Shown here in pieces: positions 1 through 64,000 of a DNA stretch of 64,000 nucleotides. Numbering within the stretch: the stretch's first letter is position 1; each line of letters begins with the position of its first letter. Below the pieces are notes generated by a model. That model was given only the letters and a program-made list of their open reading frames with translations. It did no database searches and was not told the origin of the DNA. The stretch covers positions 6,386,001-6,450,000 of the forward strand of contig JAYWIR010000001.1 of NCBI GenBank assembly GCA_036172245.1, written 5' to 3'. This DNA comes from Raillietiella orientalis (Eukaryota). The position numbers and the translations under genes are program-made.

Positions 1-299
1 AAAGGGGAAAAGGAAAGGGGAAAAACCGGAGTCCACGCATGCGCCTCTGCAAAGCGGGGTGCGTGAATGAATGGGCGGGCTGCGTTGGTTGCTGACCGTG
101 AATGATCGCCGTGGGATGGCGCCGGTGGACGCCGGGGCGGAACGAGAGTGCGCGACCGGCCCTGGCGACGGAACCGGCTGGCAGCGGGGACCGCGGCGAC
201 CCCGAACCGCTCGAGGACTCCGGCGCGCAGTTGACTTGAAGCGCGACGGGACCGCGCCGGAAAGATGGCTTCCGCGAGCCGAGGGCGGTCGGGCTCGTG

Positions 300-822
300 C
301 CCGACCTCCCTCGGCTGCAAAAAAATGTCTTCTCGGTTTCATCACCCGCTCCGGAACCAGGAGCTCGTCGATCCGCAGCACCAGGGAAAGCAGAGAATGC
401 AGCTCACGCGCACCTGACACCCCGGGTGAACTCGAACGCTCAGCAGCAAACCGGAAGCTCCTCACCCCTCCGGCCCAGGAGGAAACCGCACTGCGTCCGG
501 CTCGTCTTCCACACTCTCGAAACTATGCAGCAAGTGCTTGCCGGCATCCTCGGAAGGATGCTGAGGACCGCCCGCAGCAGGATGTGACTCCTTCCCGCGG
601 CTCCCCTCCTTCCAAATCTATTTATTTATTTTCGTTTTTGTTTCTTTGTTTCCTTTTTGCCTGCCCCCCTCCCTTCTGCTGCCGTGGAGGACCTCACCGG
701 TCTGCGGTAACCCGGCAGGCTCTCGGTAAGACGGACGTGGTTGGGGACCACCGGTCCAACCAGGATCTTCTGAGAGTATTTATTTTCATCTAAATGAACG
801 CCCCGGTGCACCCAGGTGTGAA
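300..822 (+). mobile_element. Non-LTR retrotransposon 3' end, family A copy 1
   Basis: The C-terminal peptide MQQVLAGILGRMLRTARSRM*, a T-rich tract and the 3' UTR are homologous to the copies at about 16.8 kb and 25.75 kb. Confidence 0.75.
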
Positions 823-2049
823 CACGCTCCGGGAAAAATCGCTCCCGATCGCCCTTCCTGGCGCTCGAAGCGTGCAGAAAGGTCCCGTGGCCGCTGATGC
901 GAGACCGCGTTGAGGCTTGCTTGTTTCGGGAACCGTGCTCTTTCGCTCGGGGGACGAGGAAAAACCACGAGGTGCTGCTCCCGTCACGTGCTGCAGAGCG
1001 GGAGCGCGGATCCCCATCGACGGCTTCCGGGAGAACTTCCCGTTCGGTGCGGCCACCGCGCAGACCACGGTCGGTTCTTTTTTAAGCGGCGCCGAAAATC
1101 GAAAAAAAAAATCCGAGAATCGAAATTCCTCTGGACCGAGGGAATCCTCTCTCTCCCCCCCCCCCTTTCCATAAGGGTCGGATTTCTCACGTCATTAAGA
1201 AAATCAAGGGATCACCAAACATTTTGAAACAGCCACCACAGAGGAGTGGAGTCTTTGAGACTCGTTCCTCTGGGACCCCTGGGCTCCCTTGGGATCGCTC
1301 GCCTTTCTGCTTTGAGGGCAAGGCAAACGGGAACACGAGGTAGGCAGCTGTGGGCCGACATTTTTCCACACACGCGTTTTTATTGCATTACGGAAACTCC
1401 GTTCACAAATGCTTGGTATTTTTTTTTTTTTTTAGAAAAAAAAAAAAGAAGAAGCTACATGCATGCGCCCGCACGTACACACGCAAACAAATACAAACTA
1501 TATACATATACGGAATTACTGACAGTGAATTTTTCATCTAATTATATACGGCGCCGCACTCTGCGCGTGCGCACGTTTCTGTGTTACCCCGGGGAGGGGG
1601 CAGCACGTGTGCAAAGCGAATGAAATTCCCTAAAAGAGAAATGGCTGAAGACATCCGGGGTCGGCGCGATCCCGAATCGCACAGAAGCAAGTAATAACTA
1701 CTAGTAACAACAGCTAGTAGTGGCGGCGAAAATCGAGCTCTCGTGAGGGAGCGAACCTCCACGTCCCGGCGGATCTCCGACCCTCGCGTTTCCGGCGCGG
1801 CTCGCGTGCACTTGGGGTGTTCCGATCACGCGGATCCGGGAGTGGGGGAAGCGTCGGAGAGGAGGACGCGGTGGCGCCGGTCCGCCGACGCGCCACCGCG
1901 GCAAGAAAGGAAAAACCAGGAGTACGGTCCTGGCCCGGGGGATTCCCTCCCCTTCCCCCTTCCTCCTCGCGGGGAACAGCACCTTCGTGAAACGGTCGCC
2001 TCCCAGCGTTTGCGGCCACCTCGCCGACTTGCGTTCCGCGCGACGTGAA

Positions 2050-2745
2050 GACGGGTCGGTGCTCGGACCCCCGTCGACAAGGGGTCTCCGCCGATGGACT
2101 CCGTCGCGGACGGGCCCTTCTTGGCCTTGGGGATACGCACCGAGCGCCTGAAGGCGGAGCGGCCCGAGCCGGTCTCGCGCAGACAGGGGCTTCCCGTCAG
2201 TCGGAGGAGAAGCTGAGGGTCGACCTCCCAGGCTGGAAGGTGGCGGAAATGGCGACGTCGCCAGACTCCCGGAGTCGCAGCAACCTTCCCACGCCACCCC
2301 TTCCCGGGAAGGAAAGGGTAAGCCGACGCTGCAAACGGACAGGCGCATCGGTCGAGCGGGCAGCAACGGGTGTCAGGCGCAGTCCAAAGGGCGCATTGGT
2401 GACCGCGGCTGCTGCACTCCTCACGCAAGGCCGGCCGCAAGACGGACGTCGTTCTTCGCCGAGACCTGCCCGTTCCGTCCATCGCTTACTCCCATTCCTT
2501 TCCCAGCATCCCCGCTGCTCCAGTACCTCTCCTTTCGCTGCCGCCCACACCGGGGTTCCGTCCCATCAACGTTTCTGGATAGACGCGGACGAAATTCCAC
2601 GAAGCACCAACGACAACACACGTTCGGGCACCGCATTTCTGGTAGCGAAGGGGGCCGGCCCGAGCGCGAGGAGAGAGGATCGCCAGCCCTGGGCAGCGCC
2701 AGACAGCGGGCGGAGCGAGAAGGCTGCCCGAGGTCGTCCAACCTG
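2050..2745 (-). mobile_element. Decayed L1/Tx1-type AP-endonuclease remnant
   Basis: APE-like motifs in order, with frame disruptions: GLAIL, ARTCVV..NFVRVYP, MLGKEWE (~GGDWN), PLDR (~RLDR), WEVDPQLL (~WKLNxSLL). Confidence 0.55.
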
Positions 2746-5700
2746 ACAACCACGCATCAACCGGAACGAACCGAGGCGGTGACCGCGGTGCGCAGCAGGC
2801 GGCGTCGCACGCGTACTACGGGGCCGCAGCAACCGGGAGCGACACTCACGGGAGAAGTCGATGCCATCCTCGCTCCCGCGGTGCGCGCGCGCGCGCAAGA
2901 GAGAGAGAGAGAGAGACGGGGGAGACGCACGCCACGGACAGGGAGAACAGTGAGGGCGGAGCTTCCGCCGCGGTTTGGGCACGGGAGCAGGCCGGGATGT
3001 TCGGATGGATGGGTGTCGCCCATCCGTGCCGCTCCTGAAACCCGGCGGGGCAGGGCGAGCGAGGGTCAGGTAGGGTTGCCAGGAGCGCGCGCTGCCGCAC
3101 GCGCGCAGGGAATGCTCGGAGCCGAAGCTGGGCATGTGAAGAGAGCAGCCACCCTGCCCCCTTTCCCTCTCGCCCGTTCTCCCGGGAACGCCTCGGCGTT
3201 GTTCCCCAACTCGACCACCTCCTCCTCCGTCCTATCCCGTCGTGCCTGGAGTTACCCTCCCACGGACCGCAAACGCTTGCTCTCCCCCGCGAGCGCCTTC
3301 TCGGACCGCCGCGCACGTCTGGACGGCGTTCCTCGGACGCGGAGGTGAGGGCGGGCGAAGGAACGCCGGGGATGACCACCCCGGATTGTTGCCCAGGGAA
3401 GATGCCAGAGCGCTGCCCCGAAATGTTGCCCAGGGGAAGCGACACCCTCCCTCCCCTTGCGTCTCCAGCCCGGCGCCCCTCCTTCCCTGCTCCAAACATG
3501 GTACTCACAAGATCCGTTGTGGTTCCTGGACAGGATCCTGTTGGTGACGAGACTCCCGAAGGTGGTGGAGGAGGCCGGCGGGTGACCGTTAACCATCGCT
3601 GAACAAAAACTCAGGGCAGGGGAGTGCAAACGTTCCGGGACGGATACCGGGATAACTCCGGGAGACATCGCGTTCCCTACGCCGTTCGGGACCTCGGAGT
3701 GGGCAGGAAACTGGTGCATGAAAACGCCTGGGTCCGGTCCTCCAGAGTCAGCAACCTTCCGGGAGACGAAAGGAGCTACAGCGCCGGCGACGAACGACGT
3801 GCGCTGGGAGCGGCAGGCGGCTCCGAACTTTCACTCTTCCAGACAGATCGCAGACGGAGGCGGAGGGGATTCGGGAGTGCGCGGGAAACGGGACGCTCGA
3901 CAGAAAAGGCACGAGGGGAGAGACACACACCACTCCCTCCCCTCCCTTCCCCTCTGCAGGGCAGAGACCCCACTCGTTTTCCCCTCTCTCCCATCCTCGT
4001 CCGGTTTCCGTCGGCCACCACCACCACCACCACACGCGAGCCGCCACCACCTCTCAACACCGCCGCCGTCCCTTCGCAACGGGGGAAGGGGAAGGGGAAG
4101 GGATCGGCAGGGGGGGGGGGGAGGAGGACGACGAGGAGGACACAGGGAGCAGGGATGAAGGCGCCAAGGCGCCGCACTGCCATTACCTCGCGTGTGCGCG
4201 CGCGCGCGACGATCCGCGAGTTCGACTCCCCGTCCGTGGCGAATTCACCGCCGGTTGTATCCGCCCCGGAGACGCAGAGAGCGCCGCATCCAGCCGGCTT
4301 CTTGCAGTACGCGCGCCGGGGTGACGTGTCGCGCCTCAGAGATACCGAGGCCGCCACGTGCAAATCTCTTCGCCATTCCCAGACGAGTCGCCTCCCTCGC
4401 GTGCGCCTGTGCGCACGCACGCGATTTTTTTTTCTTCTTCTTTTCTTTTCTTTTCTCCTTCTTTTTCTTCCTTTTCTTCCAGCGTCTCCCCCTCCATCCC
4501 GTTCGTTCCCCCCCCCCCCTCCCTCCCTCCCTCCCTCCCTGCCCCTCCGCCGCCGCCGCCGCTACCCGCCGCCGCAGACATCCCCTGGAACAGGAGAAAC
4601 AGGCAAAAAACGAGCTCCGGCGCGGCCAGCTGACGACAACGCGCGAGATGCTGTGGTCGAGGAGCGCTGATCGATGCCGACCAGCTGAGAGAGGATTGGA
4701 AAACCGGAGGCGCCACCGAGGGAAGTTTCGATTACCACGGGGACGCCGGTTCGCACTTCTTCGGTCGAGTTCGTCTGCAGAACGGGACGGGAAAGAGCCA
4801 GCGGGAAGAGCCTTTCCTTCCGAGATCCGCGGGGCAGCCGAGCACGGAGATGGCATTTCCGGGACAGCGCCCATCGGGACTCCGGGAGACCCGACGCCTC
4901 GGATCACGAATGACCCAAGGCAGAAGAACAGAATTCGCAGGAGGAAGCGCAGCACGTATCCTCAACATGGAAGAAGGAGGCAATTCCTTCGGGGATGAAC
5001 CGTTGACCCCAGGAACGAAACGTAAGCACGGAGGATGAATGATTCTTGCGCAAAGGTCATTCGCGAGCTGCCCTCTCCGCAAGACAGCTACGAACCCTCT
5101 AGACCTTCCCTGGAGCGTGTCTGAGGAAAACTCTACGCCACGAGGAAAAGTGTTGTTTCCTTCTTTCTTGCTCTCCGCCCTTTCCCTTCCCCTCTCCCTC
5201 TGGCTCATTAAGCAGTGCTTCTTCCCGATCCGCAGCTATGAGCCTTTCGCCTCCGCTCCTTGCATCTCAAGGCGTTCGGTGACGTGACTCACTAACGAAA
5301 GCGAATCCCCCGCAAATGGAGAAGGCAGCCAATAAGAGAAAACACTCCATTCCCTCCCCCCATCCCCCACCTTCCCCTTTCGTTGCGGGAAAGAGAATGC
5401 CACGTATTTAGCGGAGGCGGAGATGCAAAGACGATTTAAATTCCGGATCGATTTTTAAACGGAGATTACCCAATCAGCTGCCTCGCGCCCAAATGAAAGC
5501 GCGCGGCGAATGCCCGCGGATTTCTCCGCAATCGGGCGTGATCGGGCCGAATACGAAGGCGTTGCACAACGCACCGTCCCGTTCGCGTTGCGTGTCGCCG
5601 GGGCGACGCGCGTGGGCCGCCGCCGCAACGAACGTCGTCTGCGCGAGTAGGGACGGCATGGCGCGAGCCTTTCAGGAACTGACGTGACCCCCGGTGGAAC

Positions 5701-5789
5701 CAGTGCGAGAGCAGGAGAGTCCAGTTCCTCGCCGCCTCACTTCCAATGCCACCCTTGTTTTTTCTTTTTCTTCTTCTTCTTCTTCACCT

Positions 5790-6070
5790 GTTTCGCTGAG
5801 GAGGAAAAGACGGTCCGGAGTGCCCCTCCAGAGGACATCCCAAGAAACATGGGACCGCACCGGGAAAGATGGGAGAAGGAATGGCGACCCGCGTGGTGCC
5901 GTGCTCCGTTCCTGTTCGACTCTAGGGGTGGGGGCGCGACGCCGGCCTTCGCGAACGGTGCTCTGCAATTCTTCCGGCGCCTCAATGGTGCGCTGCTGCC
6001 GGTGGATGGAGGAAGCAGGAGGGCTAGGTACCCCATGCACACGGATCCCCTGGGAGTAAGAGAATAGTTC
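5790..6070 (+). mobile_element. Decayed non-LTR zf-RVT-region remnant
   Basis: RWEKEWRPAW..LQFFRRLNGALLP resembles the W..F.R.L.GxLP segment preceding the RT zinc finger. Confidence 0.4.
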
Positions 6071-7429
6071 CGGAAAGGGTTGCGTCTAGGTTTTGCCAGG
6101 CAGCGACATAGCAGTTTCGCGTTTTACAGCGTCGTTCGACGAGCGTTCGGATTCCGTTTGCAGCTGAGAGCCGAAAAGCGTCGTTTCCCGCGAAGCAGCA
6201 ACACCGCCTGTCGTGCGGCTTTCCGAGCTGTTGCCATCAGCTTTGTTGCGTCGAGTTCCGGTTGCCGCTTTGCCGTCGCAACGGCAACGGAGAGAGTTCT
6301 CGAAGGAGACGCCGAGGGAGAGAGAGAGAGAGAGGGAGAGAAGGTGGGGGGGGGGGAGGAACACACCTCCTGTCCACATTGTTAAAATCGATCAAATTCG
6401 GTTTCGCGGCTAAAAATATCCGCTGCCAACAATGTAGACGTCAGGTCGACAATCGCCTCCGGGAACGAAAAGTGCCGCAGCCCGCCAGAACGGTGAGAAC
6501 GCCTCGGCTCTTTTCATTTCAATTCGCCGCAGTCCAGAGAGCACTTTTGAGAACGGATCAAAACCGAAGGCAGCGAAGAGCCGCGCTTTCCTTTCGCCTC
6601 CCCTCGCCGGTAGCTCCAAAGCCGGTAGCTCGTCTCGTTCCAGGCACTCCGAACTCGCCTGTTCCGCGCCTCTGAGGGAGACATAGACGATAGACGGAGG
6701 CCGGGCCTCGGATCATGCTCTGTGCGATGAGAGTGAGCTCCTTCCAGGGCCGAACGGCGCCAGCGCACCCGCTGGACCGACAGCAGCTCCAGTCCTGCCC
6801 CCTTTGGCGCACTCTTCACAGGCAGCGAGGGGATTCCGAACGTGTGCTGGGAAAACGCGCGGCAGCGCGCTTCCTTCGCGCTGTTTCCGAGATCAGCGGC
6901 CTAGTTTCTTCTTCTTCGCTCTCTTTCTGCCTTGGCGTTCTTTTTTCCTCCTCCTCTTTTTTTTTTTTTTTTGTTTTCCAGAGCGAAAACGAAAATCAAA
7001 CAACGAGAAGGGGTCGCTCCCGTCCGGTGGAAACGGCCACCAACGACTGGCCGGCACATCGGATGATTCCTGGTGGAAAGGCGGAGATGGATTTTCGCTC
7101 TGGCTGCCGTTTTTTGCTCCTGAAACGTTTTCTTTCCATGTATGCGTAGCTGTTTTGCATTGTCTTTTTTTTTTTTCTTTTCCTTCCTTCTTTTCCTCTT
7201 CTTCATGTCCCTCTCCTTTCAGCTCCCTGATCTCTCCGATGAGACATTCCTCACCTTCAAAAGTAGACGTGCGGAATCGAAAAACGTCGACACAAAAAAA
7301 GGGGGGGGGGGAAGAGGCAAAAAAAGGAGCAGGGAGAAGAGGGGGGGGAGAGGAAGTCTGCTGGTTGTCGCCATTTTCCCGTCTCCTGCTCCGGAGAACC
7401 ATACATACACGTTCCTTGCCTTGAAAACG

Positions 7430-7700
7430 GTTGATCGGTCGGCCGGGCAGACGGAAGCAGGGGCGATCGCCATGCAGTGGTGGCGACGACTTCCCGCCCT
7501 TGACGCCTCCCATGAGTACAGAGGAGGAAAGTGGCGCGTTCCGGAGAAGGGGCAGTAAGGATGCAGAGAGATGCCTCCCGCAAAGCGGCTTTCGGAGGCT
7601 CGGCGTCAAGGATCTGCGCAACCTTCCTCTTTTCGCATCCAGGCCCGGAGGTCAGGGAACTGCTCTCAGGACCTCTCGGGCACGAGGCTGCCGTTCCTCG
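7430..7700 (+). mobile_element. Decayed L1/Tx1 RT thumb remnant
   Basis: CLPQSGFRRLGVKDLRN resembles CLPKxxGGLGVxDL. Confidence 0.5.
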
Positions 7701-10700
7701 CGTCTTGCAAACTTCCCTCCTCCCGGGCACTGGGGGGGGGAGGGGGCTCGGTAGCCTCCGCTTGCTCTGAAACCCCCGGAGAGAACAAAAAAGATGCAGA
7801 GTGGCTGTCGCATTCCGGGGAATGCGAGCGACGGGCCGCTGCTGCTGCGGGAAGGCCAGAAGACCACCGCTGGTGGGAAGATGCTTAGGGCAGCGACCTA
7901 GAGAGGCGGTGGCAACAGCCATCATCTCCCGACGGCAGCCGCTCGTGCCTGTTGCCACGGCGGCGGTTCCTGCGCGGCAGCGGCGCGCAAGAGAGAGACA
8001 GGCAGGAAGCCATTTCCTCGCTGCCGTCGCCAGGGAAGACGCAAGGGATGGGGTAGGAGGAATACGGCGTTCCTCCGGAGAAACGTCGTTGCTTCCCCTC
8101 TCTGTCCCGCGGAGATCCACTGCGGCGCTGTCGTCCTGGCCACCCCAGAGGGAAGGAGGGGTGGCTGCTCTCCAAGGTACGAGTCGCCGCCGCTGCCCTC
8201 GTCCGTTCCTCAAGGACACCGTAGCCTCCCTCCCGATCCGCCGGTGGCCACAGGAGCCTCCGAGCGGGTGGTGGGGAACGCGGCCCGGAAACAAACGGTC
8301 GGCCGCTTCTTTCTGGAGGGAGGGGGGGGGGGGGGGCAAGCCTCGCGGGGCGGGGCCGAAGGAGGGTCTCATCCTGGGCGTCATGTGACTCGGACGCGCC
8401 CAGCTCAGCGGTCAGGGCGAGGAGCTTCTTGGAGTACACAGTGAGGGACTCCCTCCCGTTGCTTTGAGGGGGGGGGGAAGGAATAGGCTGTTTCCTCGCC
8501 AACGGAGGAGCACCTGTGCCTCGAAAGGAGCGGGGTCACCAGGACGCCTCCGGGCGAAGTCGCCAGTAGGCCAACAATTCCTCCGCTTCGTGGGGTGGAC
8601 GAGGGTCTCGGCCAAGCCATCCCAGAGTCGGCGGCGCCTCCTGACTGATGAGGAGAGGAGCACCCAGATCGGAACTGCTCGCGGGCCCTCGGCAGAGCGC
8701 GAGGCGCGTTGACGCAGAGGGCGCCACCTCCGCCCCTTCCGCTGCTGCAGCGACGAAGGGATGCAGATGTGCCTCCCTCCCGCTTGCGATGCCACCCGCC
8801 GGGGCCAAGTCCCTGATTGGGGAGGGGGAGGGGAGGAACGAAAGGGGAAGGAACGAAGGGGCCGGGGGGTGTTTCCTATGGCGACGGACGTGTTCAGAGG
8901 GAAAGGAGGCTGGGCAGCTTCCAAGCCCGGGCGCACGCAGAGGCAGGAGAGGATTTCGGAGGGGGAAGGGGGGCAGCCCCCGTCCTCCTCCTCCCCGCTC
9001 TTGTCTCTCTTCCTTGCAGACGCGGCCTTTTGAGAGAACGTTCCCTTGGTTGCGCTCGCGGCGACGCCGAGCTCCCCCTCCCCCTTTCCTCTGTAGACCT
9101 GCAGAGACGGTCCGGAGGTGGGGCAGCGAGAGCTTCGAAACAAGGATGGCAGCGGCTTCCCGAAAGATGGCGTTCGCCTACCGTCCCTCCCTCACCTCGC
9201 GTGCCTCCGTCCCGCCAGACAAGATGGCTGCTGCCTCGCTCTCCAGACGGCAACGAGGGGAGGAGTCTCTCCCCCCCCTCGTTTCCTGTTGTTTTTTTCC
9301 TTTTTTTGCGAGCGAGCGCGCTTTTTTGTCCCCCCCCCCCCTCTCCGCGACGTTTCGCCACGCGGCGCCGATGTCGTCTCCAGACGCCTGGGCAGACCGG
9401 CAAGGCCGAGTTTCGTTTTCATCCCTGGGGAAGTCGGAGGGGGAGGGAGGAGAAAAAGATTTTTTTTCCCGGAGGGGGGGAGCAAACAAGCAAAAAAAAG
9501 AAAAAAAGAGAAAAAAAGGCCACTCTCGCGCGCGCACGTGTTTTTTTTTTTTTTTTAGAGTCGCGACTGGAAATTTTCATGCGGCGATTTGCCGTGGGCG
9601 GCAGGTGTCTTCGCCCCCTCCCCCTCCCGTGATGCTGGACTCCCTATTGCTGCCGCCGCCATCTCCACGCGCACAACGTCTCGGAAAGTCCCCTCCCCCC
9701 AAAAGGAGGGAATCGAGAAACTTTCAGCGCGCCCCCCTCGGCTCTTCTGCCGCGGTCGCGCCTGCCCGCTCCTGTTCGCCTCCTCCCGCCACGCCCAGCA
9801 TCATCGATGCGCCCCGCGGAGCATGCAGCGGCCGTGCTCCCGTTGCGGGGGTCATCCCGACGGGTCTCGCGAGAGAGCGTCAGGGAGGGCTCAAGGTGGT
9901 GGCAGAGGAAACGGGAGTTCTGGTGCGAGCCGCCGCCGGCTGGATTCCTCGGAAACGCCGTGGAAAGCGTTCCCGCCTCTCCCTTCCCTCTTTAGGCGAG
10001 TCAGGGAGACCGCGCGGAAAGTTAGCGAAGGCGACCCACGCACGCGTTCGCCTCTCCCTCCGTGTCTTCGGTTTCTCCTCCCCCTTCCCAGCTTTTTCGT
10101 TTCCGCGGCTACCAAAGGAAGGGAAGGAGGAAGGGGTGGCTGGAAGTTGCGCGCACGGAAACGCGGCGGCGTCCACCGTCACACACGACACCGGTGGGTT
10201 GGGGCAACCTTCCTTCCTTTCGTAGCCGTGGAAACGGAAGGCAGCTTGCGCGTTACGGGAACGAGAGCGGGCCGTCAGCGACACACGCTTGCGTGCGCCA
10301 GACTACGCTACTCGCACGTGCTACGCGCGCGCACACGTGGCCAACGGACTTTTCGCGAGTACAGCGTGCGCGCGCCTGCCAGGTGGCCGCGCGCGTGGGG
10401 CGTTTCTGCCCGCGCCAGCACATGGGCGTTCTCCCGCCCGCATTTCGAGCCGAAGCGCATGTTTGTGCTCTCGCGCGTGTGAACGAGCGGGTGCTCGCGC
10501 CGATCACGCACGTTCGCACGCGTCTCCCCGCGAGCCTCCCGTGCACGTGCGACACTGGCGCCTGCAGGGGCGCTTTTCAGCGCGGTGCGCGCCATCGGCA
10601 CGGCTGCCGCTGCACGCCTGGCGTTTCGCGCGGCAGGCGGGGTGAGCCGTGCGCGCAGGCAGGTGGCGCCGCCCCTGCGGCGGCAGCTCTGCAATCGAGC

Positions 10701-13049
10701 GTGCTCTGAGGTTAAGCCTGCGGCAGGTTTCCGCATCCCGCGCGGCCTGGCTAAATATAGCCTTCCCTGACGGCGGCGGGCACAATGTATCCTTTCCGCC
10801 GGGAGACCGCGCGCTCCCGGCGGTGCCTTCTTTTCTTCCTTTCCCTCCCTCTCTCGTGTTTTGTTTTATGTTTTTTTTTTTGCTTTCCTTTCTTTCCCCC
10901 TTCCCCTCATAGCGCTGGTATTGACGCAGAGTGGAGGAGGGCGTGCGAGCCGCCATCGTCTCCAGGTTCCCAGCTGCCCCTAGTGCATCGCGGGGAAGGA
11001 AGGTGGGATGGAGGTGCGTCGCTCCCTGCGCCTCCCCCTTGGCCCCTTACTCCTTACTAGCTCCTGTTCCGAGCATTCCGCCTTCCGATACGAGGGGAGG
11101 GGAGGAAAGGCGAGAGCGCAAATATGCCCTAGCGACGAGGGCTGCCCTTAGCGACCGCCGTCGTCAACAATCAACAACGCTGCCCCCCCCCTCCCCCCCG
11201 GCTGCAAGCGCGTTCGCACGCCCTCGGCGCGGAGGAGCGGGCAAGAAGGGCAGCGTAGCTTCGCGTGCGCGCGCGCACCGTCTCCAGGCACCGGTGTTCC
11301 CGGACCGCGCTCGGGAGACCACCTCTCGCAGGGCGGAGGGGGGACGCAGCGTCTTCCCAGACGAGCGCTGTCGTGGCCGGCTGCCGTCGCTGGGCAACGC
11401 GCCGCCGCCTCGCGCGAACACGGCGGCGATGTATGAAGTGGCGCGATGCTGCGACTCCGCGACGCCACACGTGCGGAGAGCGTCTGAGAGAACGCGCGAG
11501 CGGCGGAGATGGCGGCGAAGACAACGGGGGAGGGGGAGGGAGGAAGTTGCAGGGGAAAAACGAAAAAAGGAGCTGCTGCTGCCGTTGCAGCGGCAGCGGC
11601 GGAGGCAAAAACGGCACGTGGTGCCGCCGGCGTGTGGCGCAAGATCGTGTGGGCGTGTCCGTCCGGTTGGGGAGAGGCGCCTCTTCCCGATCGTGCCGGT
11701 CTGCCTGCATCTCAGGGAGCCGCGCGCGTCCTGCGGAATCGATCCGGGAGGAACGGGGAAAACGAAGCGCGCGCGACACACACGTCGCGCGCGCTAAAAA
11801 TACGGCATCGATCTCGGGGACGGGCGGGCCGGGAAAGGTTGGGAGGGGAGGGGGGGGGGGAAGGCGGGAAGAAAAAAAAAGAAAGCAATGAAGAGCGAAA
11901 GCAGAAGGTTTGCCAGGAGTGACGTTCCTCCGTCGGGAACGGAGGAGGAAGAGACGGAGAAGGGGAGGGGGGGAAGCGGTCGGGATGGCGTAACTCATTG
12001 CACGCTGCGGCCAGAGAGAGCGGCGTTTCCGGGAAAGCGGGCGGCGGCAGCGGGGAAGCAAGACGTGAGAGGAACCGGTGGAGGGATGAAGAAGGGTCGC
12101 GTCGATCTTCCACGCACGCAGGCGGGGCCGGCGGCCCTCGGCAACGCCCCTGCGAGTCCCGGATGCGGGATCGCGCTCCGACTCCCTCATGAGCCCACGG
12201 AAGGTCGGTGGGGGGACTCAACCGCGAGGTGCGCTCCAAGTCGGTTTGAGAGGGGGGTGGTGGTGGTCTGCTACTCACGCGCTGCCGACCCTGCCACGGT
12301 GCGAAGGTGGTCAGCCCCTGTCCTGGCACCGCTGGTCAGTCGGTCGGCACCTCCTCGGGGACGGCTGCGGCTACCGGGACTCTTTCCCTGCTGCGCGACA
12401 CGGGAGCTTCCGTGGACCGGAGACGGAGGGGCCGGCTGGGCGCCTCCCGGAGGAGGCCGAAGACGCAGCCCCTGCTTCCCGTCATGCTGAGCGTTCGATG
12501 GCAACTTGCGTGGAACTGCGAATGGCAAGGTGTGAACCGCTGGCTGCAAGGCCGCCGCTGCTCCTTCGGTGCTGGGAAGATGAACGGAGGGGGCGCGCGT
12601 GCTGAGCGCCTCCGGTACGCTTCCTGGCAACCAGGTGTCAGGGAGGCAGTCAGGGAAGTTGCGCCCACCTGGAGGAGAAGCGACGACGAGACGGAACTCA
12701 ACAATGAGGGAGGGATCAACAATGTGGGAGGAGAAACCCTCGAGGGAGGCAGCGACAATGCGCGCCGCCGAATGCGCGCCGCTCTTTTTGCAGCTCAGTC
12801 AAAAACGAATCCCACCATGTCAGGCGAGGGCGCATGGCCCCGGGAGAGGATGACCTCCGGATCGGACCCCCCAGGGAGCAGCAAGAAAACCCTGAGAAGT
12901 GGGCGGGACGGCTCCTCCTGCAAGGGCGGAAGAGAGCCATCTCTTCGACTTGCCTTCCTGGAGCCGCGTTTCTTTCACAGGCTAGCCGGGGCAGAGGGGG
13001 ATTGCCCCTCTCACGGGCCGCTGCCCGCGGCCTCCGGGCACGGTGGAAC

Positions 13050-13800
13050 ATCCCAACGCTCCTCCACCCAAACCTCGTCGGGGTGGGGTGGCGTGCGCGA
13101 GGACTTCGGCGAAAACGTGCGGTCCACGAGGGACGGAGCCTAGAGACCAGGCAGGCACGCGGGAAAGAGGGCGGGGAAGGGCCAAGACAGCCCTCCCCTT
13201 CCACTCCAGGAACGCTTACCCGCTGCCACCGTGTCCAGGACGCCTTTCCGATGCGCCATCGCCACGGAGATCCATCAGTCCGCGCGCGCACGCACTGGAG
13301 ACGCAGAGGGCCAGAGAGGTCAGTCGCAGCTGGGCATTTCGGCCGCAGGTGGAGGAGAATGTCAGCGACTCCAGTCGGAAGGAGCGCGTCTATACGTCGC
13401 TCGGCAACGCAGGAGGAAGGGGAGGGGGCACTCGCGCTTTGGGACTCCAAAAACGCTGATCCCCGCGAACCCTTCTTTCCTCCCCGTCCGCTGTCAAGCG
13501 TCCCTGGGTCGTTCGTAGCCGTCGCCCCCAGACCGGTCTGCGTCCGGGAATCCCGTCTGAGGGGCGGGCAGGCTGTACCCCTGGAGGGCTCACGAAGGAG
13601 GGCCGGAACGCGCGAAGAGGTCTCGGGGCCGACCCGCCTGAGGGCCCTCGGCATCTCAGTGCAGAGGTCAACTGCGTGGCCCCCTGTTCGCAGGAAAGCG
13701 TTGGCAGCTTCCTTGAGCTCGCTTGACCTCGCCGCGCGCGACCTTTACCACCAGACCTTTGCCCGGGGGCAGGTCTAGGCTCTGGCTTTGTCTCAACCAG
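13050..13800 (-). mobile_element. Decayed AP-endonuclease remnant
   Basis: LGATATND..LD, RRIDALL, TDLSG (~SDH) and GSPWRW occur in APE order. Confidence 0.45.
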
Positions 13801-13959
13801 CCCGCGCGTCGCGGGTACGGCTCCTCCCTCACTCCATGTCGCCAAGAGGGCGAAGCACAGAGGTCAAGAGGAGACGCCTGTGCCTCGGGAGCCGTCTCGC
13901 CTCCACCTAGCGCTCGCGGGAGCGCGCCCCCCCATCGGATCTCTGTGTCATTTGTTTGA

Positions 13960-14900
13960 AATGAAATTTTTACCTCTCCAGAAGGGCCGGCCCATCGAAT
14001 CTGGGAGGCGTGGCAGGGCCAGAAAACGAATTCCGTAGGTGGAAGGCGGCCTCGCCACAGCATCTGGGGAGGTTGTCTGGCCACTTGCGTGGTGGTGATT
14101 GCACGCGTCTCCACCGCTTCCGGATCGGACCGGCTTCGAGCTCACCCGCCAGCGAGAGTCCCGAGGCCCACCTTAAACTCAAGGGACCCCCTTCGAGGGT
14201 CCCTTAGAGCGGCTTCTCGCCCGCGGCCCAACCTGATCGCCTCCACAGTGAGTCCGAAGAGCACAGCCTCTTCCTCTTCCCGGATGCTTCCGGTACCTCC
14301 AAACAAGACGAACCCTTGGTCTGGCCGCTGTCTCCCGCGCGGTCGCAGCGCTCAGGAGAGTCTTCCGCTCCCGGAGTCAGCCCGAGGCTCCCAGCGGGGG
14401 CTGCTCCGGGGGAGCGCGCCCTGTGGGCGGTCGGTGAGTCCAGTCGCCGCCGCCGGAGTAGCGCACTCGGGTCGCATCTCGCAGCCCAGCATCGGGACAC
14501 TCGCCAGTGTCCCTCCCTCCTTCGCTTGGAGTTCGTCCTCCTCTTCGGTGTTCCCCCTGCTCCTCCTTCTCCTGCAAAGGAAGCCACACCCTCTCTCCGT
14601 TAGCTGCCAGGACAGCCAGTCGCTGAGGGGTGTTCCCCCGCGGAACTCTACCGCGAATTCCTTGGGTCCTTCAGGGTCCAGGCTGGGAAGCCCAAGGAAA
14701 ATCAGAGGAGGATTCCATGCGATCCGCATCTGCCGATCAGCCCAGGGTCCTTTCTCCTCGGAGCGCGACCGCTGCCGCTTCCAGCACTGTAGCCGATTCT
14801 TCCCCCTAGTAGGAAAATGGATAATTCGCGTGTGCTGGAAGACTCGCGAGAAGAGAATGCCGACAATACCGCCAGTCTCCTTGGCCACCAGCGTTTGAAT
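13960..14900 (-). mobile_element. Decayed non-LTR ORF2 C-terminal remnant
   Basis: RPECATP zinc-finger-like segment, then GFVLFG..LTVEAIRLGR, in broken frames. Confidence 0.35.
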
Positions 14901-14949
14901 CCTAATCTCTTGAAATCATTACTGGCCGAGTGGAACGGCAGCATCTTGT

Positions 14950-17090
14950 CGGAACGACGAAGCTGAAGTAGAGCTCTACCTTTCCTGTTTCTGGATGCGG
15001 AAACTAAAATTCTGAAAGAGGAGGAGAGGATTTCTGATGGCAGGCGAGAGATGGATGTCTTCTCTACTGATACCTACGATTTGGGCTACCCTTGAGAAAA
15101 GAGCGTGCGAAGGGTTCGTTCAGAGGTGGGTTGCCATTGAGTTTTAGTTCTCTGGCTGCATAAGAGATGGCGCGCTAGAAATTCTAAAGTTTCCCTCGGT
15201 CGACTTTTCGTAAGAGGTTGAGCCGCACGCGCCTATGGAGGAGGAAAGTGCGACTGGACGCACCGCTGGTCATGCGCCCTCTTGGCTGTACACGCACCCT
15301 CAGCGGTTAAGTATGTAAGGAGATGTACGGAGAGATTTTCTGATTAAGAAAATCCCCTCTTGGAAAGCGAAGAACTCGCTCAGTCCGGAGATGACGTTCC
15401 AACTTGTTTCACGGCATTCAAAGATCAGAAAAAGATGTGGTTTATCCTGAAGATTGAGATGCTCGGAAGAAGCCCTCGAGGGTGACGCTCATCTACATGC
15501 CTGCCTGGTTCAAGATGCTTCACCAGCAACTCGTCGCGACACCACCGTTGGCAGAATCGATGACTGGTACATGTTGCAAAAGAAGTCGAAGGTCGATCCA
15601 CTTCTTTTGCAACGTGCGGTAAGGAAACAGGACGATGAGGAAGGAAGGATGCCGGAATCTGAACATCCAAGACCTCTCCCTCTCGCAATACTGGAAGCAC
15701 TATGATAGACCGTAACACTTCCGAGCATGAAGGGGGAAGTTGGCGTGCTGTAGAAGAAGATCGCTACGGATGTCTTCTGATTAAGTACGACAACCAAGTC
15801 GGGCACACGTCAGAAGGAATTCGTGGAAACTTTTCAAAAGCATTGCACACATTTCCGGCGACAAGTCTGCGTCCTACGGAGCAGGGAGCTATTCTGTGCC
15901 ACCTGCACAGGAGACTGAGTCAACAGCAGCAAGATCGACCCGAAGAGAAAATCTCCATGGAGATCAAAAGCGTGCATTGACGACACTATGCAAGAACGTG
16001 ACAGCAGGTCCTGATAGTCACTCCTCTTCCTGAAGGATTAGAAGGATCAGCATCTGTTCCTGGTGTAGTCAAGTCTATGAAAAAAGGCTTAGTTTTTGAT
16101 ATCAACGCTCAGAAGTAATAACTCATGCCCATCGGAATCCTGAGCCACTCCCACTTTAACGGAGAAGGGATTTCTAGTGTGAATGACGTAAAGCACCTGG
16201 GAATCCATAGATCCACATCGGCGATGCATCAGCGTCGCAGACTTTGCCGAAAGAAATTCTGAGAAAGACCAAACAGGAAAAGGCGAAGTTCTGGGTGTAC
16301 TTCAGCATGAAGCAGAGGGACGCCATGTGGATTGGCGGAAATTGGGATTTTTGCGCTGGGGTGTGCTACTGGGTATTCCGGAGGAAGACCTGCAGTGGCT
16401 CCCGGTTCTCATAAACACCCGCACCCCTCCCTTAAAGTGGCAGGAGTCGGCATTGATGCTGCTGCACTGGGGCTTCTCGTGCAACGCCCGCCATCATTGG
16501 ACACAGGTGTGTGTGGATTCAGACTGGGCAAGGTGCAGGGAGCGAGAATCCCTCCCGTACCTTCTAGTGGACTGTGTTGCCCTCCGGACCATTTAGGGAC
16601 GCTTTGCTGCAATCATTCGAACCCCCGACGGCAGCGCCAGAAACGTTTTAAAGCTCCTCTTCCTGTGAGATGCCCTCACGCCGCCCGCATCCCTAGCAGC
16701 ACTTTGCTACCTACGCGGGATCGTGGCTGCATGGAGAGCGCCAGAGGAGGCCAGAATGAAAAGGATTCCATCCATTTTGCTGTCCTCTTCATGAGGACAG
16801 CGTCAAGAAGTCCCATCTGGGAGCCTTAAAACAAGAACTTGCCGGCATCCTTACAAGAATGCAGAGGATACCCTCCAGAACACAGTGATCCCTTCCTGAA
16901 CCCCATATTTTTTTACTGTATGTTTTTGTTTTATTTTATTTATTTTTTGTTTGTCTCCCCTTCCCTTGTGTTGCCGAGGCGAACCCCGCTGGCCTGTGTG
17001 CTAGTTCCCGGCAGATTCCTTCTCGTAGTTACAAGTAACGTGGTAGGATCAAATGTTCTACCACAGATATGTAGGTTTAGAAATAAAGGT
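14950..17090 (+). mobile_element. Decayed L1/Tx1-type element, family A copy 3 (RT core, zf-RVT, 3' UTR)
   Basis: TEQGAIL (~RQGCPL), GLVFDINAQK, DVKHLGIH (~KYLGI) at about 16.19 kb, LLHWG..CARCRERESLPYLLVDC zinc finger, KQELAGILTRMQRIPSRTQ*, AATAAA at about 17082. Confidence 0.75.
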
Positions 17091-18490
17091 CATGGAATGA
17101 CCAGATGTCAACCATGTGGATTGGCGTGCTCCTTCCCAAGCTGCCCTAAAGAGTGGCGGCCTTCTACCGAATGGACAAGAAGACTCGGACGGAAGTGGAA
17201 CAGCTGCAGAGAGAATTACTTTGGAAAGACGTGAAATCGTGGGTAAGGCTCAAAGTGTTATGTCGCACGCGAGAAGGAGGAGGGATCAGGATGAAGTCAC
17301 TACAACACTCCTTGGAGGTCATGGACGCTCGACAACTGGAACTCGCCGTGGACTAGGACAAGTGCCGTTTGCGGCTCACAGATCCTACTCGAAGTCGCTG
17401 AACAACTCGAGTGGCTCAATGTCAATCCCATTTGAAAAACCTGGAAAGTGGGTGGGCATCGATCTCATCTGGGAGAGAAAGGGAGCACTGATGAAGATTC
17501 ACCAATTCAAAGTAGCTCCTCGTATTACAGGACTGCGGAAAGAAGAATTGACCTTGGCGATTCCTTGTTCGCTTCCCGTTCCACGAGAGATGTGGCTATG
17601 AATTCAACAAAGGTCCAGACTGATCATTCGGGACTACGAGCAGTTCTCCACTAGCGGAAACCGCCATCAAATGCGGCTGTTCCGATGCACCGGAAAAGTC
17701 AAAAGAGCTTTTACCCACAGGACACGCGAAGTGTGGAAAAATAAGAACTGCGCGTGGTCCAAATTTGAAAGGAAACTCATTCTTACAAAGGGAGGAAACG
17801 AAATTTTCGTTACGGCTGCCAGCAGCTACGGGATTCGCAACCTTCAAGCGGTGGGAAAAACAGCCTGGAGAAGTGACTTACTGCCCGACACTCAGGAAGA
17901 CCTTATCTTTTACCAAGGGGGAATCCTGAGTGGTTCGAGGATAAAACACTGGACAGGCAATATCCAAGACGAACTCTGCTTGGCATGTGAGACAAAGCAA
18001 ACCCAGCTCCATCTGCCCAACGCTGCTCCAAGACTGAATAGCGCTCAAGGCGCTGACAGGCCCGCAGAGGAGCTCAAGGATAAAAATCCTGATGGAATTG
18101 TTTGAGGGAAACGGCAACGTTCCCAGATGTAATTCCATGGTGAGAGAGACCATCTCTCTTCATCACGAGCATCGTAATAAGAAGAGCTAAAAATGAGAAA
18201 TACAAGAAGAGCAACGTCTGTCATTGACATTTCGAGATGACTCATTAACAGGGATATGGGCATCGAGAACTGAGGCCGGATTCTGATCCGGACTTATCGC
18301 TACATCTTAAAAAAGATTGCGGATGCTGTCTGGGTGTGCTTAAAGCTCAACATCCCTTGACCAGGCTGCAGTGACATGGAACTCCGGGTCTCGCCCTCGG
18401 CGCAATGAACGACAAAGACTGAAAATTGTTGCGAATGTTTTCCGTGTCGAATCGTTGCATTTGCATGCGAGTTATTTTTTAAAATAAATT
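17090..18490 (+). mobile_element. Decayed L1/Tx1 RT thumb plus zf-RVT, second family
   Basis: ELLWKDVKSWVRLKVLCRTREGGGIRM is a typical RT-thumb segment; CLACETKQTQLHL is a zinc finger; the remnant ends at AATAAA near 18482. Confidence 0.75.
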
Positions 18491-20399
18491 CACCCCACTA
18501 CGAGTAGGAGTGGGGACAATCAAAGATGAGAAAACATCCTTGGCACGGTGACAAAAATCCCCCGTTGCCGAGAGGGAGGCCGCGGGTTCCGAAGTTACCG
18601 CAGGGACTTCGCCCGACAAGTTTCTCACTTCGCCCTGTGGCGAAGTTTCTCACTTCGCCACAGGGCACTAGCGAGATCAAGAAGATCCATGCTCAACGGT
18701 CACCGGCTGCAAAGCACGGAGCTGAAATTTTCTCAAAGAGGAAGAAGAACGCCATTCGGGACGTCCAGATCAGCATCTCGCAGCTCAAGGAGCAACCAAA
18801 GGTGGGAAAACCAAGTGTGAACTGCGATACTGACATTATGACGGGACTACTCAAGCTCGAAGTAGGTAGCCACAGCTACGAGAAGATTGACGCATGTCGC
18901 TACGTTCTGGATACAAAGAAAACGCCAAGCAAACGACTTGATGACAGGAAGGACGGCACCCACCTGGGGCAGAGATATTTACATGGTACCAACCAGTTAC
19001 CAAGGATGGCTAGCATTTCTGTATGGGTGTTATTTTTTTCTTCTTGTCTTTGGTTTGTTTTTTCTGTCTCTTTCTTCCTTCATTCTGTGGTGGTGCATTC
19101 GGACCACCCAGTTTTTCGAATGTATCAGCAAGGTTGCATGGTATTAAGAGCTATCTACACCTCCGTAGCAGAAGCTTTTAGTTAGAGGATGATCATTTTC
19201 GAGGAAAGTTGGAATCTGTCACTGAGTCTTTGAAAATAAAGCTTTGTCATGGTCGAAGATCTGGACCCGTCTAATAAGATTGTCCTTCCGATTCGGAGTC
19301 CATCTCGCCGTTCGCAGCCTAGTGGCCATCAAGAGTGAAGTATCCACTGCGCAATCTGCTGCACCGAACCAACGTGAAATTCAATCCCTCTTCAGTTCGA
19401 GGTTTGATGGCTGAAAGGGTTCCTGGGTCCCAAGCCATACGATGGGTGGATTTTACTGCGTGCTGAAATTCTTTCTGCCTCACTACTTTCTTCTACTTCA
19501 CGGCAACAACGGCACCCTCCACAACGAAAACCAGTCCACATGACTGTCTTCTTGAAGGAAGGGTTCTCCAGTTCTCCGCTTTCCATTGCGTCCCTCAGGT
19601 GATCCAGGGAGCAGAATTTGTTCCGAGGATTTCCCATCGATGGCCCGTCGATGTCCGAGCCCGATACAGCATGCGTGCCTCATCACTCCTTGCATCGGGA
19701 CAGTTTTGTTTCATGCATGAATCTGCTCGGGTTATCACGTACAGTGGCAGCACACCCATCCTTTTCGCTGTCCCGCACTCCAGAACCGACGCCATTACTG
19801 CCACCGCCATCGGACCTCCCCGTGACTTTTTCCAGCTTGTATTTGGTCGATTCTTCTTGGTTGAAGAAGAAACATCTCACATATTTAGGACTTCTTGAAA
19901 CCAAGGAGTAGAGCTCTTTCTTTTTTCTTTTCTTTATTCTGATTGTTGGGAATGAAGGAAAGTCTTAAGGACTCAACCCTTTCGGTGCGGAGTTCATCTC
20001 GTTCAGTGTGTTGACGGCGCGCGAGTCGCAGTGGAGACCTCTGTGGACGGAATGCTTTTTCTCGTACCACGTGCTCCGTTGAGGTACCCATCGACTTTAT
20101 AAAGTGCTGATTAAAGTTACTATTGTAATTGTTTATTTACACCGCATTAAGTCAAATATTTCCATTTTTCCCAAACTTATATTATTCATTGGAAAATTAT
20201 AATTCCAATAAACTCAATAACTCATTCGAAAAGATATCACAAAGAGGAAAAACAATATAATAAATTCCAAGCGACACCGAGAATAAAACCGAGAATAGTT
20301 AGCCGATATAAATAGAATTTTGTTTGCTGTCGTTGCTAAGGTAATTACAAGAACGTAAGTGCATGGGTCCATCTCAAACATGGACCGTGTCAACTTACG

Positions 20400-21950
20400 T
20401 CACCAGTACATGGTAAAAACATTTGCCAGACGCATAGATGCGTCCATAGCACTCAAAGGGTTAAGGTCGAAGGAGGTCTTCAGGATTGAAGGAAACGTGA
20501 GAAAGGGGGGAGAATTTCGACGCCCTTTCTCACAGTCCCGTAAAGCGCAATTGTCATTGCTAAGGGAATTAGCAACTCCCAACTCTGCCGTGGGTGGCGT
20601 GGGAACAGCATTGGAGCAGGAGAAGGTCAGAAGCCGAAAAGTCTTTCCCTGAGGCTGTCGGCCAAGCAAGCAAGCAAACGGGTCACGGCCCGAGTGGTGA
20701 GGATCAGAAGGATGTAGCCAAAGTCTCCCGGAGAAATCCCTACAGCCGCCAGTCCTGGCACTGCAGTTTGGAACTCAACTTAGTAACCTTGGTTTCCAGA
20801 CGGTCAGGGGATCGTAATAAGAAGGGCATCGCTCAGGGAACTTTTTGAGAGATGAGCTGAGAATCTTCGTCCATCACTCTGAGTCTGCAGTCCGCAGACC
20901 GCTGTCGAGGCATCCCGCTCACTGCATGCGCGACGCGCATACCGTGAGCGACTCCTTAATGACCCTCCCGCCGAAGGACGACCGAAGTCAGCTCGGAGAC
21001 CAGCGTGTTCCAACACGCACGTGCGTCGACATCTCGCACTCCACAGATTATCCAGGACTTCGCTCGTGATCAACCGGAAGCTAAAAAGGTTTCACCTTGG
21101 GCTGAGGGAGCTGCAAACTGCATCGTCACTGGAGCAGGACGAGGAAAGACAATGGACCGCTCTCCTGCGAAAACTCTCCCTCTGTCTATCAGCAGCGCGA
21201 TGGGCTCGGTTTAGCGAATAATCCAGAATCTTGGGGAACGGGAAGGAAGTACGAGCGGTTTCAGAGGTGGATGCCCAACCTCAGTGGGAGATGCGCGACC
21301 TTTCGCTTCTGTTGGTGCTGCCTGGGAAACCCTCCAGCAATGGATATTAACTTCAGCTCGAGGCCCGCGTTCCTGCTGAAGACCTCTGGACGTTCGTTCT
21401 TGCAGTCGAGTCCTCCTCAAAGAAATGCATCATTGTCGCTCAGATGCTTCACAAACCTGAAGAAAATTCCAGCGTCCCTTGTTTCCAGGGCAATGGAGGA
21501 AACAACATTGGAGAAACAGCATTGAACAACCCAGAAGAATGATGGAAATCCTTTTGGGGTTCTTCTGCTTTCGCTGCTTTCCTTCTGGCTTTCTTTTTTT
21601 TTCTTCTTTTTTTCGGTTTTTTTTTTTGGGGTTCTCAAGGAGTGCTGAAGAACAACCGTCCGCCTCCTCAGGAGAAGCTCACTCAGCTCTTTAGCACCAT
21701 GCCATCCGCGCCACTGCCGAGGGTGAGTGTGACTCTTCAAGTTAGGAGGTGCCCCGGGAGGGGAGACTACCCCATGCATCAAGGGAGGCTCCGGAAGAAG
21801 AAGTCCGTCCCTGTTACGCTTGGGAAGGAACCCTGTTCCCCGTTGTCTCCGAAGGGCGCACCCCGAAGGGAGCAGCGCGCTTCTTGCACTCCGAGGAGGG
21901 CATCAACCAGCTCCATGTACGAGATGGACAGGTCCATCGTCGCAACCGGG
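20400..21950 (-). mobile_element. Decayed AP-endonuclease/linker remnant
   Basis: LLGVQEA (~xLQET), then FSNVVSS..IFFRFVKHL..AFL*GGLDC (~NVYAP..FF..LGGDFN). Confidence 0.45.
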
Positions 21951-22164
21951 GGGGAATCCCGAAGGATTCCTTGATTACTGGAAGGGACCCCGGAGGGTCC
22001 CCTTCCAAACCCGGCCAGTCGGCGGGGTTATCCGGTTTCTGGTTTCCACCAGTGCCGCATCCCGAATCGGCCAGCCGGCGTCATCCTGTTGGAGAGGACT
22101 CGAAACCCACGGTGCCCCCTATATCCACCCCCCACCCCCCATTTCTAGATGTCGATCCTTCCCC

Positions 22165-22255
22165 TGGGAGGGATTCGAACCCGCGACGCTTGGTGCCGCA
22201 CGCTGAGGCCGGCAGCCTCCCGGCCATCAACGCGAGCTCGGCAAGACGGCTTGCA
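22165..22255 (-). other. tRNA-like/SINE-head remnant (Pol III B-box)
   Basis: The minus strand reads GTCGCGGGTTCGAATCCC (T-arm/B-box) with a weak A-box-like segment upstream; no full cloverleaf is visible. Confidence 0.3.
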
Positions 22256-22619
22256 GCATCCGCTGCTGATCCCCGGCTCTCGTGAAAACCTGGGGGTCGT
22301 TCGAGCTCCCAGCGAGTTACATCATCCAGGAGGAGGAGTCGCCGCCAAGCGTCTCTAAAGTCCGTTTGCAGGAGGGGTCCCCCAACTGATTAATTTTAAC
22401 ATTTTGAATTAAAAGGTAATATATTATATACTAACAATAAATAATTGATATAAAAAACATTTGGGATTTAGTATAAATCAAAGAATACTTTAATTCACTT
22501 TCGAGATTTTTTATAAATAGTATATTTAAAATCAGGTATAAAATTAATATTATTATGTAATGAATAAATTATGTATATAAATATTTTTATGCTACATAAT
22601 AATATTGAAATCGTCGTTC

Positions 22620-23460
22620 TTCAGGTCAGTGTAGAGAAAAGTTCCTCGCCTTCTTCGGGGTTCCGCGCGAGGATCTGTGGATCCGTGTGCGAAAGGGAAC
22701 GCTTCCCGCAGGATTCGACGTTCTCCTCACAAGACGGGAGCAATCCCGTAACCTCTGCCCCAGGCCTCCGCTCTCCTCCTTGGCCAAACTCAGACATTGC
22801 CGGGCCTTCTTGCGGGGGTGGCCACGAGACTTGCTTCGGGTGCCACCTTCTCGAGACCACCTCTGGTCTTCCTCAAGGATTCTCGCTGCCTGGACCAGAG
22901 GTCACGCGTTCCTTCGGGCTGAAGGCCCTTCGTCCCTAGCGACCCAGTGACCTTACCACAGGCTCCATGCTTTCCCCACCTCGTTGGCGCGTCACGCTGT
23001 GAAGACGAAAGACCGATGGGTCTCATAGTCTCCGCTGCGCGGCGGGCACTTAGCGGAACAGCCCGTGGGCTGTTCGCAGGCCGACCGCGCGCGAGAAGGC
23101 CGGCCTCCCTTCTCCTGCCGCTCCATCAACCCGAGGAGCAGGCGCAAGCACTCGGGATCTGCTGCCGCTCCTTACTCCGCGAGGCGGACCGGGATCATCC
23201 TTTCTGTCTCCCGGACGACGGTGTCCACCCTTTATCTTCTGGACAGCAATCGTCTCGCATTCCTCGCGTGGCTGAGTCCGGGGACTGCTGCTCGCTCGGA
23301 GGGACCTTCCCCAATACGTTTCCGGGTGCTGAGAGGAGTCGACAACCCCCCCCCCCGCCCCTCCCGCCGCCGTCGGCGCCTCTGTCTGAGAGGCACTTCG
23401 CTACTGCACGTCACCTCTAGCGGCACCCGTGACATCTGGCGGCATCTCTTGTAACTGTAC
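22620..23460 (+). mobile_element. Decayed zf-RVT and 3' region of a non-LTR element
   Basis: DLWIRVRKGTLPAG and CGGGHETCFGCHLL in adjacent frames. Confidence 0.5.
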
Positions 23461-24249
23461 AGTTGGGAAAGCGGAGTGCGCTACATTCAGAGACCCCAAG
23501 ACGTTTAGGGAATGGGAAGGGGGAAAGTAGGGGTTGTGCGGAAGAGCACCTTACCGAAAAAGCTTGCGCTTGGTGGTCTCGTCGGTGCGCGGAGGGGCCT
23601 GCATTCCTCCTGTTGGCCCGAACCCGCTCTTGTCGCAGAGGCACGCCTTCAGCGCTTCCGGTTGCTGCCTCCCCTTCCTCTCGGACTGCTGCCGTGCCTC
23701 TCTGAAGGGCGATGGGGGCATCACTGGGTGCTGCCGCTTTCCCATCCCAGCGGGGGGAGGGGACCAGAGCGAGCGGCGTCGAGCTGCGCGCGCGCGGAAT
23801 ACGAGGGGCGGTGGCACGGCCGCAAGAGGAGTGCCTCGCAGCGGCAGTCCACGCAGCCTTTCGGGTTTCCTTTCGGCGGCCCACCAAGTGTGGTCCCTTC
23901 GAACGCTGCGCCTCTGTGCGCCGCCCACGGACCAGCGCTGGAAGCTCCCTCCATTTCTGGGCGAAAGAACGCGCTCGTGGCCGGACCACGACACCAGACC
24001 CGCGGTTCGGAGGGCTGCTCCCTGAGCGGGTTCTCTCCCAGGACGGTCTGCTGCGGAGTGGTCTGTCGTTCCGGAAGTGGGGGAAGGACCGCCTCCCGCT
24101 GGTCCGAGGCTCGCGCAACGCCGCCGACGCACCACCCGGTGTCGGTGTTTTTCGTCCGGCCGCGAAGAGGGTCGTCGTCGCGTTGCCAGCAACGCCAGCA
24201 GCTCCGGCCTCCCTTGGAGATACCCACGTGGAGGAGGCGAATCCCTGAC

Positions 24250-25050
24250 GTCTCTCCAGATGCCGTAGCATCTCCGCAGTCAGAAACTCAGCTTGGAGAG
24301 CCCCCCCCTCTCCCGTGCAGTAAAAGGGGGGAGAGTCGGGGCGTGCAGGCGAGCAAGGAGGGACCTCCCTCCGGGACACCCAGTGGTCAGCTGACCTATT
24401 CTGCGCCTTCCTCCACGCGAGTCCCTCCCCGAGGAGCAGTGTGGACTCGACGTGACGAGTCTGTTCCCCCCCAGGGGCTCCTCCTCCGGCCTCGGTATCC
24501 AGCAGGAGAAACCACACCTCTCCCGGCCACGCTCCTCCAGCAGCGTCTGTAGGGGAGGCCGACTCCGGGCTCCGCTCGTCCGTCTGGAGGCCTCGTTCCC
24601 CCCGGAGGCACGGCCTCGCAACCTCGAGACCGGCTGTCCAAGTAGTGGTTCCGCGGCGGAGGCCCTTCCGTTTCTGTCCCTATCTTCGGGACCTCCCTAC
24701 GTCCGGGAAGCATCCAGAGGCACAGGACCAAGCCTCCCATGCCGACCCACCACGCTCACCGTTTGGGACGCGCAGGCGCCGTGGTGAGACTTGTCGAGGA
24801 GCCCTCAGAGATGTCGAGGGAGAGGCTTCCCCGAGCGCAGAGAAGGGGAGCGGACTGTTGGACGGTCGTTCGTCCTTGCGGGAGGCCGCTCAGCGTAGGA
24901 TGGTCGTCGCTCCGGGTAGCGAACCGGATAGACTTTCCGGATGCTGGGGAAACCCGGAGATTCTTCTCTCGGGAAACCAAGTCGTTTCTCGTACCATCGC
25001 TCATCTCGACATGGGCCGGGGGCGCTCCACGTAGCTGCGCTGCCTTAGTG
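24250..25050 (-). mobile_element. Decayed RT remnant
   Basis: SGLPQGR..LSLDIS and CWIPRPEEEPLGG (thumb-like). Confidence 0.35.
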
Positions 25051-25199
25051 CGAAAAAAAAACCCTGGTCATGTTTCCCTCACTCTCCAGTTCTCATCCCG
25101 ATTTTTGAGCCATGCAAAGGCGCCGCACTGCCTTATCTGATCGAATGTTCCGCTTAGAGGATTCGCCCAGTCGCTTGGTCCTGCAACCATCTTTTCTCC

Positions 25200-26038
25200 C
25201 TTCTATTCTTCTTGGTGCCTCGACGCCTGCCAAAGAGGGACTTCCCTGATCCACTTGAAATCCTTCATCTCCAGCGAACGCTGGATGCCCCCCAACCAGC
25301 ATTCTGCTGGGGCGAGCTACAAGGAATTCCAGTGGAAGATGTGCAGTGGCCCCCAGTTCTCTCGGACAGCAGCACCCTCCCCTTAAAGTGGCAGCTGCTG
25401 CTGCACTGGGGTCCCCCGTGCAACGCCCGCCAGCATCGCTGGCCACGGGTGTGTTTGGGAATCCGAACCGCGGCAGGTGCGGGGAACGTGAATCCCTCCC
25501 GCACTTGCAGGTGGACTGTGTTTCCCTCCGGCCCCTTTGGGGACGCTTTGCCGCGACTCTAGGAACCCCTCGGCGACAACTCCAGGGACGCTTTACGACC
25601 CCTCCTCGCACGCGACGCGCTTCGGCCAGCAGCCTCGCTAGCAGCTCTCTGAGCCACGCTGGAGGAGGACACAGCGACAGGGGTGCCACATCCACTCTGC
25701 CGTCCTCTTCACGAGGATGGCAACAGAATGGCCCCACCTGGAAAACATCATGCAGCAAGAGCTTGCCGGCATCCTGAAGAGGATGCAGAGGACCGCCCCA
25801 AGCAGGACGTGATCCCTTCCTCCCCCTCAAAGTTTACCGATTTCTGTTTTTTTTATTTTTTTTCTTCTTTTTGTTGTCCCCTCTCTTTTGCTGCCGTGGT
25901 GGACCTCACCGGTCTGCGAACCGGTAACCCGGCAGACTCCCGGTAAAACGCACGTAGTTGGAGCACCGGCCCAACCACATTCTTCTGCAAATGTTCATTT
26001 TTATTAAAAAAAATCTCCCCGGCGTACCCGGGTGAGAA
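25200..26038 (+). mobile_element. Non-LTR retrotransposon zf-RVT plus 3' end, family A copy 2
   Basis: Clear nucleotide similarity to 16330-17090 and 500-822; zinc finger RCGERESLPHLQVDC..LW; MQQELAGILKRMQRTAPSRT*; short A tract at about 26006-26013. Confidence 0.8.
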
Positions 26039-26049
26039 TCCAACCAGCA

Positions 26050-26500
26050 TTCTGAGGCTCTGAAAGAGAGCCGCCACTTTCTTGTGCTCGGTGGCGCTTT
26101 GGTTTCCGCTCTTCGACGTCCTCGACCACAGAGAAGCACGTAGGCAAAGTAGATTTTCTTCCAGAGAGAATCTACTTCCAGAGAGGGATCCTTCAATTTC
26201 GAAAGATTTTGGGTTAGGCATGCTCTTCGAGTCTCCCGGGGGACATTGGAATCGAAACACGAGCGTTCTTCGGGAGACTTGAGCTTTTTCCTCTTGGGTG
26301 CCCCAGAAGTATTCCTTGAACTTGCCACCTAAGCACACTCTGGAGGTTCAACGGACGCTCCCTTTTATAAGGTGCAGACGCCTCAGCTTGCCCAAGGTCA
26401 ACAACGACAATAACCTGGTCAGGATGCACCGAACACGGTCGCGATGAACACAAAATCTTTAGAAACCTGAACGAGCGGACCCATTTCTTATCGAGTCAAA
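26050..26500 (-). mobile_element. Decayed RT thumb remnant
   Basis: KFKEYFWG..VSRRTLV..MPNP resembles FLWxG..V.W.TL..GGLGMP. Confidence 0.5.
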
Positions 26501-26799
26501 GTGCCATCTTCGAGAGTTAACCACCAGTGCTAGTTGCAACGATCTCTCATTTCTCTGGGTTCGTGCTTCTTCCACTCTGAGCATCGTTCATCTTCATTTA
26601 TTCATCCTTCTAACTTTTTCCTTCGCCGGTCAGAAGGTCGCAGCACCTGATCGTCCTGTTTGTAGGAAGTGGTCATTGCGATGAACACTTTCTTTTTGGA
26701 TGAAAGGAAGGCAAAGTGGAGTCTCGTCGTAGCCTGCAGGGATACATATCTGACCTGTCATTAGTTCTGTTAATGATGTAATTCAATCATCTACGCCCA

Positions 26800-28130
26800 T
26801 TCACTGCCTTCAGATGTGGTTCTGAAGAGATCGACCTGGAAACCAAAGCTTGCAGCTGCACTTTTTTTGCTTTTTCATTTCCTCCCGCACGGCACGAGGG
26901 ATTTCTCGACCAGAGAGATCCTTGCATCAAGCCCTCCCCTACACGAGACCTCTAGGATCTCAATAAAGAAGTTGTTAGAGCCTCCAAGATGTGTTTCGAC
27001 GGCAGGGCAGCTCCAGGCAAGCTCGCGTCCAGACCTTCCTGCGTGTTCCTCCGCTACTCCTACCTCCGGGCCTCCGAGGAACGTGCCATCCATCCTCCTC
27101 CGACGGAACAGCGCTGTACCGACACGTTCAGTGGGGGCTCTGGGCACTCGAGAGGTGCTAACCTTCAGGACCGGTCCCTTCTTCGAGTGAGCCGTGCGCC
27201 TCCTGCTGAGCTGCCACCGGCCTGCTGTTGTGACAACTGTCAGCGCCTCGTGCGCGGAGAGGAGACTTCCTACAGGATCTGGAGAGTGCCACATAGGGCG
27301 CCATGACCTAGCTCGCGCTTGGTCTTGTGGCGCCGGTTCTGCTTATCAAATTCACCCCTTGATGGCTCTCAGGGATCCGACAGTCCTGGATTCAGCGTTG
27401 AAGCAAGCCGGGCTCTCACCCGTTTGAAGTCAGTTCGAGGTCATGCGGGGCAGCAAGGGCTCCCCGATCAATCGCTCTACCAGATGAGACTGCTTTCCTC
27501 TTCCGCTTCGACGAGAGCCAGCTCCGCGGGGAAGACTCCGGGGGAGGGGGAACTAGCTACTGAGTGACAAGACCCGAGTCAGGAACTGTCGCCGGACGCC
27601 ATCGGGGCTGTCCTCTATCAGTCGGTTTAGTGACTGTGCAGAGTCCCCTTCAGATGTTTCCGCAAAGAGTCCCAGTCCCCTCCCTGTCTCTCTCTCTTGT
27701 CAGTCCCTAAAACCTGAGAGTTTCATCCGTCGAATATGACCTGAGAGCCTGCTTTATAAAGCATGACCTGAGGAAAAGATGGGATGGTGTTGAAGGGGAA
27801 GAGCGAATCCTGCGAGCACATCGATTCTGGGAGAATCGGACCGGGGCTCTGAAGAAGATCTCTGGGAGGAGATGCCGTTTTCTCCATCCCGGATACTTTC
27901 CCCCTTCTTCTCTGTTCCATCCGAGGGATCATCTGTCCCCACTCGGGGAGGCCATCTTTCCCACCCCTTCCTCTGTCTCCCCCATGTGCCCAATGATGAT
28001 CCACCCTCTCACGAACGCCTGGACAACTTGACCCAGACGTAAATGCTCATCATGTCTTCCTGAACTAAAGGAGAGCACCAAACAGGGGCGAGTAGGATGG
28101 AATTTTCCTCTGCGCTCCTGCACAAGCCCG
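26800..28130 (-). mobile_element. Internally deleted non-LTR remnant immediately 3' of the SMC1-like gene
   Basis: APE-like WIIIGHMG, SPRIDVL, SSGHAL, then LGHGALCG (zf-RVT-like). Confidence 0.45.
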
Positions 28131-28195
28131 AAGAGCTGGTGATTTATTCATTTAGAGACGCAAGAGGATGCTGGAGTGGTGGACCAAGGCTAGAA

Positions 28196-31100
28196 TCAGA
28201 GCGCGTATGGGGTGAGGTCGAGGCTGAACATCTTCGTGGAGAAGCTCCCGTCTCCAGACGCCTGCGGGAAGACAGCCACCTTGAGGAAAGACTGTTACTC
28301 GACGCCTACCCTCCCGGTCACTCCCAGAGTCCAGTCAGCGGTTCGAAAATGGTATTCCTCGATGGGTACCAGTATAACGTCTTCGGCTTTCTCCATAAGG
28401 TGACCGGACACCCTCTTCTGGTTGCTCTTGTCCATTGACGAGTCGATGCCATCCAGCAGGAGGAAGGGACAATTGGCAGCCCTGAAAGGCGCCGTCGTTA
28501 CAGAGGAAGGGAAGGAAGCACACTGACCGGTGGCATGCCAGGAGTAGGGCCAGAATGGCGACGGACCTCTCACCCCCGGACAATCCTTCAGCACTCCAAT
28601 ACCTCTTGCCCGAAGGAACGCACTCCAGGGTGATTTTCCCCAAATAGGGTTCCTCCGCGTTATCCGGGGTAAGGTTTGCCGTGGACGCTGGAGCGGTCAA
28701 TTCCTTAAGGGAAATGCGCGTGTCTCGAACTTCGAATGCCTAAAAGATCGGTCACCTTGTAAGTGCTCGAGAGGATGTTTTGGACGGCCTCCAGGCATCC
28801 CACGAAAGCCGCTCGCCGCTTCTCCCGCGTCCGGAAGAAGCGGTCTCGCACAGTGCGGAGAAGGGACTTGGCCTCCTCGAACTCCTTGCAGGACAGGCCC
28901 ATCTTCCCCCTTGTTTCGTCCAGCTTTGTTTTCAGCTGGAAGTTGTAGGTCTTGCAGAGTCCGACGGGACGAAGCCGACGGTGAGTCTCTCCCTTCCTTG
29001 CCTCCGGTTACGGAGGCACTGACCTTGTCCATCGAGGGACATGCCTTCTGCAAGGATTCCCGTGACTGCTTGAGGTGGGCTTGCATCTCCTCGACTTTCT
29101 TCTCGAACTGGTCTTCCGATAGCGAAGCCCGCAAGTCTTCCGGGAGGTCGCTGTAGTCGAATGCCACGGTCCTAGAGAGAGAAGGGAAAAGGCAGCAGGA
29201 AGTCTGGACGCCCACTTACCCTTGGGAGTCGTCCGGAGACTCGGAGCCGGGACGGAGGATCCTGTGACCGCGGTAAAAGGGACCCGCGATACTGTCCTCC
29301 TTCCAGCGGTGGACCAGCTTCGAGCGCTCTGCGACCAGCTTCATGAGCCGCTCCGCCAGCACCGAAAGCTCGTCGTTGCACCTCGAGATGCGACCGCCAA
29401 GGTTCTGCCTGTCCTCGCTCAGCTACGGTGGCACCGCCTCCCGCCGTCAGAGGGAGGCACGCGGCGACGGTTCCAACCTGCTCTAGCTCGAGTTTCAGCT
29501 CCTCCTGAATCCTTTTCGCAGCCTCCATGCGTTCCTCCAGAGAAGATACCTGCAGCTGCAGGTCGAGGTCCTTGGACACCTTGTTCTTCATCTCCTCCCT
29601 ACACATCTCGATCTTCTGCTCCAGGTCCTCTTTCACCCTGAGGAATCCGCTGATGGTCTCTGGAGAGGAATGGGGGAGGGTGACCCCGTCGCACCTAGGT
29701 CAGTTACCGGAGAAGGATCGAGACGACTCGTACTCGAGCTGGACGCAGAGCCTGTTGTGCAGATCTTGCAGGTCCGTGCGAACCGTGGCGGACGACAGAC
29801 GATCCCTGAAGAGGAAGGAGGGTCCTTTCGCGCAGTCCCCGGTGGAGGGGGAACGGAAGGGGAGGGAAGGACGGCCCGACACACCTGATGCAGGTCGAGT
29901 TCAGCTGGTCGACGCTCAGCAGGTTCGCCTCCTCGCAGAACTGCCGGAACCAGTCGCGTCTCTCTGCGTCCAGACACTCCTTCAAGGCCTGCAGGCGCTG
30001 CCGGTGCTCCGTCATCTCCTCGGTCGTCCTCTCGATCCTGAACTGGCAGAGAAAGATGCCGAGTCCCCAACGGAGCCTCCTCCCCTCCCCTCCCTCCCTC
30101 ACCTTGCAGTTGTTGATCTCCTGCTCGTAGAACCCGATCTGCACGCCCACCGCCACGATCTCTTCCTCCTGAAACACGAAGAGGTGAAGGCTTCGCCTGT
30201 GCGGGAGGGGGGGGATGTGAGGCTTCCTCACCAGTCTCGCCTCCTCGGACCTCAGCTTGTCGATTTCCTGCCTGAGGGAGTCCTGTGACATCCCGACGTC
30301 GACGTCCTCCCGGTGCTTCCTCAGTGCCTTCCTAAGGGCTTCGCATTCGCTCGCCAGCTTTTTCTGAGTTGGCGCAGCCGCGCAGAGATCCAGCTCTCCG
30401 TCCCTCCCCTTCCTCTTCTCACCTTCTTGTCGTTCATGGGGACGAGGCTGCCCATCTGCCAGTGTCTCGCGCGCTCCAGAAGCTCCACCTTTCCGCCCGT
30501 GATCAGCCCACTTTTCTGGAAGTGCACTCCGTCGAGGGTCACCACCTAGGGATCGGAGGAGGAGGAGGGGAGAAAGGCGGTCGGCTGGCTGCCCAATGCC
30601 GCTTGCGTACATCGTGGCGCCTCCCGTCGACCTCCCCGTACGCCTTCCTCATGGGCAGCTCCCCTCCGCCGACGCACACTAGCGTATCCCCCGTGAGGTG
30701 CAGCGCCACGGAGCGCACCGAGGGGCACTCGAAGCGGACCACGTCGAAGAGCAGCTTGAACTCGGTGCCGTGGCTCTCCGCCCTGGGAAAGAGGCCACCG
30801 TCTTCCCACAGCCCTCGGGTGATCCCAGCGAGGTCGCGTCGTGACCGCGCCCATCCCGGCGACCTCCACCTCAGCCTCTCGGAAGGAGGTCTCCAGACGA
30901 TGTAGTCGATGGGCAGGAAGGTCTGCGGCGAGCACTGGAACTCTTTCAGGTACTTGATGCACTTCTTGGCGGTCGTCACGTTGTCCACCACGATGTTCTC
31001 CATCCTCGAGCCGAAGATCCTGGTCACGGCCAGGTTGTAACGGGGATGCACCGGCTGCACTAGAGTGACCACGCGTCCCATCTGCAGAAGAAGGGCGGGT

Positions 31101-34100
31101 ATGTGTGTGTCCTGTGAAGCGCCTCCGGAGGCGATGAGAGGAAAAGAAAAGGGCTAGGGTCTTCCTGAGGACGGACTCGCACCCGAAGAAGGAAGGAGCC
31201 GGAGGCCAAGTGGATGGATGGAGGTCGAGGATGACGTACCCCCTTTCCTCATCACAATGATTTGATAAGGGTGACCCCTTATCGAATCACCTGGAAGCTC
31301 GGCTTCCCAGTGCGTGTGCCCGTTAGGCGGCCGGCAGCTACGAAGGTGCTGTCCAGAAGTTGAAGAGAGGCGTGGTTCAGGGTCGGTTTCGCGGCGCTCC
31401 TCAGCAGCCGAAGACACCCCTGGACAAGAGACTCCGGGGCCGTCTTCCGGGCAAAGCTGGCCGAGCTCTATCCCGTCCGTTCGTGCTGCCGCACTTATGC
31501 GGCAGGAGGACGTGCGACCCCCGACGGTTCCCTCCCTCCCTCCTCCCCCTTCCATTTCGGATTCGGAAGTTGCGAGAACCTCAGGAGTGCCACATAGGAA
31601 ACCCGCCTCGGGCGGGGGACCCGACGAAACGCTGGCCGGCTCGCGACGGCGGACAAGAAACCGCGTGGCGGAGGGGGCAGCACGGAGGGGTCATTCTTAC
31701 CACCCCGGGGAAGTGGGATCTGAGCTTCTCGAGCAGCTCGGTGCTCTTCCGGATGCGCTGCTCCTCTTCCTGCTTCAGGCTGAGCTCTTCAATCTGGAAC
31801 TCCAGGACCTTGAGCTCGCCCTCCAGGGAGTGGAGTGTCTGCTTGCACTCTTCCTCTTCCCTGAGCTTCTCTGCCGCCCTCTCCAAATTGAGCTGACTTT
31901 GCCTGGAAGGAGGATTGCAGGGGGAAGGAAAAGGAGCTCCGGTCTTCGGGGGACTACCTGATCTTCTCGCTGATACAGAGCTTCCTCTTCTCCATCTCCT
32001 CTTTGGAACTGAGCTTCAAGGTCACCAGGTCCCTGTTCTTCTTCTTGTTCCTGATCTCGTCGCTCAGGGAGAGCTTGGCGTTCTCGTAGAGTCGCTTGGC
32101 AGCGGCGAGCTCGTCCATGGCGTCCACGTGGCTGCAAGCGAACTGGTGCTGCAGCCTGCAGTATTCGTCGTACTGGGTGAAGGGAGAGGGGGGGGCGTTC
32201 ACAGCGGCTTGCGGCGGCAGGAGGAGGGACCAACCTGGTTCGCAGTCAGGCTGAACGACCTCTCGCTCCGTTTGTACAGCTCGTCGAGGTCTGCCAGGTT
32301 CCGCTCGATCGCGGCCAGCTCCTCCCTCATCTCCTCCACCTCCCTCTTGTTCCTGGCGCTCTCCTCCGCTTGCCGCTCGCACTCCGACTGGACGTCCGTC
32401 TTCTTGTCCAGCAGTTCCCTCTCCCGCTCACGGATGGTGCTCAGCATGTTCGCGTTCTCGTTGATGCTCATCTTCTGCAATCGGGCCCCGGGGGTCAGCC
32501 ATCCCAGGATCCGGAAGGGGAGGGGGGTCGCGAGAAATCAACCGCCGGTGGAGCTTCCATGCGGATCGGAGATCGCGAGCGGAGGGGCGTTCTGGAGGTG
32601 CCCGGGCGGAAAGTGGCACGGTTTCCCAGCGTTCGGGGAGGCCCTCCCCCACTCCCGAAAATCGAAAGCATGGGAAGAAGAGGAGGATAAGGTGACCCCG
32701 ATAAGAAGCGATGGGGGGGAGGGAGGAGAGAGGCTGTCCTCCTACGTGGCACCGATCTTTCCCGGTCCCCCGGGCTCGCGCTGAACGGGGGGACGGCCAG
32801 TCTCGTGATGCCGGGGGGACCGCCAGCTTGCGTCCCGGAAACAACCGTGAAACACACCGTCCGACGTGGGCGAGGGGAGCAGCGGCCGAGGCGGAAGGTT
32901 CCATCCCGGTGGGCCTCCGCCTCGCCTCTGATCTCATCCGCACCATCGCGACGAAGGTCGCGCGACTTCCGCAGGAAGCGGCACAGCCCAATGGATGGTT
33001 TTGTAACGGACCGAAGGGCGATTCCCGGGGGAGGCGTTCATGAGGCGATCCGCTCGTTGGCGGCGGGCGCACCGTATGGAAGGGACGGTGGCGTCGGAGG
33101 ACTTTCGTCCCTCCCAAACGAGCACCATCTCGAGCGAAGAAGGAAGGCGTTTCCCTCCTCGGTCCCCGCGCTGTGAGCGTGGCTGAACGCCCGAACGCGG
33201 TGGAGGCCCTGCACGACGCGGATTCGCGCGGCGCTGCAAGGAAAATGGCGGCCATCCGCTCATGCGAGCCGGCGGCCAATCGGCCCTCGTGCGGCTGCTG
33301 CGGACGAAATTTCGATTTTGCGGCGCTCTCTCAGCTCTTCTGAGAAAAGCACGAGCCCAAACTCGAGCAGGTCGGGCTCCTGCCCACATTTTGTTCGGAT
33401 GAGGTGGCTCGAGGAGATGCATCTCAGCGAGGACATTGGTAGCTGAAGGTACAGAATCGTTTCGATCGACCGAGTTCCAGCAAAGTTTCTTCGCACCATA
33501 AGCTACGCAGTGAACCTTTGGATTTTCCGCTTTTTCGTTAGGCTGAAATTCCGAATACATGGCGTTTCAAAGCACGCCTTTTACAAATGCTGTCGCATTA
33601 TAAAACGCGTAGGGCCCCCTATAGCGCGGAGCTCGTACCACAGGGGGGCCTGCCGCGTGTTTCTCGTTTTCCTTCCGGCTCGCAAAGGTCATTGCGATTC
33701 ACCGTTCAAACGCTTCGCAGAATCCGTCGAGGGCGCGTTCCATTCTGCTCCGCGATCGCAGCGCAGACGCCCCGTCAAAGCACTGTGAGGGAAACGTCGC
33801 GTTCGCAAGACTTTCGTGTTTTCAAGTCTTTCCGAGGGAACCGTGCGCTGTTGCTTCGGCGAGACTCTCTACTCACCAGGAATCGAAGCTCTTCTTCGAT
33901 GCTCGCCATCTCCCTTTCCGAGGAACCGTGCTTCTTCCTCCTCACCTTGATGGAAGCCTCAACGTCTCGCAGTTGACCGGACAGCTCTCCGACCGTTTCG
34001 TGCAGCTTCGAACTTTCTTCGTCGAGCATCTGGATGTTTCTTCCCACGTGGTGCAGTTGGAACAGATAGAAAGCAACCGATTCGGTCACCTAGGAAGGGG

Positions 34101-34904
34101 AAGAGGGGGGGGAAAGGCAATATGTGAAAAGTGAAGACTGAAACAGGTGAGGTGATTCTTTCTTGAGCACTTCCACACAGGCAGGAGAACCACCTCCGCC
34201 GACGGTGACGCAACCGGGAAGCGCGCCACTCGGAAATTCCCACCTGTGGTTGCAGATCGCGAATTTCCCGGTGCCCAGCAGCAGCCGCGGATGTGTTGCA
34301 AGAAGAATTTCCCCTCCCTTCGAACGCGACCAAAGTTCCGCTCGCAGTTTCCCGGTGCCGTTTGCTGGACACCACGCGCTCATGGGCGACTGCGCAGAAT
34401 CGGAAAGGAGCGCTCATCGGTGCTCATGGGTTCCTGAGACTCACGAGACAGGAACCAAGTTCGCCTCGCTCAGATGACGAAAGGGGAAGAAAGTCCGGGA
34501 TCAGAATCCCGCATGCTCTACATCCTGTAGAATTGCTCAAGCAAGTGTGGGGTTTTCCACCTCAAAATGTGGTAACGCTGATTCCGCAGGGTGCGGAAGC
34601 ACCAGCCCCGTGGTTAACCGGATTGCCCCTTCGGGCGGGCTAGGACGAGAAGACGGAAAGCTTCAAAAACTGCAGCATGGACCGAGTTTTTCTTTTCTTT
34701 TTCCCTTCCGATACTGACACACATTTCTAGACAGTTCCCATTTCTTTACAAGGAATATCGGTTGTGCAATCAGCGCCCATTTTCCTGCCGACGATGTTTA
34801 CAACTTTTCAATTCTCCGTCTCCGAATCGTCATGTCCTGTTAGAAAGGGAAGCATCCCGGCGAATGGATGAACCGACGGAATCGACAAAGTGAGGAGCAG
34901 AAGG

Positions 34905-34938
<34 letters not shown>

Positions 34939-37900
34939 AGGGGAAAGAGGAACGACCCACATTCCCGAGAAATGAGCACACACTGCCTTCCTGCTGCATC
35001 ACACAGGGACCGAAAGCTGCGGTTTCGGTCAGCAACCGCCGTGTGCCGTTCCCCCTGAGCTTCCGGCCCTAAGGCCTATTTTTGCGCGGCCAAGCGCAGT
35101 GCTCGGGTTGCGTCTCTTGGAAAGATACCTCATGAAATGGAAAGAAAAAAAGAGAGAGAACGGGTCCGTCGACTTTCTTTCCGTCTTTGGCGAAGAAGTC
35201 CCTTCAGCCCTACTCTTTTGACGTGCTTGTCCACGCATCACCCACGTTTCGAAGCCGCCACCGTTCCTGGCGACCACACAAAATCCGGAGAGTGCCTACC
35301 AAAACGCAGAGAAAGCACCGCGGAGCCACCGCCCAACGAGGGCATCCATCAACAGCGCAGATTCCACAATGCAGTCACAGAGAATCATCCATAATCGGCT
35401 TCTAATTAGCACCCCAATTAGGATGGCACTGTAAATAAATGAGGAGCGAGCTTCGTCCCAGAGAAGAGAGGAAGAAAGACGCAAGCAGCAGCAGAACTTC
35501 ATCCAGCACTCACAATGTTGTCCTCTATGTCCTGGAGCTTCTGGAGCTCCTCGATTGCCGCAGTCAGTTTTTTTTTCTCGTTGAAATACAGCTTTTTACG
35601 CGTGAAGAGTTCGTTGATGCTCGCTGTAAGACGTGCAATCTCGCCGTTCGAATCATCGTAATCCTTCTGAAATTCGCATGATCTGAAATGCACAAAGAAC
35701 ATGCGGTCAGGTTCTTGGAGGTATCTAAACTGCAAGACTCGTGACGGTTACGTTGGAGTCATTTTATTGCTGGCGTGGTCACTCGGCGTACATTACATTA
35801 CATTAGGTTTTCCACGCTTACAGAATTCTGGGAACGAGCTACAGAGATCGTAAATCACTGTTAAAGTGTGCAGTGAGAGCGGCGAGGCTCCACTTTGCGC
35901 CAATAGAAGGAAACTGGATACCGTCGTGTACTCGAGAGATCTCTCTATCCTTACCAAAACTTCGATGCATTAATCTTTTACATTTGGTTTTCGTTTTATG
36001 GGTCTTTTGTACAAAGGAAAAAGGTTCTTCAGCTTTATTCCAAATCAGTGCTTCCGTTACACGTGCTAAAGGAAAGACTCAAAGTGGTTTTCAAGCGAAT
36101 AAAATCAACAGGATCCGGAAGGGACGAAAATTCCATGAACCACACCCATCAAAAAGCATTCTTCGGTGTTTCCTCGCATTGGTTTCGAACTTGCATGCAA
36201 CTTCACAAAGGCAAATGCAATGCGTACATCGTGCCACTTGAGCAACTCAGCTTTAGATATACATGCTTTTGAGACTGAAACTCTCGTGAGCCAGCATTGA
36301 TCAGGCGGCTCTAGCATCATTGGATCATGGGAAAAAAACGAATGATCCCGTTTAGGTGCTGAGATCTCTTCTGTTTGAAAAAAATTGCCCGTGCCACAGT
36401 CATCCAAGTGTCAGTAATTCAAGCAGAAGGAAGCTTAGCGAAGTCGAAGCTGCGAATCTCTCGGGAGAATGATCCCCTGGGCTCAGCACAATGCAGCGCA
36501 TGATGCTGAATCCAAAAGTGGCAAAAATTCGAGAAGAACAGTTACCAGCTTTGCCCGCTGGGAAGATCTTAGAGAAGTACCCTCTGTAATCATTTTTTTT
36601 GTTCGATCGTAAAGCACTGCTCATTGGAAAATCACTTGGTCTGTGTTGCTTAGTCTTTTCTCCTCTTGCCTCCGAGCGAAGGGGAAGACCGTTGCATCTC
36701 TCTTGCGACTGAGCGTGCACACTGTGGTTCATCCACGATGATTTTTTTTTTTTTTCTTTCAAAGCAGGTTATTATCTTAAAAATACTAAGGAAGGATCTT
36801 TATCACCGGTTTGCATTTCATTTGAGCTTTTGGTTCAACATCGAAGCGGCCTGCACTCTATTTGGTTCAGGGAGCTCTTTGAGCATCGGAATTGTCCCCC
36901 CCCCCACTCCCCGGAAGGTCGCAGAGATGCGACAGTTCCAAGAAATGATTTCTCTGTGTGTAAAAGTGATCAGGCAAAAGGACGTAACATTTGCTTCCTT
37001 CGTGCGATCGTGGAGAAAGTCTTTCGTGTCGAAATCTCGTCAGCGACTTCCCATTCATCTTCCAAATAAGAAACCTTTTAAAAATTCTTCTCCGTTTCCC
37101 GCCGAAGGCGTGGCATCCTGATCGAATTTTCGTCTTCTCATCCACCACCATCTTCTGCACTTTGATTTCGTGCCCACGTGATCTCATGAACGAGTAGATG
37201 TCGCCGCAGTTTTCCAAAACTTGTTTTCTAAAGCTGGAATCGCTTATTTGCTGATGCAAGCTTTTGGTTTGATGGCGGTGATGGTGCTTAACAACGGAAT
37301 ACGGCCACGAGTCTACAGCCTGCTCTTCCTCATTTCTTACGGAGAGTTCCTGCAGAGTACCTTGAAGAGTCCTCTAAAACTCAGTCTTGGAACGAGTTTG
37401 CGTTTCACAGATGGCACTTGTGGTGGATCTTGGGGCTGTCTTCCGGGTACTCTGCAACATCAGGGACTGAAGCTTGAAACCGACGAAGTATGCTTCTTAT
37501 AACAGCTGCTTGTGCGTAATGAATAGCTTCCTGTTCTCAAGGCACTATTTACTAAAACCTGAATACAGATGGATGCGGAGATTAAGGGAACCCAAAAACC
37601 CTCGAGATTGTACGGCTTTCCTGGAGCACTATCTGAGGTGAACATTTGAATGAACTTCGGTGTCCAAGATGGTCAAATCTTGGAAATGCACTTTGGTTCG
37701 AGATTGATGAGAAGCTTTCAAAAGAATCTCCCTTGGAAATTAAAGTTATTGATAATCAAGGCGACTTCGAACCGGGACAGTGTACGCCATTGCTCTGATC
37801 AAGGTATACCTTCCGAGTCAAGCCATGGGCAAACGAGTCTGCGTCAATTTGAAATAAAGGCATCTCTGATTTTGCAGAGTAGTGGACATGCGAGTCTTTT

Positions 37901-39610
37901 TTTTTTTTTTCAAAAAAAAAAAAAAAAAAAGCTTTCACCATAGCTTCGGACACTTAATTTCTAGGCATTGGGATCCTAAAAAATTCCTTGGCTGCAAGCT
38001 ACTTCTGACAGCTCAACAGCCTCAATCAATACTTGACAATGTGTAACGTATGCATATGTGTGTGCGAGTAAATTTATTTTTTACGTTTTCCTGGAGGAAA
38101 GAATCTATTGGAAACGTACCCAAACAATATGGAGAGAAAGCGCATGAATTAGTTATGCGTTTTTTATTCATACGTCACAAATACGCACTCTTAGTGAGCA
38201 CAAGTGATGCCAAGTGATTTTTACTTTATTTCTCTTACACTTCGCGAACTGCCTATTTATAAATGTACCTATCACTAAATCCTTGATTGTTTATTTTTGC
38301 TCTTAATGATGCATGATCTTGTAAGTGTTTGCCTCAGAACCAGCATTTCCGGCATGCTAATGCCTTCAAATATATGAAGCAATCCGTAGATTAACTTTGT
38401 GCGTTGCTTCGATTAAAGATTAATCAGAATCCAAGGAATGATAGGTCAAGAGTGAAGGGAACTTGTACTAAAGCACTGGAAAAACACGGTGCACATGATA
38501 CGAATTTGTGATTCAGACGCGTGGGCGGACCAACTGTTAACTGACGTATTTCAAAATAATGTTCAGCTGTCCTAACTCTAATCGGCTCCACTCGACCTTA
38601 ACGTTTAGGATAGCTTATGGTCATTTCAATATTTAGGATGTGTTTCAAGTTTCACGAGCGTTTCCTTTTCAGGATCTCAAGGTCTTCAGTTCTGGACATG
38701 CCGCCTCCTTCGGCTCAATCGAGTGATTTACGTTTACTATGCACCATAACTATGCACTATATGAACACAGAATGAGCATTAACGGGATCTTGATCCTTTT
38801 CGAAATACCAAGTTGAGTACAATGAAAACAGTGACCAGTTTGCAAATAAACAAGAGGAGAAAAAGCAAAAAAAAAAGGAAATAAAAAAAAATATCATGAT
38901 TTCACATCAAATTTTGAAATATGCGGAATACAAACTTATTCTTACCCACTTATGCTCTCTAATAAAGAACAGAGTTCGTTGTTGAAAAATATGTTTTCTA
39001 AAACTTCGATAGAGCATATGGCTTGGAAAGCTTTAACATGGATTTGAATATTCATGAACTCGTTCAGATATTCTTCATAAATTACCTCCTGGAAGAAATC
39101 TTAAAATGATTGTTTGTTTGAAAGAATCTCGGAATTAACATTTTCATGAAAACATACAGTAACACGCCAGAAAACATTTTCTTTACATCTGCAAATATAA
39201 ATAATTGTGGATGTGCACAACCTTGGAATTAACTTCAAATTTCGATGAGTTATGGCTGATAAGCCTAGAGAATTTTTTTTGTCTCCCGCTTCTCAACGTG
39301 CAAGTCAAAGAAACTGATGTTTCATAATGTGGCCATTCATTTTTTGCCCGCTTATTTACGAATTCCTCAAAATTGTGCCTTTCTGGTGTGGTGTAGCATC
39401 CCAAAACGAACTTTAAAGCACATAAAAAATTAGATTTACCTGAAGACTTTACATTCACAACTGTTATTGAAATAGAGTTGGTCTACCTGCTCCGTTCGGA
39501 CCGATAATAGGTAATAAAGTTTTGCAATTAATAATGACTTTGTTTTTTCCATAAAAACTTTTGAAATTTTCAATTTCTACATAATACACATTTCCGTCAG
39601 CTTGATCCAT
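28196..39610 (-). CDS. SMC1: SMC1-family cohesin subunit, divergent full-length paralog (22 exons, about 1208 aa)
   Basis: Exons: 39610-39487, 39439-39222, 39088-38946, 35682-35514, 34089-33877, 32474-32235, 32172-31958, 31902-31701, 31081-30870, 30782-30611, 30545-30423, 30363-30232, 30168-30103, 30042-29885, 29805-29708, 29659-29478, 29422-29220, 29171-29024, 28950(or 28935)-28756, 28703-28528, 28481-28310, 28261-28196. All are GT-AG with consistent phases, total 3627 nt. Motifs: N-terminal VEIENFKSFYG, Walker A IIGPNGAGKSN, SMC1-type hinge (GRVVTLVQPVHPRYNLAVTRIFG..CIKYLKE..TFLPIDYI; VTLDGVHFQKSGLITGG), NAEEPYLG..CVPSGKRY, signature LSGGE, C-terminal LDLTPY. AATAAA at about 28143-28148. 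Confidence 0.93.
35760..37900 (-). mobile_element. Decayed L1/Tx1 RT element inside SMC1-like intron 3
   Basis: FPRFDHLGH (~KAFDxVxH), RGRIPLLS, KGFLFG, LWHG, CGTG..EE..DHSFF, and AATAAA near 35765. Confidence 0.45.
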
Positions 39611-40476
39611 TTGCAAAATTTAGAAGGTAAACGAGATTTGAACTCAAGAGCAGAAAAATAACCAATACACCTGAGAATTCCACTTGAGGAAAATATTCAG
39701 CACAACCTAAATAAAGGGGACTGTGTTTAGAATTGAATAATAACGACGCTACAGATAATAAGCAATTATGGTTGTGGAACTCAAGTATAAATAACATTGG
39801 CTTTTGACCTTCAGCCACCGATTCTGATTCGTTTCCAATTTAAAAATATAAATGTTTTCTATGGTAAGTTAAAATTGGAATGAAATGAAGTATGCATTAT
39901 TATGATTCACGCGTGCTCTGGAAGTCTAAAAAAATAAAATAAGTAAATAACTTTTCAGCGTGCACGAAACAGTATTTCGGAATCATTTCTATCCTGCCAC
40001 ATTTATTTGTGTGAAAGAAAACGTAGCAAAAGTAAAAAAAAAAAAAACATCCAATGCATCAAGATCATCCATAATCCATAGAAAATTTAACTGATTGGCT
40101 CTTTATCGGGAATGCATTCTTATCTTGCCAGGAGGGGCCATCCAAGAAGTCTCTCTCGACTTCCCAGGCAACGACGTCCACCGTCGTCAGCGGCCTCCTG
40201 CAGGAGTCGCACTCCATTTCAGCCGGGATGAAGATGCAAGACGTTGATGCATTTCTGCAAAGTGACTTCCTTGTAATTGAAGCGCAGTAACGTCCCATTT
40301 ATAATGGTGACTGGTCGTCACAATGAAAGTGTAGACCCCTGCTTTGGATGACTTGCCTCACGTGATGATTTCTCGCAGTTGAATCCCAAGATGTTTCCTG
40401 CTTTTTACTTGAGCGGATTAAGAGTTAATGATCTCGGGATTTTCTTATATCTACCTTTACATGTACATATATTTAT

Positions 40477-40503
<27 letters not shown>
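40477..40503. repeat. (AG)n microsatellite
   Basis: Uninterrupted AG run; similar runs at about 2898-2915, 6318-6340 and 34904-34930. Confidence 0.9.
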
Positions 40504-40508
<5 letters not shown>

Positions 40509-43500
40509 AGAAATATTTTTGCTATGATCGTGCTCGAAAACCTGGTTGTCAGGTGAAGATTTAGTGTTCGAGATGTTTGATCTATTTATAAGTGCACACA
40601 CACACAAAAAAAAAATAATAATGTCGGCACTAAACTGAGTACATGCCATATTGCTGGTGTTTCATTTGAACTTTATTCAAAGGGTGAAAATATCTTAAAT
40701 AATCCAGTTCATTGTAAAAGATACATCAACGATACACAACTGCAAATTTTCCTATACCATTGCTATAGGCAGTTATCAAGTTATCAAGAAACGAATAGTC
40801 ATTTGAGCTCCTGTAGGTTGAAGATTTGTTTCATTTTTGAGGAACTGAAGTAAGCACGCACTTTTTCTTTTTTTTAATAAACAAATGCCCTGTTGCTAAA
40901 TGAGAAGATACGTAAAAATTCTGCTCACATATGTCTTCAGAATGAGCAATAGTAATTTCATATCGAAATAAAGCCTTGATGTGATTTGGTACAAATGCTT
41001 AAGATTTAGGTCTATTTGACCTTCAAAAATGTATTTATAGATTTTTTTTTTTTTTTTTTTGACCACAATTTCCATTTTCTCTGCATTCAGTTCTTATTTT
41101 AGAGTAAATTCCACAATGCTCCGTGCATGATTGGTCAGCTCTACTCAACTGTCATGAACCAAACTTTTTTCTTCATCCTTTTTCTCTGCTTGCTTAGGGT
41201 TTTTTCCTCAGGTTTCAAACCGTCTCCAGACGGTAAAAACACGTTAGCTCAAGAAGAGTTCATCTCTCGAATAAACAGATGATTTTCCTTCAACGCACTA
41301 CCGTAAGTTTTCTGCTGCTTCCGTTTTACTAGGGTCAACATCCTTTCTTGTATACAGTACTTGAATTTTCGAGTACTATTGACATTTCTTTTCGTCATCT
41401 AATGCCCTCATGTTGAGAGTGATGGAAGCAGTACAAAATTTCCAAAATCATAATTACATTATTCTGTTGTCCATACCAATAGCAAGCGGTCCTTATTTTT
41501 GTCCAGTAAAAATAAGGACTGTTATCTGAAAGCCAAACGAGTTGATATTAGAGGGGTTGATAGGAGAACATTCATAAGAAGCCTCGAGGTACTCGATAAA
41601 ACTAAATCTTGATTGACTGCCTTAATTGATTGAATTTTTCAAAGATGTAACCTTCCTTGAACCTGTATTTCACAATTTTCCATTGAGAATGTGATTTAAA
41701 ATTAATGGAACCAAAAATTAACAGAACACATATTAAACCCAGGCATGAATCAGTTGCAGCAGCCATCTTTGGTTGCCATCTTAACATGGCATACCGGATG
41801 GCGGAAGTAGTGAAGAATACCTTCCAACACCCATTTTATGAAACGGAATTCCGAATAATGAATTCTGAACTTTGAACATCGCACATTTACCAAACCGTAA
41901 TCAGTTGTGATGCTTCACGAACATTTCTTCTTATTCAGCTTTACTAGATCTCGGTCGCCACAGAAGTAATCTCTATAAATGAAAGTAACGATACATAACT
42001 GAAATGTACTTAAATAACGCAAATTTGGCAGAATGAAATTTGTTATTACTTCTTTTTTTTACGAATGGAAAACCGCAAATAATTTTGAGTGTGGAAATAG
42101 TAATTGAAATTCTCACTTTTTGCCGAAAGCTTTGAAGGAACAATTGTATGTCGAATGTGAAAGCAGGTTTGAGTTCGAGATTTAGAGGGGAAAAAACCCA
42201 CAATATTTACTACTTGTCACTATGGAGGTTTTTTTCTGGTTAGTAAATGGTAATATTGGTAGCCGTATTTCCGTTGTCCCCAGTGACTTCCAAATTTCAC
42301 TAGGAGTAGAGTCCCCCCCTTCAGATGGCAAGGTTGCGAGGTTCGTGGCTAGAGGGTAACAGTAGAGAAAAAGACGAAACAAAGTCTTGTAAATCATATT
42401 CTTATGTTCGATCAGAGGAAGACTCCCTTCTTCCAAAACTAATCTTTATATGCCAGGTGACTCCTCCGAAAGGAGGAAATTACAATTGCCTTCAGCTCAC
42501 CTTATGTGAAACTGACAACCACCTTGGCAGTTCTGGAATTCCTTTATCGCAGTTCCGTTTTAATAACGAATTGCTTTATATACTTTGAAGGAAGGAAAGA
42601 AAAACAAATACATTCAAGCTCTTTATGTATACGTAATGAAAAATACGGATGGTTTGCCTTGTCTTTTCATCGCAGGTGTCTCAGAAAGGAATCTGGACCA
42701 CTGCTTGAACTGCCTAGAATGCAGTGATCATGGAAACTTTTTTTTTTCTTTCTTCGAAAATGACAGAAACATCGGCTTCGCCGCCTATGATTTATCAGCA
42801 CGATTCTTCTTCAAACACCAGTCTTAAATTCTTTGATGGAATTTTTATTCCTTAATACTTTTGCTTTAACATATTAATAGATTCATATGTTTGATTCTCA
42901 AAATTTATCGTACATTCAAAATCAAATGTTGCACCATTACAATTTTGATGTGTCAAAAAAATTGGATCGTATTTCACACACTGTGGTTTTTGAATATCAT
43001 CTGCGATTTATGAAATTCATTTTTCAGTTTGGTTGGTGGTGAATATCTTAAACTGGTAATGAACAGCGTTCGCTTATAGTTTACTTCTCTTTGGAGAGAG
43101 GAGAGATTGACATAAAGAGTCACACAAGAGGTAATACTTCTCTTTTAATGTACGAACGTACGAGTTCATTGCAAAAGGAGAAAAAAAAAAAAAAAACACC
43201 CAAGACCATGTATTTCTAAGTTGAAACTCGCTTCAAAAAGCAGCTGTCTAACACGATTCCACGTATTACATTACATTTAAATATCCTCGACTATATGGCT
43301 ACTCCTTGAAGAGCCTTGGGCAGCAGCGGAAAGGACAACGGCGAGCGAGTGGAACTGCGAATCGGAGTGTTCCGGGAAAGTTCAAGATGTCCGAAAGACA
43401 AATAAATAAGTGTGGTTTCGATTTACTAGACCTCAATTAAAAATTACAATTAAATGCCTTGAATTCCGTGGGCTTGTGGTGAATGGCAATGAAACAGCAT

Positions 43501-44149
43501 ACCTATTTGTATATACTTTGCACATCTCTTGTCGATTTGCATCAACAAATGTGTCGCGAATGCTTTCCATGAATCTAGAATTTATAAGGTGTAAAATATC
43601 CCAATTAGCATGCTCCTATGAGCTGGCGGTTTTAAATATAATCCTTTAATTTGAAATTTAATTAAGATCGAGTTTGTGAAGGATCAGCAAGCTCGTCAAG
43701 ACTGCAAATCAGCTTGTGCGTTCTCAATACGAGCCCTAAGCGATTCTCACCACCGGGGGTTATCCATCTTACTTTATTTTTTTGTTCTAGGAAGGAATGT
43801 CATTAGATGTAAGTATGAAAAACACAAGTTTTCCATCTCAGTGTTTTGCCATTTCAGCTGACCAGAATGCCCATTCATCCTAATGCTCCCGGTTGCATCT
43901 TCACTGTCAATTAATGCATTGGATCGCTTAGCCGAAGGCGCTCTCAGTGCACTGGGATGAGTGCAGTTTGGTTTTTCCAGCTACTCAAGAAAGTCGAAAG
44001 CACGGATAAATATCCGTGCTTTTCTGGCATTGATTGTGGATGTAATCATAGTAACTGGTAACAAAAGCAACAATTTCCTCCGTGGTTTGATTTCGAAAAC
44101 ATTTCTTAAACTTTCTTAGATTTTTGGAAAACATTTCTTAGACGATGAG

Positions 44150-45260
44150 TCCGTCAGTCTATATAACAAGGCGCTCTTACATGTTTTCGCTCATAAGAGA
44201 TGCCCCCTTCGCTTTTCCGTTTCCCGAGCTAGCATCTTCAGGGTCCGTGTTTTCGTTTGAATACCATGTTCATCTTAAATGTCCTTCTCATCTTTGGAAC
44301 CATGTCAAGAGTTCTTCCATCTGTTGTGATTTGGAGCCCAAGCAGAGTCGCCTTGAAGAATCTGGACTTTTTCACCTGGGCGATGGTCCTTTGACTTCAC
44401 TTCGGAAGGACTATTCCATTGCAGATTGACCGATATCCAACAAGGACTGCTGAAAATTCATTCTCTTCTCCTAGCTATTCATCAGCCGATAAAGAGTTAT
44501 AAACAGTCATGAAAGATTAAGCAGGAACATGTGATATGCCCTGCTGATTCAACGGATATGACAAAAGTTGCTGTGTATAACCAAGGAAGGTAGAGTGCAA
44601 ATATGGTCCAGCAGCCGAGCATAGTGACCTCATCGTCAGCTACCAGATCCAGCAGTTGTGCAGCTCGGCGATCGCGAAGACAGAGATCATCGGTTGTAGA
44701 AGTGGTAAACCGGCTTCGAAAAAAAGGAGCAGTATAGAACTTGAGAGGAGGTACGTTTCTTCCCTGAGATGAAACTTTTAAAGTACACAATATAAACTGT
44801 TTTCCGCTGAAATTCTCAGGATATACCACGGCTGCCTGAGAATATGCAAAATTTCCGATCACCAAGCATGATGAGCATGTCTAATGATCAGCAGTTTACA
44901 GGTGAGCTTTCTTCTGAACATCCTGCAGCAGGGAAATCTTAGCCCAGAGTTTCTCCATCGGTCCAACATGCTGAGAGAAGAAAAATTACGTATGTGTTGC
45001 CTGCACTTGGAGGGAAGGTGATGAAAGACCAATTATTTCCTCTCCTATGAAATCGAGCCCTTTGCTGCGGTGGGTATCTATCAAAGCGTACGTGGATGCT
45101 GGATTATCAAATATCCTGTAACTTGTGCTGTTTGCGGTAGAAAAATATCAGAACCAAAGCACCAAGCAAACAGAAGGCCTTGCTGCTCCCCTGGAACAAG
45201 TGTCCTGGTTACATTTGAGTTACTCACACGACTGACGATCTTTGGTTGGAGGCTTACCTA
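44150..45260 (-). mobile_element. Decayed AP-endonuclease remnant
   Basis: SNSNVTRTL..SDIFLPQT, LVIGNF (~IGDFN) and ARLLDHIC (~RLDxI) occur in order. Confidence 0.55.
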
Positions 45261-46954
45261 AGGAAGGCATTGACTTAGTTGACCACTGAAACATAAGAAG
45301 ATAAGCTGGGCGACGTGAAATCATGACCGTAGGGGCACTTCACCATGAAATTTGAGCCCATCCTATCTTGCCCAAACTTTATGCCATGCTGACTCGAGTC
45401 CAAGCATTTGGAAGATTTGATGACTGGACAAAACCACTTTCAACTCGCGCACGAAGCGGATTTCAGTGAAATCAAAGAAGGAATCCTTCCAATTGAAGAG
45501 AAATAAAAAAATGCTGTAAGCTTTGGGAAGATTGAAAACCATTTCTAAGGACAAGTGAGGTTAGCCATGCCTTAATCGAGACAGCGGAAGAGAGAGAGAG
45601 GGAAAAAAGTACGGATAATGCTCGGGGTGACCGAGCGAACTAGCAGTCAGTTAGATAGTTCTACAACGCAAGAGGTTTCATTGCACGCGAGGGCTATTGC
45701 CCCTGGGAAGAGAAATGTTGAATAAATTATCAAGATTTCATTGCGCATGGTTCGATCGGAAAGCTCTTTGAAAATCAGTAAAGCACGAAGGATAGCACCT
45801 TTACGAACCGTTCTCCAACTCTCTTAAAAGCCGCGATGGAGCATTTTATAGAAGCATCGCACTCTTCTTAATGGAAATAACCAGCCCCAATGCTAATGTA
45901 AACGACAGGCTTTCTTCGGCTGAAAAGTTTCCGCTGCATAGGTCAGGGTGACTTAAGCCAAAGGTTGCTATTCACTCGACCCATTCCATACGTCGTTTCT
46001 GCTTCGAATTCTTGTCTTGGAAAACCCGTTCGAGTGCTTCATTTGAATGAAACTCCGTTCGGTGTAGATCCTGCATTGAAACACGAACTCGCCAAAATGA
46101 AGATGACACACCGGGTCATCTGATCCTATAAGAGTACTCAGCAGGGAAACCACCTTTTGGCCGCCTTGAAATTCTCATTTCATGAAACACGCACTCCGAT
46201 GAGTTTCCTGGAAAACGTGTCCTCGTGGCATCCAAATGAATGTAAACACTTCATATGTATGAATCTTGACTCTCTGTGTCCGTGTCTTTACTCGCGTGAT
46301 GCGTATTTTACCAGCGCAGCATTAGTAGTATATTACACATTCTCAAGATTCCCTCCAGCGGTTAAAAATTTGCAGGAGGCACCAGCATTTTGTCAAAGTG
46401 CTCCAGCCGCTCCAGTGGAAAGACTTTGATTTAAATCATAAAGTCTGATTTAAACTTAATGGCAGAAAATCTGCTACCTACGATGGAACAGGCATTTCTT
46501 AAAACAGTGCCCATCTCAAAGCCATGCCATATCTTTGTTTTTGTTCCCTTACATGCTCCGGATAGCAACTCGCTAGGGATTCGCATTTGGTGTTTACTCA
46601 AAACATACTTTGTATTTCGAAACATATATTTCAGGACATTGCAAATGCGTCACTATTAAATTAGCACTTTTTAAAAACCGAATACTATTCTACAACTCTT
46701 CATGAAACTCGTACTTTCATTCTTTTTTGCGGTAAATGCACGTGAAGTGCAAGGAACAAAGAGCAAAGTTTTTTAAAGAGGAGCTTTCATGTATTCTCAT
46801 CGTCAGAATTCTTCTCCACCTCACATCTAAACTTAAAGGCACTTACAGTAGTCCTTTGGACAAAAACATGAAATTGGTCATTGCTTTCATGAAAACAAAA
46901 CAGGAAAAATCATTAGCTCATACTGAAGGCTCTCTTTTTATAGAAAACTAAAGA

Positions 46955-48960
46955 CTACATTCGGAAAATGCCAAAAGTTGTCGGAGGGATGGGTGCATTG
47001 AGAGCAGCACTCAAGCTCAAACCCAATACTTTTCTGCTATCTACTGGATCAATAATTCCATCATCCCAAAGTCGTGCACTGGAAAAATATGGATCCCCTT
47101 CCATCTCAAATCTTTCAAGAATAGGTTTCTTCAATGCCTCTTCCTCTTCCATGGTCCACTAATGTCTGTGAGTATCTACCACTATGGTCTCACTGACCTC
47201 TTTATTTTCCCGAAGTCTCTGTTCACGACTAATCTGCACAAGAACATTGGCAGCCTGTTCACCTCCCATCACTGATATACGTGCATTGGGCCACATATAC
47301 AGAAACCGAGGACTATAGGCTCGTCCACACATTCCATAATTGCCTGCTCCATATGAACCGCCAATCAAAAGTGTGATTTTAGGTACTTGAGCACAGGCCA
47401 CAGCAGTTACCATCTTGGCTCCATGTTTTGCAATCCCACCAGCCTCTGCATCCCGGCCCACCATAAACCCTGACAGCTTTATGAAAGACCTGCCTCTTGA
47501 TAATTATTATCCTTTCCTACCAGTGATGTTTTGCAAGAAGATAAGAGGTATCTGGCGCCGACAACACAATTGTACAAAGTGAGCTCCCTATGGCAAAAGT
47601 GAATTCAGTGGTCATTTCAATTGGACTTTTACTTTTAATGCAGCTTCAGCAAACAAAACACCATTATTGCCTATGATGCCAACAGCATGACCATATAGTC
47701 GAGCAAACCCAGTAACTAAGGTTTCTCCATAACGCGCTTTGAATTCAGTAAATTTGGAGCCATCAAAAATACGAGCTATAACCTGAGCATGCCATTCTTG
47801 GATGACAGTTCGGGAACTTTTTTTCTCTAACCTCCCGCACATCATATGTGCGCTTCAGATTGTCTCCCACTATTCCATATAGCTCCTCTGCAGGAAGGAC
47901 AGGTTCCTCTGGTGTCTGAACAGGACCACTAGGTGGTGGTTTCTGTCGATTCAGGCTGTCTACAATTCTTCTTGCCAAATAGAGTGCATGTTGGTCATCT
48001 GTGGCATAGTAATCCGTAACACCAGATACACTGGACACCAATTAATGATCCTATTCATCTTACCTACAGTGGAGATCAGCTCCACCTAGATCTTCTGCAG
48101 AAACATCTTCTCCAAGAGCAGCCTTCACTAAAGGAGGACCAGCTAAAAATATTGTTCCTTGTTTTCTAACAATGATGCTTTCATCAGCCATGGCAGGCAC
48201 ATAAGCACCACCTGCAGTACAACTTCCCATCACTACTGCTATCTGGGGAATGCCCATGGCTGACATGTTTGCCTGATTAAAAAAAATGCGTCCAAAGTGT
48301 TCACGATCGGGGAACACATCACTCTGACGAGGTAGATTTGCACCCCCAGAATCAACCAAATATAAACAGGGTAGATGATTTTGTTGTGCTATTTCTTGCG
48401 CTCTTAGATGCTTTTTAACTGTGATGGGATAATAGGAGCCACCTTTCACAGTGGCATCATTGGCAACAATCATACACTGCAATCTTAGCAATATCAGTTG
48501 AAATAATGACAAGCATTTTACCCACCCACTGACACAGCCAATGCCTGTGATTATACCCCCAGCTGGGACCTCCTCTTTTCCATACAACTGATAACCTGCC
48601 AGTTGAGATAACTCTAAGAATGCAGAGCCTGGATCAAGTAAGGCATTGATCCGATCTCGAGGAAGAAGTTTGCCCTTAGAAAGATGTCGACGAATGGATT
48701 TTTCTCCTCCTCCTTGCAGAATCTGACTAACTACTTCCTGAAGTGTTTGTACTTTTTCTTGCAACTTCTCATCATTCTCCTGCACATTTCACTGCTGAAG
48801 GGGTGACTTTCTTTTCTTTTCTTTTTACCTTGAAAACAGTGGATTCCTTATCTGCTGGGGAGCCTATGGTTATTTCATGTTCAATGTGGAAGTTGCGAGC
48901 ATTATGCACTAGTGCATACAAAATTGCTGTGCATGGATAACGTTTTATATGATAGGCCAT
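46955..48960 (-). CDS. MCCC2: 3-methylcrotonoyl-CoA carboxylase beta subunit (mitochondrial), 8 exons
   Basis: Exons 48960-48829, 48779-48526, 48483-48064, 48030-47832, 47782-47633, 47587-47521, 47469-47198, 47158-46955. Conserved motifs: [83 protein letters not shown], terminal FGIFRM. The start is taken as the first in-frame ATG; an upstream exon is possible. Confidence 0.96.
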
Positions 48961-51900
48961 AGAATTTAAGTAATTGCAAATCTGTAAGTTGGTGACTATT
49001 ATGCCATCTATGGCCAATATTCTTGCAATGTATGTTAACTGGGTGATAACTTTAGTTTTTCCAAATCTAGCTATAAACAGGACCCATTATGAATGATCAT
49101 TTCATGCTTGTATACATCAATCATAAAACATTTTGCTGAAAAATGTTCTAAGCCAAGAGCTTCACAGTGCAACTACATGAAGGTGTACACATGCAACCCA
49201 CATACACAAAACATTGCATTCTTCAAATGCTTAAGTTAGCAATACTGTGACTTTTTAAAAAGCTACGATGCCAAATGCAACTAGTATCAATTTTTAATTG
49301 TCGCTGGCGTAGGCAGAATCTTAATTTCTCTCGGATTGCAATTTCACAAACTTACTTCGTTTTTCTTTGAAAAACTTTTTACATCCACATAAAAACAACT
49401 TCTGTGTTGCTACCAAATTATGTTGGAATGTACCCGAATCTAAATCTCCCCATTCTGAGGATCATTACAGTATACCTTGAGGATGGCGAAAGTGTTCGCT
49501 GCGGGCAGGAAGTTGGGAAACGAACGATGAGCTGGTCATGAGTAATTGCGTGGCCGTCGGTCAAACGCATACGTTTTCATAAATTGGGAGGAACGTCCAT
49601 TTCCGCGCATTTCCATTTTACAGATTTCTCGAATGCATGCAAGTTCGTTACTTAAGCCGTTTTCAAACGTGAAGCTGACAAACTACCCCTGCAATTTTTC
49701 TAAGGCAGCATATGTTCGTCACGCCTCCAGATAACCTTTCACGTCAAATTTTCCCGGATCGAATGTTGGTGTACAAACAGCGAAGCCATCATAATCATAC
49801 CAAAGCACGAAAAACAACTACGAAAAACGAAGGTGTCAAGCGTGCACCGTTTCGACACTGACGTGTCGAACCGGCCACGTCACACACCGCAGGGATGTTC
49901 TGGTGTGTTCCTTTCCAAACATCCCAAAGCTGGAAACAGTGGGGGAAAAAAAAACGTCACACTTTCCTCACTTTCCTATGCACGAGGATGGAAACACGCA
50001 AAAAAGAAGAAATGGTAGGAAAAAAAAAAAAAGGGTTGCAAAAATAACATAGGCTTAAGAGCTTAGGATAGATAGATAGACACCAAATATGAATACATGA
50101 TTACATATAATGTCATGTGGAAATGAAATTGTAAATTCTGAGCACGCGAGCACGAAAGATAATTCATGTTGTGATCACGTGTTCGGACCGCCTTGCAATT
50201 TGTATCTGTTTGCTGGGAACACGAGGCTTCTTTGCTCTCCTATTTCCAGCTTTAAATGCTTATAATCATTTCGTATTCAGGTTTTGATCGCAATTCCGAT
50301 AGTGAATAAATAATGAATGAAAGAAAGTGAATAACGAACATTCCTAGCCCTAATATTAGATTACTTGAAATCTGGATCTTCGGTTACAATGTCTTATCCG
50401 ACCTCTAATTTTGATGGTTTGAAGAACGCTGTTATCTAATGATGTGTTTAACGAAAATCTCATCTTCAAATTGATTTCTGAATGGCACATCGTTATGCGA
50501 GCGATAGGGAAATCGCATACCTTTATTTCATATATGCATATATACCTACCAGTATTCTTCATTTTCTTGTTCGGTTCAGTGAAATTTGAAAGGTAAAAAA
50601 ATTTTAGTCCAGGACTTTCATCCTAAGGACATGGATCACCAGCCATGCTTTGACCCGGAGACAAAGTGGAATATAGATTGAAAGGTTGGAATCGTCTTGT
50701 TCTCAAAATGTAATGGGGGAGGCAATGCAAATCCATCTGCTACTATGAAATAAGTCAGAAGGATAGTACAAAGGTACTGTGGACATACGAATAACTTTTG
50801 AATCGATGGCAGTATGAAAGGAAGTAGCAAAAAATGCATAAATCACCTTAATTTAGCAAATTATTTCTTCTTGAACGTCACCTGACTTTATGCAACACGT
50901 GGAGACAACGAATCCTTCTGAAAATCTGGTGAAAAATGGGAATTTTGATTTTGGTTTAGGTTTTTGCGATGGAATCGAGAAATTTGGAAGCTTAGTTTCT
51001 TGAGTTGATCGATCATAAACGAGGAGAACCAGGAAACTATCAAGAATTCTAGTCAACGACGTACAGTTCATAAAACAAAAGATATGAAACATCCGGAACT
51101 GTGGACAAGTGCCGGCCTGGACGTGCCGATACATCCTGAAAAGGATTGAAGATACTGTCCAGGCTCACCCAGCGCCCAGTCCACCCTAGTGCAGAACCTC
51201 AGTGCAATGAAGTGAGCATCACAGTGGAAAATAGTCAATCTGTTCCAGTTCTTGAATGAATGCGTTTTGTAGCGTCAATAAATGAATTCACCCCCCTCCC
51301 CCCCTCCGGGGATCGGGAAATTCAGAAGATATGAAACAGATTTTGAAAATGATTATATTTCCACTATCTTGAATTTTGCACCACTTGGACTACAGTTTCC
51401 CATGTGTAGGTTTTGCTTGGTTAGTCAACTCCATATTGGTTTCATTCCAGTTATTTAACTCACTTTCCTTTTTTCTTCTTTTTTTCAAGGAATATGGACT
51501 AAATTTAGACTAACTTTCACAGCTGGAAATCGTTGAATATTAAAATTTTTGCAAGTTGCCTGACAGTGACTGCATGGACTTGAAGAGCAAGCGACACAAC
51601 TGGTCAGTGGAAACTCGTTATACCCTGACTAGTTATGTACACAAAGAGTCCCTTGAGCAGAGAAACGAAATGTGATCGAGATTCAGACATATTTGCAGAC
51701 AGGGTCAAGGGAATGGAACCTCTATTTGCCAGTTCCCACAGCCATTATCATCGGAGGAACCACTACAAGATTTTTTCTTTCATTCTCCAGTCGGTGTGTG
51801 AATCGTGGTCTTTTTTGCTTTGTGAAAGCGATATGAAGAAAGTCAATTCGATAACGCATGCAGTATCGTAGCTGCTTTTTAGAAATATATATGTGCTAAG

Positions 51901-52639
51901 GAATCATCGATATAGAAAGTGGATGGGAATGTGGATCACAGGAAACAAGTTTGCAGTCTCCGAAAAGTCGCAGTGAGATGAAGTGTGATTAGTTTCTGCT
52001 TTGAGAACGTTATCAAAACAAGGATTCATTGGATTTTTTGTTCACATTGCATTGAGCACTTTGTCAGTAAGAGAACTTTCTGAAACAGAAAATTCCGCTC
52101 CATATATTCAGCAGCAGCAACAACAACGACAAATGCCGATTCGTCGGTCGCTGAGAACATTGAGCTAAGGTACTCAATTTTTAGAAACATTTGTGGAATC
52201 AGCATGCAATAATTAGCAATATTTATATGAAACCTTCGAATGAGCACCTCTTAAGCGTAGATAATGTGGACGAGTGTAACTTTAAGGGTGCCTCGAAATG
52301 ATTCGACATCTCTATAGGAACCGACAGATGGAAAGCTTCCTCATTCCTGGCCATCACCATTCCTTGTTTTAAAGATTCGAAGGGAATAACTCTATTGAAA
52401 GCCACAGATTGTTACCTCCATCGGAACAGATGCTGCTACAACGTTTCAGTAGGGACTTCATTCATAATGCAATATCCGGATGATGCTTCGGTTAGTTCTG
52501 AGTTTTCTCTCTTGAGAAAAAAAAAAAAAAAAAAACCTGGTTCCATATGTACATGGCCAAGAGCTCCAAGAAGTGGAGGATACAGAGATGAGGACATATC
52601 TGAAAACCACACATGAAGAATAAATTATTCAGAGATTCT

Positions 52640-54300
52640 CTTGGAAACTCACTTCCTGTTTCAAGCTGATACTTTCATCTAGAATTTTCCCAAGCCGGTA
52701 CCCTTCCAGCGCACGCGCTGAAAGTGAAACGTTCTGCGAGTGCTGCTTTTCCATTTTAGAAGGAAGCGCTTAGCCTCAAGCCGAGGGTGATTGCGAGCGG
52801 ATCGATCTCTGCAAACCTCGTGGATCGGTCGGGCGTGTGGGAACACCTTGCTGGCGTCCAGGAGTTGCACTCACCAATGGAAGGAACCAAATGAAGACCT
52901 TTGCTCTCTCCAGATGGGGCGCTGGAGGACATCCCGACTAACGCCGACTGGGGCAGTGACGTTTCTTACGGGTCCACGCCAAGGCCGGCGGAATATTGTC
53001 TCCTCGTTGGAATTGCCACAAAGGGCGGGATAACGGCTACCGAAGCTCTGCGGAGGAGAACTCCCCTCTCCTCCCCACTGGAGGTCAGCAGGGGGAAACG
53101 TTCGGTCTCCACAAGGTGGAGTCGCACAATCCTCCCCACTGGAAGACAGCCGCAGGAGATGCCCTCTGGGTGCGTCGGACGTTCCTGGTCAGTGGACCCA
53201 GAGCCGGAGACGAGATCTTGCGGGTCGCCCACTTGTTGTGATCCTTCCTGCTTCACCCGCGCTCTCCCACAAGATCCACAACTCAAGGGGGCGTGGCAGA
53301 TACTGGACAGATGGAAAGGGGCGAGGTTGTCGCAGCCGTGAGCAGGTGGCTGGTGCTTTCCGATGGACGCTCTCGGCCCTTGCGCCCGCGGCAGCGACTC
53401 CCGAAGGAACGCTCTGGGAGGACGCGAGGCCGGGGGGAGGCGACTCCTCGCCTCCGGTCGGGTCACGTGCCACCCATCTTTCTCCTGCTGACGGTGCCAT
53501 CCTCGGCGTCACGTGAGCTCCAACAACACCTGGCTCTGCTTCTCTCCGGTAGACCCTCTTCGGCGGACCCAGTCAAGGTTAGCCAGGGGATTAAACTCCT
53601 GCCTTCTCTTTCCCGTACCGGGCTGGGTGCGGCTTGCAGGGCTGGGTGCACGGCGCGCCTGCGATTACCCGGGAGGCGGACTCCTTCTCGGACCTCTGCG
53701 GTGGTGCTCGCAAAGCGAACGCCTTGGAGATGGGATGTAAAAGCCTTAGAGGCTTCCAAAGCTGGGGGAGGGGCAAAGGAGCCAGCAAGTGTCTTCTCCT
53801 GGGTGTGGACCGTAAGTTCCCGAAGCGACTACCACTAATTCCGCCTCTCCTCTCCCGGTCCCGTCCTCTCCTTTGGATCCTGGAAGGTGGGAGAGACCCT
53901 ACTCTCCATATCTTCAGCGTTCTTGCCTCTCGATAGACGCCGGCAGCCTCCTGGCACGACTAGACTAACCGCACCCCTTCCCTTCTGCCCCAGGGCGGCT
54001 CGTGGCCGGAGGAGGTCACTCTTCTTCCTTTCGGTCGGCCAGCTCTCTCCCTGAGCTCTGATTCCCTGGACTAGATCTGCTTCCTCCCCCGCGCCTAGGA
54101 GCGTGGAACGCCATGGGAACGGGAGCGCGCGCGCGCACGTGCCGCCCACCGACATTCGGAGGAAACTTCGGACTTGCATGCTGCGACCCGATGAGGGAGC
54201 AAGGAGGAGGAGCGCAGACCATCCTGATGGTCAGCTGACACTCTTTGGGACTCGGCGCCAGCGCGACGCCGAAAGAGTGCTTGAGAGGTGGAAAGTGGAG
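52640..54300 (-). mobile_element. Decayed GC-rich L1/Tx1 RT plus zf-RVT remnant
   Basis: VQGIRAQG, EGVRLPG, IPWLTLTGSAEEGL and CGCLPVGR..RFPLL..EE occur in ORF2 order. Confidence 0.5.
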
Positions 54301-56016
54301 CGAGCCCCAGATTCTACTTCTTCTTGCAGCCGACCCCTCTCCAAGTTTCGGCAGTCGACCTGCAAGGGAGAGGAGCGACGGGCGAGAGGACAGATGCGAA
54401 GGGTCCCCATGCCGATCCAGGTTCCTTGGATGCGCTGCCTCTGGAGGCGACTCTAGAACCAGCTAACTCTCCTGTTTCCCTCCCTTCCCCTCTCCTTTTC
54501 CCTGAGACACAGCTGGTCACCAGAGGAGCAAGGAAGCCACGTCGAAGATTGACAGACTCGTCCTCTGCCAAACATCAGGGCAAAAGCTTGCGTGCATTTT
54601 TGGCTTGCGGGGGTGGTCATAAAACCCCTATCCGTCAGACAGTGAGCGGAAGCGTTCGGAGGTGCCACCACGGCAGCGACGGCGCCCGATAGAACCTCTA
54701 TCGCAGATGGCACCCCGGTCGGGGTGACGGGATTTTACGCTCGCGATTCGGGAAAGCAATGCTATGTCAAGAACTCTCTTCCTCTTTTAGTGCTGGAAGA
54801 GGGGCCCTTGATGCACGGTAAGCTGAGGGCGTGCATGTATCACAGACTCTGATACGCCAATAACTGATCGATGAAAGAATCCTAGACAGAGAAGAAAGTT
54901 CCAGAGAGAAAACTTTTGTGGGCATTCAAGTGGAAAGACGTCAGTCGGTGCATTCTGTGATGCCGAAAATCCTGTCAAACTTCCGATAATGCCTCAAACG
55001 TCAACTAGACTACTTGTCTCCGGATTTTAACTGCGCTGAGGATGGCCGCATTCACGAGCCACACTTTCGACTTGGTGCAAAGGAAGTCCGGGATCGATGC
55101 GAGCGAACTCATGACTCGAAAATCGAAATTCTTGTGAGATCATGTGAATGAAACTTTCAAAAACAATGATGATGAAAGCGATCATTGATCTGGAAAAGAG
55201 AAGGACGAAACACTTTGTGCGGGGAGAAAATGGTCAATTTCATTATCGAAAGTACGGAAAGAACTTTTGGACTGACAGGAACAAGTGGAACACAGCTTGG
55301 ACTTTTCCAAACAACCAAACGTTGGCGAAGCTTCTGAAGAAATCTCACATCTACAGTACTATGAGAATTTTATCTGAAAATTTGGATTAGTTGATTTGGG
55401 TGTAGTCGGTAAAAATTTCCATGGATTTATGTTTTGATGTTCATTTGAATTGAGAGAAAGGAATTAAGATGAAGAGTGAATCTGGAGACTGCAAACAACT
55501 TTCTTTGTAATTATGTTACATGAACAGAATTCTTTCCTTATGAAAATTGTTTTATGTTGGTATCCCTTGATAGCGGGAAATTTTGTCTAGATGTGATGTT
55601 CTTGTTTAACCGTGCGGCTCGTAATGCTCTCTTTCTTCATGGTAAATCATTTCTAACCTTGTTTGCGAAGGCTGAATGAAACTTTAAAACCAGCAAAGTG
55701 TTGCTCATGATTTTTGGATGTAGAGCATTCAAGTTACTTGGATAGTCAGGTTTTGTTTTGGAATTTGTTTTCTTATTTAAATTAACTCGTTTTGGTGTTA
55801 TTCTTTCGTTCAGGCTGCCCAGGATAAATATTATAGTATTGTTGTTTGCGTAATATTTCCATTTGGTTGATGTTTTGCTTTAATTCTTGAAAGAGTGCAT
55901 TCTGTCATTATGGCTGTTAGCCCATGTAAGCCTTCGATATCAAATCGATGTTGATGAAAGAGATGTAGTTATTTATTATTATCGCCGTGGCTTCCCTGGT
56001 AGGCTTTCTCACGTCA

Positions 56017-56784
56017 ATGGAAACCACGGATCTGTGCGAGTTTCTGTGTGGATGCACAGACCTGGTTGATCTCAATGTACTGGAAATTTACAACAAACAG
56101 AAAGGTATTGTAAAGCTTTTGGGGTACAGTTCTTTCATGTTGTAATAGATGCGTTTGAAATTGAAGCCGATTTGACTCAGAAAACAAGAATAACAATTGA
56201 AGAATTAGATACAAAAATATCTGAAGTTAAGAAAGCTTGTAGTATGCTCAAAGACCAGATTTCCCAAACAGTAGTGATTACAAAACAAGTAGTAGATCGA
56301 AATCTTGAAGTGTCAAATGAACTGCATAACCTTCAAGAGGAAGTATTAATGCAAGAGGAGGGTAATCATTATACATAAGATTTCATAAACACTTATGCTT
56401 AGAAAATGACAGGCAACGAAAACAGCTTGAAGACTTTCAGAGATCCATTTCCCATGTTATGGAACTCTATGAAAAGGTTTCAGGAATGAAAATTCACGTC
56501 GTTGCAAGAAATAAATTGAAGATTATGTTTAATCAAGTGGATCCACATCATCCTGAAAGAATTTTTGGTGCTGAACTCCATCTAGTAGATGAAAAGAAAG
56601 AACTTTTTCAAGGTGAGATCAAGTTTTTCAGGGTGCTAGCCACAATAAATCACAGAAATATTCCCACATAGTGTATAGTCTGGACCCTTGTGATGTGAAC
56701 CCCCGTAAGTTTCCATCGCAACCTCTGCGCAATCTCATTTGGATGCTTTATACACATTTCCAGGAGAAATTTAACAGAGTTTAG
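56017..56784 (+). CDS. SPC25: Kinetochore Ndc80-complex subunit Spc25-like, 4 exons, about 207 aa
   Basis: Exons 56017-56104, 56149-56361, 56403-56612, 56672-56784 (GT-AG, in phase). An N-terminal coiled coil is followed by YEKVSGMKIHVVARNKLKIMFNQVDPHHPERIFGAELHL, matching the Spc25 RWD pattern (LGLxI..L.F.F..ID..P). AATAAA lies about 25 nt after the stop. Confidence 0.8.
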
Positions 56785-57823
56785 GATCAGGTTGGAGGTT
56801 TACACTGTAATAAAGTCGATTCCAAGAAGTCTGGAGCAAAAAGTTATTAATAGTTTATATGTACTAGATTACTAATGTTTTTTTCTTTGAAACCTGAGAC
56901 AAAACATTGAGTATGCCTGTAGAAGACAAAGTGTCATCAGAACTTGTTATAGTCAGTTTAATCATTCTTGGTTGTATGATGGAAATTGATTTACTTATGG
57001 GTAATTTGCGAATTTGGCTGTTTTTTTTTTTTTTCTCTCTGGATATACTGTGTTTTCTCATGCTACATGTTCCCAGTTCCTATGCTAAAATTCCATTGTC
57101 AGCCTGCCAATTTGCGAACTTAAAGCTTGTTGGCTGAAGATATGGCTTGCAGGAACCAGTACAATAAAATATTGGTGGCACTCAATTCATTTGCGTCCTT
57201 TCAAATTATTGCATCACTGCTTAGTGCTTGTATGGAAGCCCTGTACCTAAAATAACTCTTGTAGTAATGCAATACTGATGTCTGTCCATCAGTACAACTT
57301 CAGAAGCGTGTGAGAAGACGACAGATGCATTTCTGAATTTGCAAAACGCAGGCCTAATTCATCTCCTCAGCAAATGCCAGCGAGGAACTTTGACAGGCTG
57401 GCCCGGTTATTCGAAATAAAGTAACCGAGTCGCCCGAATCAACTTCACTTCGAAGTTCACGCAAAACCTCGGGATAAATGTCATGCGTGTCGCAGCTTCG
57501 GAGCAAAAAAAAAAAAAACTATCAAAAGAGGGAGTAAGTCGTGTGCCGAGAGGTGAAAAATCGCGAAGACCAAGCTGTAAAAGAGCGAAGTGTGTATTTC
57601 TGAAGCGCAGTTCCATTGCCGGTCAGTCACTGTCGACGGTGTCGCTTCGGCACATCAAAACCAGAAGCTTCGAAAACGGTCATCGCCCAGGTTCTTTGTC
57701 CGTCTTCTTTCATTTCTCTGCCAAATGATGGAAAATTCGCATTCGTGCTGTTCCATTTGTCATTTTCCGCACAATTCCATATGGTTTCCCTCCGGTGGCG
57801 GTGAAAGTGGCTTGCGACCCGTA

Positions 57824-60800
57824 TCAGCATCCTCTCTCGTCTTGCCTTTGATCGGAATCTGGGCCACCGCACGGTATGCAGGCGTGAATCTCCACGATGG
57901 TATTCAGTAGTTTCTCTGTGATTCGAAATAAGGCAGGATTCAGTAGCCACTGAGGCACGTAGATGGTTGAAGGACAAAAAATTAGTGCGAAGTCACAGAT
58001 CCGTAAGACGTCTCGGATTTTCCGTATGGTCTTTTTGCAGCTGTTGACGCGCATCCTCAGCTGCTCGTGAGATATCGATAGATGGACCGTTTGCCTCGCA
58101 TTGGAAGGAGAAAGGTCCTCCAAAGGCGAAAATGACGTGAGTTCGTCATTTCCGGTCACGTCCCTGTGAGTAGTTCTATAATGGCTGCACTGTTTTGTGA
58201 TCCTATAAAGGGGCTCAGGCTGGCTCCCATTCGGGTGCTGCAGGTCTTCAAGAAACTGCAAGAGAACATATCGGTTATTCTACGTTTATCCAATTTGTCG
58301 AGCTCGTTTTGCTGGAGGTCCCTGGTTTTGTTTTCTGTTTCGAAAAGCGAAATTTCCCATCCTTTACAAAGTTTCTTTGGCAATTAGTTTTACGTTCAAG
58401 AAAATGATACAAACCGTGACTTCCTTTGGAAGAGACATCCTCGTTCGTAAATCATAGAAACGCTTCATAGACTCAGCAGTGTCCAGGAATCTCTGGAGAT
58501 TCCTCCTGGTGACACAGTTGTGTTGTTTCTGCACCGAATCGACGTAGACAGAGTGAATGAAATGCTGGACATCGAATCCTCTCCTGAGTATTTATGGAAT
58601 ACATGACTTACTAATGGCGAAATTTGTTTCACAGCATTAGTTCATAAATCAATTACACCTATCCATTGTTTGACAAGCCTATGATGATATCAAGAAGTGG
58701 TGACCTTAACAACTCATTGATTTCTCTGCTTTTCACGGTGGCTGATAAATCATGTTCTTGCACTACATTGGAGTTCAGCGTATAAAACGGCCAGTGGGAG
58801 AAAACCCACAACAGGTTTTCGAATAAACCGACACCAAAGACGGACACCAAAACTTGCAGCATACTTTTTTCTGTCTACGAAAATTTTTTTATGGTTACGC
58901 TACAATATCTACCATAGTCGTTTTGTTTGGGGATACGTTCCACACAAGAGCGAAGACATCAATCCTCGGCAGACTTTCTATGTTTTCAATTAACTGAGAG
59001 AGAACAGCTTCCCCCATGTGGTAATTCTGAATCCCCGGACAGTCGGCAATTCTGACCTGTTGAAAACTGCGTTAGAAACACATCTAAATTCACCTTCTTC
59101 CAAATAGGGCACACTGTCATTTTCGGTGCGTTCAGCCCGATCTCCAAAGAATCGGCATTTCCTCTTCAAAGAAAGTGCCATCGACTAACATTAACAAAAA
59201 CCGTTTCTGAAAAAAGCATGCAAGATGTCGAAAACACCCGGCCGTCTGAAAGTAAAAGTAAAGCAAATTCGCAGTTTCCGTTGTTTAAATCATTAGGATG
59301 AGGGGGATTGTGAATCTGCTGCTGTTTCCGGGTATTCTCAACACATATTTCGGGAAGGGATGCTCGGATAAAAGGCGATTTTTTATCATGGCACTCAGAC
59401 GCCATAATTAGATATTTGGATCAGAGATGAATTTCGTGAACGCCGTCTCTAAAGTAACAGTGCATTTCAGATCACATGAGCGACATATGGTGAGATCTGT
59501 GAAATTTACTGAGCAGAATGTTTTCCACAAAAACCAACACGGGTGTCTGGAACACGGCGTTACTAAGTTTTCCGTATCGATCGCTTCCCATTGATGAGTG
59601 CTCTGCTATGAACACTTTTTCCATTTACTTAACGGCATCGTAAATGCTGCACTCAGAATCCGGAGATTTTCATTCCTCACTGAGACTTGTTTGAAGGACT
59701 CGGATTGCCTCCATTTTTGCATCGCCTCTCTCATTAGGGCATATTTCTTGCAAGACAGCAATCCCCCCCCATCCCCCCCCCCAAGAGGTTGATGATCAGA
59801 AAATTATCTTCAATTCACTTCCAGCAGTCTTGCACGTCGCTGGAAAAATGAATAATCGTACTTCCATGAGAGGAAGCCTCGTCTGTGGCCAGAAGCATGT
59901 TGTGCTCATTTGCATTTCTTTGCCTCGTCAGTGAGGATGAATTCCGCCCGCATCCTCACTGATGTCTTCGGATTCCGTGATAAACCCATCCATCGCAACG
60001 TCACTTCGAAACCGTACACCACGAGAGCAACGTTTCATTGGTTGGGTGCATTGATGAAAACCTCACGACTCTTGAAATCCATACTCACGTCGAATCAATG
60101 TGTGTATCAGAGCCATCCTCTTTCTGTTTTCTTGTTCCGCTGCTTCACTCTTCCGATCAGATGCTCCTTGTTTTCTTCTCCAACTACGAATTCCACATTG
60201 ATCAAGATGACTTTCGAGTTATCTGATGGCGATGCAAAGAGTCAAATCGTAAAAATCAGAACATGCTGATTTTCACCTTGGGGTCACGATCCACTTTCTT
60301 ACTCTCTTTGAACAATGATAAATGGGGCTTCATAGTTGCTGCTTCATCCACATTGCTTCACCTTAAATGCGAAAACAATTCGAAAAAGTCGCTCGCCCTT
60401 TTTTTTCTTTTTTTTTTTTAATTAACCTCGGCTGTTTCTATTTCATTATTTCAGCTCGCAAATTCCATCCAACATTGCGAGGAAAGCTTTTTACACATCT
60501 ATTCAATCAATTTGGACTTTCGAAATCTGCTGCATGTTGGTTCTGGTGAAGTAGAAGCACATCAGAGAGATCGTCCTAGATTATTACAGGCCGGAACGTG
60601 TAAGCCTGCAGACGTGGATTTTCAATCAAAGTTGTTGGCGCATTTACAGCATCGTCTGATTCGAGGATTATAGGTGCCAGTGACCGTCATGTCGGGTGTG
60701 GTTGTGAAGCTGAGTGGAGTGAACAAGGTGGAAAAATTTTTTCACCTGTCTGCCGTCTCCCAACCATCTTCCTTCTTTAACGGTTACCACGGAGCTCTCG

Positions 60801-60904
60801 TTTGATGAAGAGGAAGCCGTCGGGAAAGCCTCACCACCTAGCATCGCGTTCCCGAGGGAGCTCTTCCCAGAACCTGTTTCCCCCAGCAATACTATGGTGA
60901 ACAT
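57824..60904 (-). CDS. AIG1/GIMAP-like P-loop GTPase (upstream exon(s) possible)
   Basis: Exons 60904-60746 (IVLLGETGSGKSSLGN..GRWLGDGRQ), 59056-58913 (VRIADCPG..IDVFALVWN), 58874-58705 (VFGVGLFENLLWVFSHW), 58583-58415 (SVYVDS..LQRFLDTAESM) and a probable last exon 58255-57824; phases are consistent. An acceptor site precedes 60905. The choice of last exon is uncertain. Confidence 0.78.
59780..60290 (-). mobile_element. Possible zf-RVT remnant in the AIG1-like gene intron
   Basis: GWVYHG..STIIHFSSDVQDCWK, weak. Confidence 0.3.
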
Positions 60905-61039
60905 CCTGGAAGAATAAAAAGAGTTTCCCCGTTTCTAAATCTTTAAAGCAAGAAAGACTTCTCGATGCGATTTGAGCCGTGAGCCACCCTACGGCGGCTG
61001 GTTTCTGCCATGATCAGTTATTACGTCATCGCCTTCTCA

Positions 61040-64000
61040 TTTGGGAATTCGAGTTCAGTTATTTATAATTTTCCGATCGCTCTTTCCTTCTTTCATGATT
61101 CCGCAAGCCACCGGTGAAACATGCTGTTGCAAAGATGCCTGCTGCCTAGTGCAAGGCAGCGCGCCAAACCTCCTCCCGAAAAGAGACCATCGACAACTGA
61201 GCGGCACTCGGACGGAACACCGAAAGGCGACACTCGGTGTGGGCTTCAGTGCGAAAATGTAGTGTTACCCACAAGTGTTGTCGAAGTTCGGTTGAGGGTG
61301 TGTTCAAACCTCTGTTAGGCTTTGCTACAAACTGCAGTCCCGGCACCCACCTCTCGCTTGACGGGCCGGGTAAAACGGTGAATGTGCTCTTTTGTTTGGG
61401 AGTGTCATTTCCTTCCGAAGCCCTCGAGCCCCGTCAGGCGAGGCGCGGGACTGCTGGAGGTACTGCCTAATCGCCAGCAGCATTCCGGTTCTGACAGGAA
61501 TGGAACCTACTAAGGACAGAGGCAAGAATTCCCGCGGTAAAGCTGCCTCGCAAATTGGTGGGGGATTTGAAAAGTTCTTGCTAAGTGATTGGTCACAGGG
61601 AGGATCAGGGACACTTGGAACTGTGGGATGAGAGAGAGGTCGCAATGGATGAACGGGCGCTTTGGCGTTAGGATCGGTTGCCTTGCACGCGCTGTCCCTC
61701 TCATAGTGCTGGATGTTCCGCGGAAGGTGTCGTCTCGGAACCGCACGTTCCCATGGCAGCGCTCAATTTCTCCGGTGCTACGCGTCAGTTCATAGTGGCC
61801 TGCAGGAACTTATGGGGTAGGTAGAGGGGAGGTGATCAGCAATGAGTACGCAAGCCGAAGTCTCTGAGGAAGTCCGGTTGCATCAGAAAGGAAGCAGGAG
61901 AAGCCGTCTTGTTGCATGTTGGGTCGCGCACGCAAAGAGCAGTTCCGTTCGGGTTCTCAGGAGCGCCCCCCATGCTCCCTTCCCCATATCTCGGTGGTCC
62001 CAAACCGGGGAACCCTGAGGAAACGTTGCTGCCTCCGTTACTGACGTCGGCGACCCTTCGCTGGGGCGGAGAGATGCGAAGCGTGATTCGGGTGTCCCCT
62101 TGCTACCCCAGACGCTTTTGCAGTGTGGAGGACGGGCTCTTACTCATCGTGAGGAAACAGGAGGAGGAGGAGGAACCAAGACATCAGACAACGGTCCGTT
62201 CTCGAAGCGAGAGGTGGTGACAAAGTTGAGAGGCCAGTTGCCGCTCTGAACAGCCTCCTGCTCGCGCACGCCTTTCGATCTCGCATCTCTGAGCAGCGCA
62301 TCCTTCCCTCCTTCGGGACTCGACCGATCTGCCTAGACCTGATCGCGATGAGTTGAAGGTGAGCTGCAGCTCTTCCTTGCCGAAGACATGCGAAATTTTC
62401 ATGCACCTGAGACTGAGTTGCGACTAGTGTAGAAGAAGAGATATGCAACTTCGGCTTTGTCTTTGGGGGTGTGTTAACCACCACAAGGAGGATGCAAGAT
62501 TGAGTTCGAACCGTTCGCTACGCAGCCAGTCTGCTCTCCTGAACGATCCGTCAGAACGACGCGACTGGACGCACAAGCGACTAATCACGAGGATGCAACG
62601 TGCAGGCACTTGGTCCAGAAACGCGCACGCATGCTGTTGGTGTACACCAAGATGGAGGAGGAGCTGGGAGGAAGACTTCAAGGTGATCGGCTCGCATTCA
62701 AGTTGCCTGCGCTTGAGATTCAAGATGCTCCATCTGACGCGGACGACGCCTTCACAAGAAAAGCCACGGGCCGCTCATAGAGTCAAAAATTTCAGCGGCA
62801 GACGGACACGGAAGGCAAACACTGAAGATGCGAGCACAAGAAGTCTGTCCAACCACCTGCTTCAAAGTAGCTGCGAAAGACGTGCTGCCTCACCTCATCA
62901 GAGATTCATGAGCATGGACCCAAGTGGTCTTGATGCGGCGGATGCACAATTCATCTTGCGAACGCAATGAAACGAATCAGATTAGAAAGCCTTCATCAGG
63001 AAAATCACAGATTCCAGATCTAAAGTTTCCTCCCAACAGATAAGTGTAATGTTTAACCCGATATATCCATTCTGCTTCCTTCTTATGTAATTGGGTTCTC
63101 TCAGATACAAAAGCTGCACATTTCTTGAAATGTATATTTGAATGATTCGATAGGTCGATTCCATCTGAGTGGAGGTATTGAAAGCGCTCACTGGCAGATC
63201 CGAATTTCGCTGGCACTTGGTCAACGAAAGACTCATCTTGCCAGACTGAAGAGGCTTCAATCAAAAAGATGTCTGTGAGAAGTCCTAAAAGTCGTTTTGC
63301 TGTCCATTCCAAGAGGAAATGGCTCCAGCCATAGAGGAGAGAGCTCTCTCTGCATGCGCCACATAAGAGCTAAATCAAATGAATTCGACCTTTCCTTGTC
63401 AGCTGCTCACCAAAGGCGTTGGATCAAATCAAAGTGATTGGGACGCAAATGCTACTAGAACTGTGGATTTTCACATTCTGATACGCTGCTCCAAGACTCA
63501 AGATCAGCCAAGACGCGCGGATGAGAAATGGATGAGCATTTTGAGGGCAGATCATTTTGAGGGAGCTTGCGGAAACCAAAACACACTCATGTGCAAGACA
63601 CGAGCATCCACTCAGGTCTTCAGAAGATAACACGGCCTGCCTTTTGGACCTGAAGCTGATGGCTTCGGCGGCAGAACAAAGAGTTTCGCTTTGGTTTTTC
63701 CAACTCCATCGACGTGAATACAAAACGATAAAAAGAGATCCAAAACACCAAGGGTTCGAAGAAAAGTACTGTGAAATAAGGATTGCGCTGCCATTTATTT
63801 CGTTGCTCGATTGTGATCGTAAAACGTCCCTCCGCCGATACCGGAAAAAAATACCAACGTATCCATAAATAATGGAAAGCGTTTTCGCAAGAATGAGGCA
63901 GCACGTGAGAAAAAGGTAGTAAATTTAGAAAAAGAGGAATTTTCTCTCAATAGCCCATGGTGTCGTAATTCTGTGTTGACCAGATATTTAACCTCAGCCA
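61040..64000 (+). mobile_element. Long decayed L1/Tx1-type element (ORF1-like, APE, linker, RT start), running off the window
   Basis: LRWGGEMRSV (~LGGDFN), SNRSL..LLND, WEEDFKVI, LLTKG..SDW..TVDFHILIR (~LLPKG..NWRPI..VDYKIL), ACLLDLK. Confidence 0.55.

Follow-up and report, generated by a model that had tools for sequence, protein, structure and literature searches.

A divergent SMC1-like gene that may encode a natural half-dead cohesin motor

In an engaged dimer of SMC heads one subunit's signature and D-loop complete the nucleotide site of its partner. A division of work between two such sites is familiar from heterodimeric ABC proteins such as TM287/288, TAP1/2 and MRP1, in which a degenerate half-site that has lost the Walker B glutamate and neighbouring catalytic residues binds ATP and the consensus site hydrolyses it. 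In these proteins the partner signature facing the dead site is typically degenerate as well. For cohesin, the site formed by the Smc1 signature and D-loop with Walker A and B of Smc3 is described as the most important one in the human complex (Elbatsh et al., 2016; PMC4769319). The same source describes the yeast Smc1 Walker B mutant E1158Q as supporting neither cohesion nor viability. This mutant and human SMC1A E1157Q are described as binding ATP with very low hydrolysis (PMC4769319; bioRxiv 10.1101/2022.06.24.497451); the latter source gives the Walker B glutamate and the Q-loop glutamine of human SMC1A as E1157 and Q137. Work on how cohesin divides labour between its two ATP sites has to date relied on engineered mutants alone, the study by Elbatsh et al. 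being one example.

The SMC1-like gene described here lies within a 64-kb stretch of DNA (hereafter the window), and its model was assembled from reading frames and splice sites (Table 1). Rebuilt on the minus strand at 39610-28196, the model consists of 22 exons with 3612 nt, 1203 codons and no internal stops, and all 21 introns have GT-AG splice sites. The initial annotation had described the gene as intact, full length and made of 22 exons, and the independent model gives the same span and exon count. The introns include one of only 47 nt (intron 1) and one of 3263 nt (intron 3, 5' of exon 4). Exon 3 alone gave no PDB match; an in-frame path that skips it can also be read from the frames and splice sites. 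In a profile search of the window the exons are collinear with the SMC1 profile, the exceptions being exons 6, 12, 13 and 16. In arm 1, exons 5, 7 and 8 match in order and exon 6 matched the other arm. In arm 2 the ordered matches are exons 14, 15, 17, 18 and 19, exon 12 being very weak, exon 13 lacking a profile match and exon 16 matching the other arm; frame, splice sites and heptads are what supports exons 12, 13 and 16.

Table 1. Features of the SMC1-like gene, in coordinates of the window
Feature	Position	Strand	Remarks
Whole coding span	28196..39610	-	22 exons, 1203 codons + stop
Start ATG	39610-39608	-	in exon 1
Exon 1	39487..39610	-	profile positions 4-38, E 7.9e-7; Pfam SMC_N positions 4-35, 17.3 bits
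First part of Walker A, in exon 1	G37 at 39502	-	
Exon 2	39222..39439	-	profile positions 34-117, E 2.2e-13; donor AAG/GTTGTG at its end
Walker A completed (GKSN), in exon 2	down to 39429	-	
Exon 3, Q-loop exon	38946..39088	-	profile positions 111-160, E 0.036 (weak)
Exon 4, start of arm 1	35514..35682	-	profile positions 160-216, E 1.8e-4
Exons 5-8, remainder of arm 1	34089-33877, 32474-32235, 32172-31958, 31902-31701 (31701..34089)	-	
Exons 9-11, hinge domain	31081-30870, 30782-30611, 30545-30423 (30423..31081)	-	profile E 4.5e-36
Exons 12-19, coiled-coil arm 2	span 28756..30363	-	
Exons 12-15	30363-30232, 30168-30103, 30042-29885, 29805-29708	-	
Exons 16-19	29659-29478, 29422-29220, 29171-29024, 28935-28756	-	
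Exon 20, signature LSGGE inside	28528..28703	-	human SMC1A E 1.9e-10; profile E 1.1e-18
Exon 21, Walker B and D-loop PFLLLDGIDSSMD	28310..28481	-	Pfam SMC_N positions 159-212, 23.8 bits
Exon 22, C-terminus and stop	28196..28261	-	run X1 DNA contig covers 28162-28378, no difference
TGA stop	28198-28196	-	in exon 22
AATAAA, likely polyadenylation signal	28143..28148	-	48 nt past stop; motif read directly, function putative

The coding character of the model is marked. The other two frames contain 50 and 26 in-frame stops against none in the model frame, and none of 1000 within-exon shuffles was open (mean 51 stops, minimum 33). GC content at the three codon positions is 0.58/0.36/0.81 in exons 4-22, compared with 0.63 in introns 6-21. 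Both arms show heptad periodicity (z 5.8 for arm 1 and 4.6 for arm 2), reached in each case by 0 of 500 shuffles, and there is no proline among the 340 residues of arm 1. In the set of SMC1 homologues used for comparison the model keeps 83 of the 111 near-invariant columns (75%), the lowest share in the set, the others keeping 82-99%; among the retained columns are every conserved position of Walker A, the LSGGE motif, the aspartates D1135, D1138 and D1142, and the glycines of the hinge. Because no shuffle stays open, and because of the codon-position pattern, the heptads and the columns retained, the gene is real coding sequence and not a long-dead pseudogene. The marks of a pseudogene, namely frame disruptions, lost splice sites or missing coding periodicity, were looked for and none was seen.

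By the ranking of its PDB matches the protein is SMC1-type and stands nearer to SMC1 than to the SMC2, SMC3 and SMC4 subfamilies, the tree having been made without SMC2-6 outgroups. The hinge matches human SMC1A best (E 1.2e-20), followed by yeast Smc1/Psm1 (1e-8), prokaryotic SMC (1e-6) and SMC4 (2e-4), with SMC3 absent among the PDB matches of the hinge, and exon 20 ranks in the same order with human SMC1A again the best. The assignment to SMC1 made in the initial annotation is in keeping with these matches, SMC4 being far weaker. The hinge also scores 54.5 bits with Pfam SMC_hinge (PF06470; cut-off 22.5). With blastp, residues 6-1201 align end to end with 2-1219 of P0060 (E 1.6e-108, the best). 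The layout of N-head, arm, hinge, arm and C-head is collinear with full-length SMC1 proteins and is the same five-part architecture as in canonical SMC1/SMC1A (human structures 6wg3, 8roc and 2wd5), the length being 1203 aa compared with 1215-1266 aa for canonical SMC1.

The ATP site was read from a MAFFT alignment of the model with 27 non-redundant SMC1 homologues. Walker A (GPNGAGKSN) is kept across the junction of exons 1 and 2 with every conserved column retained, the signature LSGGE is intact at 28583-28569 (-), and the Walker B aspartate (D1135), both D-loop aspartates (D1138 and D1142) and a conserved arginine are present. The Walker A and LSGGE motifs and the Asp residues of Walker B and the D-loop are shared with SMC1A. 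The Walker B glutamate has been replaced by glycine (E1136G): CCCTTCCTCCTGCTGGATGGCATCGAC contains GGC at 28450-28448 (-) and translates as P F L L L D G I D, and the column is E in all 25 homologue rows covering it. When exon 21 is aligned to the Walker B of P. furiosus SMC, G likewise faces E, and a pattern scan of 152 proteins found the Walker B/D-loop pattern in 29, with E in 29/29. The Q-loop stretch VKAFQAICSIEVLENI, located in exon 3, has Ile for Gln (Q141I, ATC at 39010-39008 (-); Q in 25/25 homologues) and Glu for the following Gly (G142E, GAA at 39007-39005 (-); G in 23/24), in an alignment free of gaps and anchored on both sides by K133 and E148-x-I150. In human SMC1A terms, E1157 is Gly and Q137 is Ile here. 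Further changes affect A1139S, A1140S, L1141M and four columns in the H-loop area. Judged as an active SMC/ABC-type head, the protein thus has Walker A and the signature and lacks the catalytic Glu and the Q-loop Gln. The initial annotation had reported a Walker B change from DE to DG, a lost Q-loop, and an intact Walker A and LSGGE, and the codon and the alignment bear out all of this. No second Walker B or Q-loop exon was found in the window by profile search, exon 21 being the sole match to its part of the profile, and an alternative exon with a canonical Walker B, named in the initial annotation as counter-evidence, is likewise absent from the window.

The reading to which we give slightly better than even weight is that this is a working, selection-maintained animal gene for an SMC1-derived cohesin-type subunit, with its own nucleotide site degenerate and its head dimer asymmetric. 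ATP would probably still be bound at the subunit's own site, given the retained GPNGAGKSN of Walker A, Asp of Walker B and conserved Arg. It would hardly be hydrolysed there, given the changes of Glu to Gly and of Gln-Gly to Ile-Glu and the altered residues that follow the D-loop and lie in the H-loop area. In the engaged head dimer the intact signature and D-loop Asp would complete the site of the partner. Since the motifs that complete the partner are intact and the subunit's own catalytic residues are lost, an asymmetric head dimer would be the most likely mechanism. ATP at the dead site could then act as a glue or regulator of head engagement, with turnover at the partner's site alone. The partner would presumably be SMC3 or an SMC3 paralogue; the profile search found no partner gene in the 64-kb window. 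As a cohesin core subunit the protein would be expected to dimerise with SMC3 via its hinge and to have its head contacted by the C-terminus of the kleisin. The retained half (signature and D-loop) is the half that serves the site singled out in human cohesin, so the pattern fits the asymmetry as described by Elbatsh et al. (PMC4769319). The lethality of Smc1 E1158Q in yeast raises the possibility that cohesin is not loaded normally with an SMC1 lacking Walker B function. An asymmetric cohesin would be a plausible reading; we infer ATP binding without hydrolysis, partnership with SMC3, existence as a copy beside a canonical SMC1, and a germline or meiotic role.

The protein has diverged deeply. 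Its end branch of 3.19 (median 0.75) is the longest in the tree of the set, and overall identity to other SMC1s is 21-26%. Median identity to the homologues, compared with that between homologue pairs, is 0.39 versus 0.43 in the hinge, 0.31 versus 0.44 in the N-head and 0.34 versus 0.52 in the C-head; divergence is greater in the heads than in the hinge. A hinge search of 1.84 billion representatives found no orthologue, the best matches having 46-56% identity over ~70 residues, and a word search with exon 21 gave no match. The longest branch, together with the lowest column retention and the missing catalytic residues, would also fit relaxed constraint en route to loss, in which case the gene would be a drifting duplicate, or a young pseudogene that is not expressed, with catalysis gone and no stop or frameshift acquired yet. 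We consider this unlikely. Despite the deep divergence there are 0 stops in 1203 codons, 21 GT-AG introns and a strong codon-position asymmetry, the heptads are preserved and the arm is free of proline, which implies selection along most of the branch. The distribution of the losses is also uneven, as Walker A, the signature, the D-loop Asp residues and the hinge glycines are all retained and hinge identity is near normal.

It is slightly less likely still that the gene is the organism's only SMC1, with a cohesin that runs on one catalytic site or evolves very fast overall. A canonical copy is presumed, no second SMC1 lying in the 64-kb window, and the lineage is poorly sampled, with no close relative found for either the SMC1-like gene or MCCC2. 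However, the neighbouring MCCC2 stretch is normally conserved, with 78% identity to bivalve MCCC2, so that the lineage is not fast-evolving at this gene. The protein is moreover less similar to any SMC1 than plant, fungal, amoebal and animal SMC1s are to one another (median identities of 0.27-0.34 for most rows), and yeast is described as dying without Smc1 Walker B function (PMC4769319).

Improbable, too, is that catalysis has been kept by a relocated residue, with Glu142 or another acidic residue serving as base or Mg ligand. To our knowledge there is no precedent for a relocated catalytic residue in SMC proteins, and several other elements of the site have changed too. In favour of such a shift, G142E adjoins the residue whose usual contacts are Mg and the attacking water, the Q-loop role described in bioRxiv 10.1101/2022.06.24.497451. 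That the key codons are an artefact of assembly or sequencing is very improbable even though 28401-28801 and exon 3 lie outside read coverage, since, as the initial annotation had rightly argued, Glu to GGC takes two base changes and neighbouring residues also differ (at least 10 further conserved columns around the site), the Q-loop change sits in another exon 10.5 kb away, and 8/8 listed contig pieces of run X1, which may be the assembly's own sample, are identical to the window.

If the favoured reading of a selected subunit with a degenerate site holds, the protein may be a natural half-dead cohesin motor. That no natural SMC complex with an inbuilt degenerate ATP site was known before, and that this one would be the first, through a dedicated SMC1-derived subunit that binds ATP and does not split it, is a tentative proposal to which we give somewhat less than even weight; searches of open-access full text listed no description of a degenerate site in a natural SMC. 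Such a cohesin would depend on the site of SMC3 only. It might serve germline or meiotic cohesion as a slow-release or static variant, or act to restrain canonical cohesin, and it would be nature's parallel to the engineered EQ and asymmetric-site mutants as well as to the degenerate sites of heterodimeric ABC transporters. From a selected SMC1 of this kind one could learn which half of the motor can be dispensed with in vivo, and the protein would be ready-made material for testing one-site SMC function biochemically and structurally.

A divergent second SMC1 is known from vertebrates, where SMC1B is meiosis-specific and acts in a specialised cohesin. The best summed blastp score of the SMC1-like protein is with Gulo gulo SMC1B, at 27% identity. 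The tree nevertheless gives no support for orthology to vertebrate SMC1B, since its three SMC1B rows make up a separate clade (100%) that excludes the model; the placement of the model itself is unsure because of its long branch. The SMC1B rows retain DE and FQG, whereas the SMC1-like protein has neither. Precedent for lineage-specific extra copies of SMC1 comes from Daphnia pulex, described as having two SMC1 genes (SMC1A/SMC1B) independent of the vertebrate duplication (PMC2680839), and from hymenopteran 'SMC1A-like' proteins, divergent ant and wasp SMC1 rows being among the homologue matches. In contrast to the SMC1-like protein, the Glu and the Gln are missing from none of the invertebrate duplicate rows. 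In the ant rows P0106 and P0119 the Walker B Glu is present, the signature varies (LSDGE, LSGAE) and the reading is DEGD, which places the difference in the opposite half of the site.

The likeness to heterodimeric ABC proteins with one degenerate nucleotide-binding site (described in PMC5216877, PMC4242082 and PMC7253176) lies in E1136G, Q141I and the changes in the H-loop area, with the protein's own LSGGE, D1138 and D1142 kept. The logic is the same, but those dimers are membrane transporters and not SMC proteins. The engineered EQ mutants are altered at the same residue as E1136G and the expected outcome is the same; they are, however, laboratory changes to Gln, whereas here the change is natural, is to Gly, and is accompanied by loss of the Q-loop Gln and by other changes.

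The SMC1-like gene lies on the minus strand, where 22 exons run from an ATG at 39610 to a TGA at 28198-28196. The model was rebuilt from open frames and raw junction sequence, with each exon boundary checked by hand. It replaces a chain of exons based on composition only, which recovered the coiled-coil exons, missed the head and hinge exons and included two spurious mini-exons. The coding sequence of 3612 nt contains 1203 codons without an internal stop, and all 21 introns have GT-AG borders. Seventeen introns are 46-133 nt long, the remaining four being 619, 1402, 1424 and 3263 nt, and an AATAAA is found 48 nt 3' of the stop codon. The span (39610-28196), the 22 exons and the 'normal SMC1 length' described in the initial annotation are all reproduced by this independent model.

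Full-length SMC1 proteins align end to end with the spliced model, the best being the fetched homologue P0060, by name SMC1B of Gulo gulo (query 6-1201 against 2-1219, 27% identity, E 1.6e-108). A profile of 27 non-redundant SMC1 homologues, searched against every ORF of at least 15 amino acids throughout the window, plus and minus strands alike, orders most of the exons collinearly (see table). In this window search exon 12 matched the profile very weakly and exon 13 not at all; the matches of exons 6 and 16 fall on the opposite arm, as is possible for coiled coils. Searching the PDB with exon 2 alone and with exon 3 alone returned no match for either. Exons 3, 6, 12, 13 and 16 are the weaker parts of the model, supported by frame, splice sites and heptad pattern. 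The eight contig pieces listed (of 12 records) for the sequencing run X1, apparently of DNA, are identical to the window and lie outside both 28401-28801 and exon 3. Rfam has no match anywhere in the window.

Exons of the SMC1-like gene placed on the SMC1 profile, and the neighbouring gene placed on the window
Feature	Profile positions	Window coordinates	Strand	Evidence
Exon 1	4-38		minus	SMC1 profile match
Exon 2	34-117		minus	SMC1 profile match
Exon 3	111-160		minus	weak SMC1 profile match, E 0.036
Exon 4	160-216		minus	SMC1 profile match
Exon 5	220-286		minus	SMC1 profile match
Exon 7	370-440		minus	SMC1 profile match
Exon 8	452-524		minus	SMC1 profile match
Exons 9-10	514-617		minus	SMC1 profile match
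Exon 11	636-676		minus	SMC1 profile match
Exon 14	742-786		minus	SMC1 profile match
Exon 15	800-826		minus	SMC1 profile match
Exon 17	894-941		minus	SMC1 profile match
Exon 18	975-1021		minus	SMC1 profile match
Exon 19	1020-1082		minus	SMC1 profile match
Exon 20	1082-1143		minus	SMC1 profile match
Exon 21	1146-1201		minus	SMC1 profile match
Exon 22	1205-1219		minus	SMC1 profile match
MCCC2 (methylcrotonoyl-CoA carboxylase beta chain)		about 47162-48788	minus	Pfam Carboxyl_trans, E 4.3e-58

The spliced sequence has the properties of a coding gene. The other two frames contain 50 and 26 stops against none in frame, and when bases were shuffled within exons 51 stops arose on average and never fewer than 33, with none of 1000 shuffles open. 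Exons 4-22 have GC1, GC2 and GC3 values of 0.58, 0.36 and 0.81, as against a GC of 0.63 in introns 6-21. Hydrophobic heptad periodicity is strong in both arms (z 5.8 and 4.6, reached by none of 500 shuffles) and was found in neither the heads nor the hinge; arm 1 is free of proline over 340 residues, even though the DNA is about 60% GC. Among the near-invariant columns (at least 90% identical among homologues) 83 of 111 are kept, including the hinge glycines G642, G649, G653 and G654. The open frame, codon asymmetry, heptads and conserved columns have been preserved despite deep divergence, which shows that selection acted on the gene over the greater part of its past.

At the protein's own nucleotide site, catalytic residues differ from those of canonical SMC1. 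The Walker B/D-loop stretch reads P-F-L-L-L-D-G-I-D-S-S-M-D, with Gly encoded by GGC at 28450-28448 in the column of the Walker B Glu, which is E in all 25 covering rows of the 27-homologue alignment. Aligning the Walker B of Pyrococcus furiosus SMC with exon 21 likewise places G opposite E, and among 152 fetched proteins the 29 that contain the Walker B/D-loop pattern all have E. All 25 covering rows likewise have Q in the column of the Q-loop Gln, where the model has Ile (ATC, 39010-39008); the following column is G in 23 of 24 rows and Glu in the model. The alignment is ungapped here between the anchors K133 and E148-x-I150, and Gln137 of the model, placed too early by five residues, is not the Q-loop Gln. 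A single odd match to the Q-loop pattern among the fetched proteins was a false position. The Walker A (GPNGAGKSN), the signature (LSGGE, 28583-28569), the Walker B Asp (D1135) and the D-loop residues D1138 and D1142 are all kept. The initial annotation had reported the Gly for Glu change and the loss of the Q-loop beside an intact Walker A and signature, and the alignment bears out each of these. It had also named an alternative exon supplying a canonical Walker B as evidence that would overturn its claim; none with a canonical Walker B or Q-loop was found by the SMC1 profile among the window's ORFs of at least 15 amino acids, plus or minus strand.

An alternative splice form is suggested by the frames around exon 2, which can be read past its GTTGTG donor to a stronger-looking GTAAAG donor, the exon then ending at 39187. 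The read-through part (39221-39187), VVHIHNYLYLQ, resembles canonical sequence at that place. The extended exon joins exon 4 (35682) in frame, skipping exon 3, the Q-loop exon. A form without about 48 residues of the N-head is thus a possible isoform; since it would be entirely without the Q-loop region, it would not rescue the nucleotide site.

The model is the most divergent SMC1 in the set, with an end branch of 3.19 changes per column in the tree, where the median is 0.75. It shares 21-26% identity with other rows, most rows having medians to the others of 0.27-0.34, and it keeps 75% of the near-invariant columns against 82-99% for other rows (leave-one-out counts). The divergence is uneven: median identity to homologues is near the level of homologue pairs in the hinge (0.39 against 0.43) and well below it in the N-head (0.31 against 0.44) and C-head (0.34 against 0.52). 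Many of the 28 lost conserved columns surround the protein's own nucleotide site, namely Q141, G142, E1136, A1139, A1140, L1141 and four in the H-loop area (1159-1165). In the tree the model falls on the animal side, grouped with arthropod rows (SH-aLRT 95) and apart from the three vertebrate SMC1B rows, a placement made unsure by the very long branch. A HMMER search with the hinge against 1.84 billion cluster representatives returned 660 proteins at E<=0.001 and no close relative, the best being 46-56% identical over about 70 residues. Word-index searches gave two matches among nine candidates for the hinge exon and none among five for exon 21, and no orthologue was found by either type of search with these queries.

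Upstream of the SMC1-like gene and on the same strand is MCCC2, which is 78% identical over this stretch to bivalve MCCC2 and 69-78% identical to most other animal rows; one of its introns, of 48 nt, is read through in frame. MCCC2 identifies the organism as an animal and is too well conserved to narrow the placement further. Judged by this conservation the lineage is not generally fast-evolving, and it is mainly because MCCC2 is normally conserved that a canonical SMC1 is presumed to be encoded elsewhere in the genome. The GC content of the window changes sharply from about 35-44% at 36-52 kb to 58-66% below 34 kb, the shift falling within the SMC1-like gene, where GC3 is 0.31 over the first 100 codons and reaches about 0.9 in the middle. 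Within 28000-40000, exons 1-3 are 31-36% GC with flat GC1/2/3 and exons 5-22 are 54-69% GC, a trend shared by the introns. CT-type simple repeats occur near 34.9 kb and 40.5 kb. The regions 1-14000 and 22000-34000 (GC 58-66%) contain long Pro/Arg/Gly/Ala-rich open frames on both strands, which resemble compositional noise more than genes. Two coiled-coil-like open frames are present on the plus strand at 56070-56668, the second of which matches Spc25 weakly (Pfam PF08234, 17.2 bits, under the 22.3 cut-off) and may represent a kinetochore SPC25 gene.

Heterodimeric ABC exporters combine one degenerate and one consensus nucleotide site, and by analogy the best reading of the SMC1-like protein is as part of a head dimer of the same kind. 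Each ATP in an SMC head dimer is bound by both heads, one contributing its Walker A/B and Q-loop and the opposite one its signature and D-loop (as described in PMC4769319). The SMC1-like protein retains its own ATP-binding loop and the two elements lent to its partner, the signature and D-loop, and has lost the water-activating residues of its own site; the dimer would pair a degenerate with a consensus site. The site it would still complete corresponds to the more important one of human cohesin, as outlined in the same source, formed by the Smc1 signature and D-loop with the Smc3 Walker A/B (PMC4769319). What speaks against an easy fit of the degenerate-site reading is that yeast Smc1 E1158Q is described as supporting neither cohesion nor viability (PMC4769319). 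SMC1A-E1157Q has been used as a low-activity mutant, and Q137 is described as facing ATP and Mg (bioRxiv 10.1101/2022.06.24.497451). It is improbable that Glu142, which adjoins the lost Gln, has assumed the catalytic role.

By descent the protein belongs to the SMC1 family, with which its architecture and hinge domain, its closest PDB matches and its arms all agree. It lacks two features that define an active head of an SMC ATPase, and the term used here is therefore SMC1-derived subunit with a degenerate site, not canonical SMC1. On the sequence evidence this feature is genuine, intact and unusual; the observation in the initial annotation is confirmed, and its interpretation, a subunit disabled at its own site and still able to support that of its partner, is partly supported. 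Searches of open-access text returned no description of a naturally occurring SMC whose ATP site is degenerate, nor any paper linking 'degenerate ATPase site' with SMC. Vertebrate SMC1B and the two SMC1 genes noted for Daphnia pulex (PMC2680839) are known cases of extra SMC1 copies, and divergent hymenopteran 'SMC1A-like' rows were present among the homologues. Unlike the window protein, the extra-copy SMC1s compared, the hymenopteran rows included, keep both the Glu and the Gln. Two ant 'SMC1A-like' proteins, P0106 (Pseudoatta argentina) and P0119 (Cardiocondyla obscurior), read DEGD following Walker B, and their Q-loop reads PQG or SQG. They keep the Walker B Glu and have the variant signatures LSDGE and LSGAE, which would weaken the site of the partner, the reverse of the arrangement observed in the window protein.
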